From: a virus
Reading direction: 5' to 3' (one strand)
IMG/VR virus record: IMGVR_UViG_3300045988_130925
Span: 1-46,477 of that record
DNA: 46,477 nt
Below, one piece after another: positions 1 through 46,477 of this stretch. The position numbers and the translations under genes were made by a program. Numbering within the stretch: position 1 is the stretch's first letter; every line of letters starts with the position of its first letter. The notes under the pieces are model-generated. The model was not told where the DNA came from. It saw only the letters and a list, made by a program, of their open reading frames with translations, and did no database searches.

Positions 1-193
1 GTTTGGCAGCTCACAGGTCGGCGAGATGTTTGACAGCTCACAGGTCGGCGAGATGCGGGACAGCTCACAGGTCGGCGAGATGTTTGGCAGCTCACAGGTC
101 GGCGAGATGCGGGGCAGCTCACAGGTCGGCAAGATGCGGGGCAGCTCACAGGTCGGCAAGATGTGGGACAGCTCACAGGTCGGCGTGATGCGG
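1..193 (+). repeat. 27-bp coding tandem repeat, 7 units (cagctcacaggtcggcgagatg core plus variable positions)
   Basis: Read directly: the core recurs every 27 nt and is the same array as 46315-46477. Confidence 0.95.
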
Positions 194-301
194 GGCAGAA
201 GTACAGCCAAAGATTTTAAAAACTGGCCGAAGGTTAAAATATGGGTATCTCAAGAAGGTACATTTGAGATGGTGGCGCATCAGAACAAAAGCGAGGAATA
301 A
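2..301 (+). CDS. C-terminal part of a nonapeptide-repeat protein; the N-terminal part is 45916-46477 and the gene spans the window junction
   Basis: Same frame and same [D/G]SSQVGEM[F/W/R] repeat as the open-ended ORF at the right end. Stop at 299-301. Confidence 0.65.
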   Translation, partial: FGSSQVGEMFDSSQVGEMRDSSQVGEMFGSSQVGEMRGSSQVGKMRGSSQVGKMWDSSQVGVMRGRSTAKDFKNWPKVKIWVSQEGTFEMVAHQNKSEE

Positions 302-304
302 CAT

Positions 305-472
305 ATGCAGGAGCAGAAGAAAAACGAATCCTGGGGCGAATTCGAAGAGTTTTTCGCAACGGCAGTTATAAACCAGGCGAACAGGAGTACAAAAAGATGG
401 TTCTTTGCATGGATGGTAACAACGGTGGTTTTATTGGTTACCAATGCAGTGTGGATATCGGTTGTTTTTTAG
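305..472 (+). CDS. small hypothetical membrane protein (55 aa)
   Basis: ATG 4 nt after the previous stop. Hydrophobic C-terminus WFFAWMVTTVVLLVTNAVWISVVF. Too short for the ORF track. Confidence 0.4.
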   Translation: MQEQKKNESWGEFEEFFATAVINQANRSTKRWFFAWMVTTVVLLVTNAVWISVVF

Positions 473-484
473 GAGGTGGATACG

Positions 485-661
485 ATGATCGAATGTCATG
501 AGCGGAGACATCCGGCGGCGCTCAGTTATGTGGCTGTCATGAGCGACCCAGAGCGGGCAACGGAAGCATACGAAGAACATCAGCAGAACGAAGATAAGCT
601 GTTTTGGCTTGCTATGATCTGCTGGACACTGACAGCCCTTGCGGTTGTCGCCCTGGCATGA
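485..661 (+). CDS. small hypothetical membrane protein
   Basis: AGGAGGTGGA RBS at 471-480, then ATG 485. C-terminal TM-like LFWLAMICWTLTALAVVALA. Confidence 0.45.
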   Translation: MIECHERRHPAALSYVAVMSDPERATEAYEEHQQNEDKLFWLAMICWTLTALAVVALA

Positions 662-826
662 ATCGGAGGATGTGCCGAACGAACCGGGCGGCGGCGCTGA
701 CCGGCGCAAGCTGTTACACCGGGTACGCGAAGCCAAAGAAAAAGGCCGTCAGCTTGACGGAGCTGAACGGCCAACTGGTAAATAAATTACAGTTACAGTT
801 TAACAGAGGTGGAGGTAAAAAGCAAG

Positions 827-1168
827 ATGGTAAAAGCAAGCATTGAAAGTAATGGACATAAGGACACAATCACAGGAGACCTTATTATTATCCTTATGGC
901 TACACAAAACGGCAAAGATGAAGGCATGGTAGAGTATTCGCTTGGCAGTATAGCACATGGAGAAGCCGACAAGGACGATTTTCCACTCATATTCGCATCA
1001 TGGATTGATGAACTTTTTAAAAGTACTATGAGCGAATCAGATTACACCAAAGCGCTGCTTGATGTAAAAGAGGAGCTTGATAAGAGATACAAAAAGGCTG
1101 TCGAAGAGGAGAACGAAAGATTTCTCAATGAGGTTCTTGATAGGAAGGAAAATAAAAATGAACGATAA
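827..1168 (+). CDS. hypothetical protein (acidic, coiled-coil C-terminus)
   Basis: ORF 809-1168; ATG 827 follows GAGGTGGAGG. Confidence 0.55.
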   Translation: MVKASIESNGHKDTITGDLIIILMATQNGKDEGMVEYSLGSIAHGEADKDDFPLIFASWIDELFKSTMSESDYTKALLDVKEELDKRYKKAVEEENERFLNEVLDRKENKNER

Positions 1169-1361
1169 TATGGTTATAATCCCGTATGAGGATTTTGCGA
1201 AGATGATGAAAACAGCGGGACGCGTTGAAGCGGCATTGGCTGTTTTGAGAACAGAAACGGGGAGCTATGTCAAATGCCAAGAGATGATTGCCATTCTGGA
1301 TGGCGAAGAAACTACAGATCACGCCACCGTTTTAGGGAGTGTGCAATGTGGTGCGGAATAG
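1158..1361 (+). CDS. hypothetical protein
   Basis: ATG 1158 after AGGAAGGA; overlaps the upstream stop, as in a phage operon. Confidence 0.5.
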   Translation: MNDNMVIIPYEDFAKMMKTAGRVEAALAVLRTETGSYVKCQEMIAILDGEETTDHATVLGSVQCGAE

Positions 1362-1528
1362 GGCCGGAGGACGGCCACAGAGTTCCAGAATGCGAAGCAT
1401 ATGACTATGCAAAAGCGCATCTGGATGAAATGCCGGAGAAGGACAAGCAGCTGTTTGTGGAGTTTTTCTTCTCCGGTAACTGGGTAAAGGAGGAAGACTG
1501 TGAAGGAATTGAAGTTTCGCCTGCTTAA
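1346..1528 (+). CDS. hypothetical protein
   Basis: ATG 1346 after AGGGAG; overlapping operon layout. Confidence 0.45.
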   Translation: MWCGIGPEDGHRVPECEAYDYAKAHLDEMPEKDKQLFVEFFFSGNWVKEEDCEGIEVSPA

Positions 1529-2288
1529 GGCATCAGAGATTGACTGCCGTATTGCTACGGTAAGCCAGAAAGGTGTATCTGTGTTGCTCTACAAGGATGC
1601 GCGTGTGGATCAGAACATACTGGATGAGACTGTAGGTCCGATGAACTGGCAGAGAAACCACAGCCGTGATAATGCGAACTGTACAGTCAGCTTGTGGGAC
1701 GAAGATAAAAAACAGTGGGTATCAAAAGAAGATACCGGAACAGAGAGTTACACCGAAAAGGAAAAGGGCCTTGCATCCGACAGTTTTAAACGTGCTTGTT
1801 TTAACTGGGGCATTGGCCGGGAGCTTTATACAGCCCCGTTTATCTGGATACCTGCCGGAGATTGCAAAGTTACAGAGAGTGGCAGGACGGATGCCAGAGG
1901 TAAAGCGATTTATACATGCAATGATCGCTTTACAGTCAGCAGGATCGGATACGATGAGGAACGCAACATAAATGATTTGGTGATTAAGTGCAAAAACAGT
2001 GTGGTTTATTCTATGAGGAAAGTGGCAGCGGACGGAAAAGAGCTTCAGATGCCGGAGGAATTGGATGGGAAGTATGTAAATTCTCTTGCGCTGGAACTTA
2101 AGCGCACAGGGGTAAGCCTTAAGAGTATGCTTAAAAGCTACGCCGTAGCAGATGTGCACGACCTCAGCTTTGAACAGTATAAAGATGCAATGGACAAGCT
2201 CAGAACTAAGCCAGATGTAAAGCCATTAAATACTACGCCGCCGGATGATGCCGGAGATGGACTGCCCTGGAACACACCTGCGAGGTAG
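1500..2288 (+). CDS. Rad52/Sak-type single-strand annealing protein
   Basis: Motif ASDSFKRACFNWGIGRELY matches the Rad52/Rad22-family signature (KRA..FG.G..LY). GTG start after AAGGAGGAAG. Confidence 0.8.
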   Translation: MKELKFRLLKASEIDCRIATVSQKGVSVLLYKDARVDQNILDETVGPMNWQRNHSRDNANCTVSLWDEDKKQWVSKEDTGTESYTEKEKGLASDSFKRACFNWGIGRELYTAPFIWIPAGDCKVTESGRTDARGKAIYTCNDRFTVSRIGYDEERNINDLVIKCKNSVVYSMRKVAADGKELQMPEELDGKYVNSLALELKRTGVSLKSMLKSYAVADVHDLSFEQYKDAMDKLRTKPDVKPLNTTPPDDAGDGLPWNTPAR

Positions 2289-2291
2289 CCT

Positions 2292-2864
2292 ATGGAGTGC
2301 AAGGGAAAACTGATAAATGCCGCCAAAGACTGGGTATCCGGTAAGTTCCGGCTGACATTTGAAATCGAGGACGATGTATCCGGCCAGATTGACGGCATTG
2401 CGGATAAGCCTCTGCGGATTAAGGCGGCACATTGGAGAGAAAAAAGAAGCCTTGACAGCAACGCATACTATTGGGTACTACTTTCAAAACTCGCCGAAGA
2501 CCTCCGCATATCAAAACCACGGGCGCATAACATCATGCTGAGGGAATACGGTCAAGTGGAACTGGTGGACGGTTCCAGGTGCTATGTAAGAATCCCGGAC
2601 ACGGAAGAAGCCGAAAACGATGTGATGGAAAGAACGGTGTTTCACCTCCGCCCAACATCACAGGTGGTCGAAGGGAATGACGGAATCAACTACCGTACAT
2701 ACGTTGTTCTGATGGGGTCCAGCCGCTACGACACCGCTGAGATGTCGCACCTTCTGGATGGCCTGATTTACGAGTGTAAGGTACTTGGCATTGAGACAGC
2801 CACACCGGAAGAACTGGAACGGATGAAGCAGCTTTACGATCAGAACCGGAGGGAAGATGGCTAA
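2292..2864 (+). CDS. NinB/Orf-like recombination mediator (tentative)
   Basis: KRSLDSNAYYWVLLSKLAE resembles the lambda NinB RSLDQN..LW motif. Sits next to the annealase. Confidence 0.45.
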   Translation: MECKGKLINAAKDWVSGKFRLTFEIEDDVSGQIDGIADKPLRIKAAHWREKRSLDSNAYYWVLLSKLAEDLRISKPRAHNIMLREYGQVELVDGSRCYVRIPDTEEAENDVMERTVFHLRPTSQVVEGNDGINYRTYVVLMGSSRYDTAEMSHLLDGLIYECKVLGIETATPEELERMKQLYDQNRREDG

Positions 2865-3159
2865 GAGACTTTGGAGCGTTTTTACTGACGATATGGATCA
2901 CTGCTACTTTACCGGCTCATCTGCGGTAGAGCGGCACCATATCTTTGAGAGCCGACAGGGGTTTAAGAAGAAATCCGAAGCAAGAGGGTTTGTGATACCG
3001 CTGCGGCCAGACCTACACCCAAATGGGGCAAGATTCATCCGATCGGAAGAGAATTTAAAGATTGACCGGATATTGAAACAGATGGCCCAGACATACTACG
3101 AGGAGCATTACGGGAGCCGTGATGACTTCCGGCAGGAGTTTGGCAAATCATATTTATGA
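2857..3159 (+). CDS. hypothetical protein with a Cys/His motif (possible small nuclease)
   Basis: DHCYFTGSSAVERHHIF motif; located in the recombination module. Confidence 0.4.
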   Translation: MAKRLWSVFTDDMDHCYFTGSSAVERHHIFESRQGFKKKSEARGFVIPLRPDLHPNGARFIRSEENLKIDRILKQMAQTYYEEHYGSRDDFRQEFGKSYL

Positions 3160-3281
3160 TGTATAGCCGCAAGGCTTTACATATAGCTCATGGCTTTGAT
3201 TAATGTGTCACGACAGTATATTGATGCCATTGATATTGCCCCGCACGCTGATATCTGCCCTGCGGGGCAGAAAGGAGGGCT

Positions 3282-3653
3282 ATGGACTTTAAGGTTAAAT
3301 CTGCCGCAACAGCGGCTGTATATAATGCTATAGGCGTAGGACGTGAGAATGCCACAAGCCGCGGTGACCTGGTAAGGCAGACGGGCCTCCCAGATCGTGC
3401 GGTAAGGCGGGCAATCGAAATCCTTAGATATGATCGTCCCATCCTTACTGCGGACAACGGAAAAGGTTATTACATCCCCTTATCAAACGATCAGGGACGG
3501 AAAGAAGCTGAACGATGGGTAGAAACACAGAATCGCAGATGCAAAAGCATAAAAACAGCAGAAAGAGGAGCAAAGCGCTTTGCGAAGCAAGGCATCAAGA
3601 ACGGCCAGATAGTCGGTCAGCTTTCCCTCTTTGGAGGTATTGGAAATGGGTAA
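3282..3653 (+). CDS. winged-helix DNA-binding protein (putative)
   Basis: SRGDLVRQTGLPDRAVRRAIEILR looks like a wHTH recognition region. Confidence 0.5.
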   Translation: MDFKVKSAATAAVYNAIGVGRENATSRGDLVRQTGLPDRAVRRAIEILRYDRPILTADNGKGYYIPLSNDQGRKEAERWVETQNRRCKSIKTAERGAKRFAKQGIKNGQIVGQLSLFGGIGNG

Positions 3654-3981
3654 AGCACAGAGAGAAAAGGGAGCTAGGGGAGAAAGGGAGCTTGCCGGGA
3701 TACTCCGTGAGGAGGGATATGACACCAGAAGGGGGCAGCAGTATTGCGGCGCAGCGGGCAACGCTGATGTGATCGGTCTCCCTGGTATCCATATTGAGTG
3801 TAAGCGGGTTGAGAAACTGAATCTTCTGGATGCAGTAGCACAGGCGGTGCATGACGCGCTTCCTGGCCTGCTTCCGGCGGTATTCCACCGGCGCGACCGC
3901 TGTGAATGGTTGGTAACCATGCGGCTTACCGACTGGATCCAGATTTACAGAGAGTGGGAGGCCGGAAGAGATGAGAGATAG
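3646..3981 (+). CDS. Hjc/PDDEXK-type Holliday junction resolvase (putative)
   Basis: KGARGERELAGILREEGY...NADVIG...IECKR matches the E..D..E.K nuclease layout. ATG 3646 after GGAGGT. Confidence 0.6.
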   Translation: MGKAQREKGARGERELAGILREEGYDTRRGQQYCGAAGNADVIGLPGIHIECKRVEKLNLLDAVAQAVHDALPGLLPAVFHRRDRCEWLVTMRLTDWIQIYREWEAGRDER

Positions 3982-4621
3982 CTTGATATTTTACAGCAGC
4001 TTTGCAAAAGCTATAAAACGCCTACCGGACGCAGAACAGCTTAAGGCACTGTGGGCCATCATTGACTACGGCCTAGAGGATATGGAACCGGAAGATGACG
4101 GCTGTACATATATGGCTATCTTTGACATGGCAAAACCCCAGATTGATGCCAATATCAAGCGTAAGGCTGATGGGGCGAAAGGTGGGCGTCCGGCGAAACA
4201 AACCTACACGGAAGAAACCAGTGGTAATGAAGATGAAAAACCAGTGGTTAAGAAGAAAAAGAAAGAAGCAAAGCCGGAAGATAACAGCCCTGTTGTTGGG
4301 AATGTCGAACTGAACGATGGTACTACATATGGTGTCACTGAAAAAGTCTTATCAGAACTACAGAGCCTTTATCCGGCTGTGAATGCTGAACAGGAGCTTC
4401 GCAACATCATTGGATGGTGCAACGCCAATCCGAAGAACCGGAAGACCCGCAGCGGTGTTATGAGGTTTATCAATAGCTGGTTCTCCAGAACACAGAACAG
4501 CGCACGGAAGAGCGAGCAGCAGAAAAAACAGAACGCATTCTGCAACTTCGAGGACCGCGGGACCGACTACGATGATCTGGTAAACAACAGCGTAAAGGAA
4601 TGGATTGGAGGGGACACATGA
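3971..4621 (+). CDS. replication-associated protein (DnaD-like / phage conserved C-terminus type, tentative)
   Basis: Lys-rich linker and C-terminal ELRNIIGWCNANPKNRKTRSGVMRFINSWF, typical of replisome-organizer-like proteins. Confidence 0.4.
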   Translation: MRDSLIFYSSFAKAIKRLPDAEQLKALWAIIDYGLEDMEPEDDGCTYMAIFDMAKPQIDANIKRKADGAKGGRPAKQTYTEETSGNEDEKPVVKKKKKEAKPEDNSPVVGNVELNDGTTYGVTEKVLSELQSLYPAVNAEQELRNIIGWCNANPKNRKTRSGVMRFINSWFSRTQNSARKSEQQKKQNAFCNFEDRGTDYDDLVNNSVKEWIGGDT

Positions 4622-4827
4622 TAAAGCTTTTAAAAGGTTTTGATATCCGCGTGAGAATCATGAGCGCAGAACATAAGCATCACAGATTCTGCGGTACCGT
4701 GATCGGCAGCTATGATGGTGTATACGGTGTGATGTTGGATACCGGAGAGTATGCGGATATTCCGGCAGAACAGGTGCAGGTAATAATGGTAAAGGAGAAC
4801 ATCGTAAAAGCTGGAGGGCTGAGCTGA
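4618..4827 (+). CDS. hypothetical protein
   Basis: ATG 4618 after GGAGGGG; overlaps the upstream stop. Confidence 0.5.
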   Translation: MIKLLKGFDIRVRIMSAEHKHHRFCGTVIGSYDGVYGVMLDTGEYADIPAEQVQVIMVKENIVKAGGLS

Positions 4828-4950
4828 ATGGATTTTGTATTAATTGAAAAAGAGAAGACCGAAAAAATTGACCGGCTGCTGGAACGCTACGGGCGGATCC
4901 AGCGCCGGAGAGCCTGGCACAAGCGCAGCAGGTCAGGAAAACGGAAGTAA
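4828..4950 (+). CDS. small basic hypothetical protein (40 aa)
   Basis: ATG immediately follows the upstream TGA. Arg/Lys-rich tail. Below the ORF-track cutoff. Confidence 0.3.
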   Translation: MDFVLIEKEKTEKIDRLLERYGRIQRRRAWHKRSRSGKRK

Positions 4951-5008
4951 ATTCTATGACTAACTTATGACTTTCTATGACTAAGTTCAATTAAGAATGG
5001 AGGAAAAG

Positions 5009-5439
5009 ATGGGAAGAGAATTAAGGCGGGTTCCACTGGAATTCGACTATCCACAAAAAGAAGTGTGGTACGGTTTTTATTTAGGCGTCCAGACTTGCAT
5101 GGGAGAGAAACACTGCTTGCAGTGCAAAGAAATGGCAAAAATCAAAGGCATACCGATGACAAGCTATGGATGCCCGGATTTTGAAGAATACCTAAAAGAA
5201 CCATTGGGGAAACTCAAAGAATTACTTGATCCGCCGACTGGCGAAGGGTATCAACTGTGGGAGACAACATCAGAAGGAAGCCCGAGTTCTCCGGTTTTCG
5301 CATCTCTGGACGATCTTTGCGAGTGGTGCGAAAAAACGCGACCACATTCGGGTCATACACAGCAACAAAAGAAGAATGGAAACAAATGTTGACAGAAAAC
5401 TTTGTCTATCACAAAAAGGGCGGAGTGGTGTTTTTATAA
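5009..5439 (+). CDS. hypothetical protein whose reading frame is interrupted at an A6 run (5331-5336)
   Basis: Frame of 4997-5392 reads sensibly up to ...LCEWCEK. The -1 frame continues sensibly as NATTFGSYTATKEEWKQMLTENFVYHKKGGVVFL to a stop at 5439. Confidence 0.5.
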
Positions 5440-5459
5440 TTAAGAGTCGGAGGACGAAG

Positions 5460-5702
5460 ATGAACGGGAGACAGAAAAAGAAGAAATTCAGAAAATTCAT
5501 ATTAGCATGCGAGGGATATCGGAAAAGAAGAGAAGAGGCGAGAAGAGAAAATATAGAGTGGAGAAAAGACTCTAGAAAAATACGCATAAGCTTTTGGTAC
5601 GGTCAGAAATATAGCTGGCCAAACCGATACCGCAATAAAACTGTTTGCAGAAAACATCTTGAATTAACTACGAACGGGCTGGCAGAACGGTGGCTATATT
5701 AA
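5460..5702 (+). CDS. highly basic hypothetical protein
   Basis: ATG 5460 after GGAGGA; the part of ORF 5226-5702 upstream of it overlaps the previous gene. Confidence 0.45.
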   Translation: MNGRQKKKKFRKFILACEGYRKRREEARRENIEWRKDSRKIRISFWYGQKYSWPNRYRNKTVCRKHLELTTNGLAERWLY

Positions 5703-5720
5703 GATTGGAGGATGTGGATT

Positions 5721-6278
5721 ATGAGTGAAAAATGGCAGTTTGTGCATGATGTTCGGGGTGGGTGGTGGCTGAGACTTACCAGTGATGAGGATATTGTCAG
5801 GTACATAAAAGCCACAAATGACAGATATGATGGGGCTATGTGCAAAGCGGTGCACAGCCCTATCGAATCCATGTCTTTAGAAGAGCGCATTAAGGCACAG
5901 ATAAACGGAGATAGAAATTATATATTGCTGCAAGCTGGTACGATCATGGCTCAGAAATGCAATGTCACGCTTTATGGAGCTTTTGAAAAACTTCAGACAG
6001 AATTTTGTATGGCGCTTCACCGGGATGTGGCTGAGAATGGCGAAACATTCGTTAATCCGGTAGGCGGAAAGACTTTTTCACTTAAATACGATCAGTTTGT
6101 ATGGCGTAGTCATCTGGCGTTCCCAGATTACAGTAAAAAGGATATTCGTATAAAGCGGTTTGACGGAGGTGCTCATTTCTATGCCTATCTTGGGGATACG
6201 CAGTTAAGAGATGGCGAAAAACTAAAATGGGATACTTACAGCGAAGCTTATGATTTCGCATCTGCAGTTGTTAATTGA
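5721..6278 (+). CDS. hypothetical protein
   Basis: ATG 5721 is 8 nt after GGAGGA; 185 aa. Confidence 0.6.
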   Translation: MSEKWQFVHDVRGGWWLRLTSDEDIVRYIKATNDRYDGAMCKAVHSPIESMSLEERIKAQINGDRNYILLQAGTIMAQKCNVTLYGAFEKLQTEFCMALHRDVAENGETFVNPVGGKTFSLKYDQFVWRSHLAFPDYSKKDIRIKRFDGGAHFYAYLGDTQLRDGEKLKWDTYSEAYDFASAVVN

Positions 6279-6297
6279 ATTAAGATGAGGTGATGGA

Positions 6298-6495
6298 ATG
6301 AAAAACTATGAAAAAGATTTTGAAGACCAAAGAAAAGCTATGGATGAGAGACAGGCAAGAGCGTATGATTTGGGTCAGATTAATGCATTAAATACACTAA
6401 TCAGAGCAGTGAATAACGGGCTTTGGGACTCGATGACATATGAGAATGTTGTATTGATGAGAGATAAGCTGATGCAGGCGATGGAATCAGATTAA
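6298..6495 (+). CDS. hypothetical protein
   Basis: GAGGTGATGG RBS, then ATG. Confidence 0.5.
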   Translation: MKNYEKDFEDQRKAMDERQARAYDLGQINALNTLIRAVNNGLWDSMTYENVVLMRDKLMQAMESD

Positions 6496-6570
6496 GATTA
6501 AAGCAGCTAAACAAAGGTTTTATGAGAGCGAAGAGGGACAGAAAATCATAGTGGAAAGGCTGGGTGGTAG

Positions 6571-6837
6571 ATGAAAGTATCAAAAACAACCATAAGGAAT
6601 TACGAAATCTATGATTGTGCCAAGTGGCGGAGTACAATCGGAGAAACGCTAATGTTCCGGCAACAACACGGAATTAAGAAAAGAGGGTTAGATAAATGCT
6701 TTGCGTGTGGATATAAGTTCGGATCCGAGGAAAAACCATATCTGGGTTTCATCAAGAATCATTCTAACCAATTCATCTGCCGGGAGTGTGCTATGAAAGT
6801 AAATCCGGAACGTGTTAGATATTCGGAGGAAAACTGA
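6571..6837 (+). CDS. hypothetical Zn-ribbon-like protein
   Basis: CFACG...CRECA cysteine pairs. Confidence 0.5.
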   Translation: MKVSKTTIRNYEIYDCAKWRSTIGETLMFRQQHGIKKRGLDKCFACGYKFGSEEKPYLGFIKNHSNQFICRECAMKVNPERVRYSEEN

Positions 6838-6838
6838 T

Positions 6839-6952
6839 ATGAAATCGTGGTATTCAAATAGCAATGATATAGAAATGAAAGACGGAAGCAAATGGAAAGA
6901 GTATAGGGTTGTATTTGAAACGGATTCAAAGGAACTGAAATTAAGATTGTGA
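6839..6952 (+). CDS. small hypothetical protein (37 aa)
   Basis: ATG 1 nt after the upstream stop; below the ORF-track cutoff. Confidence 0.3.
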   Translation: MKSWYSNSNDIEMKDGSKWKEYRVVFETDSKELKLRL

Positions 6953-6961
6953 GGAATGGAA

Positions 6962-7129
6962 ATGAAAATAGCTTGTGAAAGATGCAATAAGGTTATGGAT
7001 GCTTATTTTAGAGATAAATATGAAAAAATCAAAATGAATGATGAAGAAAAAGTGCTTTGTAAAGATTGCTATAAAATGTTACAAAGTTGGATGTACGAAC
7101 AGGAAAAGTGGTTAGAGAAACCTATGTAA
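6962..7129 (+). CDS. small CxxC hypothetical protein (55 aa)
   Basis: GAGGAATGGA RBS, then ATG 6962. CERC...CKDC pairs. Confidence 0.4.
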   Translation: MKIACERCNKVMDAYFRDKYEKIKMNDEEKVLCKDCYKMLQSWMYEQEKWLEKPM

Positions 7130-7150
7130 ATTAAGATTTGGAGAAAAAAT

Positions 7151-7345
7151 ATGAAATGTAAAAACTGCGGCCATCTGGTAAGTGAAGGATATGAATATCC
7201 AGAATACTATTGCGAATTGGGAATAGCAGACAATCCACAATATGAAAAATATGATACTGGAGAGGGCTGCACCGTTCCCAAAAAGAAAAGAGCAGAAATT
7301 TGTAAAACACTTGATGGCCTTTGGTGGGATGAATCAAAAAATTAA
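7151..7345 (+). CDS. small Cys-containing hypothetical protein
   Basis: GGAGAAAAAAT RBS, then ATG. CKNCG motif. Confidence 0.45.
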   Translation: MKCKNCGHLVSEGYEYPEYYCELGIADNPQYEKYDTGEGCTVPKKKRAEICKTLDGLWWDESKN

Positions 7346-7383
7346 GCATGAATTTAAACTGAACTTTAACGGAGGTAGAAAAA

Positions 7384-7635
7384 ATGGCTTATGGCTATAA
7401 GAATTTATCAAAAGCACAAGAAGATGCAATACGAATTATGAAAGCACATGACAATACTTTGGTAAAAAGAGACGGATTTTGGACGTACGAAAATTGTGAA
7501 TTTCATGAATGTCGTAATGGAAACGATTTGTTGAAAATTCCAATTTATAGTTGTCAATTAACAACATTAAGAGTGCTTGCACGAAGAAATGTGATTACTC
7601 TTGATGAAGATAAAGGTAGTTGTAAATTAAACTGA
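7384..7635 (+). CDS. hypothetical protein
   Basis: GGAGGTAG RBS. Confidence 0.5.
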   Translation: MAYGYKNLSKAQEDAIRIMKAHDNTLVKRDGFWTYENCEFHECRNGNDLLKIPIYSCQLTTLRVLARRNVITLDEDKGSCKLN

Positions 7636-7645
7636 AATTTAGGAG

Positions 7646-7969
7646 GTGAGTCAGACGGCGGTAACTATTTACAGCGTTAAGAAAAATGAGCAGTTTGTTG
7701 GAATGCACACTGCAAAAGAGATTGCAAACCTGCTTAAGTGCAAAGAGGGAACCGTTGGCGTATATGCCAGGAATGGCTTGCGGCTTTATGGTGAGTATGA
7801 ATTTAAGGCAGTAGACAGCAAGCCTTTGGCGAAAGAAATGCGCAGGTTATCTGTGGAATATGAAAAGGTGAGGACTCAGTTATTTAACAGCCGGTATGAT
7901 TTGAGTAGAATCAAGATCATACCAGAAATGGAGCCAGAGGATGAGAACAAGGGAAGCAAAGATGTCTGA
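7646..7969 (+). CDS. hypothetical protein with a possible HTH
   Basis: AGGAGGTGAG RBS with GTG start. TAKEIANLLKCKEGTVGVYARNG is HTH-like. Confidence 0.45.
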   Translation: MSQTAVTIYSVKKNEQFVGMHTAKEIANLLKCKEGTVGVYARNGLRLYGEYEFKAVDSKPLAKEMRRLSVEYEKVRTQLFNSRYDLSRIKIIPEMEPEDENKGSKDV

Positions 7970-8261
7970 TTATGACGTACCCAAAGAGGACGAATCCAAG
8001 CTTGACACTTACTGTCGCAGCCCGGATCCTGAGATAAAGCTTATCCTTTTTGGATGCGCGATATCAAAGGCTCCCGGCATGGAGATAGTGATATACGAGA
8101 GCCTGACAGCAAAGGATCCGAAAGAAGCTGGATATTACAGCCTATTGAGAAAAGGCCGGGACATTCCGGCCAAGACCGATGATTTTTACGGATACCGCCG
8201 GAAGGTCAAGGCAGAGTTTTACCATAGACTGAAACTCTTCGGCCTGTGGAAATACAAGTAA
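7962..8261 (+). CDS. hypothetical protein
   Basis: ATG 7962 within ORF 7941-8261; overlaps the upstream stop. Confidence 0.45.
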   Translation: MSDYDVPKEDESKLDTYCRSPDPEIKLILFGCAISKAPGMEIVIYESLTAKDPKEAGYYSLLRKGRDIPAKTDDFYGYRRKVKAEFYHRLKLFGLWKYK

Positions 8262-8279
8262 GGAGGAAAATAGGACAAG

Positions 8280-9791
8280 ATGATAAACGGAGAACTTATT
8301 GTAGATAATTTTGCTGGGGGAGGAGGGGCTAGCACGGGTATTGAGGATGCAACAGGTTGTTGTGTGGACATAGCCATTAACCATGATCCGGAAGCTATTA
8401 AGATGCACAAGGCTAACCATCCGTACACAGAGCATTACATTGAGGATGTTTGGCAGGTTGACCCGGTAAAGGTGTGCAATGGGCATCCAGTGGGTCTGGC
8501 ATGGTTTTCACCGGACTGTAAGCACTTCTCCAAGGCCAAAGGTGGAAAGCCGAAAGATAAGAACATTCGTGGTCTTGCATGGGTAGCTTGTAGATGGGCT
8601 GGATTGGTGAGACCGCGGGTGATCATGTTGGAGAACGTCGAAGAATTTAGGACATGGGGGCCGCTAAACCGTGCTCATCATCCGATCAAAGCAAAACAAG
8701 GTGCGACATTCCGGAAGTTTGTGCAACAGCTCACAGAACTTGGATACGAAGTACAGTTCCGGGAACTTGTAGCGGCGGATTATGGAGCGCCGACAATGAG
8801 AAAGCGTTTCTTCATGATCGCGAGATGTGATGGTAAGCCGATTGTATGGCCAGAGCCTACACACGGACCGGCAGACAGCGCGGAAGTGAAACAGGGATTG
8901 CTTAAGCCGTATGTTGGAGCATATACACAGTTGGACTTTTCGCTTCCGTGCCCGTCTATCTTCGACACATCGGAAGAAATCAAAGAGAAATACGGTATCC
9001 GGGCAGTAAGACCGCTCGCAAAGAAAACGATGGATCGTATTGCACGTGGCGTAAAAAAGTTTGTTTTAGACAATCCAGCGCCATTTATAGTGCCGATAGG
9101 ATATGGAGAGAGAAAGGGACAGTCGCCGAGAATCCATGATATAGACAAACCATTGCCAACTATTGTTGGAAGTGGAAAACACTATTTATGTGTTCCACTG
9201 CTGATCCAGTATCATTCCGAAACCACAAAGGATGAGGTCCGCGGACAGGGGATTGAAGCGCCGATTATGACGGTGGACGGATCGAACCGATACGGTCTGG
9301 TGACATCCTTCATCAGCAAATTTTATAAAAGCGGCACTGGACAGGACATTCGCGACCCACTTCACACGATCACTGCCGGAGATGGACATTTTGGAGAGGT
9401 CCGAGCTTTTTTAACGAAATATTATGGATCTGGAACCGGACAAAGCATTGAGGATCCGTTGGATACCGTAACAGCGAGGGATCGCTTCGGCCTTGTAACA
9501 CTATATGGAACGGAATATCAGATAGTTGATATTGGGCTGCGTATGCTCGAGCCAAAAGAATTGTATGGGTGCCAAGGTTTTCCAGAGGACTATATCATTG
9601 ATCGAGACTGTGATGGAAAGACATATAAGCGGAGTGAGCAGGTACGGCGCTGCGGCAACGCTGTTTGCCCTCCAATCCCTACGGCACTGGTACGGGCGAA
9701 TCTCATGGAACTGTGTGTTGCGAAGCGGCTGCCGAATTGTAGGTTTGACCGATTGAAAGAAGAAACAGGAGGCCAGCTACGTTTTGCGTAA
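8280..9791 (+). CDS. DNA (cytosine-5)-methyltransferase, orphan
   Basis: Motif I DNFAGGGG, motif IV FSPDCKHFS, MLENVEEF (ENV), QGFP, motif X CGNAVCPP. Confidence 0.9.
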   Translation: MINGELIVDNFAGGGGASTGIEDATGCCVDIAINHDPEAIKMHKANHPYTEHYIEDVWQVDPVKVCNGHPVGLAWFSPDCKHFSKAKGGKPKDKNIRGLAWVACRWAGLVRPRVIMLENVEEFRTWGPLNRAHHPIKAKQGATFRKFVQQLTELGYEVQFRELVAADYGAPTMRKRFFMIARCDGKPIVWPEPTHGPADSAEVKQGLLKPYVGAYTQLDFSLPCPSIFDTSEEIKEKYGIRAVRPLAKKTMDRIARGVKKFVLDNPAPFIVPIGYGERKGQSPRIHDIDKPLPTIVGSGKHYLCVPLLIQYHSETTKDEVRGQGIEAPIMTVDGSNRYGLVTSFISKFYKSGTGQDIRDPLHTITAGDGHFGEVRAFLTKYYGSGTGQSIEDPLDTVTARDRFGLVTLYGTEYQIVDIGLRMLEPKELYGCQGFPEDYIIDRDCDGKTYKRSEQVRRCGNAVCPPIPTALVRANLMELCVAKRLPNCRFDRLKEETGGQLRFA

Positions 9792-9800
9792 GGAATGCAT

Positions 9801-9926
9801 ATGGAAGAGAACACAATAACGACAGTGGAGTGCCGGAAACTGCGGGAACTTATCCGTGATATCACAAGCGGGCACATTCTTACCCATGAAGAAGCTGAGA
9901 AGGCATTGGAGGAGATGCGAAAATGA
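9801..9926 (+). CDS. small hypothetical protein (41 aa)
   Basis: ATG 9801; ATGA overlap with the next gene. Confidence 0.3.
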   Translation: MEENTITTVECRKLRELIRDITSGHILTHEEAEKALEEMRK

Positions 9927-10138
9927 AATTTAAAGAGTTTGTGAATTGGTGCAATGAAAGAGCATGTGATGGATGCTGGGGAATGCTAACAGCTATGGCG
10001 AGCATTGATTTAATACAACAGGTTAGAAAAATCCCTTTCTGGAGAAGAGAGAAGTTTTGGAAAGAAAATTACGAACATCAGGTATTAGACGAGATTGTTA
10101 ATCCGATAGAGAAGAAACTGGAGGAAATGGGAAAATAA
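9923..10138 (+). CDS. hypothetical protein
   Basis: ORF-track entry; coupled start. Confidence 0.45.
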   Translation: MKFKEFVNWCNERACDGCWGMLTAMASIDLIQQVRKIPFWRREKFWKENYEHQVLDEIVNPIEKKLEEMGK

Positions 10139-10238
10139 TGTAACGTTGAGGTGGGGACAACAATAAGTGCTCTGCATGGTAACATGGAAATAGAGAAACC
10201 ATGACCATATGGGGCATTTTTTATTTGGAGGTGAGTAC

Positions 10239-10679
10239 ATGGGAAAGGCACCAAAATACACAAGTGTCAAAGAAGTAGAGGATAAAATAGCACAGTATTT
10301 TGAAAAGTGTAAGGGTTATCCATTGACCGATGATGAAGGAAAACAAGTCTATAACAAATTCGGCCAGCCTATTTTTGTGGACGTTCACCCGCCAACAGTA
10401 ACGGGACTAGCATTAGCGTTAGGATTTACAAGCAGACAAGCACTGCTGAACTATCAAGCAAAACCACAGTTCGTTGACACGATAACGCGCGCAAAAGCCA
10501 GAGTAGAGCAGTATGCAGAGGAAAGACTGTTTGACCGTGATGGTTCCAATGGCGCACAATTTAGCTTGAGAAATAACTTTAAGGGCTGGGACGTTGATAA
10601 GAGAAATGATGATTCTGGAGATGGGAAGATTACGATTGTAAACAATATTCCGAGACCGGAGAAACAGGATGGAAAGTAA
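10239..10679 (+). CDS. terminase small subunit
   Basis: GGAGGTGAGTAC RBS, then ATG. HTH PTVTGLALALGFTSRQALLNY. Directly precedes and overlaps the large terminase gene. Confidence 0.75.
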   Translation: MGKAPKYTSVKEVEDKIAQYFEKCKGYPLTDDEGKQVYNKFGQPIFVDVHPPTVTGLALALGFTSRQALLNYQAKPQFVDTITRAKARVEQYAEERLFDRDGSNGAQFSLRNNFKGWDVDKRNDDSGDGKITIVNNIPRPEKQDGK

Positions 10680-11925
10680 TGCTGTCAAGCTAAACGAAAT
10701 CATAGCCCCGGCTTTTTATGATGTGTTCTGGGATGTATTAGACGGAAAGCATACCTATTATGATTTATACGGCGGGCGAGGTTCTACGAAATCTTCTTTT
10801 GTTGGAACCATGATTCCATTCCAGATGATGCAGGATGCAGAAAATGGGGATTTTACGAATGCAGTGATATTCCGCAAGGTTGGAACCACACTCCGGGAAT
10901 CGGTATACGAACAGATAGCGTGGGGAATTGATGCACTGGGAGCAAATGATTTGTGGAACAGCAGCCTAAGCCCTATGCAGTACACTTATAAGCCTACTGG
11001 GCAGAAGATCATATTCAGAGGTCTGGATAAGGCAAAGAAGACCAAGTCCATTAAAATAAAACGTGGATATTTCAAATATCTTTGGTTTGAGGAGCTTGAC
11101 GAGTTTGCCGGAATTGAAGAAATCCGAACGGTGCAACAGTCGGTTCTCCGTGGCGGGAGTCAATTTATTGTATACAAGACATTTAACCCGCCAATCAGTC
11201 GAAGTAACTGGGCGAATGTATATGTGAGCGAGCCGAGGGTGGACAGCTATAGGCATAAGAGTGATTACAGATCTGTCCCGACTGAATGGCTTGGACAACA
11301 GTTTATTGATGATGCGGAACATCTGAAAAAGACGAATCCACGAGCTTACGAGCATGAATATTTAGGACTTCCGGTTGGGCTTGGAACAAATATTTTTGAT
11401 CTATTGGAGATTCGGACAATAACAGACGAAGAGATTCAGAAGTATCAAAGTATTTACCAGGGGCAGGACTGGGGCTGGTATCCAGACCCCAAAGCTTTTA
11501 TTCGTTTGGCTTATGTGCCTAATAAAGAAAAGGTTGTTTTGCTTGATGAGCTAGGCGGTTGCAAGATTAGAAACGCTGCAATGGCTGACGAAATAAAAAA
11601 GAAGCAGTATGACGATTACGTTATATATTGCGGAGTTGATGAGGAAGAAAGCATTGTCGACTTCCGAGATGCAGGTCTTCCGGCGCGCAGAGCAATCGTG
11701 ACGCCTGGAAGCCGTAAATATACATTTGAGTGGCTACAATGCCGGACCCTAGTTATTGATCCGGAACGAACGCCGAGAGCATACAAAGAAATCATTAACT
11801 ATGAACATGAGGTTGACAGCAATGGAGAAGTTATTGCGGACTATCCAGACGGAAATGACCACTGGATAGATTCCATCAGATACGCCACCAGTCCACTATC
11901 CATGAGAAGGGGGAACAGTGCATAA
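10669..11925 (+). CDS. terminase large subunit (PBSX/XtmB-like)
   Basis: Walker A-like YGGRGSTKSSF; 418 aa; C-terminal nuclease-like region; position. Confidence 0.9.
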   Translation: MESNAVKLNEIIAPAFYDVFWDVLDGKHTYYDLYGGRGSTKSSFVGTMIPFQMMQDAENGDFTNAVIFRKVGTTLRESVYEQIAWGIDALGANDLWNSSLSPMQYTYKPTGQKIIFRGLDKAKKTKSIKIKRGYFKYLWFEELDEFAGIEEIRTVQQSVLRGGSQFIVYKTFNPPISRSNWANVYVSEPRVDSYRHKSDYRSVPTEWLGQQFIDDAEHLKKTNPRAYEHEYLGLPVGLGTNIFDLLEIRTITDEEIQKYQSIYQGQDWGWYPDPKAFIRLAYVPNKEKVVLLDELGGCKIRNAAMADEIKKKQYDDYVIYCGVDEEESIVDFRDAGLPARRAIVTPGSRKYTFEWLQCRTLVIDPERTPRAYKEIINYEHEVDSNGEVIADYPDGNDHWIDSIRYATSPLSMRRGNSA

Positions 11926-12296
11926 TGTGTAAATTTTGCGATGAATTAAACATTTTGAACAACTTTGTTGGATACAAATATGGGTGCCAGATTTACGCGA
12001 CTTCTTACTATACAAAAGCAGGGGTTACATCTCAACCATTTGACCTTAATTGGTGTCCTGTTTGCGGAAAAGGGATAAAGAAAGATTTGAAGAAGGGAAC
12101 GGCAAATAAAGTCACACATGTTATTGTTGGCGAAACCGTAATTCCGGCAGGGAATCTTATCAGTGTAAACGCAAGCTATGGCGAGGTTGAGTTGGAATAC
12201 AGGGACGATATCGAAAAAGGCGTGGTGCGAACTGTAAAACTCAATGCTCCATACGGTAGCACTGGGGTTATTGTAGACGATACAGGTGAGGAATAA
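11925..12296 (+). CDS. hypothetical Zn-ribbon protein between terminase and portal
   Basis: CKFC...CPVC pairs; ATGA-type coupling. Confidence 0.5.
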   Translation: MCKFCDELNILNNFVGYKYGCQIYATSYYTKAGVTSQPFDLNWCPVCGKGIKKDLKKGTANKVTHVIVGETVIPAGNLISVNASYGEVELEYRDDIEKGVVRTVKLNAPYGSTGVIVDDTGEE

Positions 12297-13724
12297 ATGG
12301 GAATCTTATCAACGATAAAAAGGTGGTTTAGCATGATATTTAAACGGCAGGCAGAGAACGACTTTGATGTGGAATCCATCGTATCTCCAGAGATGGAAAA
12401 AGCTATAGATCAGTGTGCGAAGATATACCACGGTCAGCCGGAGTGGTTGGACGATGATGAGGGCATTAAGACCATCAACTTTGCAAAAGCGCTTTGCTCT
12501 GAAACTGCCCGCCTGGCAACACTGGGTATCGGAATACATCTGGAGGGCAGCGCCCGTGCAACGTGGTTGCAGCAGCAGATAGACCTTGTCTATGCGAAAC
12601 TCCGCGACTGGGTGGAGTATGGATGTGCATACGGAACCGTGTTTTTGAAGCCAAACGGCACAAGTCTGGATGTATTCACCCCGGCGGACGTGCTGCTTGT
12701 TGATTATGACAACTTGGATGTGCGCGGAATCATCTTCAAGGACAGCTACCAGTCCGGGAAGAAATGGTACACCCGCCTGGAGTATCACAGGTTTGTGGAG
12801 ACGGTACAGGATGGCGTGACGCTCTACCCCTACTATGTGAGCAACCGGGCATACGTTTCTAAATCTGCCGATAGCCTTGGTGATCCGGTGCCGCTGACGC
12901 AGACGAAATGGGCTGATATGTTGGAGGACACGCCGCCGATTCTTAAAGCATCCGGGGAGCCGCTGGACAAGCCGATGTTTGGTGTCTTCCGCACACCGCA
13001 GGCCAATAACGTAGATATATCGTCCCCACTTGGGCTGCCGATATTCCGCGAAGCCGTAGAAGAACTGAAAGACCTTGACATAGCATACAGCCGGAATGCG
13101 GGAGAGATATTTGACAGCCAGAAAATCATACTGGCAGATGACAGACTGATGTATGAGAGCGGGCAGAAGATAAAACACAGTGGCCCGGCGGACGCGGTTG
13201 GTCTTCCGCACTACGTTAAAAATGTATTCGGCAACGATACAAAGGAGTTTTACCAGGAGATTAACCCACAGCTTAATACCGAAGTCAGAATCAAGGGCAT
13301 CAATAACCTGTTAAGCCAGATTGGATACAAGGCCGGATTCGCGAACGGGTACTTTGTCTTTAACGAGTCCTCTGGCATCCAGACGGCTACAGGCGTGGAA
13401 GCTGACCAACAGCGCACCGTCCAGTTTATCAAGGATGTACGCGATCAGTTGGAAGCGTGCCTTGATGCCACCATATACGCACTTAACGTATACGCAGACC
13501 TTTACAACCTGTCACCTGTAGGGCCTTATGAGGTTACATATGACTTTGGTGACATCCTGTATGACCGGGAAGCGGATCGGAGCCGCTGGTGGCAGTATGT
13601 TACGCAAGGCAAGGTTCCGGCGTGGTACTACTTCGTGAAGTTCGAGGGCATGACGAAAGAGGATGCGAAAGCAATGGTTGATGAAGCACAGCCGGAAGAA
13701 AAAGGGCTGTTTGATGAAGAATAG
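12297..13724 (+). CDS. portal protein (SPP1 gp6-like)
   Basis: 475 aa, acidic C-terminus, position after the terminase genes. Confidence 0.85.
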   Translation: MGILSTIKRWFSMIFKRQAENDFDVESIVSPEMEKAIDQCAKIYHGQPEWLDDDEGIKTINFAKALCSETARLATLGIGIHLEGSARATWLQQQIDLVYAKLRDWVEYGCAYGTVFLKPNGTSLDVFTPADVLLVDYDNLDVRGIIFKDSYQSGKKWYTRLEYHRFVETVQDGVTLYPYYVSNRAYVSKSADSLGDPVPLTQTKWADMLEDTPPILKASGEPLDKPMFGVFRTPQANNVDISSPLGLPIFREAVEELKDLDIAYSRNAGEIFDSQKIILADDRLMYESGQKIKHSGPADAVGLPHYVKNVFGNDTKEFYQEINPQLNTEVRIKGINNLLSQIGYKAGFANGYFVFNESSGIQTATGVEADQQRTVQFIKDVRDQLEACLDATIYALNVYADLYNLSPVGPYEVTYDFGDILYDREADRSRWWQYVTQGKVPAWYYFVKFEGMTKEDAKAMVDEAQPEEKGLFDEE

Positions 13725-13729
13725 GAGGT

Positions 13730-14554
13730 ATGGAGATGATAAGTAACTGTGGGCATGATGAGCGCGGCAAGTATTCCGGCGGCAAGGCAGGAGATCAGAA
13801 AGGTGACGAGTGGGCCGTTATCCCGTGGTATAGCCGCCCGTGGGGCGTTATGCTCCGGCACCCAAACGCTACGGTAGGGAAAAAGATTGCTGATCTTGCG
13901 GAAAGAGCGGCGAAAAATGACCATATCGGCTATGACCAGGGAGACCGTTACACATTCTGGCAGCAGCTGAAAGCATCCGGCTATGACCCGGCGAAGATCA
14001 CGGTTGACTGCGAAGCGGACTGTAGCTCCGGAGTTGCGGCACTGGTAAAGGCTGTTGGATATCTGATGCAGGACAAAAAGCTCCAAGGAGTGAGCGTCTA
14101 CTGTTATACTGGCAACCTTCGGGCGGCACTGGTAAAAGCCGGATTTAACGCATATATGGACAAAGAGTATCTCAACGGAGATTCATATTTGCAACCGGGT
14201 GACGTGCTGCTGCTGGAAGGGCACCATGTGGCGGTAAATCTGACTGAGGGAAAGAATGCAACCATAGGAACGCTTTTAACGGGATGGAGAAAAACATCTG
14301 ATGGCAAGTATATGTATTTCTCTGACGGCAAAGCCTTAAAAAACCGCTGGGAACTTATCAACCATCACTGGTACCTGTTTGGCGCAGACGGCTATATGCT
14401 GACCGGGTGGCACAGATGGGACGGACACAACGTAGATCCAGAGGGCAACACCGGGGACTGGTACTATCTGGATGAGACTGCCGGGGGAGTACTGGAGGGT
14501 GCTTGCTGGCACAGCCGGGACAATGGAAGCATGGAAATATGGTATGTAGAGTAG
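13730..14554 (+). CDS. peptidoglycan hydrolase (NlpC/P60- or amidase-like Cys/His domain) with C-terminal cell-wall-binding repeats
   Basis: Catalytic-looking EADCSSG and EGHHVAVN. C-terminal GW/YY repeats (GWRKTSDGKYMYF, HHWYLFGADGYMLTGW, DWYYLDE) of choline-binding type. An alternative ATG lies at 13736. Confidence 0.7.
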   Translation: MEMISNCGHDERGKYSGGKAGDQKGDEWAVIPWYSRPWGVMLRHPNATVGKKIADLAERAAKNDHIGYDQGDRYTFWQQLKASGYDPAKITVDCEADCSSGVAALVKAVGYLMQDKKLQGVSVYCYTGNLRAALVKAGFNAYMDKEYLNGDSYLQPGDVLLLEGHHVAVNLTEGKNATIGTLLTGWRKTSDGKYMYFSDGKALKNRWELINHHWYLFGADGYMLTGWHRWDGHNVDPEGNTGDWYYLDETAGGVLEGACWHSRDNGSMEIWYVE

Positions 14555-14623
14555 AGGAAGCAGTAGCAATGGTCAAAGAAGATCAGCCAGACGAACCAAC
14601 ATTATTCGGAGAGGAGCAAAAAG

Positions 14624-15958
14624 ATGGCAGACAAACCAGTAACAAGGGAAGAAAAATATCTTGCGTACTTGACAGGTGATTACACGGGCGGACTCCAGAA
14701 GCCAATAACGAGAACGGAGAAGTATTTATACGAATTATGTTTAAAAGGAATTGGCGGGGACATCTCGCCGGAAGAAATCAAGAACGCAGTAAATGAGTAC
14801 CTTGAAAAGAATCCAGTCAAACCTGGTGCTACAACAGAACAGGCACAGCAGATCGAGCAGAACAAGACGGATGTTACTTCGCTGAAAAAGGAAACTAGTT
14901 CACTAAAGGAAGATTTAGAGATTTCACTATTAGAAAACGACAGACTATATGAAGGTACAAATCTTGCCGAAAAATTCAAAGATGAAATCGCTAATTACTC
15001 AGACATCTGGCAGTGGATCAAAGCCAGAATCAAGGCAGGAAACTTTGCGGGTATTCATGTAAATGATTTTATCCGCTGGCAGACCACAAACAATAAATGG
15101 ATCGAGTCACGCGTCGCCGGTATCAACACCTATAGGAGGTACGGTGACCGTGAAGTGTCAAACCACATCGACTTCATCAGTAAAGACCTGTGGCCGACAC
15201 TGCATGTTATGCAACCAGTCGATTATAATAATGGCGTAATTCCTATTGAAAACTTGTCAGGTGATGGTACAAAAACAGCATTCGTCTTAACAAATGAAAT
15301 GGCTGGCATTGCGTCTGTTACGATTGGCGGTACTGCGGTGACAAGCTACACATACGACATTGACACTCACACAATCACTTTTACCGAAGCACCGGCAACA
15401 GGTACAAACAATATTGTAGTGACCGGAACTGGTTCTATGTACTCATGGTTATCATCAGACCTGTATCTGTACGCAAACAGCCTTAGGGGGCATGTGCCGA
15501 GTGGCACAAGCAAAACATCACCTGTTAAGCTTGTTGATTATCGGAATGATGGCATTTGGCCTAAATTACCGGATGAATTAAAGGCTGTAATTGTAACTAA
15601 ACGTGTATTACTTCCGAAACGATATTCCGCGTCAGGGGTGCTGTCAAGTACCAACGACTGGGGATGGGAGGGCGTGGGTAAGCTCTGGATTCCGTCCGAA
15701 GTAGAAGTGTACGGATGTGGTGTGTGGGCGAATAGTACATGCGATAAAGGTGGATTTGTCCAGTATCCGATATTCAACTGCAATATGAGACGTGTAAAAG
15801 TACTGGGTGACGGAGGTGGCCGCGCCAACTGGTGGCTGATCTCTGCTAAGGATGGCAACACCGGCAACTTCTGTTATGTCGGCAGCAACGGTGCTGCCAA
15901 CGCTACCAGTGCTTCCGCCACCTGGGTGGGGCTGCCCGTCTGCTTCCGAATTGCATAG
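14624..15958 (+). CDS. fibre-like / surface-binding structural protein (putative)
   Basis: Duplicated N-terminal TREEKYLAYLTG / TRTEKYLYELC motif, common in Firmicutes phage fibre N-termini. Coiled coil and a beta-rich C-terminus. Confidence 0.45.
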   Translation: MADKPVTREEKYLAYLTGDYTGGLQKPITRTEKYLYELCLKGIGGDISPEEIKNAVNEYLEKNPVKPGATTEQAQQIEQNKTDVTSLKKETSSLKEDLEISLLENDRLYEGTNLAEKFKDEIANYSDIWQWIKARIKAGNFAGIHVNDFIRWQTTNNKWIESRVAGINTYRRYGDREVSNHIDFISKDLWPTLHVMQPVDYNNGVIPIENLSGDGTKTAFVLTNEMAGIASVTIGGTAVTSYTYDIDTHTITFTEAPATGTNNIVVTGTGSMYSWLSSDLYLYANSLRGHVPSGTSKTSPVKLVDYRNDGIWPKLPDELKAVIVTKRVLLPKRYSASGVLSSTNDWGWEGVGKLWIPSEVEVYGCGVWANSTCDKGGFVQYPIFNCNMRRVKVLGDGGGRANWWLISAKDGNTGNFCYVGSNGAANATSASATWVGLPVCFRIA

Positions 15959-15976
15959 TGAAAGGAGATTAAATCT

Positions 15977-16171
15977 ATGAATTATAAAGCTGAAATAGTA
16001 GCTCTAAAAAGTTTACTTGCTGACACTGATTACAAGGCATTAAAACATGCTGATGGTGCAATGAGTGATGAAGAATATGAGCCTGTTAGAGTACAAAGAG
16101 AAGAATGGCGCAGACTTATCAATGAGTATGAAGAAAAAGTGAAAGATATGGATGAATCGGAGTTTATGTAA
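15977..16171 (+). CDS. hypothetical acidic protein
   Basis: AAGGAGA RBS; 64 aa. Confidence 0.45.
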   Translation: MNYKAEIVALKSLLADTDYKALKHADGAMSDEEYEPVRVQREEWRRLINEYEEKVKDMDESEFM

Positions 16172-16265
16172 TTAACTAAAGAGGGCTTTAGTTGACTAAG
16201 CGTCTTATGACCATTGCTTATGCTTCTCCCCAAAAAAAACAGCTGAAGACCGAAAGAGGTGATAT

Positions 16266-17489
16266 ATTATACTTAATCCAGAATATTTACGCCAGATAGC
16301 AGAGGGCAGCGAGGATATAGCATCTTCGCTGCATAGCTATATCCTAAACCGAATCATCGAAGCTATCATGATCCGGTTGGGGCGCGGGGAGAAGTACATA
16401 CTCACATCATCCGACCGATGGCGCATCCAGATACTACAGGATGCCGGGTATATGTTGCAGGATATCACGCAGGAGATAGCCCGATATACAAAGTTACAGC
16501 GCGAAGAGGTAGCCGCCGCAATGGAAGAAGCCGGAGTAAAGGCTATGGCTTACGATAAGGCTGTATACGAAGCTGCCGGAATTACCACGGAAGCCCTAGA
16601 ACAGTCTCCGGCACTAGTGCGGATACTTCAAAGGGATTACGAAGCCACTATGGGCGAGTGGTCAAATATGACAAGAACCACCGCAGAAGCCGCACAGAGC
16701 CTATTTATCAGTGAGTGCGACAATGCGTACCATAAGGTCATAAGCGGGGCTGTATCGTACATACAGGCTGTCAGAGAAGCTGTTGATACGGTTGCGCAGA
16801 ATGGTGTTATAGTCCGGTATCCAACGGGGCATAGAGACACCATTGAGACGGCAACAGCGCGAGCGGTGCGCACCGGGATATCTCAGGCTTCCGGTGACAT
16901 ATCCATGCAGCGGATGAAAGAGCAGGAGTGGGATATAATCCTTGTATCGGCACACATCGGGGCCAGAACTGGAGACGGCGGGGCGAATCCTGGAAACCAC
17001 CTGTGGTGGCAAGGCCAGTTTTATAGCCGAACCGGGCAAGACAAGCGCTTCCCTCCGTTTTCTCTGACCGGATATGGCACGGGAGAGGGCCTGGGCGGTT
17101 GGAACTGCCGTCACAGCTTTGGACCCGGTGACGGAGTGAATAATCCGTATAAGGATATCCAAACTGCGGACAACGAGCGCATGGAGAAGTTGGAGCAGCG
17201 GCAACGAGCCTTAGAGCGCAGAATCCGCAAAACAAAGCAAGCGGTTATGGGCCTACAGACGGCGGTAGAAAACTGCAAGGATGACGCACTGCGCTTCGAA
17301 TTGCAAGCCGAGCTTGACAGGAAGTCTTATCTTTTACAAAAGCAAAATGCTGCATACAAGGATTACTGTAAGCAGAACGACCTAAGAGAATTACAAGACC
17401 GCCTCATGATAGCGAAGTGGAACCGCCAGAGCGCCGCAAAAGCCAGAGGAGCTGCGAAGCGATATAAAACAGCAAAGGGGATTGACTGA
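16266..17489 (+). CDS. head morphogenesis protein (SPP1 gp7 / Mu F family), probable non-canonical start
   Basis: HLWWQGQFYS and GGWNCRHSF motifs. Sensible sequence (LNPEYLRQIAEGSEDIASSLHSYILNRIIEAI) extends upstream of the first ATG (16368) to a TGA at 16260-16262. Confidence 0.8.
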   Translation: MILNPEYLRQIAEGSEDIASSLHSYILNRIIEAIMIRLGRGEKYILTSSDRWRIQILQDAGYMLQDITQEIARYTKLQREEVAAAMEEAGVKAMAYDKAVYEAAGITTEALEQSPALVRILQRDYEATMGEWSNMTRTTAEAAQSLFISECDNAYHKVISGAVSYIQAVREAVDTVAQNGVIVRYPTGHRDTIETATARAVRTGISQASGDISMQRMKEQEWDIILVSAHIGARTGDGGANPGNHLWWQGQFYSRTGQDKRFPPFSLTGYGTGEGLGGWNCRHSFGPGDGVNNPYKDIQTADNERMEKLEQRQRALERRIRKTKQAVMGLQTAVENCKDDALRFELQAELDRKSYLLQKQNAAYKDYCKQNDLRELQDRLMIAKWNRQSAAKARGAAKRYKTAKGID

Positions 17490-17872
17490 TGGACAAATGG
17501 GAATATTTCAATCCGAACCCTGTTAAGGATAAGAGAACAGGAGATTGCGTTGTCCGGGCAATATGCAAGGCAACCGGTTTTGACTGGGAAACAGCATTCG
17601 CCGGATTAATGGTACAGGCATGTGCTCTGTCAGATATGCCGAGTGCAAATTATGTCTGGGGTGCGTACCTTAAAGACTTGGGATATCAGCGACACTTGAT
17701 AGACGATCATGGACGTTATATCTATACAGTCAACGACTTCTGCGCAGACCATCCAACCGGCACATACATTCTCTGTATAGATGGTCATGTGGTGACGGTA
17801 CAGAATGGCAAATATTACGACACCTGGGACAGCGGAGGCGAGATCCCAGTGTATTACTGGGAGAAAAAATAA
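17489..17872 (+). CDS. hypothetical protein with a papain-like Cys/His arrangement (tentative)
   Basis: TGDCVVRAICKA ... IDGHVVTV ... YDTWD; ATGA coupling to the MuF gene. Confidence 0.35.
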   Translation: MDKWEYFNPNPVKDKRTGDCVVRAICKATGFDWETAFAGLMVQACALSDMPSANYVWGAYLKDLGYQRHLIDDHGRYIYTVNDFCADHPTGTYILCIDGHVVTVQNGKYYDTWDSGGEIPVYYWEKK

Positions 17873-17892
17873 TACTTTAGGAGATAAACACT

Positions 17893-18234
17893 ATGGAAGT
17901 GATTATACACTATGTAACTGCACACTGGGTCTCATGGCTGTTTGGCCTTATATCAGTATTGCTTTCTGGGGCATATCATAAATTATCGAAGCAATTAAAA
18001 TCAGAGCGCACCCGAACAAATGCAATCAATGCGGGAGTTTTGGCGCTCCTCCATGACCGACTTTATCAGGCCTGTACCTTTTATTTAAAACGCAAATACT
18101 GCACCCTGGAAGACAGAGATAATCTTGAGTATATGTTTAAGCCATACAAGGCACTCGGAGGAAATGGAACCGGTGAGGATCTTTATAACAGGTGTTTGGC
18201 TCTGCCATATGAGCCAAGAGAAAGCGAGGTGTGA
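17893..18234 (+). CDS. hypothetical protein with an N-terminal TM segment
   Basis: HWVSWLFGLISVLLSGAY hydrophobic stretch. Confidence 0.4.
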   Translation: MEVIIHYVTAHWVSWLFGLISVLLSGAYHKLSKQLKSERTRTNAINAGVLALLHDRLYQACTFYLKRKYCTLEDRDNLEYMFKPYKALGGNGTGEDLYNRCLALPYEPRESEV

Positions 18235-18476
18235 TAGATCTCATCTTGAAAGTGTATGATTTTACAGTACCGGAGCTGAACCAGTTCCGGCAACTTGCGA
18301 ATTTTACACCAGAAGAAAGAGCTTTATTCGAATACCGGGCCGCAGGTGTACCAATGGAGATCTGCGCAGAAAACATGAATGTCAGCCTTGCCACCGCGAA
18401 GCGGATCAGCCGCCGGGTAAATTCAAAGATTATTCGCATATGTGGAGAAAGCGAGAGTATGAGAAAATCTCTGTAA
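18231..18476 (+). CDS. small sigma-region-4/LuxR-like HTH regulator; C-terminus extended 7 aa by the IS insertion
   Basis: ERALFEYRAAGVPMEICAENMNVSLATAKRISRR is HTH-like. The last 7 codons lie inside the IS left end. Confidence 0.4.
   Translation: MIDLILKVYDFTVPELNQFRQLANFTPEERALFEYRAAGVPMEICAENMNVSLATAKRISRRVNSKIIRICGESESMRKSL
18445..18452. repeat. 8-bp target-site duplication GAGAAAGC (left)
   Basis: The identical octamer directly abuts both IS ends. Confidence 0.75.
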
Positions 18477-19937
18477 ATAAGATTCTTCTATGATAATTAA
18501 GAGCGATAAGCTTGTGAATCAGGCTTGTCGTTCTTGTTTTATATATAACAGTTGCTTACGGGCATGTCAAGAGCAGGCGGTTTCCCGCCTGTCTTCTTAA
18601 CCCTTCTTTTGCTTACTCGGGTAAGCGTCCTTCGTACATAATGCTCAGTTCTCCATAAACCTGAGCCCAATCACGGATGGTGGTAGTCCATTTTTTCGTA
18701 GCCTCAAAAGTAGCCAGATACAAGGCCTTTAACAGGGCGGTATCGCTTGGAAATACGCTTCTCTGACGGTTCAGCTTCCGGTATGTGGAGTTCAGTGATT
18801 CGATCGCATTGGTTGTATAAATGACCTTCCGGACAGTGGTTGAAAATTTAAAAATTGGAGAAACAGCATCCCAGTTGTCTTTCCAGCGTTTCATGGAATT
18901 CGGGTATTTCGGAGTCCATTTTTCAGTTACACGTTCCAAGGCAGCCAGAGCCTTCTGCTCATCAGCGGCCTGATAGATGGTTTTTAAATCTGCAGCAAAG
19001 GCTTTTCTGTCCTTGTCCGGAACGTATTTCAGGGTGTTTCTTACCTGATGGACAATACACCTCTGGTATTCTGTTTTGGGAAACGCAGCTGAAATCGCTT
19101 CTTTAATGCCTGTAAGGCCATCGGCACAGATGATCAGGATATCTTTTACTCCGCGATTTTTCAGTTCGTTCAGGACTGACAGCCAGTATTTCGCACTTTC
19201 ATTGTCACCAATCGTAATCGTCAGGACTTCCTTTTTCCCCTCCGCATTAATGCCAAGAATAACATAGGCTGCAAGCTTACGAATGACTCCATTATCCCGC
19301 ACAGAATAGTGGATCGCATCGATGTAAAGGATTGGATATACCTCATCCAATGGGCGGTTCTGCCAATCTTCAATCTGAGGAAGTATCTTATCCGTCACAT
19401 CGGATATGAAACTTTCTGATGTTTCAAAACCATAGATATCTTCAATCGTTTCCGAGATCTGGCGAGTGGTCATTCCTTTGGCATACATAGAGATGATCTT
19501 CTGATCAATATCAGAAATATCTTTCTGACGCTTTTTCACCACCTGTGGTTCAAAGGTCGATTTCCGATCCTGTGGGACCTCGATTTCCATAGAGCCATAT
19601 CGGCTGTTTACCTGCTTGTGTTTATAACCGTTACGATAATCGTCATTGTCAGAACGCTGGGATTTCTCATATCCAAGATGGTCATCCATTTCAGCCTCCA
19701 TCATTTCTTTAATGGTGCCGCCCAGAAGATCTTTGAGTGCATCCTGGATATCTTCTGCGGTCTCGATATCGTATTCCTCGAGAAGCTGGCGGATGATGTT
19801 CCTTTTTCCTTCAGTCATTTCAACTCTGTGAACTGGTTTCTTTTGTTTTGCCATAGTAAAAGGCCCTCCTAATGATATTTATTGTATCATAGAAGGACCT
19901 TACTTAGGTTATTTTACAGAAAAAGTTTCATAGGCTC
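18453..19937 (-). mobile_element. IS256-family insertion sequence (1485 bp)
   Basis: Mutator/IS256-type transposase ORF. Imperfect terminal inverted repeats GAGAGTATGAGAAAATCTCTGTAAA / GAGCCTATGAAACTTTTTCTGTAAA. 8-bp direct repeats on both flanks. Confidence 0.85.
18613..19854 (-). CDS. IS256-family (Mutator-type) transposase
   Basis: 413 aa. N-terminal LLEEYDIETAEDIQDALKDLLGGTIKEMMEAEMDDHLGY and a central DGLTG...CIVHQ region, typical of IS256 transposases. Confidence 0.95.
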   Translation of the reverse strand: MAKQKKPVHRVEMTEGKRNIIRQLLEEYDIETAEDIQDALKDLLGGTIKEMMEAEMDDHLGYEKSQRSDNDDYRNGYKHKQVNSRYGSMEIEVPQDRKSTFEPQVVKKRQKDISDIDQKIISMYAKGMTTRQISETIEDIYGFETSESFISDVTDKILPQIEDWQNRPLDEVYPILYIDAIHYSVRDNGVIRKLAAYVILGINAEGKKEVLTITIGDNESAKYWLSVLNELKNRGVKDILIICADGLTGIKEAISAAFPKTEYQRCIVHQVRNTLKYVPDKDRKAFAADLKTIYQAADEQKALAALERVTEKWTPKYPNSMKRWKDNWDAVSPIFKFSTTVRKVIYTTNAIESLNSTYRKLNRQRSVFPSDTALLKALYLATFEATKKWTTTIRDWAQVYGELSIMYEGRLPE

Positions 19938-19945
19938 GAGAAAGC
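19938..19945. repeat. 8-bp target-site duplication GAGAAAGC (right)
   Basis: Identical to 18445-18452. Confidence 0.75.
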
Positions 19946-19951
19946 TAAAAG

Positions 19952-19978
19952 AAAAGAGCCTGTATCAATGGCTCTTTT
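19952..19978. terminator. bidirectional hairpin terminator between convergent genes
   Basis: AAAAGAGCC-9 nt-GGCTCTTTT with A/T tracts on both sides. Confidence 0.6.
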
Positions 19979-20168
19979 CTTTGCTTTGGCCAATTCTTTT
20001 TTCAAAATCGTTGACTGCTGCTGTTATAAAGCTGTTTATTGACGAATAGCCAAGTGACTCAGCTACTTCTTTTATTCGCTCTTTTTCGCCCTTTTTTAAA
20101 ACAAGGCTAATTCGGTCATAGGCTTTCTGGTTGTACCTATTCTTGACCTCCGCTGATGTTTTGCCCAC
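19965..20168 (-). CDS. ribbon-helix-helix (CopG/Arc-like) DNA-binding protein (putative)
   Basis: GTG start 5 nt after AAGGAGGG. KNRYNQKAYDRISLVLKKGEKERIKEVAE has a beta-strand-plus-helix pattern. Confidence 0.55.
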   Translation of the reverse strand: MGKTSAEVKNRYNQKAYDRISLVLKKGEKERIKEVAESLGYSSINSFITAAVNDFEKRIGQSKEKSH

Positions 20169-20790
20169 TCTTTCCCTCCTTAACTTTTTCCAGTATCGGC
20201 TTGAAGAACCGCTCTTCCGCAGCTTTCCTCGCTGCCACTGCATCTTCAATATTATCGTACCGGCCCAGATTATAGTTTTTTCGTCTGAAAGTAATCTGTG
20301 CTGCCCATTTACCTTTTTCCTTGTTCCAGTAAACCCCTGTAAAACCAGATGTGTTGTTTTTAGACAACTGCGCTGTCAATGCTTCTGCCAATGTACCGTC
20401 TATATAGTGCTGTTTTTTTCGGTTTTCGTCGAGCGTAATCTTGGCAACCTCAGCAGTGTGTTTGCCACATGACCCAACTGTTTTTGCTTTGCCAATAGTG
20501 CGCTGGCAAGTTTCTCCACAGTCACATTTGCACTCCCAGATAAAACGGCCTTTCTCGTCTTTGCCTACTCTTTTAATAAAGGTTAGTCGTCCGGTCCTTT
20601 GGCCTGTCATATCAATGCTTCTATTGCAGCCGCACGATTTCGTGCGGCCAGTTCTTAACTTGTGGCCAGCAATATCTCTTACAGTACCGCACTCGCACTT
20701 ACAAGTGTAGTACTTGTTGTTGCTAGAATCAGTTTTGTCAGAATCGCTCAGTACAGTCCATTTTCCGAATTTATCGCCCGGGCTTATCAT
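20137..20790 (-). CDS. AP2-domain DNA-binding protein with two N-terminal Cys-rich modules
   Basis: SGFTGVYWNKEKGKWAAQITFRRKNYNLGRYDNIEDAVAARKAAE is AP2/ERF-type. Repeated W.V/F...CKC.CG...CGC modules. Confidence 0.8.
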   Translation of the reverse strand: MISPGDKFGKWTVLSDSDKTDSSNNKYYTCKCECGTVRDIAGHKLRTGRTKSCGCNRSIDMTGQRTGRLTFIKRVGKDEKGRFIWECKCDCGETCQRTIGKAKTVGSCGKHTAEVAKITLDENRKKQHYIDGTLAEALTAQLSKNNTSGFTGVYWNKEKGKWAAQITFRRKNYNLGRYDNIEDAVAARKAAEERFFKPILEKVKEGKSGQNISGGQE

Positions 20791-20972
20791 GCGAGAGTCT
20801 CCAGGAGCTCGATAACATCTGCAATATTGCCAACATAAAAAGGCTGTTCCTTTCTATTCATTCCTGCGTAAAACTCGCCGTCTTCTGTATAAAAAACAAT
20901 GTCGCTATCGCTGTAAACCTCAAAAGCTTTTTCAGTAAGCTCGCCTGTTCCTGTAAATTCATATCGTTCCAT
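20787..20972 (-). CDS. small hypothetical acidic protein
   Basis: ATG 20972 after AGGAGGAG; ATGA overlap with the AP2 gene. Confidence 0.45.
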   Translation of the reverse strand: MERYEFTGTGELTEKAFEVYSDSDIVFYTEDGEFYAGMNRKEQPFYVGNIADVIELLETLA

Positions 20973-20983
20973 TAATACTCCTC

Positions 20984-21340
20984 CTATTTGATTAATGATT
21001 TTGGAATCCAGCAAATCCAGCCCTTATAAGACCCAACGACTTCTCCTGTAGATACTCTTACCTGGATTGCTTTTTCGGATTCTTTCATGATTTCTTCGAT
21101 TTTTGCAAAAATATATCCGTTCTCTATCTTTTGCGTCCCATCCTCGTTTCTTGCAAAATCCATAAAAACATTATATTTTTCTGCTTTTTCCTGCTCTTTG
21201 TCAAAAAACCATTCTTTTACCGCGATATAGTTCGTCTTTGCATCCCTCCAAGATTTCTTTAGTGCAGAGGAAATGGTGAAGCCGAATCGTTTGACTAACT
21301 GCCATGCTTTTTTCATAATAGCTGATAAATCGTATTTCAT
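20984..21340 (-). CDS. hypothetical protein
   Basis: First gene of the leftward operon; AGGAGGAAACGGGA RBS, then ATG. Confidence 0.5.
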   Translation of the reverse strand: MKYDLSAIMKKAWQLVKRFGFTISSALKKSWRDAKTNYIAVKEWFFDKEQEKAEKYNVFMDFARNEDGTQKIENGYIFAKIEEIMKESEKAIQVRVSTGEVVGSYKGWICWIPKSLIK

Positions 21341-21377
21341 TCCCGTTTCCTCCTGCTTGATTGATATCTTTATTTTA

Positions 21378-21397
21378 ACATACTTGTGTAAGTATGT
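21378..21397. promoter_or_regulatory. 20-bp palindrome ACATACTT-GTGT-AAGTATGT in the divergent intergenic region
   Basis: Perfect 8-bp arms read directly; lies between the divergent operons. Confidence 0.35.
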
Positions 21398-21569
21398 AAA
21401 GGAAAAGTAGAACTTTTTTTAAACTTTTATGACCTGTTTTCTCCCGTCAAAATCTGAGACTATATAAGCATGGAGCAGATGTTTTCCTATGACTATGAGA
21501 TAGAGATACCTATAAAAACCGATTATCACGATATTTTGATCTTTTTGGAAGAATTGGAGGAAATCGAAA

Positions 21570-22034
21570 ATGGCAGCATATCCGAACATGTATCAGCCAT
21601 ACCAGCCGTATCAGGATCGTATGGCGCAGATGAACCAATATCAGCCCGTCCCGCAGCCGATGGCACCGACAAATAACCAAGGAATACTCTGGGTGCAGGG
21701 CGAGACTGGAGCAAAGTCTTACCTTGTTGCACCCGGATCATGCGTATTGCTGATGGACAGCGAAGCGGAGCGGTTTTACATCAAGTCAACGGATGTATCC
21801 GGCATGCCGCAACCTTTACGCGTATTTGAGTACCATGAAATAAATGGCAGAATGCCGCAGAAGCAGCCGGAAGCTGCCATGAATGATATGTATGTTACCC
21901 GTAAAGAGTACCAGGATCTTTTTGACAAATACAATGAGATTCTGGACAAGATAAATTCGTTTCCAGCAAGCGGCGGCTCTACTGCCAAACCAGAGAGCCG
22001 GAGACCAAAGGGAGGTGCGGCAGCAGATGAGTAA
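21570..22034 (+). CDS. hypothetical protein: Q/P/Y/M-rich N-terminus plus a small beta-rich domain
   Basis: TTGGAGGAAATCGAAA RBS, then ATG. N-terminus MAAYPNMYQPYQPYQDRMAQMNQYQPVPQPMAP. Confidence 0.6.
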   Translation: MAAYPNMYQPYQPYQDRMAQMNQYQPVPQPMAPTNNQGILWVQGETGAKSYLVAPGSCVLLMDSEAERFYIKSTDVSGMPQPLRVFEYHEINGRMPQKQPEAAMNDMYVTRKEYQDLFDKYNEILDKINSFPASGGSTAKPESRRPKGGAAADE

Positions 22035-22248
22035 CCCATTATTCCAAATGTTCGGCGGCATGCCGATGGGAAGCAACGGCCCCATGCAGATGATGCAGCA
22101 GTTTGCGCAGTTTAAGCAAAACTTTAAAGGAGATCCTAAAGCCGAGGTACAAAAGATGTTGCAGTCTGGCAGAATATCACAGGCGCAGCTTAACCAGGCT
22201 CAGCAGATGGCACAGCAGTTTAAACGGATGCTGGGCGGCATGAAATAG
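22027..22248 (+). CDS. small Met/Gln-rich hypothetical protein
   Basis: MSNPLFQMFGGMPMGSNGPMQMMQQFAQFKQ...; overlaps the upstream stop. Confidence 0.5.
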   Translation: MSNPLFQMFGGMPMGSNGPMQMMQQFAQFKQNFKGDPKAEVQKMLQSGRISQAQLNQAQQMAQQFKRMLGGMK

Positions 22249-22295
22249 TACATTATCCCGGCCGGGAATGTAAATAAATCAAAGGAGATATCAAT

Positions 22296-23072
22296 ATGGA
22301 TGGAACTTACAGCTTAGCCGATATTGCGGCGGCTACCGGAACCAACAACCGGAACAATGAAGGAATGTTTGGCGGAGACGGTGTCTGGTGGCTCATCGTT
22401 TTATTCATTTTCGCTTTCTGCGGATGGGGTGGCAATGGCTGGGGAAACAGCGGAGGTGGAGCAGCCGGAAGCGCATACACCGATTCCGCAATCCAGCGTG
22501 GCTTTGACAACCAGGCAGTTATCAGCAAACTGGACGGCCTGTCCAGCGGCCTGTGTGATGGCTTCTATGCCATGAATAACGGTATGCTTACCGGAATCAA
22601 CGGCATCAATACAAACGTCATGCAGACTGGCTTCGGCATCCAGCAGGCTATTAATGCCGATACTGTAGCCAACATGCAGAACACCAATGCAATCCAGGCG
22701 CAGCTTGCTCAGTGTTGCTGTGAGACCCGGGAAGCAATCCAGGGTGTAAACTACAACATGGCGCAGAACACCTGTGCACTCCAGAACACCATGAATAACA
22801 ACACCAGAGACATTATCGACAGCCAGAACGCAGGAACCAGAGCTATTCTGGACTACCTGTGCAACGAGAAAATTTCTTCCCTCCAGGCTGAAAACAATGA
22901 TCTTAGACGTGCTGCATCTCAGGATCGTCAGAGTGCATTGCTTACTACAGCTATGGCAGCACAGACCCAGCAGCTCATTAATGCGATCAATCCGGCACCG
23001 ATTCCGGCTTACCAGGTGCCGAACCCGAACACATATTACGGATGCGGCTGCAATACGGGCTGTAATTGCTGA
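22296..23072 (+). CDS. membrane-anchored Asn/Gln-rich protein with CCC and a C-terminal GCGCNTGCNC cysteine cluster
   Basis: AAGGAGATATCAAT RBS, then ATG. TM VWWLIVLFIFAFCGW flanked by Gly-rich tracts. Confidence 0.65.
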   Translation: MDGTYSLADIAAATGTNNRNNEGMFGGDGVWWLIVLFIFAFCGWGGNGWGNSGGGAAGSAYTDSAIQRGFDNQAVISKLDGLSSGLCDGFYAMNNGMLTGINGINTNVMQTGFGIQQAINADTVANMQNTNAIQAQLAQCCCETREAIQGVNYNMAQNTCALQNTMNNNTRDIIDSQNAGTRAILDYLCNEKISSLQAENNDLRRAASQDRQSALLTTAMAAQTQQLINAINPAPIPAYQVPNPNTYYGCGCNTGCNC

Positions 23073-23139
23073 CAACATCATATCTGTATCTTCCGGCAAA
23101 ATGTCGGATGTTCGGCGAAATGCCGGTATTACGCAAATC

Positions 23140-23162
23140 GGCAGGCTCAGTCCTGCCTTTTT
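23140..23162 (+). terminator. rho-independent terminator-like hairpin
   Basis: GGCAGG-CTCAGT-CCTGCC followed by TTTTT. Confidence 0.55.
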
Positions 23163-23187
23163 GCGATATGAAAAAGGAGAAAACAAT

Positions 23188-23610
23188 ATGGCTGAATATG
23201 TAGCTGTTGCCGCTCAGGATGTGGCAGCGAATGGAAATGTAGTATATACCAACACAGCGGTAAAAGGGACCGCATGTGTTCAGCATCGGGAGGGCAGCGG
23301 AATAGTTACTCTCAGAGGAATGACGAACCAGTGTAAGGCCCGCTATTTTGTGGCCTTTTCTGCAAATATTGCCGTTCCGACCGGAGGGACAGCAGAAGCA
23401 ATCTCCCTCGCAATCGCGATAGGCGGCGAACCGGTCTTATCATCTCAGATGATATCCACTCCTGCGGTGGTGGAAGCGTTTAACAACGTATCCGCAGGTA
23501 TCTTTATTGATGTGCCGCGTGGGTGCTGCTCAAATATTGCAGTGGAGAACACCAGCACGCAGGCTATAACCGTAGCAAACGCAAATCTTGTGGTAACACG
23601 GGTAGCATAA
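23188..23610 (+). CDS. beta-rich protein resembling BclA C-terminal / exosporium TNF-like domains (tentative)
   Basis: AAAGGAGAAAACAAT RBS, then ATG. Alternating hydrophobic beta pattern ending ...NANLVVTRVA, compared with the BclA CTD ending ...IIIEKVA. Contains a CC pair. Confidence 0.5.
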   Translation: MAEYVAVAAQDVAANGNVVYTNTAVKGTACVQHREGSGIVTLRGMTNQCKARYFVAFSANIAVPTGGTAEAISLAIAIGGEPVLSSQMISTPAVVEAFNNVSAGIFIDVPRGCCSNIAVENTSTQAITVANANLVVTRVA

Positions 23611-23619
23611 GGAGGTGGG

Positions 23620-24171
23620 ATGATGAGAGATATTAAAGATCTGTGCGCACGAATTGAAGATGAAATATCCAATATCGCAGAAAAAGGCCTCACCTCTGGC
23701 AATCTGGACACCGCCTTTAAGTTGATTGATATGTATAAGGATATAAAAAACACAGAGTACTGGGATAAAAAGGGCGAGTATTATATGACCGTGCTGGATC
23801 AGATGCGTGACGGTGTAGGTGATTACAGTGAACGCCGTGGACGAGACAGCATGGGCCGTTACAGTTCTTCTGATGGCCGGATGATGCCGGACTATGACCG
23901 CGGATCTTCTTACATGCGCCGAGGCGAACATTACGTGCGAGGGCATTACAGCCGCAATGATGGACGGGATGCTTACGACGATTACATGACCCAGAAACAG
24001 AGCTACCGTTCTGGAAAATCCGAAGACTGCAAGCGTAAGATGCTTGCCGCACTGGAAGAGCATCTGGATGGGCTGACCGCTGAGATTGGGGACATGTCAA
24101 AAGACGCGGAGTGCCGCGAAGAACGTGACCTTGTGAAGCGGTATGTTGATAAACTTAGAGATATGTTATAA
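23620..24171 (+). CDS. hypothetical protein with a central Arg/Gly/Asp/Tyr/Ser-rich low-complexity region
   Basis: AAGGAGGTGGG RBS, then ATG. RRGRDSMGRYSSSDGRMMPDYDRGSSYMRRGEHYVRGHYSRNDGRDAYDDY. Confidence 0.6.
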   Translation: MMRDIKDLCARIEDEISNIAEKGLTSGNLDTAFKLIDMYKDIKNTEYWDKKGEYYMTVLDQMRDGVGDYSERRGRDSMGRYSSSDGRMMPDYDRGSSYMRRGEHYVRGHYSRNDGRDAYDDYMTQKQSYRSGKSEDCKRKMLAALEEHLDGLTAEIGDMSKDAECREERDLVKRYVDKLRDML

Positions 24172-24425
24172 ACGTGTGGATAGCTTACATACGGATAAAT
24201 GATACATTATAAGTGCAGCAAAGATTAACCTCCTGTGAATCTTTTCTAGCCAATTTACACCTCCCGCGCACGCCCTTAATATAAACGGGTCATCCCGGAG
24301 GTTAAAAGCGGGTGAAATTCCCGGCGTGCGTATTTGCCATACCAATGGCACGGATTTTTGTTTTTGGTTCTTGCTGTTCACCCCTAGCCAATGCAGCAAG
24401 ACTTTTTCACATCGACTTCTTTCTC

Positions 24426-24458
24426 AAAACACCGGTTGCAATATGTAGCCGGTGTTTT
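24426..24458. terminator. hairpin AAAACACCGG-13 nt-CCGGTGTTTT
   Basis: Read directly; lies immediately 5-prime of the tRNA. Confidence 0.5.
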
Positions 24459-24459
24459 A

Positions 24460-24532
24460 GGACCGTTAGCTCAGCGGTGAGAGCGCCCGGCTCATAACCG
24501 GGTGGTCCGGGGTTCGAATCCCTGACGGTCCA
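24460..24532 (+). tRNA. tRNA with anticodon CAT (Met, or Ile2 if lysidine-modified)
   Basis: Manual cloverleaf: acceptor GGACCGT/ACGGTCC, D arm GCTC-AGCGGTGA-GAGC, anticodon arm CCCGG-CTCATAA-CCGGG, T arm CGGGG-TTCGAAT-CCCTG. 73 nt, CCA not encoded. Confidence 0.85.
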
Positions 24533-24610
24533 TTACCCCGCCCGTGGTCTATCGGGCTTAATCCATTTACCTGCGGCGGCAGGTCAATAAACACGGCCAG
24601 GAGGATAGAT

Positions 24611-25243
24611 ATGCAGAAACTTATTGAAACACTTGGATCATTTGGTATTGAAGTTCCGGCAGACAAGGCCGAAGAAGTAAAAAGAGCTTTGTCTAAGTAC
24701 TACAAGAACAATGGAGAGGTTACACAGACTCTAACAAAGGTAGAGGGTGAGCGTGATGCCTGGAAAGAACGTGCGGAGACTGCAGAAAACACACTTAAGA
24801 GCTTTGAGGGAATTGACCCGGAAAGCATTAAAGGAGAGCTTGCAACCTGGAAACAGAAAGCGGCAGATGCAGAGAAAGCGTATAACGACAAGATCTATGA
24901 AAGAGATTTTGCAGACGCTCTCAAAACCGCACTGGAAGATGTTGAGTTTTCTTCCGCATCAGCGAAAAAGGCGGTTATGGCTGATATCAAGGAAGCCGGG
25001 CTTAAACTCAAGGATGGCAAGATTCTGGGCCTTAACGATCTGCTGGAGCAGATGAAAAAAGACGATGCGTCAGCTTTTGTTGACGAAGGCCAGAAACAGG
25101 CAGAACATAACCAGGCGCGGTTCACAACCAGTCTCAGTAAAAACACCCCGCCGGGCAAACTGACGAAAGCTGATATCATGAATATCAAAGATGCAGGAGA
25201 ACGTCAGGCTGCCATTGCAAGCAACATGTCACTGTTTGAGTGA
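24611..25243 (+). CDS. capsid scaffolding protein (Gp20-like)
   Basis: Acidic coiled-coil 210 aa directly upstream of the major capsid gene; AGGAGGATAGAT RBS, then ATG. Confidence 0.75.
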   Translation: MQKLIETLGSFGIEVPADKAEEVKRALSKYYKNNGEVTQTLTKVEGERDAWKERAETAENTLKSFEGIDPESIKGELATWKQKAADAEKAYNDKIYERDFADALKTALEDVEFSSASAKKAVMADIKEAGLKLKDGKILGLNDLLEQMKKDDASAFVDEGQKQAEHNQARFTTSLSKNTPPGKLTKADIMNIKDAGERQAAIASNMSLFE

Positions 25244-25289
25244 TCCAATTACCGACCATTTAACAGCTATAGGTAGAAAGGATTTTTTT

Positions 25290-26459
25290 ATGGCAAAAAA
25301 TAACCTTATTAAGCAGGAAAACATCCAGGTTCGCGCACGCGAAGTGGATTTTGTTACCCGTTTTGAGAGAAACTGGGAGCACCTGCGCGAAATTCTTGGC
25401 GTTCTGAGAATGATTAAGAAAGACCCGGGGTCTACTCTTAAATCTAAGTACGCACAGGGCACTCTTGAGAGTGGAAAAGTTGGAGAGGGCGAGGAAATCC
25501 CGTACTCCAAATTCGAGGTCAAGGAAAAGAGCTACGCAGAGATCACCGTAGAGAAGTATGCAAAAGCGGTATCCATCGAAGCTATCAAGACTTACGGCTA
25601 CGATGTTGCCGTGGAGCTGACTGACGATGAGTTTCTTTTCGAACTCCAGACCGATGTTACCGGACGGTTTTACACCTATCTTAAAACCGGAAGCCTTACC
25701 TCTACTGAGAGTACCTTCCAGATGGCTCTTGCTATGGCAAAAGGCCGCGTTGAGGATAAGTTCAAGCAGATGCACAGATCTATCCCGAATGGAATCGTTG
25801 GCTTTGTGAACGGTCTGGATGTGTATGAGTACATAGGTGCGGCAAACATCACCGTGCAGAACAAGTTTGGCTTCCAGTATGTCAAAGACTTCATGGGATT
25901 CAATACCATATTCCTGCTGTCTGAGAGCGAGATTCCACGTGGTAAGGTCATTGCTACCCCGGTAGATAACATCGTGCTGTACTATGTGGACCCGAGCGAT
26001 TCTGACTTTGCAAAAGCCGGACTGGTTTACACCGTGGCAGGCGAGACCCCGCTCATTGGTTTCCATACCCAGGGCAACTACCACACAGCAGTTTCTGAAG
26101 CATTTGCCATCATGGGCATGGTACTGTTTGCAGAGTACCTGGACGGCATCTCTGTTATCAGCTTCGGCGGCTCTGAAACCCTTGGTGATCTGACTGTGGC
26201 TTCCGCAGAAGGCACCGATAGCGGAACCACTAAGCTGACCGTTACCCCGGCAAAGGGGAATGAGGGCAATGTATACAAATACAAGGTTGCATCCAGTCAG
26301 ACAACCGTGGAGTATGGCCAGAATGTAAAGAACTGGAGCGCATGGGACGGCAAGTCCGATATTACAGCTGCAACCGGGCAGGTTATCACGGTAGTTGAGT
26401 GTGACAGCACCTATAAGGCACTGAGCGCAGGACATGCGACAGTAACCGCAAAGGCGTAA
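25290..26459 (+). CDS. major capsid protein with a C-terminal Ig-like extension
   Basis: ATG 25290 within ORF 25191-26459. N-terminus ...VDFVTRFERNWEHLREILG is typical of Firmicutes siphophage capsid proteins. The last ~90 aa (LTVASAEGTDSGTTKLTVTPA...HATVTAKA) are Big_2-like. Confidence 0.85.
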   Translation: MAKNNLIKQENIQVRAREVDFVTRFERNWEHLREILGVLRMIKKDPGSTLKSKYAQGTLESGKVGEGEEIPYSKFEVKEKSYAEITVEKYAKAVSIEAIKTYGYDVAVELTDDEFLFELQTDVTGRFYTYLKTGSLTSTESTFQMALAMAKGRVEDKFKQMHRSIPNGIVGFVNGLDVYEYIGAANITVQNKFGFQYVKDFMGFNTIFLLSESEIPRGKVIATPVDNIVLYYVDPSDSDFAKAGLVYTVAGETPLIGFHTQGNYHTAVSEAFAIMGMVLFAEYLDGISVISFGGSETLGDLTVASAEGTDSGTTKLTVTPAKGNEGNVYKYKVASSQTTVEYGQNVKNWSAWDGKSDITAATGQVITVVECDSTYKALSAGHATVTAKA

Positions 26460-26472
26460 GGAGGGTTCCGGC

Positions 26473-26967
26473 ATGGCATATGCAGACTATGAGTTTTACA
26501 AAACATCATTTTTCGGCAATGTCGTGCCGGAATCTGATTTTATGCGGCTGGCTGAGAGGGCGAGCGACTTTATTGACCGATTGACCTTTGACCGGCTGGC
26601 AGACGGATTACCGTCCGATGATCGGCAGCAGAAGCGTATAAAAAAGGCTGTCTGCGCCGTTGCAGAAATGTTGTATCAGATTGATGTGGCTGAGAAAAAT
26701 GCATTATCAGCGGCGAACGGAACATCAGTCTCTATCCCTGGCGGCGGCACCGCTACTGGCATTGTAACCTCTGTATCATCTGGCAGTGAATCCATTTCCT
26801 ACGCCACGCCTCAGCAGATCGGAGCAAGCGCAAAGGAATGGAGCGCCGTGTATGCCGCCGCCGGAGACGTACAGAAAACGAACGACTTACTTCTTAAGAC
26901 AGCTTTGCCACTTCTAATGGGAGTAAGGACAGATGATGGAATACCAGTTTTGTATGCAGGAGTGTGA
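26473..26967 (+). CDS. head-tail connector (gp6-like adaptor)
   Basis: N-terminus YADYEFYKTSFFGNVVPESDFMRLAERASDFIDRLT and position after the capsid gene. Confidence 0.6.
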   Translation: MAYADYEFYKTSFFGNVVPESDFMRLAERASDFIDRLTFDRLADGLPSDDRQQKRIKKAVCAVAEMLYQIDVAEKNALSAANGTSVSIPGGGTATGIVTSVSSGSESISYATPQQIGASAKEWSAVYAAAGDVQKTNDLLLKTALPLLMGVRTDDGIPVLYAGV

Positions 26968-26969
26968 AT

Positions 26970-27263
26970 ATGAAGTTTAGAAAAAAGCCTGTTATCATTG
27001 AAGCATTTAAGTATGATGGTGATCTGAAAGACCGGAACGGCTTGTTTTACGTTCCATTTTGGGCGCAAGAAGCTTATAAGAAAGGCATTATGTATTACGG
27101 CGCAGAAACTTGTGATTTACCTCCGTGTGAGCTGTATATCGAAACATTAGAGGGAACACATCATGTTTCTGTTGGAGACTATATTATCCAGGGCGTAAAC
27201 GGAGAACTTTATCCGTGCAAGCCAGATATCTTTGAAAAAACTTATGAGGAGGTGAAAGAGTAA
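26970..27263 (+). CDS. PGDYG-like small protein (non-structural insert, tentative)
   Basis: KKPVIIEAFKY ... VGDYIIQGVNGELYPCKPDIFEKTYE. Confidence 0.4.
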   Translation: MKFRKKPVIIEAFKYDGDLKDRNGLFYVPFWAQEAYKKGIMYYGAETCDLPPCELYIETLEGTHHVSVGDYIIQGVNGELYPCKPDIFEKTYEEVKE

Positions 27264-27586
27264 TGGAAGCATTATTCGCAAACATGACCGTGATTCTGGC
27301 AGTGATCGGGATTCTGGCTTTTTGCGTATCGGTCATCACCCAGGTATTTAAGGGTGTAGGTGTCTTGTCCAGGATTCCGACCGATGCACTGGTGTTCGTT
27401 CTTTCCATCGGTATTACTGTAGCCGCTTTTGTGGCATACATGCAGTATATCCAGATGCAGATATTATGGTACATGATTCTGGCAGCTATCATGGCGGGCT
27501 TTATCGTTGCCTTTGTAGCTATGTATGGCTGGAAAAAGCTCACGGAGCTGTGGAAAAGAATGAGTAAGACTGACATTAAAAAGTAA
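27263..27586 (+). CDS. three-TM small membrane protein, holin-like
   Basis: Three hydrophobic helices and a charged C-terminus KKLTELWKRMSKTDIKK. Confidence 0.45.
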   Translation: MEALFANMTVILAVIGILAFCVSVITQVFKGVGVLSRIPTDALVFVLSIGITVAAFVAYMQYIQMQILWYMILAAIMAGFIVAFVAMYGWKKLTELWKRMSKTDIKK

Positions 27587-27606
27587 TGATCGTCGGGTGA
27601 TAAAAC

Positions 27607-28068
27607 ATGTATGACAAAACGATAACGGTTTTTAACGGGTATGCCTCAAAAACCACAGGAAAATCATACTGGTATCCGCACATCCTGTCCGGCGTTGATC
27701 TGATAACCGACCACGGCGCAATACTGAAAAAGTATGGCCCGGACAGCACCGACAATGCCGCACTGCATATTGCTTACACCCCGAATGGGGAAAAGGTGAT
27801 GGCGCAGCAGTCGGACGGTTCAGCGGTGCCGTGGTTGCCCCCGAAAGCATGGGCGGCGCAGGTAAATGATGATCTTCCGGGCAGTATCACCTTCGGGCCA
27901 GAGGACTTTTTCTGGCAGGGTGAATGGACTGGCGGCATGGTTGTGGATGATGATTACCGCGACGGTTTTTACCAGTACATGAACAGCCAAAGGGATAACG
28001 TCTATAAGATAACAAGCGTTGGCGGTCCGTATACGGTAATACCTCACTTTGAGATCCTTGGCAAGTAA
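27607..28068 (+). CDS. head-tail joining protein (putative)
   Basis: Position between connector and tail genes; 153 aa. Confidence 0.45.
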   Translation: MYDKTITVFNGYASKTTGKSYWYPHILSGVDLITDHGAILKKYGPDSTDNAALHIAYTPNGEKVMAQQSDGSAVPWLPPKAWAAQVNDDLPGSITFGPEDFFWQGEWTGGMVVDDDYRDGFYQYMNSQRDNVYKITSVGGPYTVIPHFEILGK

Positions 28069-28079
28069 GGGGCGGTGAT

Positions 28080-28574
28080 ATGTCACGTAGCAAGCATTAT
28101 TATTTAAAAAATCTATCTTACAACGCCGGATCGCTGCATCTGGAATTGGACATGTCTCGCTTTGAGAGGCAGTTCCAGACCGCACAGTATTATCTGGACG
28201 GAGCCGTTATGAATAGTATGGTGCCGTACATGCCGATGGTAACTGGCAGCTTTATCAATACCACCCGTGCTGCCAGTGCGGCGGTACAGGGAAGCGGCTT
28301 TGTGTATGCCGGATATGGCCCACAAGGGCGCTATCTGTACGAGGGTAAGGTTATGGTTGATGAACTGACCGGATCACCCCGGGCGCGGCGTGGAGCACGT
28401 AAGGTGCTTGTGAGTGAGTACACAGGCAAGACCAACGCACGAGAAAACATCACTTACACGCACCAGGCACACCCAAAAGCACAGGATCACTGGTTTGAAG
28501 CGGCGAAGCAGGCAGACGGAAAGACATGGATAAAAGGTGTAAAGCACATAGCTGGAGGTGGTAAGCATGGATAA
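28080..28574 (+). CDS. head-tail joining / minor capsid-type protein
   Basis: Position; 164 aa; overlaps the next gene. Confidence 0.5.
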   Translation: MSRSKHYYLKNLSYNAGSLHLELDMSRFERQFQTAQYYLDGAVMNSMVPYMPMVTGSFINTTRAASAAVQGSGFVYAGYGPQGRYLYEGKVMVDELTGSPRARRGARKVLVSEYTGKTNARENITYTHQAHPKAQDHWFEAAKQADGKTWIKGVKHIAGGGKHG

Positions 28575-29067
28575 GGTCATAGGGCGGGACGCAAGCGGGT
28601 TTGATATTCTCACCCGCGCGTTGAAATCCCTGTTAAATCAATATCCTGGTCTGGAAGATGGCGAGGTCATTAAGTTTGAGGAGCTTGGGAAAGAATCCGG
28701 AATAGCCTTTTCAGCTGACAATGGGGCGCTGGTGTATGCAGAATCGGAAGATGTCTGCGGCGGCATCCATCAGCAATGCCAGTATCCGTTTTACGTGGTA
28801 TACCGCACAGCAGCCACAAAAGAACGGCTTAAACTGAATGTACAAGACTTCCTTGACACCCTCGGCAAGTGGATATGCCGGGAGCCTGTTTCTATAAACG
28901 GCACTCAGACGCGCCTAGCGGCCTTTCCGCCCCTGTCTGATGGTCGAGTGATAAAACGCATTACCCGCGATAACTCATACGGTTTAGAGCCAAATGAGGA
29001 AGCGGTGCAAGACTGGGTACTGCCTGTTACGGTGCAATACACAAATGACATAGAATATGAAGCGTAG
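28567..29067 (+). CDS. head-tail joining / tail completion protein
   Basis: ATG 28567; lies just upstream of the major tail protein gene. Confidence 0.5.
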   Translation: MDKVIGRDASGFDILTRALKSLLNQYPGLEDGEVIKFEELGKESGIAFSADNGALVYAESEDVCGGIHQQCQYPFYVVYRTAATKERLKLNVQDFLDTLGKWICREPVSINGTQTRLAAFPPLSDGRVIKRITRDNSYGLEPNEEAVQDWVLPVTVQYTNDIEYEA

Positions 29068-29088
29068 TAGCGCAGAAAGGACGAATTT

Positions 29089-29586
29089 ATGAAGCTTACC
29101 AGAGGTGCATACAGAACCTTTCTTGATTCAACGTTTGGTGGTACCGGTACGCCGAAATGGTGGCGCATCGGTAAATACAACGATAGTATGAGCGTAGCTC
29201 TGAATCCGGATGTGTCCACGAGTAAGAACATTTGGGATGAGACTTATGTAGAAGACAACGGATATGAACCTTCTGTAGAGGACATAACATATTACGCGGA
29301 CCCTACTGATACAATCTATCCGATGATCCGCGATATAGCTATGAACAGACTGCGTGGTGATGAATGTAAGACTACCATTTTGGAGGTTATCATTGAGGAC
29401 ACTGAGAAAACCAATCACCTGGCATGGACCGAAGATGTTGTTATCAATACAAGCGAATATGGAGGCGGTACTGATGGTTTTACTATCCCGTTTTCCATAT
29501 ACTTCGATGGAAACAGAAAAAAAGGTTATGTAACCATTGAATCCGGAACTCCAGCCTTTAAAGAGGGCGAGATTCCGCTTACCTAA
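29089..29586 (+). CDS. major tail (tube) protein
   Basis: 165 aa, beta-rich, immediately upstream of the chaperone pair and tape measure gene. Confidence 0.6.
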   Translation: MKLTRGAYRTFLDSTFGGTGTPKWWRIGKYNDSMSVALNPDVSTSKNIWDETYVEDNGYEPSVEDITYYADPTDTIYPMIRDIAMNRLRGDECKTTILEVIIEDTEKTNHLAWTEDVVINTSEYGGGTDGFTIPFSIYFDGNRKKGYVTIESGTPAFKEGEIPLT

Positions 29587-29602
29587 GAGGAGGGTGTGAG
29601 TT

Positions 29603-30049
29603 ATGGGAAATATAATAACCATTGATGATGGCAGTGAGGTCTTTGACATCGTAAATCAGCGTGGCGAGCATCTGGGCCAGTTTACTTTTATTCCATCGGA
29701 TTTTGACATAGTGAACAGATATGATGAGACAGTGAAAACATTCGAGGAATTACAGGGCGAGCTTGAAAGAGGGGAAAATACTGATCTCAATGAGATCAGT
29801 CGGAAAATGTGCGAAAAGATAGATTACCTTTTCGCGGCTCCGGTGTCAGAGAAGTTTTTCTCGATAACATCCCCATTTACATTTCTTAATTCTGGCCAGT
29901 TTTTCGTTGAAAATGTTATCAATGCCATCAAAACTGTTATCGAGCAGAAGCGTGGAATCCGGCTCCAGGCCGTGCAGAACCGCGTAAAAGAATATACGCA
30001 GAAATACAAGGCAGCTCCTGGGGGAAGATATCTTTCCCCACTTAAATGA
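29603..30049 (+). CDS. tail assembly chaperone (gpG-like)
   Basis: Acidic 148 aa; position. Confidence 0.5.
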   Translation: MGNIITIDDGSEVFDIVNQRGEHLGQFTFIPSDFDIVNRYDETVKTFEELQGELERGENTDLNEISRKMCEKIDYLFAAPVSEKFFSITSPFTFLNSGQFFVENVINAIKTVIEQKRGIRLQAVQNRVKEYTQKYKAAPGGRYLSPLK

Positions 30050-30621
30050 TGCACTCATGGGACTTACCATTAACCCTTACGGTTGGTGGTAAGTCTTATG
30101 GTATACGGACAGATTTCAGACCGTGCCTGGATATTATGACGGCATTTAATGATGCAAATCTTGACGATGCGGGAAAGTATCAGGTCATGGTGGATATCCT
30201 TTATGAAGAAAGTATTCCAGAAGATGATATTCCAGAAGCAATAGAACAGGCTTTGTGGTTCCTGGACTGTGGGAAACCGGCAGATAATATACCGCGCCCG
30301 CGTGTTATGGATTGGGAACAGGATGCACCAATTGTTTTTTCTGCAATTAACAAGATATCTGGTCGTGAGGTTCGCGATCCGAACCAATATATGCACTGGT
30401 GGACCTTCATCGGGTACTTTGATGAAATCGGAGATGGAACATTTTCCCAGGTTCTAGCAATTCGGCAAAAACGGGCAAAAGGCGAGAAACTGGAGAAATG
30501 GGAATTAGAATTTTTTAAAAACAACAGGTCTATGGTGGAATTAAAACAGACAATGTCCAACGAAGAAAAAGAACAGTGGCGCATTGAGCAAGAAGCTGTG
30601 GACGCTCTGTTCGACACGTAA
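30046..30621 (+). CDS. Gp15-like tail assembly protein
   Basis: GGKSYGIRTDFRPCLDIM ... MHWWTFIGYFDEI resembles the phage Gp15 family; lies immediately before the tape measure gene. Confidence 0.6.
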   Translation: MMHSWDLPLTLTVGGKSYGIRTDFRPCLDIMTAFNDANLDDAGKYQVMVDILYEESIPEDDIPEAIEQALWFLDCGKPADNIPRPRVMDWEQDAPIVFSAINKISGREVRDPNQYMHWWTFIGYFDEIGDGTFSQVLAIRQKRAKGEKLEKWELEFFKNNRSMVELKQTMSNEEKEQWRIEQEAVDALFDT

Positions 30622-30638
30622 CGTAAGGCGGTGATATA

Positions 30639-33299
30639 TTGACGGCAGACGGATCAATAGTAATCGACACAGAGATAAGCACCAAGGGCATGAAGCCAGG
30701 AACAGAAGAGGTAGAAGCCGCCGTAAGAAGAATGGCAAATGGGATTGATGATCTTGGGAAAAAATCAGAAATCGCAGTCCAGAAGCAGGTCACCGCTTTT
30801 GCGAAACTGAATAGCCTGTATGCCGCACAGGAACGGAAGGTTGAAAAGCTACGTGAAGCATTGGAAGCGTATGCCGAAACGAAGATACCTACACAGGCAT
30901 ACGCTGAGATTCGGAATCAGATAGAAAAGACAGAACAGAAATTAACAGCTCTGCTTGAACGCCAGCAAAAGTTTTTGGACACTGGAGGCAGAACCAACAG
31001 TAGCACCTATAAAAAAATGCAGTATGACATAGAGCAGCTGAATAATTCGTTAAAATATGCAAAAGGTGAATTGAAAGATCTGGAAGATTCTGGAGGAGCC
31101 TTTACACTTGGAAAAGATACAGATAAGTTTTCCCAGATGTACGACAAGTATGCAACAGAAGCTAAAAAGCTCAAGCAAATGAATGAATCTCTAGGAATAT
31201 CGTATAACCGAGTGAAAAACGAATTTGAGGAGTATAAAAAACGGCTCCTTGGTATTGACGGTGCCAGCAAAAAAGCCACAAACTCAACAAAAAAACTTGG
31301 GATTCAGATGAAAAAGAGTCAAAAACCAACCAAGAAGTATGGAGAGGCATTGAGTGGCGTGGTAAGGCGCTTGGTTATGTTTCGGCTTTTGCGTTCTACT
31401 ATATCTCTTGCATTTAGATCGGCCCGTGAGGGAATGGAGAACCTTGCTCAGTATTCTCCAGAGACAAACAAGGCCATATCAAATGTGCTTTCGTCTCTTA
31501 CGCAGTTGAAAAATTCATTTGCTACTGCTTTTTCTCCAATAGCGGAATATGCGTCCCCTGTATTGGTAGAGTTTATTTCATTGCTTTCAGAAGCAGTTAC
31601 GTGGACTTCTCAGTTTTTTGCGGCTCTTACCGGAAAAGATACATATACCAAAGCAACGAAGGTAGAGGAAGACTACGGCGCTGCCTTAAAAGAGAGTAAC
31701 AAGCAGATAAAGGCACAGGAAAAGGCGAATAAAAAGCTGACGTATTCGTTTGATGAGCTTATCCAGGCCGGGAACAAATCAGATCAGGACAAGACCGGGT
31801 ATGTCGGACCTACACCAGATCAGATGTTTACCACGGAAAAGGTATCAAACGACATAAAGGCCCGTGCTGATGCAGTGAAAAAGATATTCTCCGGCCTGTT
31901 TGCTCCGCTGAAAGAATCGTGGCTTGATAATGGACCGGAAGTGATACAGTCACTCACAAATCTGTTTGTATCCGCAAAACAGCTTGCAAAAGATGTTGGA
32001 GCATCGTTCATGCAGGTCTGGAATGTGGAGAGTTACGGAAAGGCAATAACAGACAATCTACTTATAACGTTTGCTAATTTGGCACAAGCTGTTGCAAACC
32101 TTATAACGCAGTTTGATAAAGCATGGGTTTCAGGTGATACCGGAACGAACATACTGCGGCATCTTGGAGATATTCTTGTTACATTATCTGGATTCTTCCG
32201 TGATGCGTCTGAAAGCATTAAGGATTGGTCAGTCAATTTAGATTTTTCCCCGCTCCTGGAATCTTTTGATAATGTACTTGCATCAGCGAATCCGGTTGTA
32301 CGGGCCATTGGTAATTTGCTTTTATGGTTTTTAAATAATGTTTTGCTTCCAATAACAAAATGGGGTCTTGAGCAGGGATTACCGGATGTTTTCGAACTTA
32401 TAGCAGCATCTCTCGATCTTTTATATTCGGTTATCGAAACATTGGCGCCTACCGCTGAATGGTTTTGGAATACTTTTTTACAGCCGTTTGGTGAATGGAG
32501 TGGCAAAGTTATTATTGCAGCGTTAAAAAAACTGGTTAATGCATTGCTTAAGTTTTCTGATTGGATTTATGAAAATCAGTCACTTGTAGAATCAGCAACT
32601 GTAGCTGTCCTTGCGTTTTTTGCCGCATGGAAATTTCTTGCGTTTTTAAATGGAGTATCACAAATCATAGCCAAATCAGGTGAGCTTATTGTTATGTTTT
32701 TAAAATTGATTGATGCAATTGACCCAGTTGCTTTATCCATAAGCGGAATAATAAGTTTGGTTGCAGTACTGGCAAGAAACTGGGATAAAATGACTCCCAC
32801 AGAAAGAATGATAAGTGGCCTTCTGGCAGCAGCTTCCGCGGTTGGTGTTCTTGCTGTTGCGCTTGGTGCACTTTCTGGTGGCGTAGGCGCGGCGGTTGTG
32901 GCAGCATCTCTTGCGGCAGGAATAGCAGCTGCAACGATTGCGATTGATGCAGGTAAACGGAAGACACAGTCTGTCTACAGAAGTGCTGGTGGTGGAAGAT
33001 CTGCAAAATACGCTTATGCGGCTGCAACGTACAATATGCCACGCCTTGCTACTGGGACTGTAGTACCGCCACGTGCCGGAGAGTTTGCCGCAATCCTTGG
33101 AGATAACAAGCGCGAGACAGAGGTTGTTTCCCCGTTAAGCACGATGAAACAGGCATTGAAAGAAGCTCTGGCAGAAAGCGGAGGTAGTCGGGACATAACG
33201 GTTATCATGGAAGTGGACGGTCGGCGCTTTGGACAGGCCGTGTACAAGGCAAACAATGAAGAAAAACAGCGTGTAGGTGTAAGGATGGTGACAGTATGA
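30639..33299 (+). CDS. tape measure protein
   Basis: 886 aa, the longest ORF. Coiled-coil N-terminus, hydrophobic central segments. TTG start after AAGGCGGTGA. Confidence 0.9.
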   Translation: MTADGSIVIDTEISTKGMKPGTEEVEAAVRRMANGIDDLGKKSEIAVQKQVTAFAKLNSLYAAQERKVEKLREALEAYAETKIPTQAYAEIRNQIEKTEQKLTALLERQQKFLDTGGRTNSSTYKKMQYDIEQLNNSLKYAKGELKDLEDSGGAFTLGKDTDKFSQMYDKYATEAKKLKQMNESLGISYNRVKNEFEEYKKRLLGIDGASKKATNSTKKLGIQMKKSQKPTKKYGEALSGVVRRLVMFRLLRSTISLAFRSAREGMENLAQYSPETNKAISNVLSSLTQLKNSFATAFSPIAEYASPVLVEFISLLSEAVTWTSQFFAALTGKDTYTKATKVEEDYGAALKESNKQIKAQEKANKKLTYSFDELIQAGNKSDQDKTGYVGPTPDQMFTTEKVSNDIKARADAVKKIFSGLFAPLKESWLDNGPEVIQSLTNLFVSAKQLAKDVGASFMQVWNVESYGKAITDNLLITFANLAQAVANLITQFDKAWVSGDTGTNILRHLGDILVTLSGFFRDASESIKDWSVNLDFSPLLESFDNVLASANPVVRAIGNLLLWFLNNVLLPITKWGLEQGLPDVFELIAASLDLLYSVIETLAPTAEWFWNTFLQPFGEWSGKVIIAALKKLVNALLKFSDWIYENQSLVESATVAVLAFFAAWKFLAFLNGVSQIIAKSGELIVMFLKLIDAIDPVALSISGIISLVAVLARNWDKMTPTERMISGLLAAASAVGVLAVALGALSGGVGAAVVAASLAAGIAAATIAIDAGKRKTQSVYRSAGGGRSAKYAYAAATYNMPRLATGTVVPPRAGEFAAILGDNKRETEVVSPLSTMKQALKEALAESGGSRDITVIMEVDGRRFGQAVYKANNEEKQRVGVRMVTV

Positions 33300-33694
33300 T
33301 AAACGGTGTTTTTACTATTGATGGCTTAGATCTGCGCATCCAGGTTACAGACCTGGAACGCAGCTTTGCTGTTACCGATAGCGATAATTCCGGGCGTGTG
33401 CAATCCCGTAGGATGTACAGGGACATTATAGGTACATTCTATAACTACACACTAACCGTAGACCCGGATAAAAGCAACAGGGCAGATTATGATACGTTTT
33501 ATGATATCATTTCGGCTCCGGTTGAGTCCCACACGATGTCTTTTCCTTACGGTCAGGAAACGCTTGAATTTGAAGCCTATGTCACAAACGGTAAAGACAA
33601 GCTAAAAAAAGAAAAAGACAAAGACGGGAACGACATAAATAAATGGAGCGGATTATCTATTGATTTTATCGCAATGGAGCCGCAGAGGACATGA
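33296..33694 (+). CDS. distal tail protein-like (small)
   Basis: Immediately follows the tape measure gene with an ATGA overlap. Confidence 0.4.
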   Translation: MINGVFTIDGLDLRIQVTDLERSFAVTDSDNSGRVQSRRMYRDIIGTFYNYTLTVDPDKSNRADYDTFYDIISAPVESHTMSFPYGQETLEFEAYVTNGKDKLKKEKDKDGNDINKWSGLSIDFIAMEPQRT

Positions 33695-33695
33695 T

Positions 33696-35474
33696 ATGAA
33701 AGAAAAAGCGAGATCAAAAACAGCCGGGACAGGACTAAAAATAGTATATGATGATGTGGCTCCATATGCAAAAGATAACAGTTTTCCAAAAATCATGGAT
33801 ACTGGTTTACGGCCGCATAAAGGCCTGTATCCAAAAACTGGTTTATATCCAAATGCAACAACGACAAGAAGAGAGTTTCCGGATCTCCGGCGGGATGATC
33901 TGACTTATCCCGGATATGCACTTTGCTATCCGGGTTTTTCCCTTTTAAATGGTCAGTACATAAATATCCCGGAAGATCATGAAGATTATGGATATATCAG
34001 TGACGAGTGGTCAAACGAAGACGGCATATTCGGCTACTCTATAAAAACTCCTGGCCTTATGCCGCAAATTGGCCTTTATCCACGTGTGTTCCTTTATCCG
34101 TCTGGCGGACGGGACATTATGATGAATCAGCCGACCCTTACCATAACATTTAATGGCAAGTTCTCTAGTGTAGGTATTCTGCTTACGTTCAATCTTCTCT
34201 CTGGAGATTATGCAACCGGTTTAAATATCAAATGGTACGAGGACGGTCATTTGCTTTCATCTAAGGATTTTTCACCGGACAGTAGCCGCTATTTTTGCAA
34301 TAACTATGTTCAAAATTATAACATGCTTGCAATAACATTTAAAAAGACTTCAAAGCCGTACAGGCCGGTGTTCCTCACCAGAATAGATTACGGCATCTAC
34401 AGAGATTTCCTGTCCGATGAGCTGGTTACTACTGATTGTATACAAGAGATCAATGCAATATCTGAGAACATCAGTATAAATACCTTGTCTTTCACTGTGC
34501 GCACCAAAAGCAATATTCCGTTCGATCTCCAGAAAAAACAGAAATTAGCAGTTTTTTTTGATAATGATCTGATTGGGAACTTTTACCTTAAAAATGGAGC
34601 TAGGAAAAATGTCTTTGATTATTACCTGGATGCGCATGATGCGCTGGGTGTCCTTGACGGAAATGAGTATGTCGGTGGGATATACTCTGGGGAGTTGGTA
34701 AAAGATGTGGTAGCCGATATCTTTTCTGGTGAGGACTTTACCTGCGCTATAGACCCGTCCTTGTCAGATCAGGCTCTTTACGGGTACATACCATATACCA
34801 CAAAGCGCAATGCTCTGGTGCAGATTGCGTTTGCTATAGGCGCTATAGTGGATACATCAAACGTAGAAGGTGTATCCATGTATCCGCAGCAGAATGATGT
34901 AACAGGAACATTCCCGGCATCAGATACGTTTGACGGCGTAACCCTGGAACGATCTGATATAGTAACCGGAATAAGGCTTACAACGCATACATATCAGACG
35001 TCAGATGAATCACAGGAAATTTACAATGAGACGCTTTCTGGAACGGCTGAAATAGTTTTTTCGGAGCCTTACCATGACCTTTCTGTTTCCGGCGGTACCG
35101 TAGTAAGAAGCGGCGCAAACTATGTGGTGGTATTTGGAACAGGCGCAAATGTTACAATAATTGGTAAGAAATATATCCATAATACAAGCCAGATTTTAAA
35201 GGAAAATCCTGACATTGTATTTAATAAAAACATTAAAGAAGTTACTGATGCTACGCTTATAAATGCACAAAATGCAGAGCAGGCCATAGACCGGATCTAT
35301 CGGTACTATATGCGCGCCGAAAGCGTTACCGGAGATGTTTTACTAAAAGATAAAGTTGTCGGTCAGCGAGTCGAAATCGACACCGGATATGATGGAAAAA
35401 AGTCAGGTGTAATTGAAAGCGTAGACTACAGTTTTGGAAATGCAATAAAAGCAAAGGTGACGATTCATGAGTGA
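33696..35474 (+). CDS. tail tip / Tal-like protein
   Basis: 592 aa, second gene after the tape measure gene. Duplicated GL.P..GLYP...LYP motif near the N-terminus. Confidence 0.5.
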   Translation: MKEKARSKTAGTGLKIVYDDVAPYAKDNSFPKIMDTGLRPHKGLYPKTGLYPNATTTRREFPDLRRDDLTYPGYALCYPGFSLLNGQYINIPEDHEDYGYISDEWSNEDGIFGYSIKTPGLMPQIGLYPRVFLYPSGGRDIMMNQPTLTITFNGKFSSVGILLTFNLLSGDYATGLNIKWYEDGHLLSSKDFSPDSSRYFCNNYVQNYNMLAITFKKTSKPYRPVFLTRIDYGIYRDFLSDELVTTDCIQEINAISENISINTLSFTVRTKSNIPFDLQKKQKLAVFFDNDLIGNFYLKNGARKNVFDYYLDAHDALGVLDGNEYVGGIYSGELVKDVVADIFSGEDFTCAIDPSLSDQALYGYIPYTTKRNALVQIAFAIGAIVDTSNVEGVSMYPQQNDVTGTFPASDTFDGVTLERSDIVTGIRLTTHTYQTSDESQEIYNETLSGTAEIVFSEPYHDLSVSGGTVVRSGANYVVVFGTGANVTIIGKKYIHNTSQILKENPDIVFNKNIKEVTDATLINAQNAEQAIDRIYRYYMRAESVTGDVLLKDKVVGQRVEIDTGYDGKKSGVIESVDYSFGNAIKAKVTIHE

Positions 35475-35907
35475 CATTTTGAATGGGCTTATATTTGATC
35501 GGACTCAGGCCGATATTGAGTCTCTTACTAAGAAAGCTTATATAGACTATCAGGATTTAAACCGTGTAGAAACGGCAGTAAAATGGGTGTCTTATTTTTT
35601 AAATCGGTGTGGGTACAAAAACACTACGCGGAACAAAACGAACTGGAGCATGAATGATTTTCGAACAGAAAAAGATATGGAACGTCTTAGATCAAATATA
35701 AATTCTATTCGATCTGCATTTTATGCTCCTGCCAGCACACCGTTAACTCCTGCAAAGATAACGTATACTTCCATCTGGCAGGCAAATGCCATAGAACAAA
35801 TCATTTACGATATCGGCGTGATTGCAGAAAAAATTGAGCCAGGGCTGAATCATCTGAGTTTTAACCTTGGAACTCGCGGATTTGGGAACAGGAGAGTTAA
35901 TCTATGA
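35467..35907 (+). CDS. tail fibre-associated structural protein
   Basis: N-terminus FDRTQADIESLT...DLNRVETAV, common in phage fibre proteins. Confidence 0.45.
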   Translation: MSDILNGLIFDRTQADIESLTKKAYIDYQDLNRVETAVKWVSYFLNRCGYKNTTRNKTNWSMNDFRTEKDMERLRSNINSIRSAFYAPASTPLTPAKITYTSIWQANAIEQIIYDIGVIAEKIEPGLNHLSFNLGTRGFGNRRVNL

Positions 35908-36368
35908 GTTTAAAAACGGATTATAAAGACGATATTTATTCTGGGAAACGGCGCTATCGAATAATCCAGAACGATGATGGAACAGTATCATTTGATGATG
36001 TCACTGATTACACGCAAGATGGCGATATTTACAGTGCCGGAGACGTTAATGAAACAAATAAGGCGGTTAACCAAAACGCTGGTGATATAGCGGACATACA
36101 AAAGTTGCGGTATGCCACATTTAAGGCCGCTGATTGGTCTCAGTCCGCGCCTTATATTCAGCGTGTTGTTGTACCTGGTATGACGGTAAACGATGTGCCT
36201 ATCATATCTTTACATATTGCAGATGGTACCACATCCTCAGATGCAAAGGCGCAAGGCAAAGCATATGGATATGTTGATCGCGCTGTTTCCGGAGGCGGCC
36301 AGCTCGCGCTTTATTGCTATAACTCAAAGCCGTTGGTAGATTTTACCGTAGCTATAAAAGGAGTGTAA
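35904..36368 (+). CDS. tail structural protein (hypothetical)
   Basis: Operon position; ATGA overlap. Confidence 0.45.
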   Translation: MSLKTDYKDDIYSGKRRYRIIQNDDGTVSFDDVTDYTQDGDIYSAGDVNETNKAVNQNAGDIADIQKLRYATFKAADWSQSAPYIQRVVVPGMTVNDVPIISLHIADGTTSSDAKAQGKAYGYVDRAVSGGGQLALYCYNSKPLVDFTVAIKGV

Positions 36369-36370
36369 GT

Positions 36371-36778
36371 ATGGCAGATGCGATAGTATTGCGCGGCGGT
36401 TCTGGTTTTGATGATTCACAGCTTACAGCTACGCCGGATAAGGTCAGGAATGGGAAAACGTTTTATGGATCCGGAAGTGACAGCATACAGACCGGAACCG
36501 TTACCGAGATTGCGGCAGAAACAGTAACGCTACCTCTGAATGGATCTTACACCATACCGCAAGGAATCCATTCTGGAAACGGCAAGGTGGTACAGAGTTT
36601 GCAGACAAGCTCAGGCGGTACCGTATATCCAACCAGTGAAAAACAGACTGTGCAAACCGCGAATAAATACATGACGGACAATGTATATGTGGCACCGCTT
36701 ACCGGACTTAAGCCAGAAAACATCAAAAAAGGCGTAACTATACTTGGAGTTACCGGAACTTATGAGGGGTACAGTTGA
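36371..36778 (+). CDS. fibre-module paralog A (short)
   Basis: Shares LTATP..V..G..FYGSG.D.IQTGT ... LKPENIKKG ... GT.EGY with the next ORF. Confidence 0.5.
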   Translation: MADAIVLRGGSGFDDSQLTATPDKVRNGKTFYGSGSDSIQTGTVTEIAAETVTLPLNGSYTIPQGIHSGNGKVVQSLQTSSGGTVYPTSEKQTVQTANKYMTDNVYVAPLTGLKPENIKKGVTILGVTGTYEGYS

Positions 36779-37791
36779 TGGGAGAGTGTATTATTAAGCG
36801 TCAGGGCGGCGCAGTAGATGTTTCAGATCTTACAGCCACACCAGCAGACGTTGTGGCTGGAGAAAGGTTTTATGGATCTGGAATTGATGAAATTCAGACC
36901 GGAACTCAGAAAAATAATGGGAAAATCAGCAAAGTACTTGCAGCCAATGAAACGTATGTTATTCCGGCTGGATATGTTGATGCAGGATCTTCGGTAACTC
37001 AGAATATTGTTACAAATGGTGAAATGACGGTTAATCCGGTCGCAAACGGGTCCTTACTCAATGTATCTGGTAAGTATATGACAGGGGACATAACGGTAAA
37101 TGGAGTAGAGAATCTTAAACCCGAGAACATCAAAAAAGGGGCTTTTATCGGTTCTGTTGCTGGCACATTTGAAGGATATGTGAATACAGATCAGCTTACG
37201 CCGTATTGGTATGGTGTGTTTCCTCCTGGACAAACAGGTTTCTATGACAGCGCACTTTATCAGAATCCATCTAGTGCTGGCCCAAACTTTTCCAGCATGG
37301 TATATGCGCAGATGTCTGTTGATTGGCAATATCCAGTTGATGATGGGGCAAAAGGAAGTTGCATAAAAATAGAAGGAGAAAAAATAAAAGGTTATACGAC
37401 TTATGTTGCTCCATATATAACATTTAATAAGCAAATAAATATATCCGAATGTAAGTCTATAACAATATGCTATACTCTTCCATCAAGAGCTTATGACCAG
37501 ACATTGTCGACACTCGTATTGTCGCAAAATAAGCCAGGAACTTTTGATACAGGAACGGTATACGAACCAACTCCTTCCCATGATGCTCTTGTCGTTGCAT
37601 CTGCGTTAGGTTCATATGAAGTTTTTCATTTGGATTACTCAAACGGTTCGGATGAATGGATTGTAAAAACTTTTACAATTAAAAACCCGTTTAAATACAA
37701 TTACATTTCTTTTGTTCCGTTTAGAATTCCTGCAGATAATGGTACAAGCCCATTTGTATCAAAAGTTCGATACATAAAGTTTAATAAATAA
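36775..37791 (+). CDS. fibre-module paralog B with an added ~200-aa C-terminal domain (receptor-binding candidate)
   Basis: The N-terminal 135 aa are paralogous to 36371-36778. Confidence 0.5.
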   Translation: MMGECIIKRQGGAVDVSDLTATPADVVAGERFYGSGIDEIQTGTQKNNGKISKVLAANETYVIPAGYVDAGSSVTQNIVTNGEMTVNPVANGSLLNVSGKYMTGDITVNGVENLKPENIKKGAFIGSVAGTFEGYVNTDQLTPYWYGVFPPGQTGFYDSALYQNPSSAGPNFSSMVYAQMSVDWQYPVDDGAKGSCIKIEGEKIKGYTTYVAPYITFNKQINISECKSITICYTLPSRAYDQTLSTLVLSQNKPGTFDTGTVYEPTPSHDALVVASALGSYEVFHLDYSNGSDEWIVKTFTIKNPFKYNYISFVPFRIPADNGTSPFVSKVRYIKFNK

Positions 37792-37802
37792 AGGAGATCA
37801 TT

Positions 37803-38399
37803 ATGAGCAACGAAAACGTATCTTTACCAGTAGCGGAAGCACTTGCATCAGCACTTGCAAAGATAGAAGCATATGTCCCCACCGAGTACGTTGATAACTC
37901 AGAACCGGACATTGACGCTGAACACCTCAATCACGCAGAACAGGGCATCATGAGAGTGACGAACCTGTTAAATGCTGCTGTTGATGTTATACAGGGCCAG
38001 GAAAGCCGCCTTTCGGATGCTGAAACAAAGGTAGGAACCGCGGCGCTGACCGGCGGTATGACAGATTTATCCAGTGGTCTTAATAAGTTAAATAGTGATT
38101 TTTTTAATAGGATTGATGCCACAAAAATATCTTTATTAACACAGCCGAGTGGAACAACAATACGGCAAAAAATTGAAAACTGCCAAAAAGGTACATTGTG
38201 CTCATGGGCACATAATCCTAGCGAATTATATAATCCCACTGGGAAAAACGGTACATGGAGTTTCTTAATTGTAAGAGCCGACAAAGAAATGTATACTATT
38301 TGCCTTGCTTGTGAAGGCGGCAGTAAACTCTACATATATTCATATAACGCAAATGCTTGGTATGGAATGGATGGCACTATTGTACGGCAATTTAACTGA
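37803..38399 (+). CDS. tail fibre protein with a potentially switchable C-terminus
   Basis: DIDAEHLNHAEQGI motif typical of fibres. Carries the left arm of a 13-bp inverted repeat at 38089-38101. Confidence 0.55.
   Translation: MSNENVSLPVAEALASALAKIEAYVPTEYVDNSEPDIDAEHLNHAEQGIMRVTNLLNAAVDVIQGQESRLSDAETKVGTAALTGGMTDLSSGLNKLNSDFFNRIDATKISLLTQPSGTTIRQKIENCQKGTLCSWAHNPSELYNPTGKNGTWSFLIVRADKEMYTICLACEGGSKLYIYSYNANAWYGMDGTIVRQFN
38089..38101 (+). repeat. left arm of a perfect 13-bp inverted repeat TAAATAGTGATTT
   Basis: The reverse complement is present at 38711-38723. Encodes LNSD in frame. Confidence 0.9.
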
Positions 38400-38403
38400 C
38401 TTG

Positions 38404-38739
38404 TTATCTGAAAATTAATACAAAATTAGCAGTCAGATCTCCGTTAAAATTGGCGTTAGCAAGAACCGTCACAGATGTTCCGTTAAATGTACAAGATACA
38501 AATATATCCTTATCCACTCCAGTCGATTTATGTATACTTGCGACAGCTGGACAAACAACTGAATATTTTGTTGTTAGATTAATATAATTCCAACCATCTT
38601 TTATACCAGAAATCGCAATAGTGAGTACAACTACATTTCCATATTTATATGCATAAGTGACTTTTGTATTTGCCGGAGCTGTAAATTGATCGACAACACT
38701 CTTGACATTTAAATCACTATTTAGGGGCTGATGGATCAA
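38404..38739 (-). CDS. start-less alternative fibre C-terminal cassette (silent in this orientation)
   Basis: Only a TTG start and no RBS. Begins ...PLNSDL at the inverted repeat. Beta-rich 111 aa, tail-to-tail with the fibre gene. Confidence 0.55.
   Translation of the reverse strand: MIHQPLNSDLNVKSVVDQFTAPANTKVTYAYKYGNVVVLTIAISGIKDGWNYINLTTKYSVVCPAVASIHKSTGVDKDIFVSCTFNGTSVTVLANANFNGDLTANFVLIFR
38711..38723 (-). repeat. right arm of the 13-bp inverted repeat
   Basis: AAATCACTATTTA is the reverse complement of 38089-38101. Encodes LNSD in the minus ORF in the same codon register. Confidence 0.9.
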
Positions 38740-38797
38740 ACGGAAAGTATATTAAGGGCTTCTGGGTGTCGAAAAGACGATAAAATTTTTCTTTCAT

Positions 38798-39211
38798 TTG
38801 GAGGTGAGAACAACGATTCATATAACAATTGGATATGATTGTGGAGATTCCTGCTATTGTGACAAAGCAAAAATTTGTAAACATCGTGGCAGATATAAAT
38901 TCCACAATTTTTCAGTTAGCTTGCACACGTTCTTTGAATACAGACTACATATTAAACTTCCATATTTAATTTATATAGGACAAAAATGGGAAAGATTGAG
39001 TGGAACTGACAAATGTCCTTATCATAAAAGTAGAAATTATACTTGCCATGATTGTAAATTTGTTGGTGGAGAATTACTTAGGGATTGTTATTGTACAGAA
39101 AGGACGAATACAAATTATAAGGATTTGAAGCCTGATATTGAGACAAAAGATTGGGGCAAGCAATGCGCTTATTTTGAAAAATGTGAATGGGCAGATGACT
39201 ATTTACGGTGA
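38798..39211 (+). CDS. Cys-rich hypothetical protein (AT-rich moron region)
   Basis: 15 Cys in 137 aa (CGDSCYCDKAKIC, CPYH, CHDC, CYC, CAYFEKC). Start uncertain (TTG/GTG only). Confidence 0.4.
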   Translation: MEVRTTIHITIGYDCGDSCYCDKAKICKHRGRYKFHNFSVSLHTFFEYRLHIKLPYLIYIGQKWERLSGTDKCPYHKSRNYTCHDCKFVGGELLRDCYCTERTNTNYKDLKPDIETKDWGKQCAYFEKCEWADDYLR

Positions 39212-39278
39212 TATTCAAAATGTGAAAAAGCATTACTATGTATATATCAATATCTTACAGAAAGAAAGGAAACATCTT

Positions 39279-39554
39279 ATGGAAAAAGAAATGAACATCC
39301 AGGAACCGTTACACCGCAACTGTGCACCTCATGATGCAGCACACTGTGATATCAACGATCATCATAACAACGCGAAAAACGGCTTTGATGCTGAGGCTGA
39401 TGACTGCGGCCATACTGTGCAGTCCGGCCCTGGAGTTGGAATTCCGAAAGGTGCAGGCCATCCGGTTAATGGAACTGTTGTAGCTGGATTTACTCCAACC
39501 AGCGCTAAGGGGAATAAAGATAAAGATCAGAAGCACGGGCCTGGTGCAAAATAA
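39279..39554 (+). CDS. small His/Gly/Asp-rich hypothetical protein
   Basis: ATG 39279 after AAGGAAACATCTT; followed by a strong hairpin. Confidence 0.45.
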   Translation: MEKEMNIQEPLHRNCAPHDAAHCDINDHHNNAKNGFDAEADDCGHTVQSGPGVGIPKGAGHPVNGTVVAGFTPTSAKGNKDKDQKHGPGAK

Positions 39555-39640
39555 CGCGAATATTCTGAGGTCGGAAATGGTTCCTGACACACTCCGTGTT
39601 GAGTACCTGAGATGATGGATACACCGCCCATCCAGAATAA

Positions 39641-39666
39641 TTCGTGTTGCATTTCGTGTTGCATAG
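39641..39666 (+). repeat. 26-bp direct repeat copy 1 (TTCGTGTTGCATTTCGTGTTGCATAG), arm-type site candidate
   Basis: 25/26 identical to 39846-39871. Internally two GTGTTGCAT units. Confidence 0.8.
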
Positions 39667-39727
39667 TATTTAAAGATGTATCATTTTTGATATATTTATG
39701 CGACAAGTGATAAATACTTATAACACC

Positions 39728-39770
39728 AAAAGCCGCATAAAACCTAAGCTCTAGGTTCTATGCGGCTTTT
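39728..39770. terminator. long hairpin (about 18-bp stem) with A and T tracts, bidirectional terminator
   Basis: AAAAGCCGCATAAAACCTA-loop-TAGGTTCTATGCGGCTTTT. Confidence 0.6.
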
Positions 39771-39785
39771 GGTGATTTTGGACCC

Positions 39786-39810
39786 ACAGGTTCAAGTCCT
39801 GTTGCCCGCA
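39786..39810 (+). other. 3-prime fragment of a tRNA gene (T arm plus acceptor strand); attP core candidate
   Basis: ACAGG-TTCAAGT-CCTGT then TGCCCGC-A. No matching 5-prime acceptor upstream. Confidence 0.6.
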
Positions 39811-39829
39811 CTGAAAATTTGGCTTAAAA

Positions 39830-40954
39830 TCAGGACTTTTCGGAGTTCGTGTTGCATTTTGTGTTGCATAGCTCCGAAAAGTAGTCATTAGCCTTACGAT
39901 TCATAGCTTCTTCTTTGCTCTCCATAACATGCCGATAAATCTGCTTTAACACTCCATCATTTCCCCACCCGCCGCGCTGCATGATGTATGCGTCCGGTAT
40001 TCCTATCGCGTGCTGAATGGATGCGCAGTAATGGCGCAAATCGTGAAAACGGAAGTGAGGTATTCCGGCTTCTGCCAGTATGTCAGAAAAGCAGTTTGAT
40101 ATCTGATATGGCATTAGTCCGACCATATTTTTGCCAGTTCTATTTTTTAGTTTTTGAATAACGAAATCGGGAAAAGTTATGTATCGGTCCCCGGCATAGC
40201 TTTTAGTTTTTTTATACACCCATTCGTGGCTGTCATTCAGCACCATAGCATATTCCACATACACTACATTCCCTACGACATGATCGGATGCAAGCGCGCA
40301 TATCTCGCTGCGCCGCATCGGTCCGAATGCAGCCAGAAGAACAGGCAGCTCCATGTCTGTATCCTTTACCGCCGCCATAAGGCGCTTCACATCATCATCA
40401 GAGGGCACATAGAGCTTTTGCCGTACCTTTGCCGGGAGCTTTGTTTTAACCGCGAAATCCGGCCTATAAACGGTCAATACGGATGTCAAAAGACCGTGCA
40501 TGTTTCTAACGCTCTTCGGTGAGTGCGTCAGAGCTTCCCGGTTAATTTCTTCCTGTATGTCCTCTTGCGTGATGGTGTAGATATCCATATCCATGAGATT
40601 TGCCAGGTCCTTTTTTCTGGACCGTTTGTATTCACGTATGGTGGACGGAGACAGGACAGAGGAGCGGAGCGCTATATAGCTATCCATAGCTTGGCCGAGC
40701 GTCATCTTTTCTTTTTCCGGTTCCTCTCGTTTGATAAGTTCTTTGCTTGCTGCCCAGATGGCAGCTTCCCGCTCAACATCCCGTTTCCCTTTTGGTGTAG
40801 GGTCATCGTTTGTGAATGATTTGTAGATTCTCTTTTTCTTCGGCTTGCCTTTATCATCCAGAACCGGCTCCCCGTTCTTATCTCGTACATCCTCAAATCT
40901 GTCAAACACCTGGACTCTCCATGATCCAGATGGTAATTTTTTTGCTTTTGCCAT
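39830..40954 (-). CDS. int: tyrosine integrase
   Basis: 374 aa. C-terminal catalytic region ...RRSEICAL... HDLRHYCAS ... GGWGNDGVLKQIYRH (R, H-x-x-R, Y). Adjacent to the att-like site. Confidence 0.95.
   Translation of the reverse strand: MAKAKKLPSGSWRVQVFDRFEDVRDKNGEPVLDDKGKPKKKRIYKSFTNDDPTPKGKRDVEREAAIWAASKELIKREEPEKEKMTLGQAMDSYIALRSSVLSPSTIREYKRSRKKDLANLMDMDIYTITQEDIQEEINREALTHSPKSVRNMHGLLTSVLTVYRPDFAVKTKLPAKVRQKLYVPSDDDVKRLMAAVKDTDMELPVLLAAFGPMRRSEICALASDHVVGNVVYVEYAMVLNDSHEWVYKKTKSYAGDRYITFPDFVIQKLKNRTGKNMVGLMPYQISNCFSDILAEAGIPHFRFHDLRHYCASIQHAIGIPDAYIMQRGGWGNDGVLKQIYRHVMESKEEAMNRKANDYFSELCNTKCNTNSEKS
39846..39871 (+). repeat. 26-bp direct repeat copy 2, overlaps the integrase 3-prime end
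   Basis: TTCGTGTTGCATTTTGTGTTGCATAG. Confidence 0.8.
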
Positions 40955-41080
40955 AATAGTATCACTCCTTTTTTGGTATAAAAAATACAGCCACCAGATT
41001 TAGTGATTTATCTTGCGTGACTGCTGCCGGATGTGATATTATATCAGTGTAGGTTTTGTGATTTTATCACATCCTTAAAA

Positions 41081-41117
41081 CGTCTGGTGTTGGTAGCACC
41101 GGGCGTTTTTTATTTTG
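41081..41117. terminator. hairpin CGTCTGGTG-7 nt-CACCGGGCG followed by a T-run
   Basis: Read directly. T-run on the plus side and a TTTT on the minus side; lies between the lysogeny operon end and int. Confidence 0.5.
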
Positions 41118-41235
41118 GTGATATAACCATAGGTTTTTCTGATATGATAAAAATAAAAAGGATGGTATTTTATGTTTATATCAAAAAAACGATGGAATAA
41201 CTTAGTAAATCGTGTTGAGCGTCTGGAAAGCATCG

Positions 41236-41499
41236 TCACTCCTGAGAATGCCCCCTCTCCTCTGCGGCAGATGAAAGCTGCTGTAAGAGAAGTTTTTGAA
41301 TCTGGCGTTCATCCAGCTCAACGATCTGGTTCTCAATCAGCAGATCAAGAATCATCTGTACCGAAAGGTAAGTAGATAGCTTAATTCCGTTCAGGAGCAT
41401 TTGGGAGTATATCTTTTGCTCCGAATCCTGTTCGGATGTTCCTGAAAAGAGCACATCAAATACCTGTTCCGTCTGCGATTCCGTAGAATCACAGATCAT
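41236..41499 (-). CDS. hypothetical protein, last gene of the lysogeny operon (uncertain)
   Basis: ATG 41499 overlaps the upstream stop (ATGATCTGTGA coupling). Competes with plus-strand ORF 41172-41375. Confidence 0.35.
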   Translation of the reverse strand: MICDSTESQTEQVFDVLFSGTSEQDSEQKIYSQMLLNGIKLSTYLSVQMILDLLIENQIVELDERQIQKLLLQQLSSAAEERGHSQE

Positions 41500-42172
41500 C
41501 TTGTATATTGCCTTTTTCGTTGTTTCTTTCATGTGGTTCGTATTGTTCCATTTCTTCCTGGTGGTTAAGATATGCGTTGCAGATCAATCCATACATTAAA
41601 GCTTGTTCATCTGACATTTCTGGCTTCTTTACCTGTGCAGGTGCTGGCTTTTTTACTGGTTCCAACTCTGCTTTCTTGATTTCTTTCGGAACCATCTCCG
41701 ATTGCGGAATACATACAGTTATAGGCTTCGGCCAGCATTGTTCATTTGCTTCTTCTTGCTCTTCCTGGTGTTCCAGGAATGCGTTGCAAATTGAGCCGTA
41801 TCTCAAAGCCTGTTCATTAGACATTTCCAGTTCCTTTGTCGGTGTAGGAATCTGCTTTTTGGCTTGCTCTGACTGACATTGTTTTTCTTGCTCTTCAAGC
41901 TCTTCTGCGTGTAGGTCTTCATCAGTGCCGCAAGCACGCCGAGAATGGATTTTTTGTATCAATCCGATAATCATACTGGCTATGATGATGAAAACGGCCA
42001 GAACGGCAAAAATGAACGCCATAGCAACAAGGAAAGCTCCGGCCATCATTAAAAATCCTATAAGCACCGCTATAGCAGCTATCCATACAACAATACGAGT
42101 TTGTTGTATCAAATACAGTATAGGTTCGAGCCACCAGCCGAGTACCAACCAGTATAAACACCCTTTTTTCAT
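41489..42172 (-). CDS. multi-TM membrane protein with a duplicated acidic C-terminal motif
   Basis: GGGAG RBS. Three N-terminal TM helices. Two copies of EMS[ND]EQAL.YG.ICNA.L.HQEE. Confidence 0.6.
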   Translation of the reverse strand: MKKGCLYWLVLGWWLEPILYLIQQTRIVVWIAAIAVLIGFLMMAGAFLVAMAFIFAVLAVFIIIASMIIGLIQKIHSRRACGTDEDLHAEELEEQEKQCQSEQAKKQIPTPTKELEMSNEQALRYGSICNAFLEHQEEQEEANEQCWPKPITVCIPQSEMVPKEIKKAELEPVKKPAPAQVKKPEMSDEQALMYGLICNAYLNHQEEMEQYEPHERNNEKGNIQDDL

Positions 42173-42190
42173 ACTACAAGCTCCCGAATA

Positions 42191-42832
42191 TCATTCCAAG
42201 CCGATTTGTACTTTCTGATATAGCTTGCCGTCCATAAAGTATAACTCTGCGTTTGCGCCGCTATATTCATTGGCATACCACATATATGCTGTCATGTTTG
42301 TATCTATTATTTCGGACTCAGCAAGTGGAGTTCCAGCAGATCCAATTATTTTCTCACATTGCTCATATGTCATTCCAATTTCACACTGGTTAAACGCTTC
42401 CAACGTAATTTTTTTGTCGTGCATAATGGAAGACATATTATTCATGTAGAAAAAGAATGAACCCAGCAGAATGATGAAGGCAGATATCCAGCATAATGCT
42501 TTTTTTCTTCCTGGCATGTAATTATATGCCGATCGGCAATCAATTCTTTCATACTGTTCGTTCAGTTTCACATCTGGGTAGCCAATTTGGACGGTATCTA
42601 AAAATTCTGAAACTTGTTCGTTTTTATTTTTCCGAAACAAGAATGTTTCAACCGAACCGTTCTTTCCGTGGAATCTCAGATATCCAAATCTCCCATGATC
42701 TCCATAGCAATATGCTATTTCCTTTATTTTTCTGAAAGAAGATGCTTTCGATGGCATTAAAAACTCGGACAACAAAAAACTCTTATCAGAATATAAAAGC
42801 TCCTGCCGGATTCCTTTTATTGTGGTGTTCAT
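42191..42832 (-). CDS. single-pass membrane protein with a C-terminal DUF3862/BLIP-like extracellular domain (tentative)
   Basis: ATG 42832 after GAGG. TM ALCWISAFIILLGSFFFYM. C-terminus ITLEAFNQCEIGMTYEQCEKIIGSAG...YKV pattern. Confidence 0.55.
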   Translation of the reverse strand: MNTTIKGIRQELLYSDKSFLLSEFLMPSKASSFRKIKEIAYCYGDHGRFGYLRFHGKNGSVETFLFRKNKNEQVSEFLDTVQIGYPDVKLNEQYERIDCRSAYNYMPGRKKALCWISAFIILLGSFFFYMNNMSSIMHDKKITLEAFNQCEIGMTYEQCEKIIGSAGTPLAESEIIDTNMTAYMWYANEYSGANAELYFMDGKLYQKVQIGLE

Positions 42833-42840
42833 TAAAAACC

Positions 42841-43266
42841 TCAAATTTTCTTAAATTTCAAAAAATTTTCTGCATATCCGGTTAATGCGGATAGCTGATT
42901 CAATGTAAATCCAGGATGTTCCAGTACAACGCTGTCCGGTACAAGCAGTTCTACAGCAAAGGTATGTGCTTCAATCTCTGCCCTGTTTCTGTACAACGTG
43001 TCTGGTATCCAGTTAAAAAAGAAGTAGTCTTCCCGGTGCATCACGGCATGGCCCAGTTCATGAGCCGCTACCATCTTCTGTGTAGGTGTATCCAGATCAC
43101 TGTTTATGTAAATGAAGCGTTCCCCCGCTATGGTTAAGCAGCATCCGAATATCTTACCTAAAGGCCCAACCTGTGTATATACCCCCTGTTGCTCCGCAAT
43201 CTCAAACGGATCATTTGTATGGTATTTCTCCATTAGTTCTACGGCTGTCCTTTTTGCATCTTCCAT
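42841..43266 (-). CDS. ImmA/IrrE-family zinc metallopeptidase
   Basis: HELGHAVMH (HEXXH); directly downstream of the XRE repressor gene. Confidence 0.9.
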   Translation of the reverse strand: MEDAKRTAVELMEKYHTNDPFEIAEQQGVYTQVGPLGKIFGCCLTIAGERFIYINSDLDTPTQKMVAAHELGHAVMHREDYFFFNWIPDTLYRNRAEIEAHTFAVELLVPDSVVLEHPGFTLNQLSALTGYAENFLKFKKI

Positions 43267-43278
43267 GTTCTACCTCTC

Positions 43279-43656
43279 CTATTTTTTGCGCTGTTTGAAT
43301 GCAAGCGCAACGGAAATCTTAATCTGGTTAAGCAGTAAATCTATGCTTTCCGGATCTGCGGGATGTCCGTCAAAGTATAACGGTTTGCCTTCCCCGCTTT
43401 TTAATAGTTTCTCGATGCGGTCAAACTCCGCTTTTAAATCAATATGCGTTTCTTGTGCAACGGCTTCCTCCTCTCCGTTGAGATAATCAACAGACACATC
43501 CAGATAATCTGCGATTTTTTTCAGCCTGTCATATGGAAATACTCCCTTTCTCAACTGTGAAATATACCCATTTGCAAAACCGAGGTCTTTTTCTAACTTA
43601 GATATAGGTATCTTTCTCTCTTTGCATATTGCTTTCACATTCTCAACACTATTCAT
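43279..43656 (-). CDS. XRE-family repressor (CI-like)
   Basis: ATG 43656 after AGGAGGTA. HTH ISKLEKDLGFANGYISQLRKG. Divergent from the cro-like gene. Confidence 0.85.
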   Translation of the reverse strand: MNSVENVKAICKERKIPISKLEKDLGFANGYISQLRKGVFPYDRLKKIADYLDVSVDYLNGEEEAVAQETHIDLKAEFDRIEKLLKSGEGKPLYFDGHPADPESIDLLLNQIKISVALAFKQRKK

Positions 43657-43672
43657 GTAATACCTCCTAAAT

Positions 43673-43753
43673 TTAGAGAAAAACCTAAAAAATAGTATTG
43701 ACAAATTAGAGAGAACTCTATATAATAGGCTTGTAAGTTAGAGAAAAGCCTAA
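43673..43753. promoter_or_regulatory. operator repeats TTAGAGA(A/G)AA..CT(A)A at 43673, 43706 and 43738 (further variants at 43795 and inverted near 43826)
   Basis: Read directly. The middle copy fills the spacer of the consensus promoter. Confidence 0.5.
43698..43726 (+). promoter_or_regulatory. consensus sigma-70-type promoter TTGACA-17 nt-TATAAT (early rightward)
   Basis: Perfect hexamers with a 17-nt spacer, read directly. Confidence 0.7.
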
Positions 43754-43858
43754 ATACAGGAACCCTCTGAAATATGTCTCTCACAATTCATATTTTAGAT
43801 TATTCTCTATGTAATGTCAAGCTATATCTCTAAAAATATACAGATTGGAGGTGGATAA

Positions 43859-44056
43859 ATGGTTCTACGGAACATAGAAGATTTGTGCAATAAAAAAGGA
43901 GTATCAATAGCTCGCCTGGAAGCTGATAGTGGTATTGGAAATGGAACTATCAAGCGTTGGGAAAAATCAACGCCAACGCTGAGAAGTCTCCAGAAGATCG
44001 CAACTTACTTCGGAGTCGGCATCGAAGCTCTTTTAGAGGACGAGGAGGAGAAGTGA
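43859..44056 (+). CDS. Cro-like XRE-family HTH regulator
   Basis: GGAGGTGGATAA RBS, then ATG. VSIARLEADSGIGNGTIKRWEKS. Confidence 0.8.
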   Translation: MVLRNIEDLCNKKGVSIARLEADSGIGNGTIKRWEKSTPTLRSLQKIATYFGVGIEALLEDEEEK

Positions 44057-44064
44057 GAAAAGAA
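44047..44064 (+). repeat. 18-bp direct repeat GGAGAAGTGAGAAAAGAA, copy 1
   Basis: Identical to 44567-44584. Confidence 0.9.
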
Positions 44065-44122
44065 ATCAAGAAGTTTCTTCACTGGTATTTTTTTGAACCA
44101 CGAAAGACTTTGTTGGAGTGGT

Positions 44123-44476
44123 TTATGAAAAAATTCCCAAATACTCCAGTATATGCACCAGTAGCAGCTTTGCTGTTGATAATGCTTCGCCCAGAAGTGG
44201 AAACTTGTATACATCGTATCCAGCAAATAGTGCAACAACTGATATTGCTGTTGGGATTATGAATCTCATTCTTTCTTTGCGTTTGATGCGAAAGTACATT
44301 TTCCCAAATCTGTTCACGGAGTATCTGCCGTGATTCCGGTCAACCAGACCGATGCGGAAAAGATGGTCAAGTGTGCAGGAATTGAAGAAACGATCAGATT
44401 TTAAAATCAGCAGTAGCCGCATGGTTGCTTTTTCTGTGAAAGACAGCTCAATGTTTGAGAAATCAATGTTATTCAT
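44123..44476 (-). CDS. hypothetical protein: soluble N-terminal domain plus C-terminal TM (paralog of 44855-45217)
   Basis: AAAGGAGATACACC RBS, then ATG. ...GKMYFRIKRKERMRFIIPTAISVVALFAGY. Confidence 0.6.
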   Translation of the reverse strand: MNNIDFSNIELSFTEKATMRLLLILKSDRFFNSCTLDHLFRIGLVDRNHGRYSVNRFGKMYFRIKRKERMRFIIPTAISVVALFAGYDVYKFPLLGEALSTAKLLLVHILEYLGIFS

Positions 44477-44523
44477 GGTGTATCTCCTTTCTCCAGACTT
44501 GGCATGGTGGTGCCTGTGTTTAA

Positions 44524-44552
44524 AGAATAGGAGTAATCATTGGAAAAGTCAA
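44524..44552 (-). promoter_or_regulatory. candidate promoter TTGACT-17 nt-TATTCT for 44123-44476
   Basis: Read on the minus strand, about 45 nt upstream of the RBS. Confidence 0.4.
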
Positions 44553-44566
44553 CAGGAGGTGATTGG

Positions 44567-44584
44567 GGAGAAGTGAGAAAAGAA
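44567..44584 (+). repeat. 18-bp direct repeat, copy 2
   Basis: Identical to 44047-44064; contains the GTG start of the next gene. Confidence 0.9.
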
Positions 44585-44767
44585 GACGAAACCTATCTAT
44601 TTGATTACATCCGGCATTTGCAGAATCAAGTGAATCAGCTGACCATAGCGTTGCTGACCGGGAACAAAGATAGGTTGGAGTATCCAAAGGCTGTTGAGGT
44701 TCAGCCGGGAGAAAGGATTCCTGTAGGGCATCTGGCAGATGAATTACTGAACTTTCAAATTAAATAA
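44573..44767 (+). CDS. hypothetical early protein
   Basis: GTG 44573 after AGGAGGTGATTGGGGAGAA; VRKEDETYLFDYIRHLQNQ... Confidence 0.5.
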   Translation: MRKEDETYLFDYIRHLQNQVNQLTIALLTGNKDRLEYPKAVEVQPGERIPVGHLADELLNFQIK

Positions 44768-44800
44768 CCACTGGTTTTTATGAATAATAACCACTGGTTT
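44764..44800. promoter_or_regulatory. two copies of the palindromic element ATAACCACTGGTTT (44764-44777, 44787-44800)
   Basis: AACCA-C-TGGTT palindrome read directly. A third copy lies at 45264-45279. Confidence 0.6.
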
Positions 44801-44854
44801 CAAAAGTGAGAAAGGGGTGAAACAAAACGAAAAAACATCCTAAATTTGAGTATA

Positions 44855-45217
44855 TTATCCCTGCGGTAGTAGCCAGTGTTGTAACAGTTTTAATCCGAGT
44901 ATTAATAGGTTTGTGATTATGGACACAACAACAGGGATAAATACATCCTTGAAAAGCAGTTTTGTAAATTCATGTTTTCTTTCTGCTATGTAAGATTTTC
45001 CCTGTTCTGTAATTTTTACAGAAATCGGTTCGCCATACCGATACGAAACTTTTTCGCCGCTGAAATGTGGGAAAGATTCGCGGGAAATGCTGATAAAATG
45101 CTCATTGCACAGAAACTCAGAAATGATTTTTTCTTGATTTGATAAGGATGAATAACTCATTTCTTCACATGAGCAGATGCGTTTTAACAAGCAGAATTGT
45201 TCTTTATTCAGGTACAT
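44855..45217 (-). CDS. hypothetical protein: soluble N-terminal domain plus C-terminal TM (paralog of 44123-44476)
   Basis: AAAGGAGAGATATTT RBS, then ATG 45217. ...GKSYIAERKHEFTKLLFKDVFIPVVVSIITNLLILGL. Confidence 0.6.
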   Translation of the reverse strand: MYLNKEQFCLLKRICSCEEMSYSSLSNQEKIISEFLCNEHFISISRESFPHFSGEKVSYRYGEPISVKITEQGKSYIAERKHEFTKLLFKDVFIPVVVSIITNLLILGLKLLQHWLLPQG

Positions 45218-45263
45218 AAATATCTCTCCTTTTATAAGGAGTATAACATTACTTTTTAAAAAC

Positions 45264-45279
45264 ATAAACCACTGGTTTT
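45264..45279. promoter_or_regulatory. third copy of the palindrome (ATAAACCACTGGTTTT), overlaps the -35 region of the leftward gene
   Basis: Read directly. A TATACT -10-like hexamer lies 17 nt from TTTATG on the minus strand. Confidence 0.5.
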
Positions 45280-45294
45280 AAATCTGAAAACCTA

Positions 45295-45336
45295 ATGTAA
45301 ATGTAAATGTTAATGTAAATGATAATGTAAATGTAA
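45295..45336. repeat. hexanucleotide tandem repeat (ATGTAA)x7 with two variants (ATGTTA, ATGATA)
   Basis: Read directly. Confidence 0.95.
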
Positions 45337-45503
45337 ATATATAAAACCATTTGCCCGGAGCTAACGCGGTTACTCCGGCCCGTAAGTAGGCGCAACGTGG
45401 TAAACACATCAGAATAGCGTGGTACAGGAGATACGCACGACTTAGCTGTTTACGCACAAGATTGGATGCTTACAGGATTTTTGTTTACCAGAGCGGAGGT
45501 CTT

Positions 45504-45737
45504 ATGCTGAGAAAAAAGACATACGCTGACGAAAAAGGGGAGAATGTCCAGATACTCCTTGATGTTATTAAAGCCCGCAAGCGTTTGGACGATCAGCGTA
45601 TGGCGAAGATGGCGGGTATGAATCTGGCAACGTATCGGCTGCGGAAAAAGGACCCCGGCTCGATGCGGTTAAAGGAACTGTGGCCGTTGCTAAAGGCCGC
45701 AGGGATAACGGACGAAGAGAAGTCCAAGTTGATTTAA
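45504..45737 (+). CDS. small HTH-like regulator
   Basis: GCGGAGGTCTT RBS, then ATG 45504. MAKMAGMNLATYRLRKKDPGS. Confidence 0.5.
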   Translation: MLRKKTYADEKGENVQILLDVIKARKRLDDQRMAKMAGMNLATYRLRKKDPGSMRLKELWPLLKAAGITDEEKSKLI

Positions 45738-45755
45738 CTCAATTTAATTCGTTTT

Positions 45756-45780
45756 TAACTCAATTCCGAGTTGAGTTAAG
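45756..45780. promoter_or_regulatory. hairpin/palindrome TTAACTCAA-7 nt-TTGAGTTAA; AACTCAA also occurs at 45737-45743 and 45788-45794
   Basis: Read directly. Confidence 0.4.
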
Positions 45781-45806
45781 GCGGGAAAACTCAACGGAGG
45801 TGTGGA

Positions 45807-45929
45807 ATGACATTATTTGGAGCCGGATTTATTAGCGGCGGTTTTGTGGTTTTTGTGGCTATGTGCGTAGCAACACTGAGAGCCAACGATAAGAAAGAGA
45901 CAGAGGAGAAAAACGATGTGCAGATTTAA
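45807..45929 (+). CDS. small membrane protein (40 aa)
   Basis: ACGGAGGTGTGGA RBS, then ATG. FGAGFISGGFVVFVAMCVA hydrophobic stretch. Confidence 0.4.
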   Translation: MTLFGAGFISGGFVVFVAMCVATLRANDKKETEEKNDVQI

Positions 45930-46477
45930 GAGCGGCATTATCTTGAAAAACAAGGTAGTTGTGGCACCTGGCGAGAACGACAGCCATTCGGACTTACTGG
46001 AGAGCCTGGGAATCAATGATGATTACTTTGGAGCAACGAATGTGTTTGTGAGAGCCGAGCTAGTTCCGGCCAATGATGAGTGGTGGATTGACCCGTCAGA
46101 AGAACCGGACAAATGGCGGTTTGTTGTAGATCAGGACATGAGACCGGAGTGGTTTGACGAGAGTGAGCATGAGAAGATCTTCCGTGAAGCTGTATGCGGC
46201 TGGTGGAAAGAGCATGTGTTGGTGGATCAGAAACTGGAAAAGCTTTCAAGCGGATACTATCGTCTTAAGCGCTGTGAGGTTAAAGCACTGCTGAACGATG
46301 TAAAGGTACTGTTAGACAGCTCACAGGTCGGCAAGATGTGGGACAGCTCACAGGTCGGCGAGATGTGGGACAGCTCACAGGTCGGCGAGATGTTTGGCAG
46401 CTCACAGGTCGGCGAGATGTTTGACAGCTCACAGGTCGGCGAGATGTTTGGCAGCTCACAGGTCGGCGAGATGTTTG
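45916..46477 (+). CDS. N-terminal part of the nonapeptide-repeat protein (open at the window end, continues at 2-301)
   Basis: ATG 45916 overlaps the previous gene. 133-aa unique domain followed by [D/G]SSQVGEM[F/W] repeats. No stop before the window end. Confidence 0.65.
   Translation, partial: MCRFKSGIILKNKVVVAPGENDSHSDLLESLGINDDYFGATNVFVRAELVPANDEWWIDPSEEPDKWRFVVDQDMRPEWFDESEHEKIFREAVCGWWKEHVLVDQKLEKLSSGYYRLKRCEVKALLNDVKVLLDSSQVGKMWDSSQVGEMWDSSQVGEMFGSSQVGEMFDSSQVGEMFGSSQVGEMF
46315..46477 (+). repeat. 27-bp coding tandem repeat, 6 units
   Basis: Same unit as 1-193. Confidence 0.95.

Follow-up and report, generated by a model that had tools for sequence, protein, structure and literature searches.

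A widespread mobile accessory module of gut phages with a cysteine-rich hallmark protein and a predicted BclA-like jelly-roll protein

The window analysed here is a stretch of 46,477 nucleotides from a virus (IMG/VR record IMGVR_UViG_3300045988_130925), in which five genes of one orientation lie just 5' of the scaffold and capsid genes. What are these genes, and what could they do for a phage? The original prediction described a self-regulated cassette of low-complexity, Cys-rich and BclA-like proteins, and its lead idea was a layer resembling spore coat or exosporium that would be laid down on a lysogen's spores. The five genes are as follows.

21570-22034, + strand: g1, ORF of 154 aa
22027-22248, + strand: g2, ORF of 73 aa, alternative GTG start at 22015; its start overlaps the stop of g1
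22296-23072, + strand: g3, ORF of 258 aa
23188-23610, + strand: g4, ORF of 140 aa
23620-24171, + strand: g5, ORF of 183 aa

These are genuine genes. All five predicted ORFs are present at these coordinates on the + strand, each start is preceded by one of the strong ribosome binding sites that had been claimed (GGAGG, GGGAGG or AAGGAG, 6-10 nt 5' of the start), and residue counts bear out the compositions ascribed to the proteins. Each matches a PHROG of unknown function (E values of 5e-25 to 3e-66). All genes of the module to which they belong are under purifying selection; in comparisons with related loci, dN/dS has a median of 0.037 for g1, 0.070 for g2, 0.055 for g3, 0.053 for g4 and 0.035 for g5. 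As had been supposed, no described system of this kind was matched in Pfam, NCBIfam, PHROGs, PADLOC, the PDB or the literature. The sole match to the PADLOC defence models, between g3 and the ZorA coiled-coil tail (16.5 bits, E = 7e-4), was judged to be compositional. Inspection of the translations revealed no signal peptide or lipobox in the window's module proteins.

The five genes belong to a phage module that is conserved and horizontally mobile. The composition and order of this module were obtained from tblastn and HMM surveys of 87, 80 and 80 loci, and the canonical order is (p81, sigma70-r4 HTH)-p127-g1-g2-g3-beta-protein slot-g5. The beta-protein slot holds either g4, with its BclA-C fold, or an alternative Cys-rich family, x125. 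The last slot holds g5 (54 of 80 genome loci) or a DUF7841 protein, which takes its place in 12. In the window, the module occupies positions 17489-24171 and is interrupted by an insertion of 3 kb that carries an IS element. The limits first given to the cassette were therefore too narrow, since p127 and p81 travel with it. The additional features are listed below.

17489-17872, + strand: p127, small Cys/His/Asp protein with a match to phrog_3754; module member outside the limits first given
17893-18234, + strand: p113, small clade-specific gene between p127 and p81 (phrog_4105, E = 5e-34)
18231-18476, + strand: p81, probable sigma-70 region-4 type HTH protein
18447-21461, no strand: strain-specific insertion of 3015 bp that splits the module (blastn against the related locus L010)
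18613-19854, - strand: IS256-family transposase inside the insertion (Transposase_mut, E = 2.7e-120)
19965-20249, - strand: RHH-like gene inside the insertion
20137-20790, - strand: AP2-domain gene inside the insertion (AP2, E = 3.5e-6)
20787-21014 and 20984-21340, - strand: two small genes inside the insertion
21368-21407, no strand: imperfect inverted repeat inside the insertion, with 18-nt arms that are 78% complementary

The insertion stands in place of 61 bp of L010, its flanks being 97.8% and 96% identical to that locus by blastn, and the match to the transposase covers 371 of 379 profile positions, which corresponds to a full-length domain. This bears on how the module is regulated. A divergent AP2/RHH operon and a palindrome had been proposed as regulators of the cassette, but both lie within the 3015 bp that are missing from this 96-98% identical relative. 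An inverted repeat is indeed found where a 20-bp palindrome had been described; it is, however, imperfect and part of the inserted element. Nor does the cassette directly adjoin the MuF gene, since three + strand genes and the 3-kb insertion intervene. The dedicated regulator of the module is probably p81, which is located directly 5' of the cassette in both head-module and integrase-adjacent contexts and is present in 24 of 80 genome loci. The p81 of the window matches sigma-70 region 4 weakly (E = 0.08). A pooled Pfam scan that included ten p81-family sequences gave four Sigma70_r4 matches (best E = 2.4e-10) and four r4_2 matches (2.6e-7), without specifying the matching members, and also a GerE match that is attributed to the p81 family. 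The membership of p113 in the module is uncertain, and this gene is present in just 3 surveyed loci.

The protein p127 is a candidate thiol enzyme. Its gene is directly before g1 or directly after g5 in 43 of 80 genome loci, in Butyrivibrio virus Ceridwen and in about 70 IMG/VR loci, and its dN/dS is 0.11. Among 34 diverse members, N8, N10, D19, C20, R23, H100 and D111 are invariant. By residue pattern alone, D19-C20, H100 and D111 fit the Cys-His-Asp triad of a papain-like/C39-like peptidase or a transglutaminase, and p127 has no Pfam or PDB sequence match, including to transglutaminase or peptidase families.

The cassette is a widespread mobile accessory module that occurs in thousands of gut phages, including crAss-like phages. 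At least 7998 protein clusters match g3, whose family is found in phages of Firmicutes and Bacteroidota (including Crassvirales), in Methanomassiliicoccales-assigned viruses, and in contigs binned to Akkermansia, Collinsella and Alloprevotella. Many of the hosts of the module are Clostridia and most are monoderm. That the five genes form an accessory set rather than standard virion genes, as first proposed, is upheld by the presence of the module in cr116_1 and its absence from the related crAss001, and by its occurrence at no fewer than four different genome positions. In Dulem virus 35 and about 70 of 80 IMG/VR loci, it is in the head module, just 5' of the scaffold and MCP genes. Elsewhere it lies next to the integrase, after the endolysin (Ceridwen), before Gam/Erf (Clostridium perfringens phage XP41-N3) or, in cr116_1, after holin/carboxypeptidase/terS and directly 5' of a scaffold-like gene and the MCP gene. 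Recombination/replication genes adjoin it in XP41-N3 and C3_41T2LP. In the genome loci, the two ORFs 5' of the module are mostly endolysin, amidase or holin and the ORFs 3' of it are mostly integrase; prophage copies usually lie between the lysis cassette and the integrase. The carriers are both temperate phages and phages seen or regarded as lytic, in gut anaerobes of several phyla. The crAss-like phages are mostly virulent. For Ceridwen, which has the full cassette, only lytic growth has been seen (PMC7372960). In Bacteroidota phages, the partner proteins of g3 have no detectable homology to g1, g4 and g5, and the modules encode analogous small proteins rich in R/G/Y/D/E.

The hallmark protein of the module is g3 (phrog_16490, E = 1e-55; 13% N, 11% G and 11 Cys), which is homologous to a crAss-type protein (hhalign E = 5e-92). 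Its order from the N- to the C-terminus is FGG, a run of 14 hydrophobic residues and GWGGNG, after which an N/Q-rich helical region that contains CCC (residues 140-142) is followed by PIPAY and a Cys-rich tail (GCGCNTGCNC). Among 191 homologues, CCC is kept in 189 and at least three Cys are present within the last 20 residues in 171, while (F/W)GG precedes the hydrophobic run in 178 and a Gly-rich stretch follows it in 149. The transmembrane helix that had been assigned to g3 thus corresponds to a real hydrophobic run, although one of only about 14 residues (11-15 across the homologues), which is borderline for a membrane span. The AF2 model of g3 is unusable (pLDDT 42); it predicts a helix over the hydrophobic segment and a long helix.

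No Pfam or NCBIfam match was found for g3, and a search of the PDB with its profile gave nothing below E = 0.01, so that membership of the CotY/ExsY or CdeC families was rejected. The best PDB matches are to the fusion-peptide and coiled-coil region of HA2 and are non-significant (E = 0.018-0.5). Such matches are probably the origin of the 'spike protein/glycoprotein' label in crAss annotations. We considered a class I fusion protein of the HA2 type and rejected it because of these non-significant values, the lack of a C-terminal hydrophobic anchor and the unusable model. Like spanins and HA2, g3 has a Gly-flanked hydrophobic segment, then a long helical region, conserved cysteines and a Pro-rich end, and like spanins of the i-spanin Rz type it is frequently encoded near holin and endolysin genes. 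However, it has no significant sequence similarity to either. A two-component spanin was likewise rejected: no lipoprotein partner was seen when the N-termini in the window's module were inspected, g3 comes with four to six additional conserved genes, and the module occurs in monoderm hosts, where a spanin is unneeded.

The model of g4 is of medium confidence (pLDDT 67, pTM 0.62) and points to a stand-alone jelly-roll protein of the BclA-C/C1q/TNF fold, as had been suggested. In a Foldseek search of the PDB, BclA is at the top (E = 1e-5, TM 0.68; the entries 3tyj, 1wck and 2z5w have E = 1-2e-5 and TM 0.66-0.70), followed by matches that include C1q, 4-1BBL, BxpB and ExsFA; nearly all of the top 50 belong to the TNF, C1q or BclA families. 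For the BclA-C and C1q/TNF superfamily taken together, TM is 0.66-0.72. Matches in BFVD are to a 'BclA protein' and to C1q-domain, collagen-repeat and tail-fibre proteins. Structure searches, proposed at the outset for all five proteins, thus recovered BclA, BxpB and ExsFA for g4, whereas the model of g3 could not be used. The g4 of the window does not match Pfam BclA_C (PF18573) at E ≤ 0.1, while 8 of 82 family members, 38-59% identical to it, do so with a best E of 2.3e-10; the sequence link to BclA_C is therefore only transitive. At 50% identity the family falls into 769 clusters; 150 representatives are listed, and these are 54-196 aa long with a single matched stretch each. We rejected the idea that g4 is a full BclA exosporium glycoprotein. 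It shares the fold and the size of about 140 aa with the C-terminal domain of BclA, but this domain fills the whole protein, and g4 and the listed family members are stand-alone, with no collagen-like GXX repeats or exosporium-targeting N-terminus. Also unlike BclA, g4 is encoded by phages, some of which infect non-sporulating hosts. The same fold is used in a viral setting by the C1q/TNF-like distal knobs of fibres, such as phage tail-fibre tips and the collagen-like fibres of giant viruses, and, as in these fibres, the knob-like g4 adjoins the long helical, possibly coiled-coil g3. Here, however, knob and putative stalk are separate polypeptides, the hydrophobic segment and Cys clusters of g3 are atypical, and in most cases the module is part of neither the tail nor the head gene block.

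The remaining members are small and of unusual composition. A Q/P/Y-rich N-terminus, a small beta domain and a C-terminal helix make up g1, which matches phrog_21718 (E = 1e-37) and aligns with its homologue in XP41-N3 with an hhalign probability of 100. This layout had been said to recall GerQ. GerQ is cross-linked via N-terminal lysines, which act as transglutaminase donors. The first lysine of g1 is residue 49, a Pfam search of g1 gave no match, GerQ included, and GerQ is absent among the 25 listed of 29 Pfam families in a pooled scan that included about 29 g1-family proteins. Thus, the comparison with GerQ is not upheld. The likeness is superficial and consists of a Gln-rich N-terminus followed by a small domain; likewise, p127 beside g1 superficially recalls Tgl of the GerQ/Tgl cross-linking system of Bacillus subtilis, as a nearby enzyme-like gene with Cys/His/Asp. 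Unlike in that system, the N-terminus of g1 is without lysines and p127 matches no enzyme family of the kind. In g2 (phrog_22984, E = 5e-25), Q makes up 21% and M 15% of residues. The helical ends of g5 (phrog_28802, E = 3e-66) flank an R/G/D/Y/S-rich core (14% D, 11% R and about 8% each of G, S and Y).

What, then, could the module do? With a probability of about 0.3, our best guess is that the module forms a self-assembling complex that is directed to the envelope and acts late, at lysis or egress. In this tentative scheme, p81 would control transcription of the module as a separate unit in the late phase of lytic growth. The core would be g3, with its short Gly-flanked hydrophobic segment targeting it to the cytoplasmic membrane. 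Cleavage of g3 by p127 at the conserved (F/W)GG may precede this step, which is a conjecture, and the Met/Gln-rich g2, to judge by its composition, may hold g3 soluble until cleavage. Then g3 would oligomerise via its N/Q-rich helical region and cysteines and bear the presumably trimeric jelly-roll protein g4, with the low-complexity g1 and g5 as assembly partners. The complex would work not on spores but on the cell envelope as infection ends, with a role in lysis, in egress or in the conditioning of what is released.

Several observations speak for this envelope-directed complex. Lysis genes are mostly directly 5' of the module in genome loci. The (F/W)GG-hydrophobic-Gly segment, over which AF2 places a helix, is conserved and CCC is near-invariant; p127 has its invariant Cys/His/Asp set, p81 is probably of the sigma70-r4 type, and selection is purifying on all genes. 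The module also functions where lysogeny is not in evidence (Ceridwen and the mostly virulent crAss-like phages). Against it, the hydrophobic run is short for a transmembrane helix, the g3 model has the low pLDDT given above, the protease idea rests on a residue pattern in a protein with no database match, and the partners of g3 in Bacteroidota phages are not detectably homologous to g1, g4 and g5. Holin and endolysin suffice for lysis of Gram-positive hosts, so the need for a lysis accessory of six or seven genes is hard to see. Finally, the location directly 5' of scaffold and capsid genes in the window's clade and in cr116_1 fits a role in the virion equally well.

A virion-associated set is the main rival and is possible, though rather unlikely. 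Here g3 as stalk and g4 as knob would form an accessory capsid fibre or decoration, or g3, g1 and g5 would be internal cargo or ejection proteins, with p127 as a maturation enzyme. The position in the head gene block just described, the use of the g4 fold as a distal knob of viral fibres, together with the BFVD matches, and the carriage of the module by virulent phages all favour this explanation. Inspection found no signal peptide on any protein, consistent with cytoplasmic assembly, and the hydrophobic segment does not exclude packaging, since a TM helix is also predicted for gp45, a cargo protein of crAss001 (PMC10172136). Yet the position of the module is highly variable and mostly outside the morphogenesis block, in the lysis-integrase interval or among replication genes. 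Phages whose capsids are unrelated (T=9 crassviruses and siphoviruses) share the same g3, an argument against a decoration specific to one lattice. No N-terminal stalk or anchor is present in the listed g4-family members, and the module is missing from crAss001, the sole relative whose particle has a full structural atlas. We regard as unlikely a lysogenic-conversion moron, in which expression from the prophage would alter the host surface or membrane, for example for superinfection exclusion or as a colonisation trait. The commonest prophage location, from the lysis genes to the integrase/att end, is the classical moron site, and the patchy presence among relatives, the own HTH regulator and the flanking terminators are moron-like too. 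Unlike morons, the module also occurs in phages seen or regarded as lytic (Ceridwen and Crassvirales), is co-directional with and embedded in the late head-gene block in the window's clade, and comprises six to seven co-adapted genes instead of one or two; export signals are absent from the proteins other than g3.

More doubtful still is a condensate or viral-factory scaffold, in which prion-like (Q/P/Y, M/Q and N/Q) and RG/DY-rich segments would phase-separate and organise replication or assembly. The compositions of g1, g2, g3 and g5 fit, as do the analogous small proteins of the Bacteroidota modules and the replication genes adjoining the module in two phages. This argument is purely compositional, however, and it leaves the jelly-roll protein and the hydrophobic segment unexplained. 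Strong purifying selection acts on individual residues of the low-complexity regions (dN/dS 0.035-0.07), and CCC and PIPAY are precisely conserved, which suggests a specific structure rather than bulk composition. The spore layer of the original prediction fares worst. In its favour are the BclA_C family and fold of g4, with BxpB and ExsFA among the structural matches, the Cys-rich and Gln/Tyr-rich partners, the enzyme-like p127 gene and the many clostridial hosts. It is contradicted by the distribution of the module. Butyrivibrio is a non-sporulating genus, and its virus Ceridwen has the full cassette with lytic growth only; g3 relatives occur in Crassvirales, in other Bacteroides phages, in a Methanomassiliicoccales-assigned virus and in the Akkermansia, Collinsella and Alloprevotella contigs. 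Because several carriers or assigned hosts (Butyrivibrio and Bacteroides) do not sporulate, this reading is very unlikely. Among the matches listed, the members show none of the GerQ, CotY/ExsY or CdeC type in Pfam, g4 has neither stalk nor targeting region, and no lysine precedes residue 49 of g1.

RNA features accompany the 3' part of the module. Terminators and a tRNA had been predicted at the end of the cassette, and both are found there.

23140-23157, + strand: terminator-like hairpin between g3 and g4 (consensus scan, pattern match only)
24265-24332, + strand: RAGATH-21 RNA motif directly 3' of g5 (67.3 bits, E = 1.3e-11, just below the gathering score)
24335-24350 and 24426-24458, no strand: terminator-like hairpins between g5 and tRNA-Met (hairpin scans)
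24460-24532, + strand: tRNA-Met with CAT anticodon (ARAGORN; Rfam, 72 bits)

The RAGATH-21 motif is present at the same position in four other loci (L013, L016, L001 and L012), where it scores 79-92 bits, above the gathering score.

The five co-directional genes g1–g5 belong to a conserved, self-contained and mobile phage accessory module. The original prediction had grouped them into a single cassette, and they do belong together. Its boundaries were too narrow, however, since two small genes on the 5' side, p127 and p81, are also members. Because p127 and p81 travel with g1–g5 across loci, the module in the window spans 17489-24171.

Features of the module and its surroundings in the window
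16368-17489, MuF gene
17489-17872, + strand, p127, small gene
17893-18234, + strand, p113, small gene
18231-18476, + strand, p81, small gene
18447-21461, insertion of 3015 bp
21570-22034, + strand, g1
22027-22248, + strand, g2 (Q 21%, M 15%)
22296-23072, + strand, g3 (N 13%, G 11%; 11 Cys, including CCC at residues 140-142; tail GCGCNTGCNC)
23188-23610, + strand, g4
23620-24171, + strand, g5 (rich in D, R, G, S and Y)
24265-24332, + strand, RAGATH-21 RNA motif
24611-25243, scaffold gene
25287-26459, major capsid protein gene

The five open reading frames, called from the first in-frame start codon, lie where they had been predicted, each behind a Shine-Dalgarno sequence and with the composition described. 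Their placement between the MuF gene and the scaffold and capsid genes was likewise confirmed, as were the tRNA-Met and hairpins 3' of g5. They are real genes rather than chance reading frames in low-complexity DNA; measured against related loci, their median dN/dS is 0.035-0.07. Each matches a PHROG family of unknown function (E 5e-25 to 3e-66), while none of the five has a match in Pfam, NCBIfam or PADLOC. Sequence and profile searches of the PDB with g4, g1, g3, p127 and x125, an alternative Cys-rich family, gave no significant match, and for g1, g2 and g5 no informative match was found in Pfam, in the PDB search (g1) or among the 25 listed of 29 families in a pooled Pfam scan of family members.

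In a tblastn survey with the window proteins (87 loci), about 70 IMG/VR contigs and the complete Dulem virus 35 genome share one head-region order: MuF, p127, (p113), p81, a variable insert, g1 to g5, scaffold and major capsid protein. Other phages carry the module elsewhere. In a second phage type (loci L002-L004) the order is Xis, integrase, p81-like, g1', g2', g3, g4 and g5', well away from the head genes. In Butyrivibrio virus Ceridwen the order is p127, g1, g2, g3, g4, an HNH/AP2 insert and g5, located 3' of the endolysin and 5' of XRE, antirepressor and replication genes. In C. perfringens phage XP41-N3 another Cys-rich beta protein, unlike g4, comes after g1, g2 and g3 and ahead of Gam/Erf/SSB. 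An HMM survey of 80 bacterial-genome loci gave the canonical order [p81], p127, g1, g2, g3, (g4 or x125), (g5 or a DUF7841 protein), with p127 after g5 instead in some of them. Among these 80 loci, many of which are incomplete, g3 occurs in 80, g5 in 54, g1 types in 45, p127 in 43, g4 in 39, x125 in 29, g2 in 28, p81 in 24 and DUF7841 in 12. The locus lists hold the best-scoring 80 of each scan, and the counts are not independent because many IMG/VR loci are close relatives from one dataset (3300045988). At one further locus (L005 8778-10703, on a 555-kb contig), g4 and a truncated g5 stand directly after rplT (L20) and before scaffold/capsid genes; the locus resembles a prophage end or a remnant with part of the module.

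The divergent AP2/RHH operon had been proposed as the cassette's own regulator. We find that it is part of an insertion missing from near-identical relatives, and that it is unrelated to the module. The 42-kb viral contig L010 matches the window at 97.8% identity over 16296-18446 and at 96% over 21462-24339, and has 61 bp where the window has the 3015 bp of 18447-21461. Since the AP2/RHH region sits in this insert, the supposed regulatory architecture is a strain-specific insertion. The insert encodes an IS256-family transposase (Transposase_mut, E 2.7e-120) and a four-gene reverse-strand unit composed of an RHH-like gene, an AP2 gene (E 3.5e-6) and two small genes, and the inverted repeat at 21368-21407 also falls inside it. 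The AP2 protein carries duplicated Zn-ribbon-like CxCxC motifs. In most relatives p81 stands directly before g1, and a strong terminator hairpin and a TATAAT-like element come after p81; in others, different inserts of 0.5-2.2 kb occupy the same junction, which is an insertion hot spot. AP2 or HNH-type genes also stand at other inter-gene positions of the cassette in L045 (g3-g4 gap), L023 and Ceridwen (g4-g5 gap). A direct-repeat motif of the ACTTTTTTGA type is present in 2-3 tandem copies 5' of g1 in the insert-bearing loci L071, L087, L025, L078 and others, and may serve either the inserted units or the module itself as an operator or promoter element. The window has a single match at 21412-21429, inside the inserted DNA, which is not beyond chance (one such match in 24 of 100 shuffles). 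Scans for sigma-70 promoters and terminators gave no enrichment over shuffles.

Only three parts of the module map to known families: g4 (BclA_C/C1q-TNF), p81 (probably sigma70 region 4) and the alternative last gene (DUF7841, function unknown). For g4, the resemblance to BclA C-terminal and TNF-like domains had been guessed from its strand pattern, and this was right. Its AF2 model is an all-beta jelly roll of medium confidence (pLDDT 67), whose best PDB structural match is BclA (E 1e-5, TM 0.68), then F-BclA, 4-1BBL, C1q, BxpB and ExsFA; BFVD matches include a phage's 'BclA protein' as well as C1q-domain, collagen-repeat and tail-fibre proteins, and Pfam BclA_C was matched by 8 of 82 diverse family members (best E 2.3e-10). 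The 150 family representatives listed are all free-standing proteins of 54-196 aa. A match of g4 to 5e3e (E 0.012) was discarded as compositional or insignificant. In the slot of g4, L089 (7697-8074) and 28 genome loci (e.g. L179 5139-5543) carry x125, of about 130 aa, with an N-terminal CKxVCxLC motif and then a beta-rich domain. It has no Pfam or PDB match, and its layout may resemble that of endospore appendage (Ena) subunits, a Cys-bearing N-terminal connector plus a jelly roll. In the pooled Pfam scan, which included ten p81-family sequences, Sigma70_r4 was matched by four members (best 2.4e-10).

The hallmark protein g3 is conserved in its motifs. Of 191 distinct homologues, 189 have CCC, 178 have an (F/W)GG-type motif ahead of the hydrophobic run, which is 11-15 residues long, and 171 have at least three Cys among the last 20 residues. 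The AF2 model of g3, built from 40 sequences, is unusable (pLDDT 41.8). Matches to HA2, Csm1 and ZorA were discarded as compositional or insignificant, and in a profile search against the PDB those to coronavirus spike HR1 and HA2 were insignificant. In p127 the residues N8, N10, D19, C20, R23, H100 and D111 are invariant, a set that looks like a thiol-enzyme triad, and the family has no Pfam or PDB match.

The families are widespread. There are 2131 relatives of g4 at 90% clustering (769 clusters at 50%) and at least 7998 clusters of g3 at 90% identity, with more than 590 confirmed contigs as a lower bound from each viral-contig scan. Many Crassvirales have g3 homologues, under the annotations 'spike protein/glycoprotein' or 'outer capsid protein/viral fiber'; further homologues come from an isolated Bacteroides uniformis phage and from Methanomassiliicoccales-assigned viruses. 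In one of the latter (vir215; L093 3652-6259) the g3 homologue (phrog_16490) lies just 3' of a diversity-generating-retroelement reverse transcriptase, with an integrase near the locus end. Firmicutes-type and Bacteroidota-type g3 align with a probability of 100 (hhalign, E 5e-92). When conservation of the whole cassette between the two types was tested, g3 was the only component detectably homologous by hhalign. The Bacteroidota order is g3, a beta protein, a beta-plus-coiled-coil protein, an R/G/Y/D/E-rich peptide and a DUF7841 protein, the last also carried by some Firmicutes modules, and the similarity in gene order may be analogy. The bacterial-genome scan, made with a g3 alignment narrower than the most diverse one, matched the isolates Lachnospira intestinalis and Muriventricola aceti. 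Its other matches are metagenome-assembled genomes, to which phage contigs are easily misassigned; they belong to Lachnospiraceae, Oscillospiraceae, Bacilli, Erysipelotrichaceae, Collinsella, Akkermansia, Alloprevotella, Paludibacteraceae, Anaerovibrio and further taxa. The crAss-like phage cr116_1 has the module between an L,D-carboxypeptidase gene and a scaffold-like gene; crAss001, of the same subfamily, is without it.

According to PHROG scans of the two nearest ORFs on either flank of the module in genome loci, the 5' neighbours are mostly endolysins, amidases and holins (about 29 matches, 14 listed PHROGs, 130 ORFs; PHROG counts overlap), and the 3' neighbours mostly integrases, plus HNH endonucleases and phrog_1233. 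Thus, the canonical prophage position is lysis cassette, module, integrase, and the head-module position in the window's clade is one of several. Lysis genes in this clade seem to be dispersed across the morphogenesis region. An ELLD endolysin-like domain (E 5.6e-72) with a choline-binding repeat is encoded at 13730-14554, between a portal candidate (12297-13724, no Pfam match) and MuF, and a holin-like multi-TM ORF, so labelled from the Dulem virus 35 annotation, lies at 27263-27586 after the head-tail connector gene. By eye, no lysis cassette was recognised adjoining the integrase (39830-40954, - strand), and a PDB search with the tail-region protein 36775-37791, aimed at lysis genes, gave no match.

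The original prediction could name no described system of this composition, and none appears in Pfam, NCBIfam, PHROGs, PADLOC, the PDB or the searchable literature. We therefore rate the module as outside known kinds, though an unindexed description could exist. With its partners, g3 is among the more abundant uncharacterised gene sets of gut viromes. Found across phage orders and host phyla, the module is transferred as a unit and strongly constrained by purifying selection; whatever its role, be it egress, particle coating or exclusion, it is likely to be widespread and general among phages of the anaerobic gut. Its presence in three cultured phages (Ceridwen, XP41-N3 and Bacteroides phage C3_41T2LP) makes its role directly testable.

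We tentatively favour, at a probability of about 0.3, a late, envelope-directed complex that self-assembles on g3 and acts around lysis or egress. This reading is based on the conserved hydrophobic, Gly-rich segment of g3, on adjacency to lysis genes that recurs in unrelated phages, on the presence of the module in virulent phages, and on a probable sigma-r4 regulator of its own. The crAss-like phages are mostly virulent. For Ceridwen only lytic growth was seen, its authors regarding it as virulent (PMC7372960). Within such a complex, motifs and composition allow the conjecture that p127 would process g3 at FGG and that the Met/Gln-rich g2 might be a holdase. The main rival, a virion-associated fibre, decoration or cargo, is a serious though doubtful candidate: the module stands next to the scaffold and major capsid protein genes in two unrelated lineages, and the C1q fold serves as a viral fibre knob. 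That the module is a moron expressed from the prophage, in keeping with its place beside integrases, seems unlikely, and a condensate scaffold is quite improbable. The spore-coat role first suggested for the cassette has very little left to commend it. The module is not spore-specific; Butyrivibrio and Bacteroides are non-sporulating hosts, and the BclA/C1q fold gains a phage context unrelated to spores. The remaining probability falls to something else.

A more speculative picture can also be drawn, one that we think unlikely. Here the module would be an unrecognised machine common to phages that infect Gram-positive, Gram-negative and archaeal anaerobes of the gut. The g3 protein would be a cysteine-stapled, fusion-peptide-like membrane protein, primed by p127 through cleavage at FGG, and its partner would be a jelly-roll trimer that can be swapped between types (the BclA-like g4, x125 or those of Bacteroidota phages). 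The outcome would be either an envelope breached or remodelled at egress, or a spore-coat-like cross-linked coat on released particles. Such a coat could be protective or adhesive, aiding transmission between anaerobic hosts.

Several other features were observed in or near the module. The RAGATH-21 motif (RF03097) comes straight after g5 and ahead of the tRNA(s) and the scaffold gene; it scores 67.3 bits in the window, just below the gathering score of 70.3, and 79-92 bits in relatives (L013 9136-9211, L016 9121-9196, L001 10502-10578 and L012 9063-9132). The Dulem virus 35 annotation places a 43-aa 'hypothetical protein' across it. A type II hammerhead ribozyme and skipping-rope RNAs occur near the module (L002 12891-12956, - strand; L002 19262-19362; L013 13796-13898), as does RAGATH-18 in Ceridwen (L088 1702-1774), and a Clostridiales-1 RNA lies 5' of the module in Lachnospira intestinalis (L174 1851-2019, - strand). 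In the window, a C-5 cytosine DNA methylase is encoded at 8280-9791 (E 2.4e-27), 5' of the terminase genes. The major capsid protein has a C-terminal S-layer SbsC_C (Ig-like) domain (E 3.4e-16), which is a built-in decoration of the capsid surface.

Follow-up and report, generated by a model that had tools for sequence, protein, structure and literature searches.

A putative tail-fiber tip switch kept by a phage clade without the recombinase that sister prophages carry beside identical sites

The distal tail-fiber locus of this phage raises the question of whether its fiber tip is exchanged by DNA inversion and, if so, which enzyme catalyzes the exchange. We analyzed a 46,477-nucleotide stretch of viral DNA, referred to here as the window, that spans positions 1 to 46,477 of the IMG/VR record IMGVR_UViG_3300045988_130925. 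The last gene of its tail module (37,803-38,399, plus strand) encodes a predicted distal tail-fiber or receptor-binding protein with a weak PHROG "minor tail protein" match (E = 0.008), and its present isoform of 198 residues consists of a constant N-terminus followed by a tip that we call tip A. Facing it on the minus strand is a 111-residue ORF with a TTG start (38,404-38,739); the two lie tail-to-tail with 4 nt between their stops (38,400-38,403), as an earlier note on this sequence had described. That note had also proposed that inverting 38,089-38,723 would swap the C-termini of the two ORFs in frame. Residues 1-95 of the fiber protein form the constant region (37,803-38,088, plus strand), and residues 96-99 (LNSD) are encoded at the left repeat. 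The 609 bp that follow (38,102-38,710) make up the invertible segment, which holds two convergent tip cassettes: the currently expressed tip A (FFNRIDATK...VRQFN, 99 residues and a stop, 38,102-38,399, plus strand) and the currently silent tip B (LNVKSVVDQ...LIFR, 102 residues and a stop, 38,404-38,710, minus strand). Reading the sequence directly, we found no Shine-Dalgarno-like purine run before the TTG of the minus ORF, in agreement with the earlier description, and promoter-like sites for tip B were not above background. In its present orientation, tip B is start-less.

The segment is bounded by a perfect inverted repeat, located exactly as claimed. Site 1 (38,089-38,101, plus strand) reads TAAATAGTGATTT and extends to 14 bp with the preceding Y at 38,088, while site 2 (38,711-38,723, minus strand) is its exact reverse complement. 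No further exact copies of TAAATAGTGATTT occur in the window. An unrelated perfect 14-bp inverted repeat is present in the same 3.5 kb. The first T of the repeat falls at codon position 2 in both ORFs, as (38,089-37,803) mod 3 and (38,739-38,723) mod 3 both equal 1, and the repeat translates as Leu-Asn-Ser-Asp in each, so that coordinate arithmetic agrees with the common register proposed before. The reported shift toward AT-rich sequence is likewise visible in the GC profile, which drops at the left arm from 0.46-0.49 (37,800-38,099) to 0.33-0.40 (38,100-39,300). The arms in the window are 13-14 bp long (YTAAATAGTGATTT), and the sequence beyond them is unrelated. Among the close relatives examined, the sites follow the consensus YTAWATAGTRATTT beside unrelated cassette-side flanks, meaning that the repeat is conserved on one side only. 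The outer flank of site 2, CAGCCCC, is non-fiber-coding, and the same position in relatives reads TATCCCCG or GTCCCCA.

By itself, the 13-bp inverted repeat is not significant. In order-1 Markov random sequences of the window's size, perfect 13-bp inverted repeats within 1 kb occurred with a mean of 0.66 per sequence, and at least one was present in 42% of them. Its significance comes from comparison with other sequences, which rules out a chance repeat as the explanation.

This comparison indicates that the inversion is real, precise and recent in nature. The window segment matches the reverse complement of positions 6300-6908 of one relative, L001, at 99.7% identity (2 mismatches over 609 nt) with identical junctions, compared with 29% identity in the direct orientation. 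Another relative, L193, was recovered in a single metagenome scan (2 matches) and derives from a different sample than L001. Their flanks (922 nt left, 1092 nt right) are 100% identical, and the central 635 nt, both arms included, are reverse-complemented with 1 mismatch. The breakpoint of both inversions, window/L001 and L193/L001, maps inside the left site. Furthermore, public assemblies encode the predicted inverted fusion protein (95-96% identity, 100% coverage). With this fusion found and the segment reverse-complemented between unchanged flanks, the predicted in-frame exchange of tips is borne out. We rule out an assembly artefact: each junction was found repeatedly across independent samples and sources, and misassembly at the repeat is unlikely because 13-bp arms are shorter than typical assembly k-mers. 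No breaks at the arms were seen in short contigs. A module swap by homologous recombination is also ruled out, as the 609-bp segment is an exact reverse complement between identical flanks.

Relatives join the same N-terminus to either tip, and both fusions exist as proteins, an outcome that the earlier note had suggested looking for. Tip B is the expressed fiber tip in P0001-P0007, L001 and L002, and L001 and L002 carry tip A on the minus strand, where it is silent. The flipped form is expressed in 7 protein clusters and the unflipped form in 13, together with one FFNKIDVT variant, and near-identical N-terminal haplotypes are present in clusters of both kinds. A second tip pair, LNGFHVYA / LKNMWSLS, was also found in both orientations. 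Because the two orientations occur across 7 and 13 clusters and again in a second tip pair, we conclude from these sequences that the inversion is recurrent.

The junction appears to serve many more tips than these. We identified 423 homologues with the fiber N-terminus in common, and the constant region is 89-100% conserved among relatives whose C-termini are unrelated, with divergence always beginning directly after L(N/Y)S(D/N/S). At least 35 unrelated tip families attach to one N-terminus at this position, and tip A is also found on a different fiber shaft in L194. In 17 of 19 tabulated relatives, the silent tip is complete and shares the reading frame of the site; the exceptions are L015, with a truncated 12-residue remnant, and L007, in which none was found. 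L041 resembles a deletion product, and in L017 the homologous arm is much longer and might allow homologous recombination. The comparisons thus describe a precise and common switch whose one conserved 13-bp junction has had dozens of unrelated tips plugged into it. The consensus YTAWATAGTRATTT, encoding L-N/Y-S-D/N, provides a simple sequence handle by which metagenomes can be mined for receptor-binding tips and their silent alternates.

Structures of both isoforms, suggested in the earlier note, were predicted with low confidence (pLDDT 50 and 58). The present isoform is modeled, poorly (pLDDT 50), with a helical N-terminus and a mixed alpha/beta tip, and tip B is predicted to be an all-beta domain with weak Foldseek matches to tail fibers. 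PDB sequence searches returned no matches. From the position of the tip and these weak structural matches (pLDDT 50-58), its exchange would be expected to alter host range. Tail-fiber tips set which bacteria a phage attacks, and host range is a central question for the largely uncultured phages of gut Lachnospiraceae.

We turned to the enzyme. Pfam scans of 40 ORFs in the window, including all plus-strand ORFs of at least 150 residues except one of 886 residues, identified only two recombinases, a tyrosine integrase (39,830-40,954) and an IS256/Mutator transposase (18,613-19,854). No serine recombinase (resolvase domain) was found among these 40 ORFs, and a six-frame tblastn of the window with a Hin query gave only matches with E >= 0.33. 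These searches found no hidden serine invertase in the window, and the statement that none adjoins the fiber gene holds. Serine-invertase switches use 26-bp gix/cix sites with a 2-bp central overlap and a Fis-dependent enhancer, and the inversion site does not appear to resemble gix, cix or hix. The Mu G/Gin, P1 C/Cin, p15B Min and e14 P/Pin host-range switches (PMC6109161, PMC12529663) have the same outcome as the window locus, with DNA inversion selecting alternative tail-fiber C-termini, but their serine recombinase is absent here. The comparison with Mu, P1 and p15B that the earlier note had drawn is therefore one of functional analogy only, whereas its comparison with the tyrosine-type R64 shufflon stands.

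Could the segment invert with no site-specific enzyme at all? The switch might be a relic of an ancestral shufflon whose two orientations arose when host RecA or a phage annealing protein mediated rare homology-driven or illegitimate recombination at the 13-bp repeat. The lack of a recombinase gene in cis fits such a relic, as do the degenerate-looking L015, L007 and L041, and the long arm of L017 could serve homologous recombination. However, efficient homologous recombination requires far more than 13 bp, inversion has taken place without any other change in 2.6 kb (L193/L001) and in two tip pairs, and both states are about equally common. Moreover, silent tips and the exact core have been kept intact beside unrelated flanks, which argues for selection on a working site. 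We consider a relic decidedly improbable.

The window's sole tyrosine recombinase is the integrase, which the earlier note had named as a candidate invertase. This 374-residue, lambda-type protein (39,830-40,954, minus strand; PF00589, phrog_1) is encoded 1.1 kb downstream of the fiber gene and convergent with it, and in R64 the rci gene is convergent with the shufflon. The nearly isogenic inversion pair L001/L193 belongs to the lineage with this integrase and has no other recombinase in view. To act here, the integrase would have to invert the segment using core-only sites in the fiber gene. Against this, three integrase types (360, 374 and 412 residues) are interchangeable behind the same fiber sites, and the 374- and 412-residue types are only 34-35% identical beyond their common arm-binding N-terminus. 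The attP region (39,641-39,871) consists of arm-type repeats (39,641-39,666 and 39,846-39,871) around a tRNA-3'-like core (about 39,775-39,815); the attP cores of the three types are three different tRNA 3' fragments and bear no likeness to TAAATAGTGATTT. In a relative with the 412-residue type, the tRNA 3' end is the exact point at which the phage form and the prophage form begin to differ. Lambda-type integrases need arm-type sites, but CGTGTTGCAT occurs only at 39,643-39,664 and 39,848-39,869, within attP, so that neither a core resembling attP or attB nor nearby arm-type sites are found at the inversion sites. Sister phages with an integrase as well as the sites encode, in addition, a dedicated recombinase distinct from it. 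Inversion by the phage's own integrase is therefore unlikely.

One further feature speaks for the integrase: in relatives with the 360-residue type, a third copy of the site overlaps the integrase stop codon. This copy falls beyond the arm repeats and away from the tRNA-like core, which rules it out as the attP core. That the integrase also flips the tip at core-only sites unrelated to attP, with this third site as part of the circuit, seems to us quite unlikely; if true, one enzyme would control both lysogeny and host-range switching.

An unrecognized phage recombinase encoded elsewhere is another alternative, given that no family match was obtained for many of the window's ORFs. The Cys-rich accessory ORF (38,798-39,211, plus strand, 137 residues), which has no family match and which the earlier note had put forward as a candidate, is not part of the switch. 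It is absent from L132-134, L010, L002 and L042-47, where the sites are kept, and loci without it show the second tip pair in both orientations (L132-134 vs L010); we reject it as the enzyme because it is dispensable there. A small conserved ORF (MEKEMNIQEPLHR..., 39,280-39,554, plus strand), also without a family match, adjoins site 2 in all relatives. Its translations of 91-138 residues are rich in His, Asp, Gly and Pro, and it does not look like an enzyme. No ORF other than the integrase resembles a serine or tyrosine recombinase, and the site family can already be tied to a known recombinase type, as described below. An unrecognized enzyme is thus highly improbable.

In sister Lachnospiraceae prophages, a XerC/D-like tyrosine recombinase, which we call the rec348 family, sits among the fiber tips (L039, L038, L128-131, L004, L005 and L146-175). 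It contains PF00589 and a SAM-like domain, its best PDB match is XerD (E = 6e-25), and it is armless and distinct from the lambda-type integrase. Its best matches in annotated phages reach at most 35% identity, and no close relative of the window phage was found among annotated phages. The identical core TAAATAGTGATTT is present at recombinase-bearing loci that include two prophages of Hungatella hathewayi DSM 13479 (L149/L150), L152, L155 and L160; overall, 42 core sites were observed at such loci vs 7 expected. Sites in the recombinase-bearing L039 match the first 10 bp of the core, and the flank of its silent site, GTCCCCA, is of the window-clade type. These matches indicate that the inversion-site family is tied to the XerC/D-like tyrosine recombinase. 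Hungatella-type sites extend leftward (ACTNART); window site 2 is without this extension, so a different specificity is possible.

The locus has the architecture of a tyrosine-type shufflon: a constant N-terminal coding region is joined in frame to alternative C-terminal cassettes, inverted short repeats conserved on one side lie at the cassette boundaries, and both orientations occur with breakpoints in the repeats. The R64/IncI1 shufflon uses the Rci tyrosine recombinase and 19-bp sfx repeats to rearrange multiple segments encoding PilV tips. Like the window, it switches an adhesin tip by inversion at short repeats conserved on one side and has a convergent tyrosine recombinase gene downstream, although in R64 the target is a plasmid pilus adhesin and Rci is dedicated and adjoining, whereas the window switches a phage fiber. 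The Rin shufflon is found in Bifidobacterium (and Eggerthella) prophages, where rin adjoins the cassettes (Mavrich et al. 2018, PMC6109161; PMC8778435). Both Rin and the window join a constant receptor-binding-protein N-terminus to alternative tips of about 95-100 residues, with short asymmetric repeats at the constant/variable junction (11-bp rix vs 13-14 bp). The Rin enzyme is described as an armless XerC/D-like tyrosine recombinase rather than a lambda-type integrase, as in the window's sister phages. In contrast to Rin loci, the window clade has no adjoining recombinase gene; in addition, the Rin repeat TTCCCTAACCC differs in sequence from TAAATAGTGATTT, Rin hosts are Actinobacteria while those of the window family are Firmicutes (Lachnospiraceae), and in the window there is a single invertible segment, which carries two tips. 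By analogy, R64 and Rin appear to be the right relatives of this switch.

No dedicated tyrosine recombinase lies beside or within the shufflon in the window. No homologue of the sister-phage recombinase was detected in the window (tblastn E > 1), and it is absent from all of the approximately 38 close-clade loci, where the lambda-type integrase, in one of its three types, is the sole tyrosine recombinase. The clade keeps a fiber-tip switch without the recombinase that its sisters carry beside identical flip sites. Since the gene is missing from this phage and its whole close clade, the inversion is most likely catalyzed in trans.

The best model, toward which we lean with slightly better than even confidence, is an orphan tyrosine-type switch flipped by the recombinase of a co-resident prophage. 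Recombination between the two inverted 13-bp sites, each reading Leu-Asn-Ser-Asp in the same frame, would join the constant 99-residue N-terminus to tip A, as at present, or to tip B, and the unused tip would remain start-less on the opposite strand. The sites would belong to the fiber-tip shufflons of Lachnospiraceae prophages, driven in the sisters by the armless XerC/D-like recombinase, and such an enzyme would act in trans in the lysogen. Taken jointly with this model, it is somewhat more probable than otherwise that 38,102-38,710 is a working site-specific inversion switch for the distal, receptor-binding tip of the tail fiber. The host-supplied enzyme that the earlier note had suggested remains the best reading, narrowed to a recombinase family of other prophages in the same bacterial group. 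Which enzyme acts, that it does so in trans and that host range changes as a result are all inferred.

There are precedents for an enzyme supplied from elsewhere. One, for an enzyme from another element, is the trans-complementation among Gin, Cin, Pin and Hin, and RecV of Clostridioides difficile is a trans-acting tyrosine invertase that flips several unlinked switches. Tsr15 of Bacteroides fragilis is also a trans-acting tyrosine invertase of unlinked switches (PMC6109161). As in the proposed model, these are tyrosine recombinases of gut anaerobes acting on short inverted repeats far from their own genes, but they are encoded on the chromosome and mainly invert promoters of cell-surface genes, whereas the window has coding-sequence cassettes.

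The distribution of candidate enzymes bears on action in trans. A genome scan with two peptide patterns only placed the rec348 family in about 33 species of the Hungatella/Lacrimispora/Clostridium group, and within this group a Clostridium sp. OM02-18AC-like genome contains an integrated window-type prophage. The representative genome of this sole identified host had no match in the two-pattern scan, and among the genomes and samples scanned we found none with both a window-type phage and a rec348-family recombinase. A clade with the switch but without the enzyme suggests that phages can rely on a recombinase encoded by another prophage of their host cell; in that case, the host range of phages would be shaped by polylysogeny. 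Direct tests are feasible in the cultivable H. hathewayi DSM 13479, which harbors two complete copies, and these two prophage copies differ by one inverted segment.

At ~46 kb, the window holds the whole genome of a temperate, siphovirus-like phage. Genes for packaging and structure (small and large terminase, minor capsid proteins, scaffold, Gp15-like tail protein) are accompanied by an 886-aa ORF and, after it, a run of tail genes that ends at 38399. A short accessory region follows; there is also a minus-strand tyrosine integrase (39830-40954), along with a lysogeny module of CI/Cro type. An IS256/Mutator-family transposase (18613-19854, minus strand; PF00872, E = 3e-120) sits within the head-morphogenesis module; it and the integrase are the only recombinases that we found. 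The last gene of the tail module is the fibre gene (37803-38399), which lies tail-to-tail with a minus-strand ORF (38404-38739) at a distance of 4 nt. The sequence TAAATAGTGATTT at 38089-38101 recurs as its exact reverse complement at 38711-38723, and in both ORFs it encodes Leu-Asn-Ser-Asp, its first T being the second base of a codon. At the left arm, GC content falls. On re-reading the sequence, we found everything that the earlier note had stated about the arms, ORFs, register and GC drop to be correct. By itself, however, the 13-bp repeat could be a chance occurrence: a mean of 0.66 perfect 13-bp inverted repeats within 1 kb is found in random sequences matched to the window in size and dinucleotide make-up, and an unrelated perfect 14-bp inverted repeat lies 500 bp upstream (37538-37551 / 37755-37768). 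The case for inversion therefore stands on comparative evidence.

We searched public proteins with the predicted inverted fusion, in which the N-terminal 99 aa are joined to the minus-strand tip. Seven clusters, each exactly 201 aa long, matched at 95-96% identity with 100% query coverage, bearing out the in-frame swap of the fibre C-terminus that had been proposed. One of these proteins is encoded on L001 (Logan SRR33441798), a related 24-kb contig with the same gene order and integrase type as the window. There, the N-terminus is joined to LNVKSVVDQ..., and the FFNRIDATK... tip is silent on the minus strand, preceded by the same MIHQPLNSD leader. Reverse-complemented, window positions 38102-38710 match L001 6300-6908 at all but 2 of 609 nt, compared to 29% identity in direct orientation, and the sequences outside the arms are the same at the junctions. 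Contig L193, from a metagenome, matches L001 at 100% identity across 922 nt to the left and 1092 nt to the right; the 635 nt in the centre, which include both arms, are flipped (1 mismatch). Judged from these alignments, L193 and L001 are one phage from two samples, and their sole difference is the flip. Misassembly at the repeat is an unlikely source of the inverted junctions because the arms are shorter than typical assembly k-mers. We are all but certain that the segment inverts in nature, and the comparisons show an inversion that is real, precise and recent.

Inversion has recurred, as part of a larger system of cassettes. Either tip can be found on near-identical N-terminal haplotypes, and a second tip pair, LNGFHVYA / LKNMWSLS, is found in both orientations (loci L132-134 vs L138-141, L143 and L010). 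In the 120 top-ranking homologues out of 423, the same N-terminus is followed by at least 35 C-terminal families unrelated to one another, and divergence always begins directly after L(N/Y)S(D/N/S). The junction DNA in the close relatives examined is YTAWATAGTRATTT; with the exception of L007, an inverted second copy lies 350-910 bp downstream and heads a silent tip. These silent tips are start-less and intact, except for a 12-aa remnant in L015. The same tips are also carried on different fibre shafts (the related protein cluster P0008 and locus L194), and therefore tips move between fibre families at this junction.

The tail genes of the window and L001 diverge by 7-10%, and a block from 38043 to ~39300 is near-identical, with only 2 differences. 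Its left edge is at most 46 nt from the left arm and its right edge falls in a small ORF at ~39300. This block looks like a recently exchanged module holding the tips and a Cys-rich ORF (38798-39211), and the sequences suggest that the site region also acts as an exchange point of tip modules between phages. On L194 (ERZ772805 contig, ~2400-3118), FFNRIDATK is accompanied by the last ~25 aa of the constant region on an unrelated shaft, and an LSVKSVVDQ tip is joined at '...NSD' to another unrelated fibre shaft. Just 5' of the fibre gene, a 338-aa tail gene (36775-37791, plus strand) has a hyperdivergent C-terminal third, especially at 37200-37770, with 24-53 differences per 100 nt relative to L001. 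The 14-bp inverted repeat (37538-37551 / 37755-37768) falls in this stretch. The stretch could be a second receptor-binding module that varies, though chance may also account for the repeat.

We infer a role for the fibre protein in receptor binding and host range from its position in the tail module, a weak PHROG match ('minor tail protein') and weak structural matches to tail fibres. AlphaFold models of the two isoforms are poor (pLDDT 50 and 58); the N-terminus is predicted to be helical and the LNVKSVVDQ tip an all-beta domain, at low pLDDT. The best Foldseek matches of this tip model are tail fibres, including the R2 pyocin fibre (E = 6e-3) and, in BFVD, several entries labelled 'tail fiber'.

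Which enzyme flips the segment? Consistent with the earlier report of no adjacent invertase, neither Pfam scans of 40 window ORFs nor a six-frame tblastn of the window with a Hin sequence found a serine recombinase. No homologue of the dedicated recombinase that more distant relatives carry (see below) was found in the window or in ~38 close-clade loci. What sets the system apart is its orphan state: throughout a widely sampled clade of gut phages, the sites and paired tips are retained and flipped, and the gene for this recombinase is missing. Rare recombination at microhomology, which would need no enzyme, fits poorly with a flip in 2.6 kb of otherwise unchanged sequence, with similar frequencies of the two states in two tip pairs, and with silent tips and cores that have stayed intact. 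The Cys-rich ORF, one of two candidates raised earlier, was rejected: it is absent in many relatives that keep the sites, and the second tip pair occurs in both orientations among loci that lack it.

The other candidate, the phage integrase, is unlikely to flip the segment. The same fibre and sites precede three interchangeable integrase types of 360, 374 (the window's) and 412 aa, which have ~70 N-terminal residues in common; the 374- and 412-aa proteins are only 34-35% identical overall. The attP of the window consists of tandem arm-type repeats, TTCGTGTTGCATTTYGTGTTGCATAG, at 39641-39666 and 39846-39871 and a tRNA-3'-like core at 39775-39815; the C-terminal CNTKCNT of the integrase is encoded by the second of these repeats, which falls within the 3' end of the ORF. 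The attP regions of the three types hold three different tRNA 3' fragments with arm repeats TTCGTGTTGCAT... flanking; a common arm-binding N-terminus accompanies different tRNA targets. In L042, an integrated prophage, the tRNA end is the exact point at which the sequence parts from the phage form. The inversion site is unlike any of the three attP cores, the arm repeats occur only at attP, and phages with both integrase and sites still have a separate recombinase. In favor of the integrase, int-360 relatives (L009 6709-6722, L014 6551-6564, L011 6543, L013 6542, L033 6536, L035 6521) have a third copy of the site, which overlaps the stop codon of the integrase. Oriented as the left arm and lying outside the attP arm repeats, it forms with the second site an inverted pair around the small ORF, a skipping-rope RNA and attP. 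In the window this RNA (39560-39640, plus strand; Rfam RF02924, 66 bits vs a gathering score of 36.7, E = 3e-15) sits between the small conserved ORF and attP. The ~73-nt element is 90-92% conserved in the unrelated 100-kb Enterocloster phages CB473P1-3 and CB457P2, as the sole part of the region conserved there.

More distant fibre relatives (L039, L038, L128-131, L004 and L005) carry a 331-354-aa ORF among their tips. Its product combines a Phage_integrase catalytic domain with a core-binding domain of the SAM-like type and lacks an arm-binding N-terminus, and its top PDB match is XerD (E = 6e-25); L019 has a 31%-identical cousin. A profile scan placed this family, rec348, in ~33 Lachnospiraceae species, including Hungatella, Lacrimispora, Blautia and several 'Clostridium' species. 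Sites around the recombinase genes read TAAAT[AG]G[TC][GA]A (42 matches vs 7 expected), and those of the Hungatella/Lacrimispora branch read ...ACTNART TAAATAGTGATTT A..., with the same 13-bp core as the window. In H. hathewayi DSM 13479, one of the two prophage copies has a single site-flanked segment inverted relative to the other, and the silent-site flank of L039, GTCCCCA, is of the type found at window-clade silent sites. Through such motifs, window-type sites can be linked to this recombinase family. A recombinase supplied in trans by another prophage in the same cell would fit all observations, and we lean slightly towards a trans-acting rec348-family tyrosine recombinase as the enzyme. 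Cross-complementation among Gin, Cin, Pin and Hin, and the trans-acting tyrosine invertases of gut anaerobes, are precedents for such supply. The one host identified, a bacterium near Clostridium sp. OM02-18AC, comes from the fitting bacterial group; the recombinase scan, limited to set patterns, gave no match there.

The earlier likening to the Mu G segment holds in that this is a genuine invertible tail-fibre tip, working in the same manner as the classical Gin/Cin host-range switches, but not in its class: by its sites and relatives, the switch belongs with tyrosine-recombinase shufflons of the Rin and R64 type. Literature searches found no description of a comparable switch in Lachnospiraceae phages. 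Among described systems, the Rin shufflon of Bifidobacterium prophages, also reported in Eggerthella prophages, comes closest: its tyrosine invertase is armless, its asymmetric rix sites measure 11 bp and its tips 95-100 aa. Two cultured clostridial phages, Clostridium phage phiCp-D (L181, 21639-22616) and Terrisporobacter phage TPELB_ph1 (L182, 17645-18640), carry, between the last tail gene and the holin, a XerD-like gene with the annotation 'integrase', and TPELB_ph1 has a second integrase elsewhere in its genome. With 29-31% identity to the fibre-shufflon recombinase, these XerD-like genes might have a similar role.
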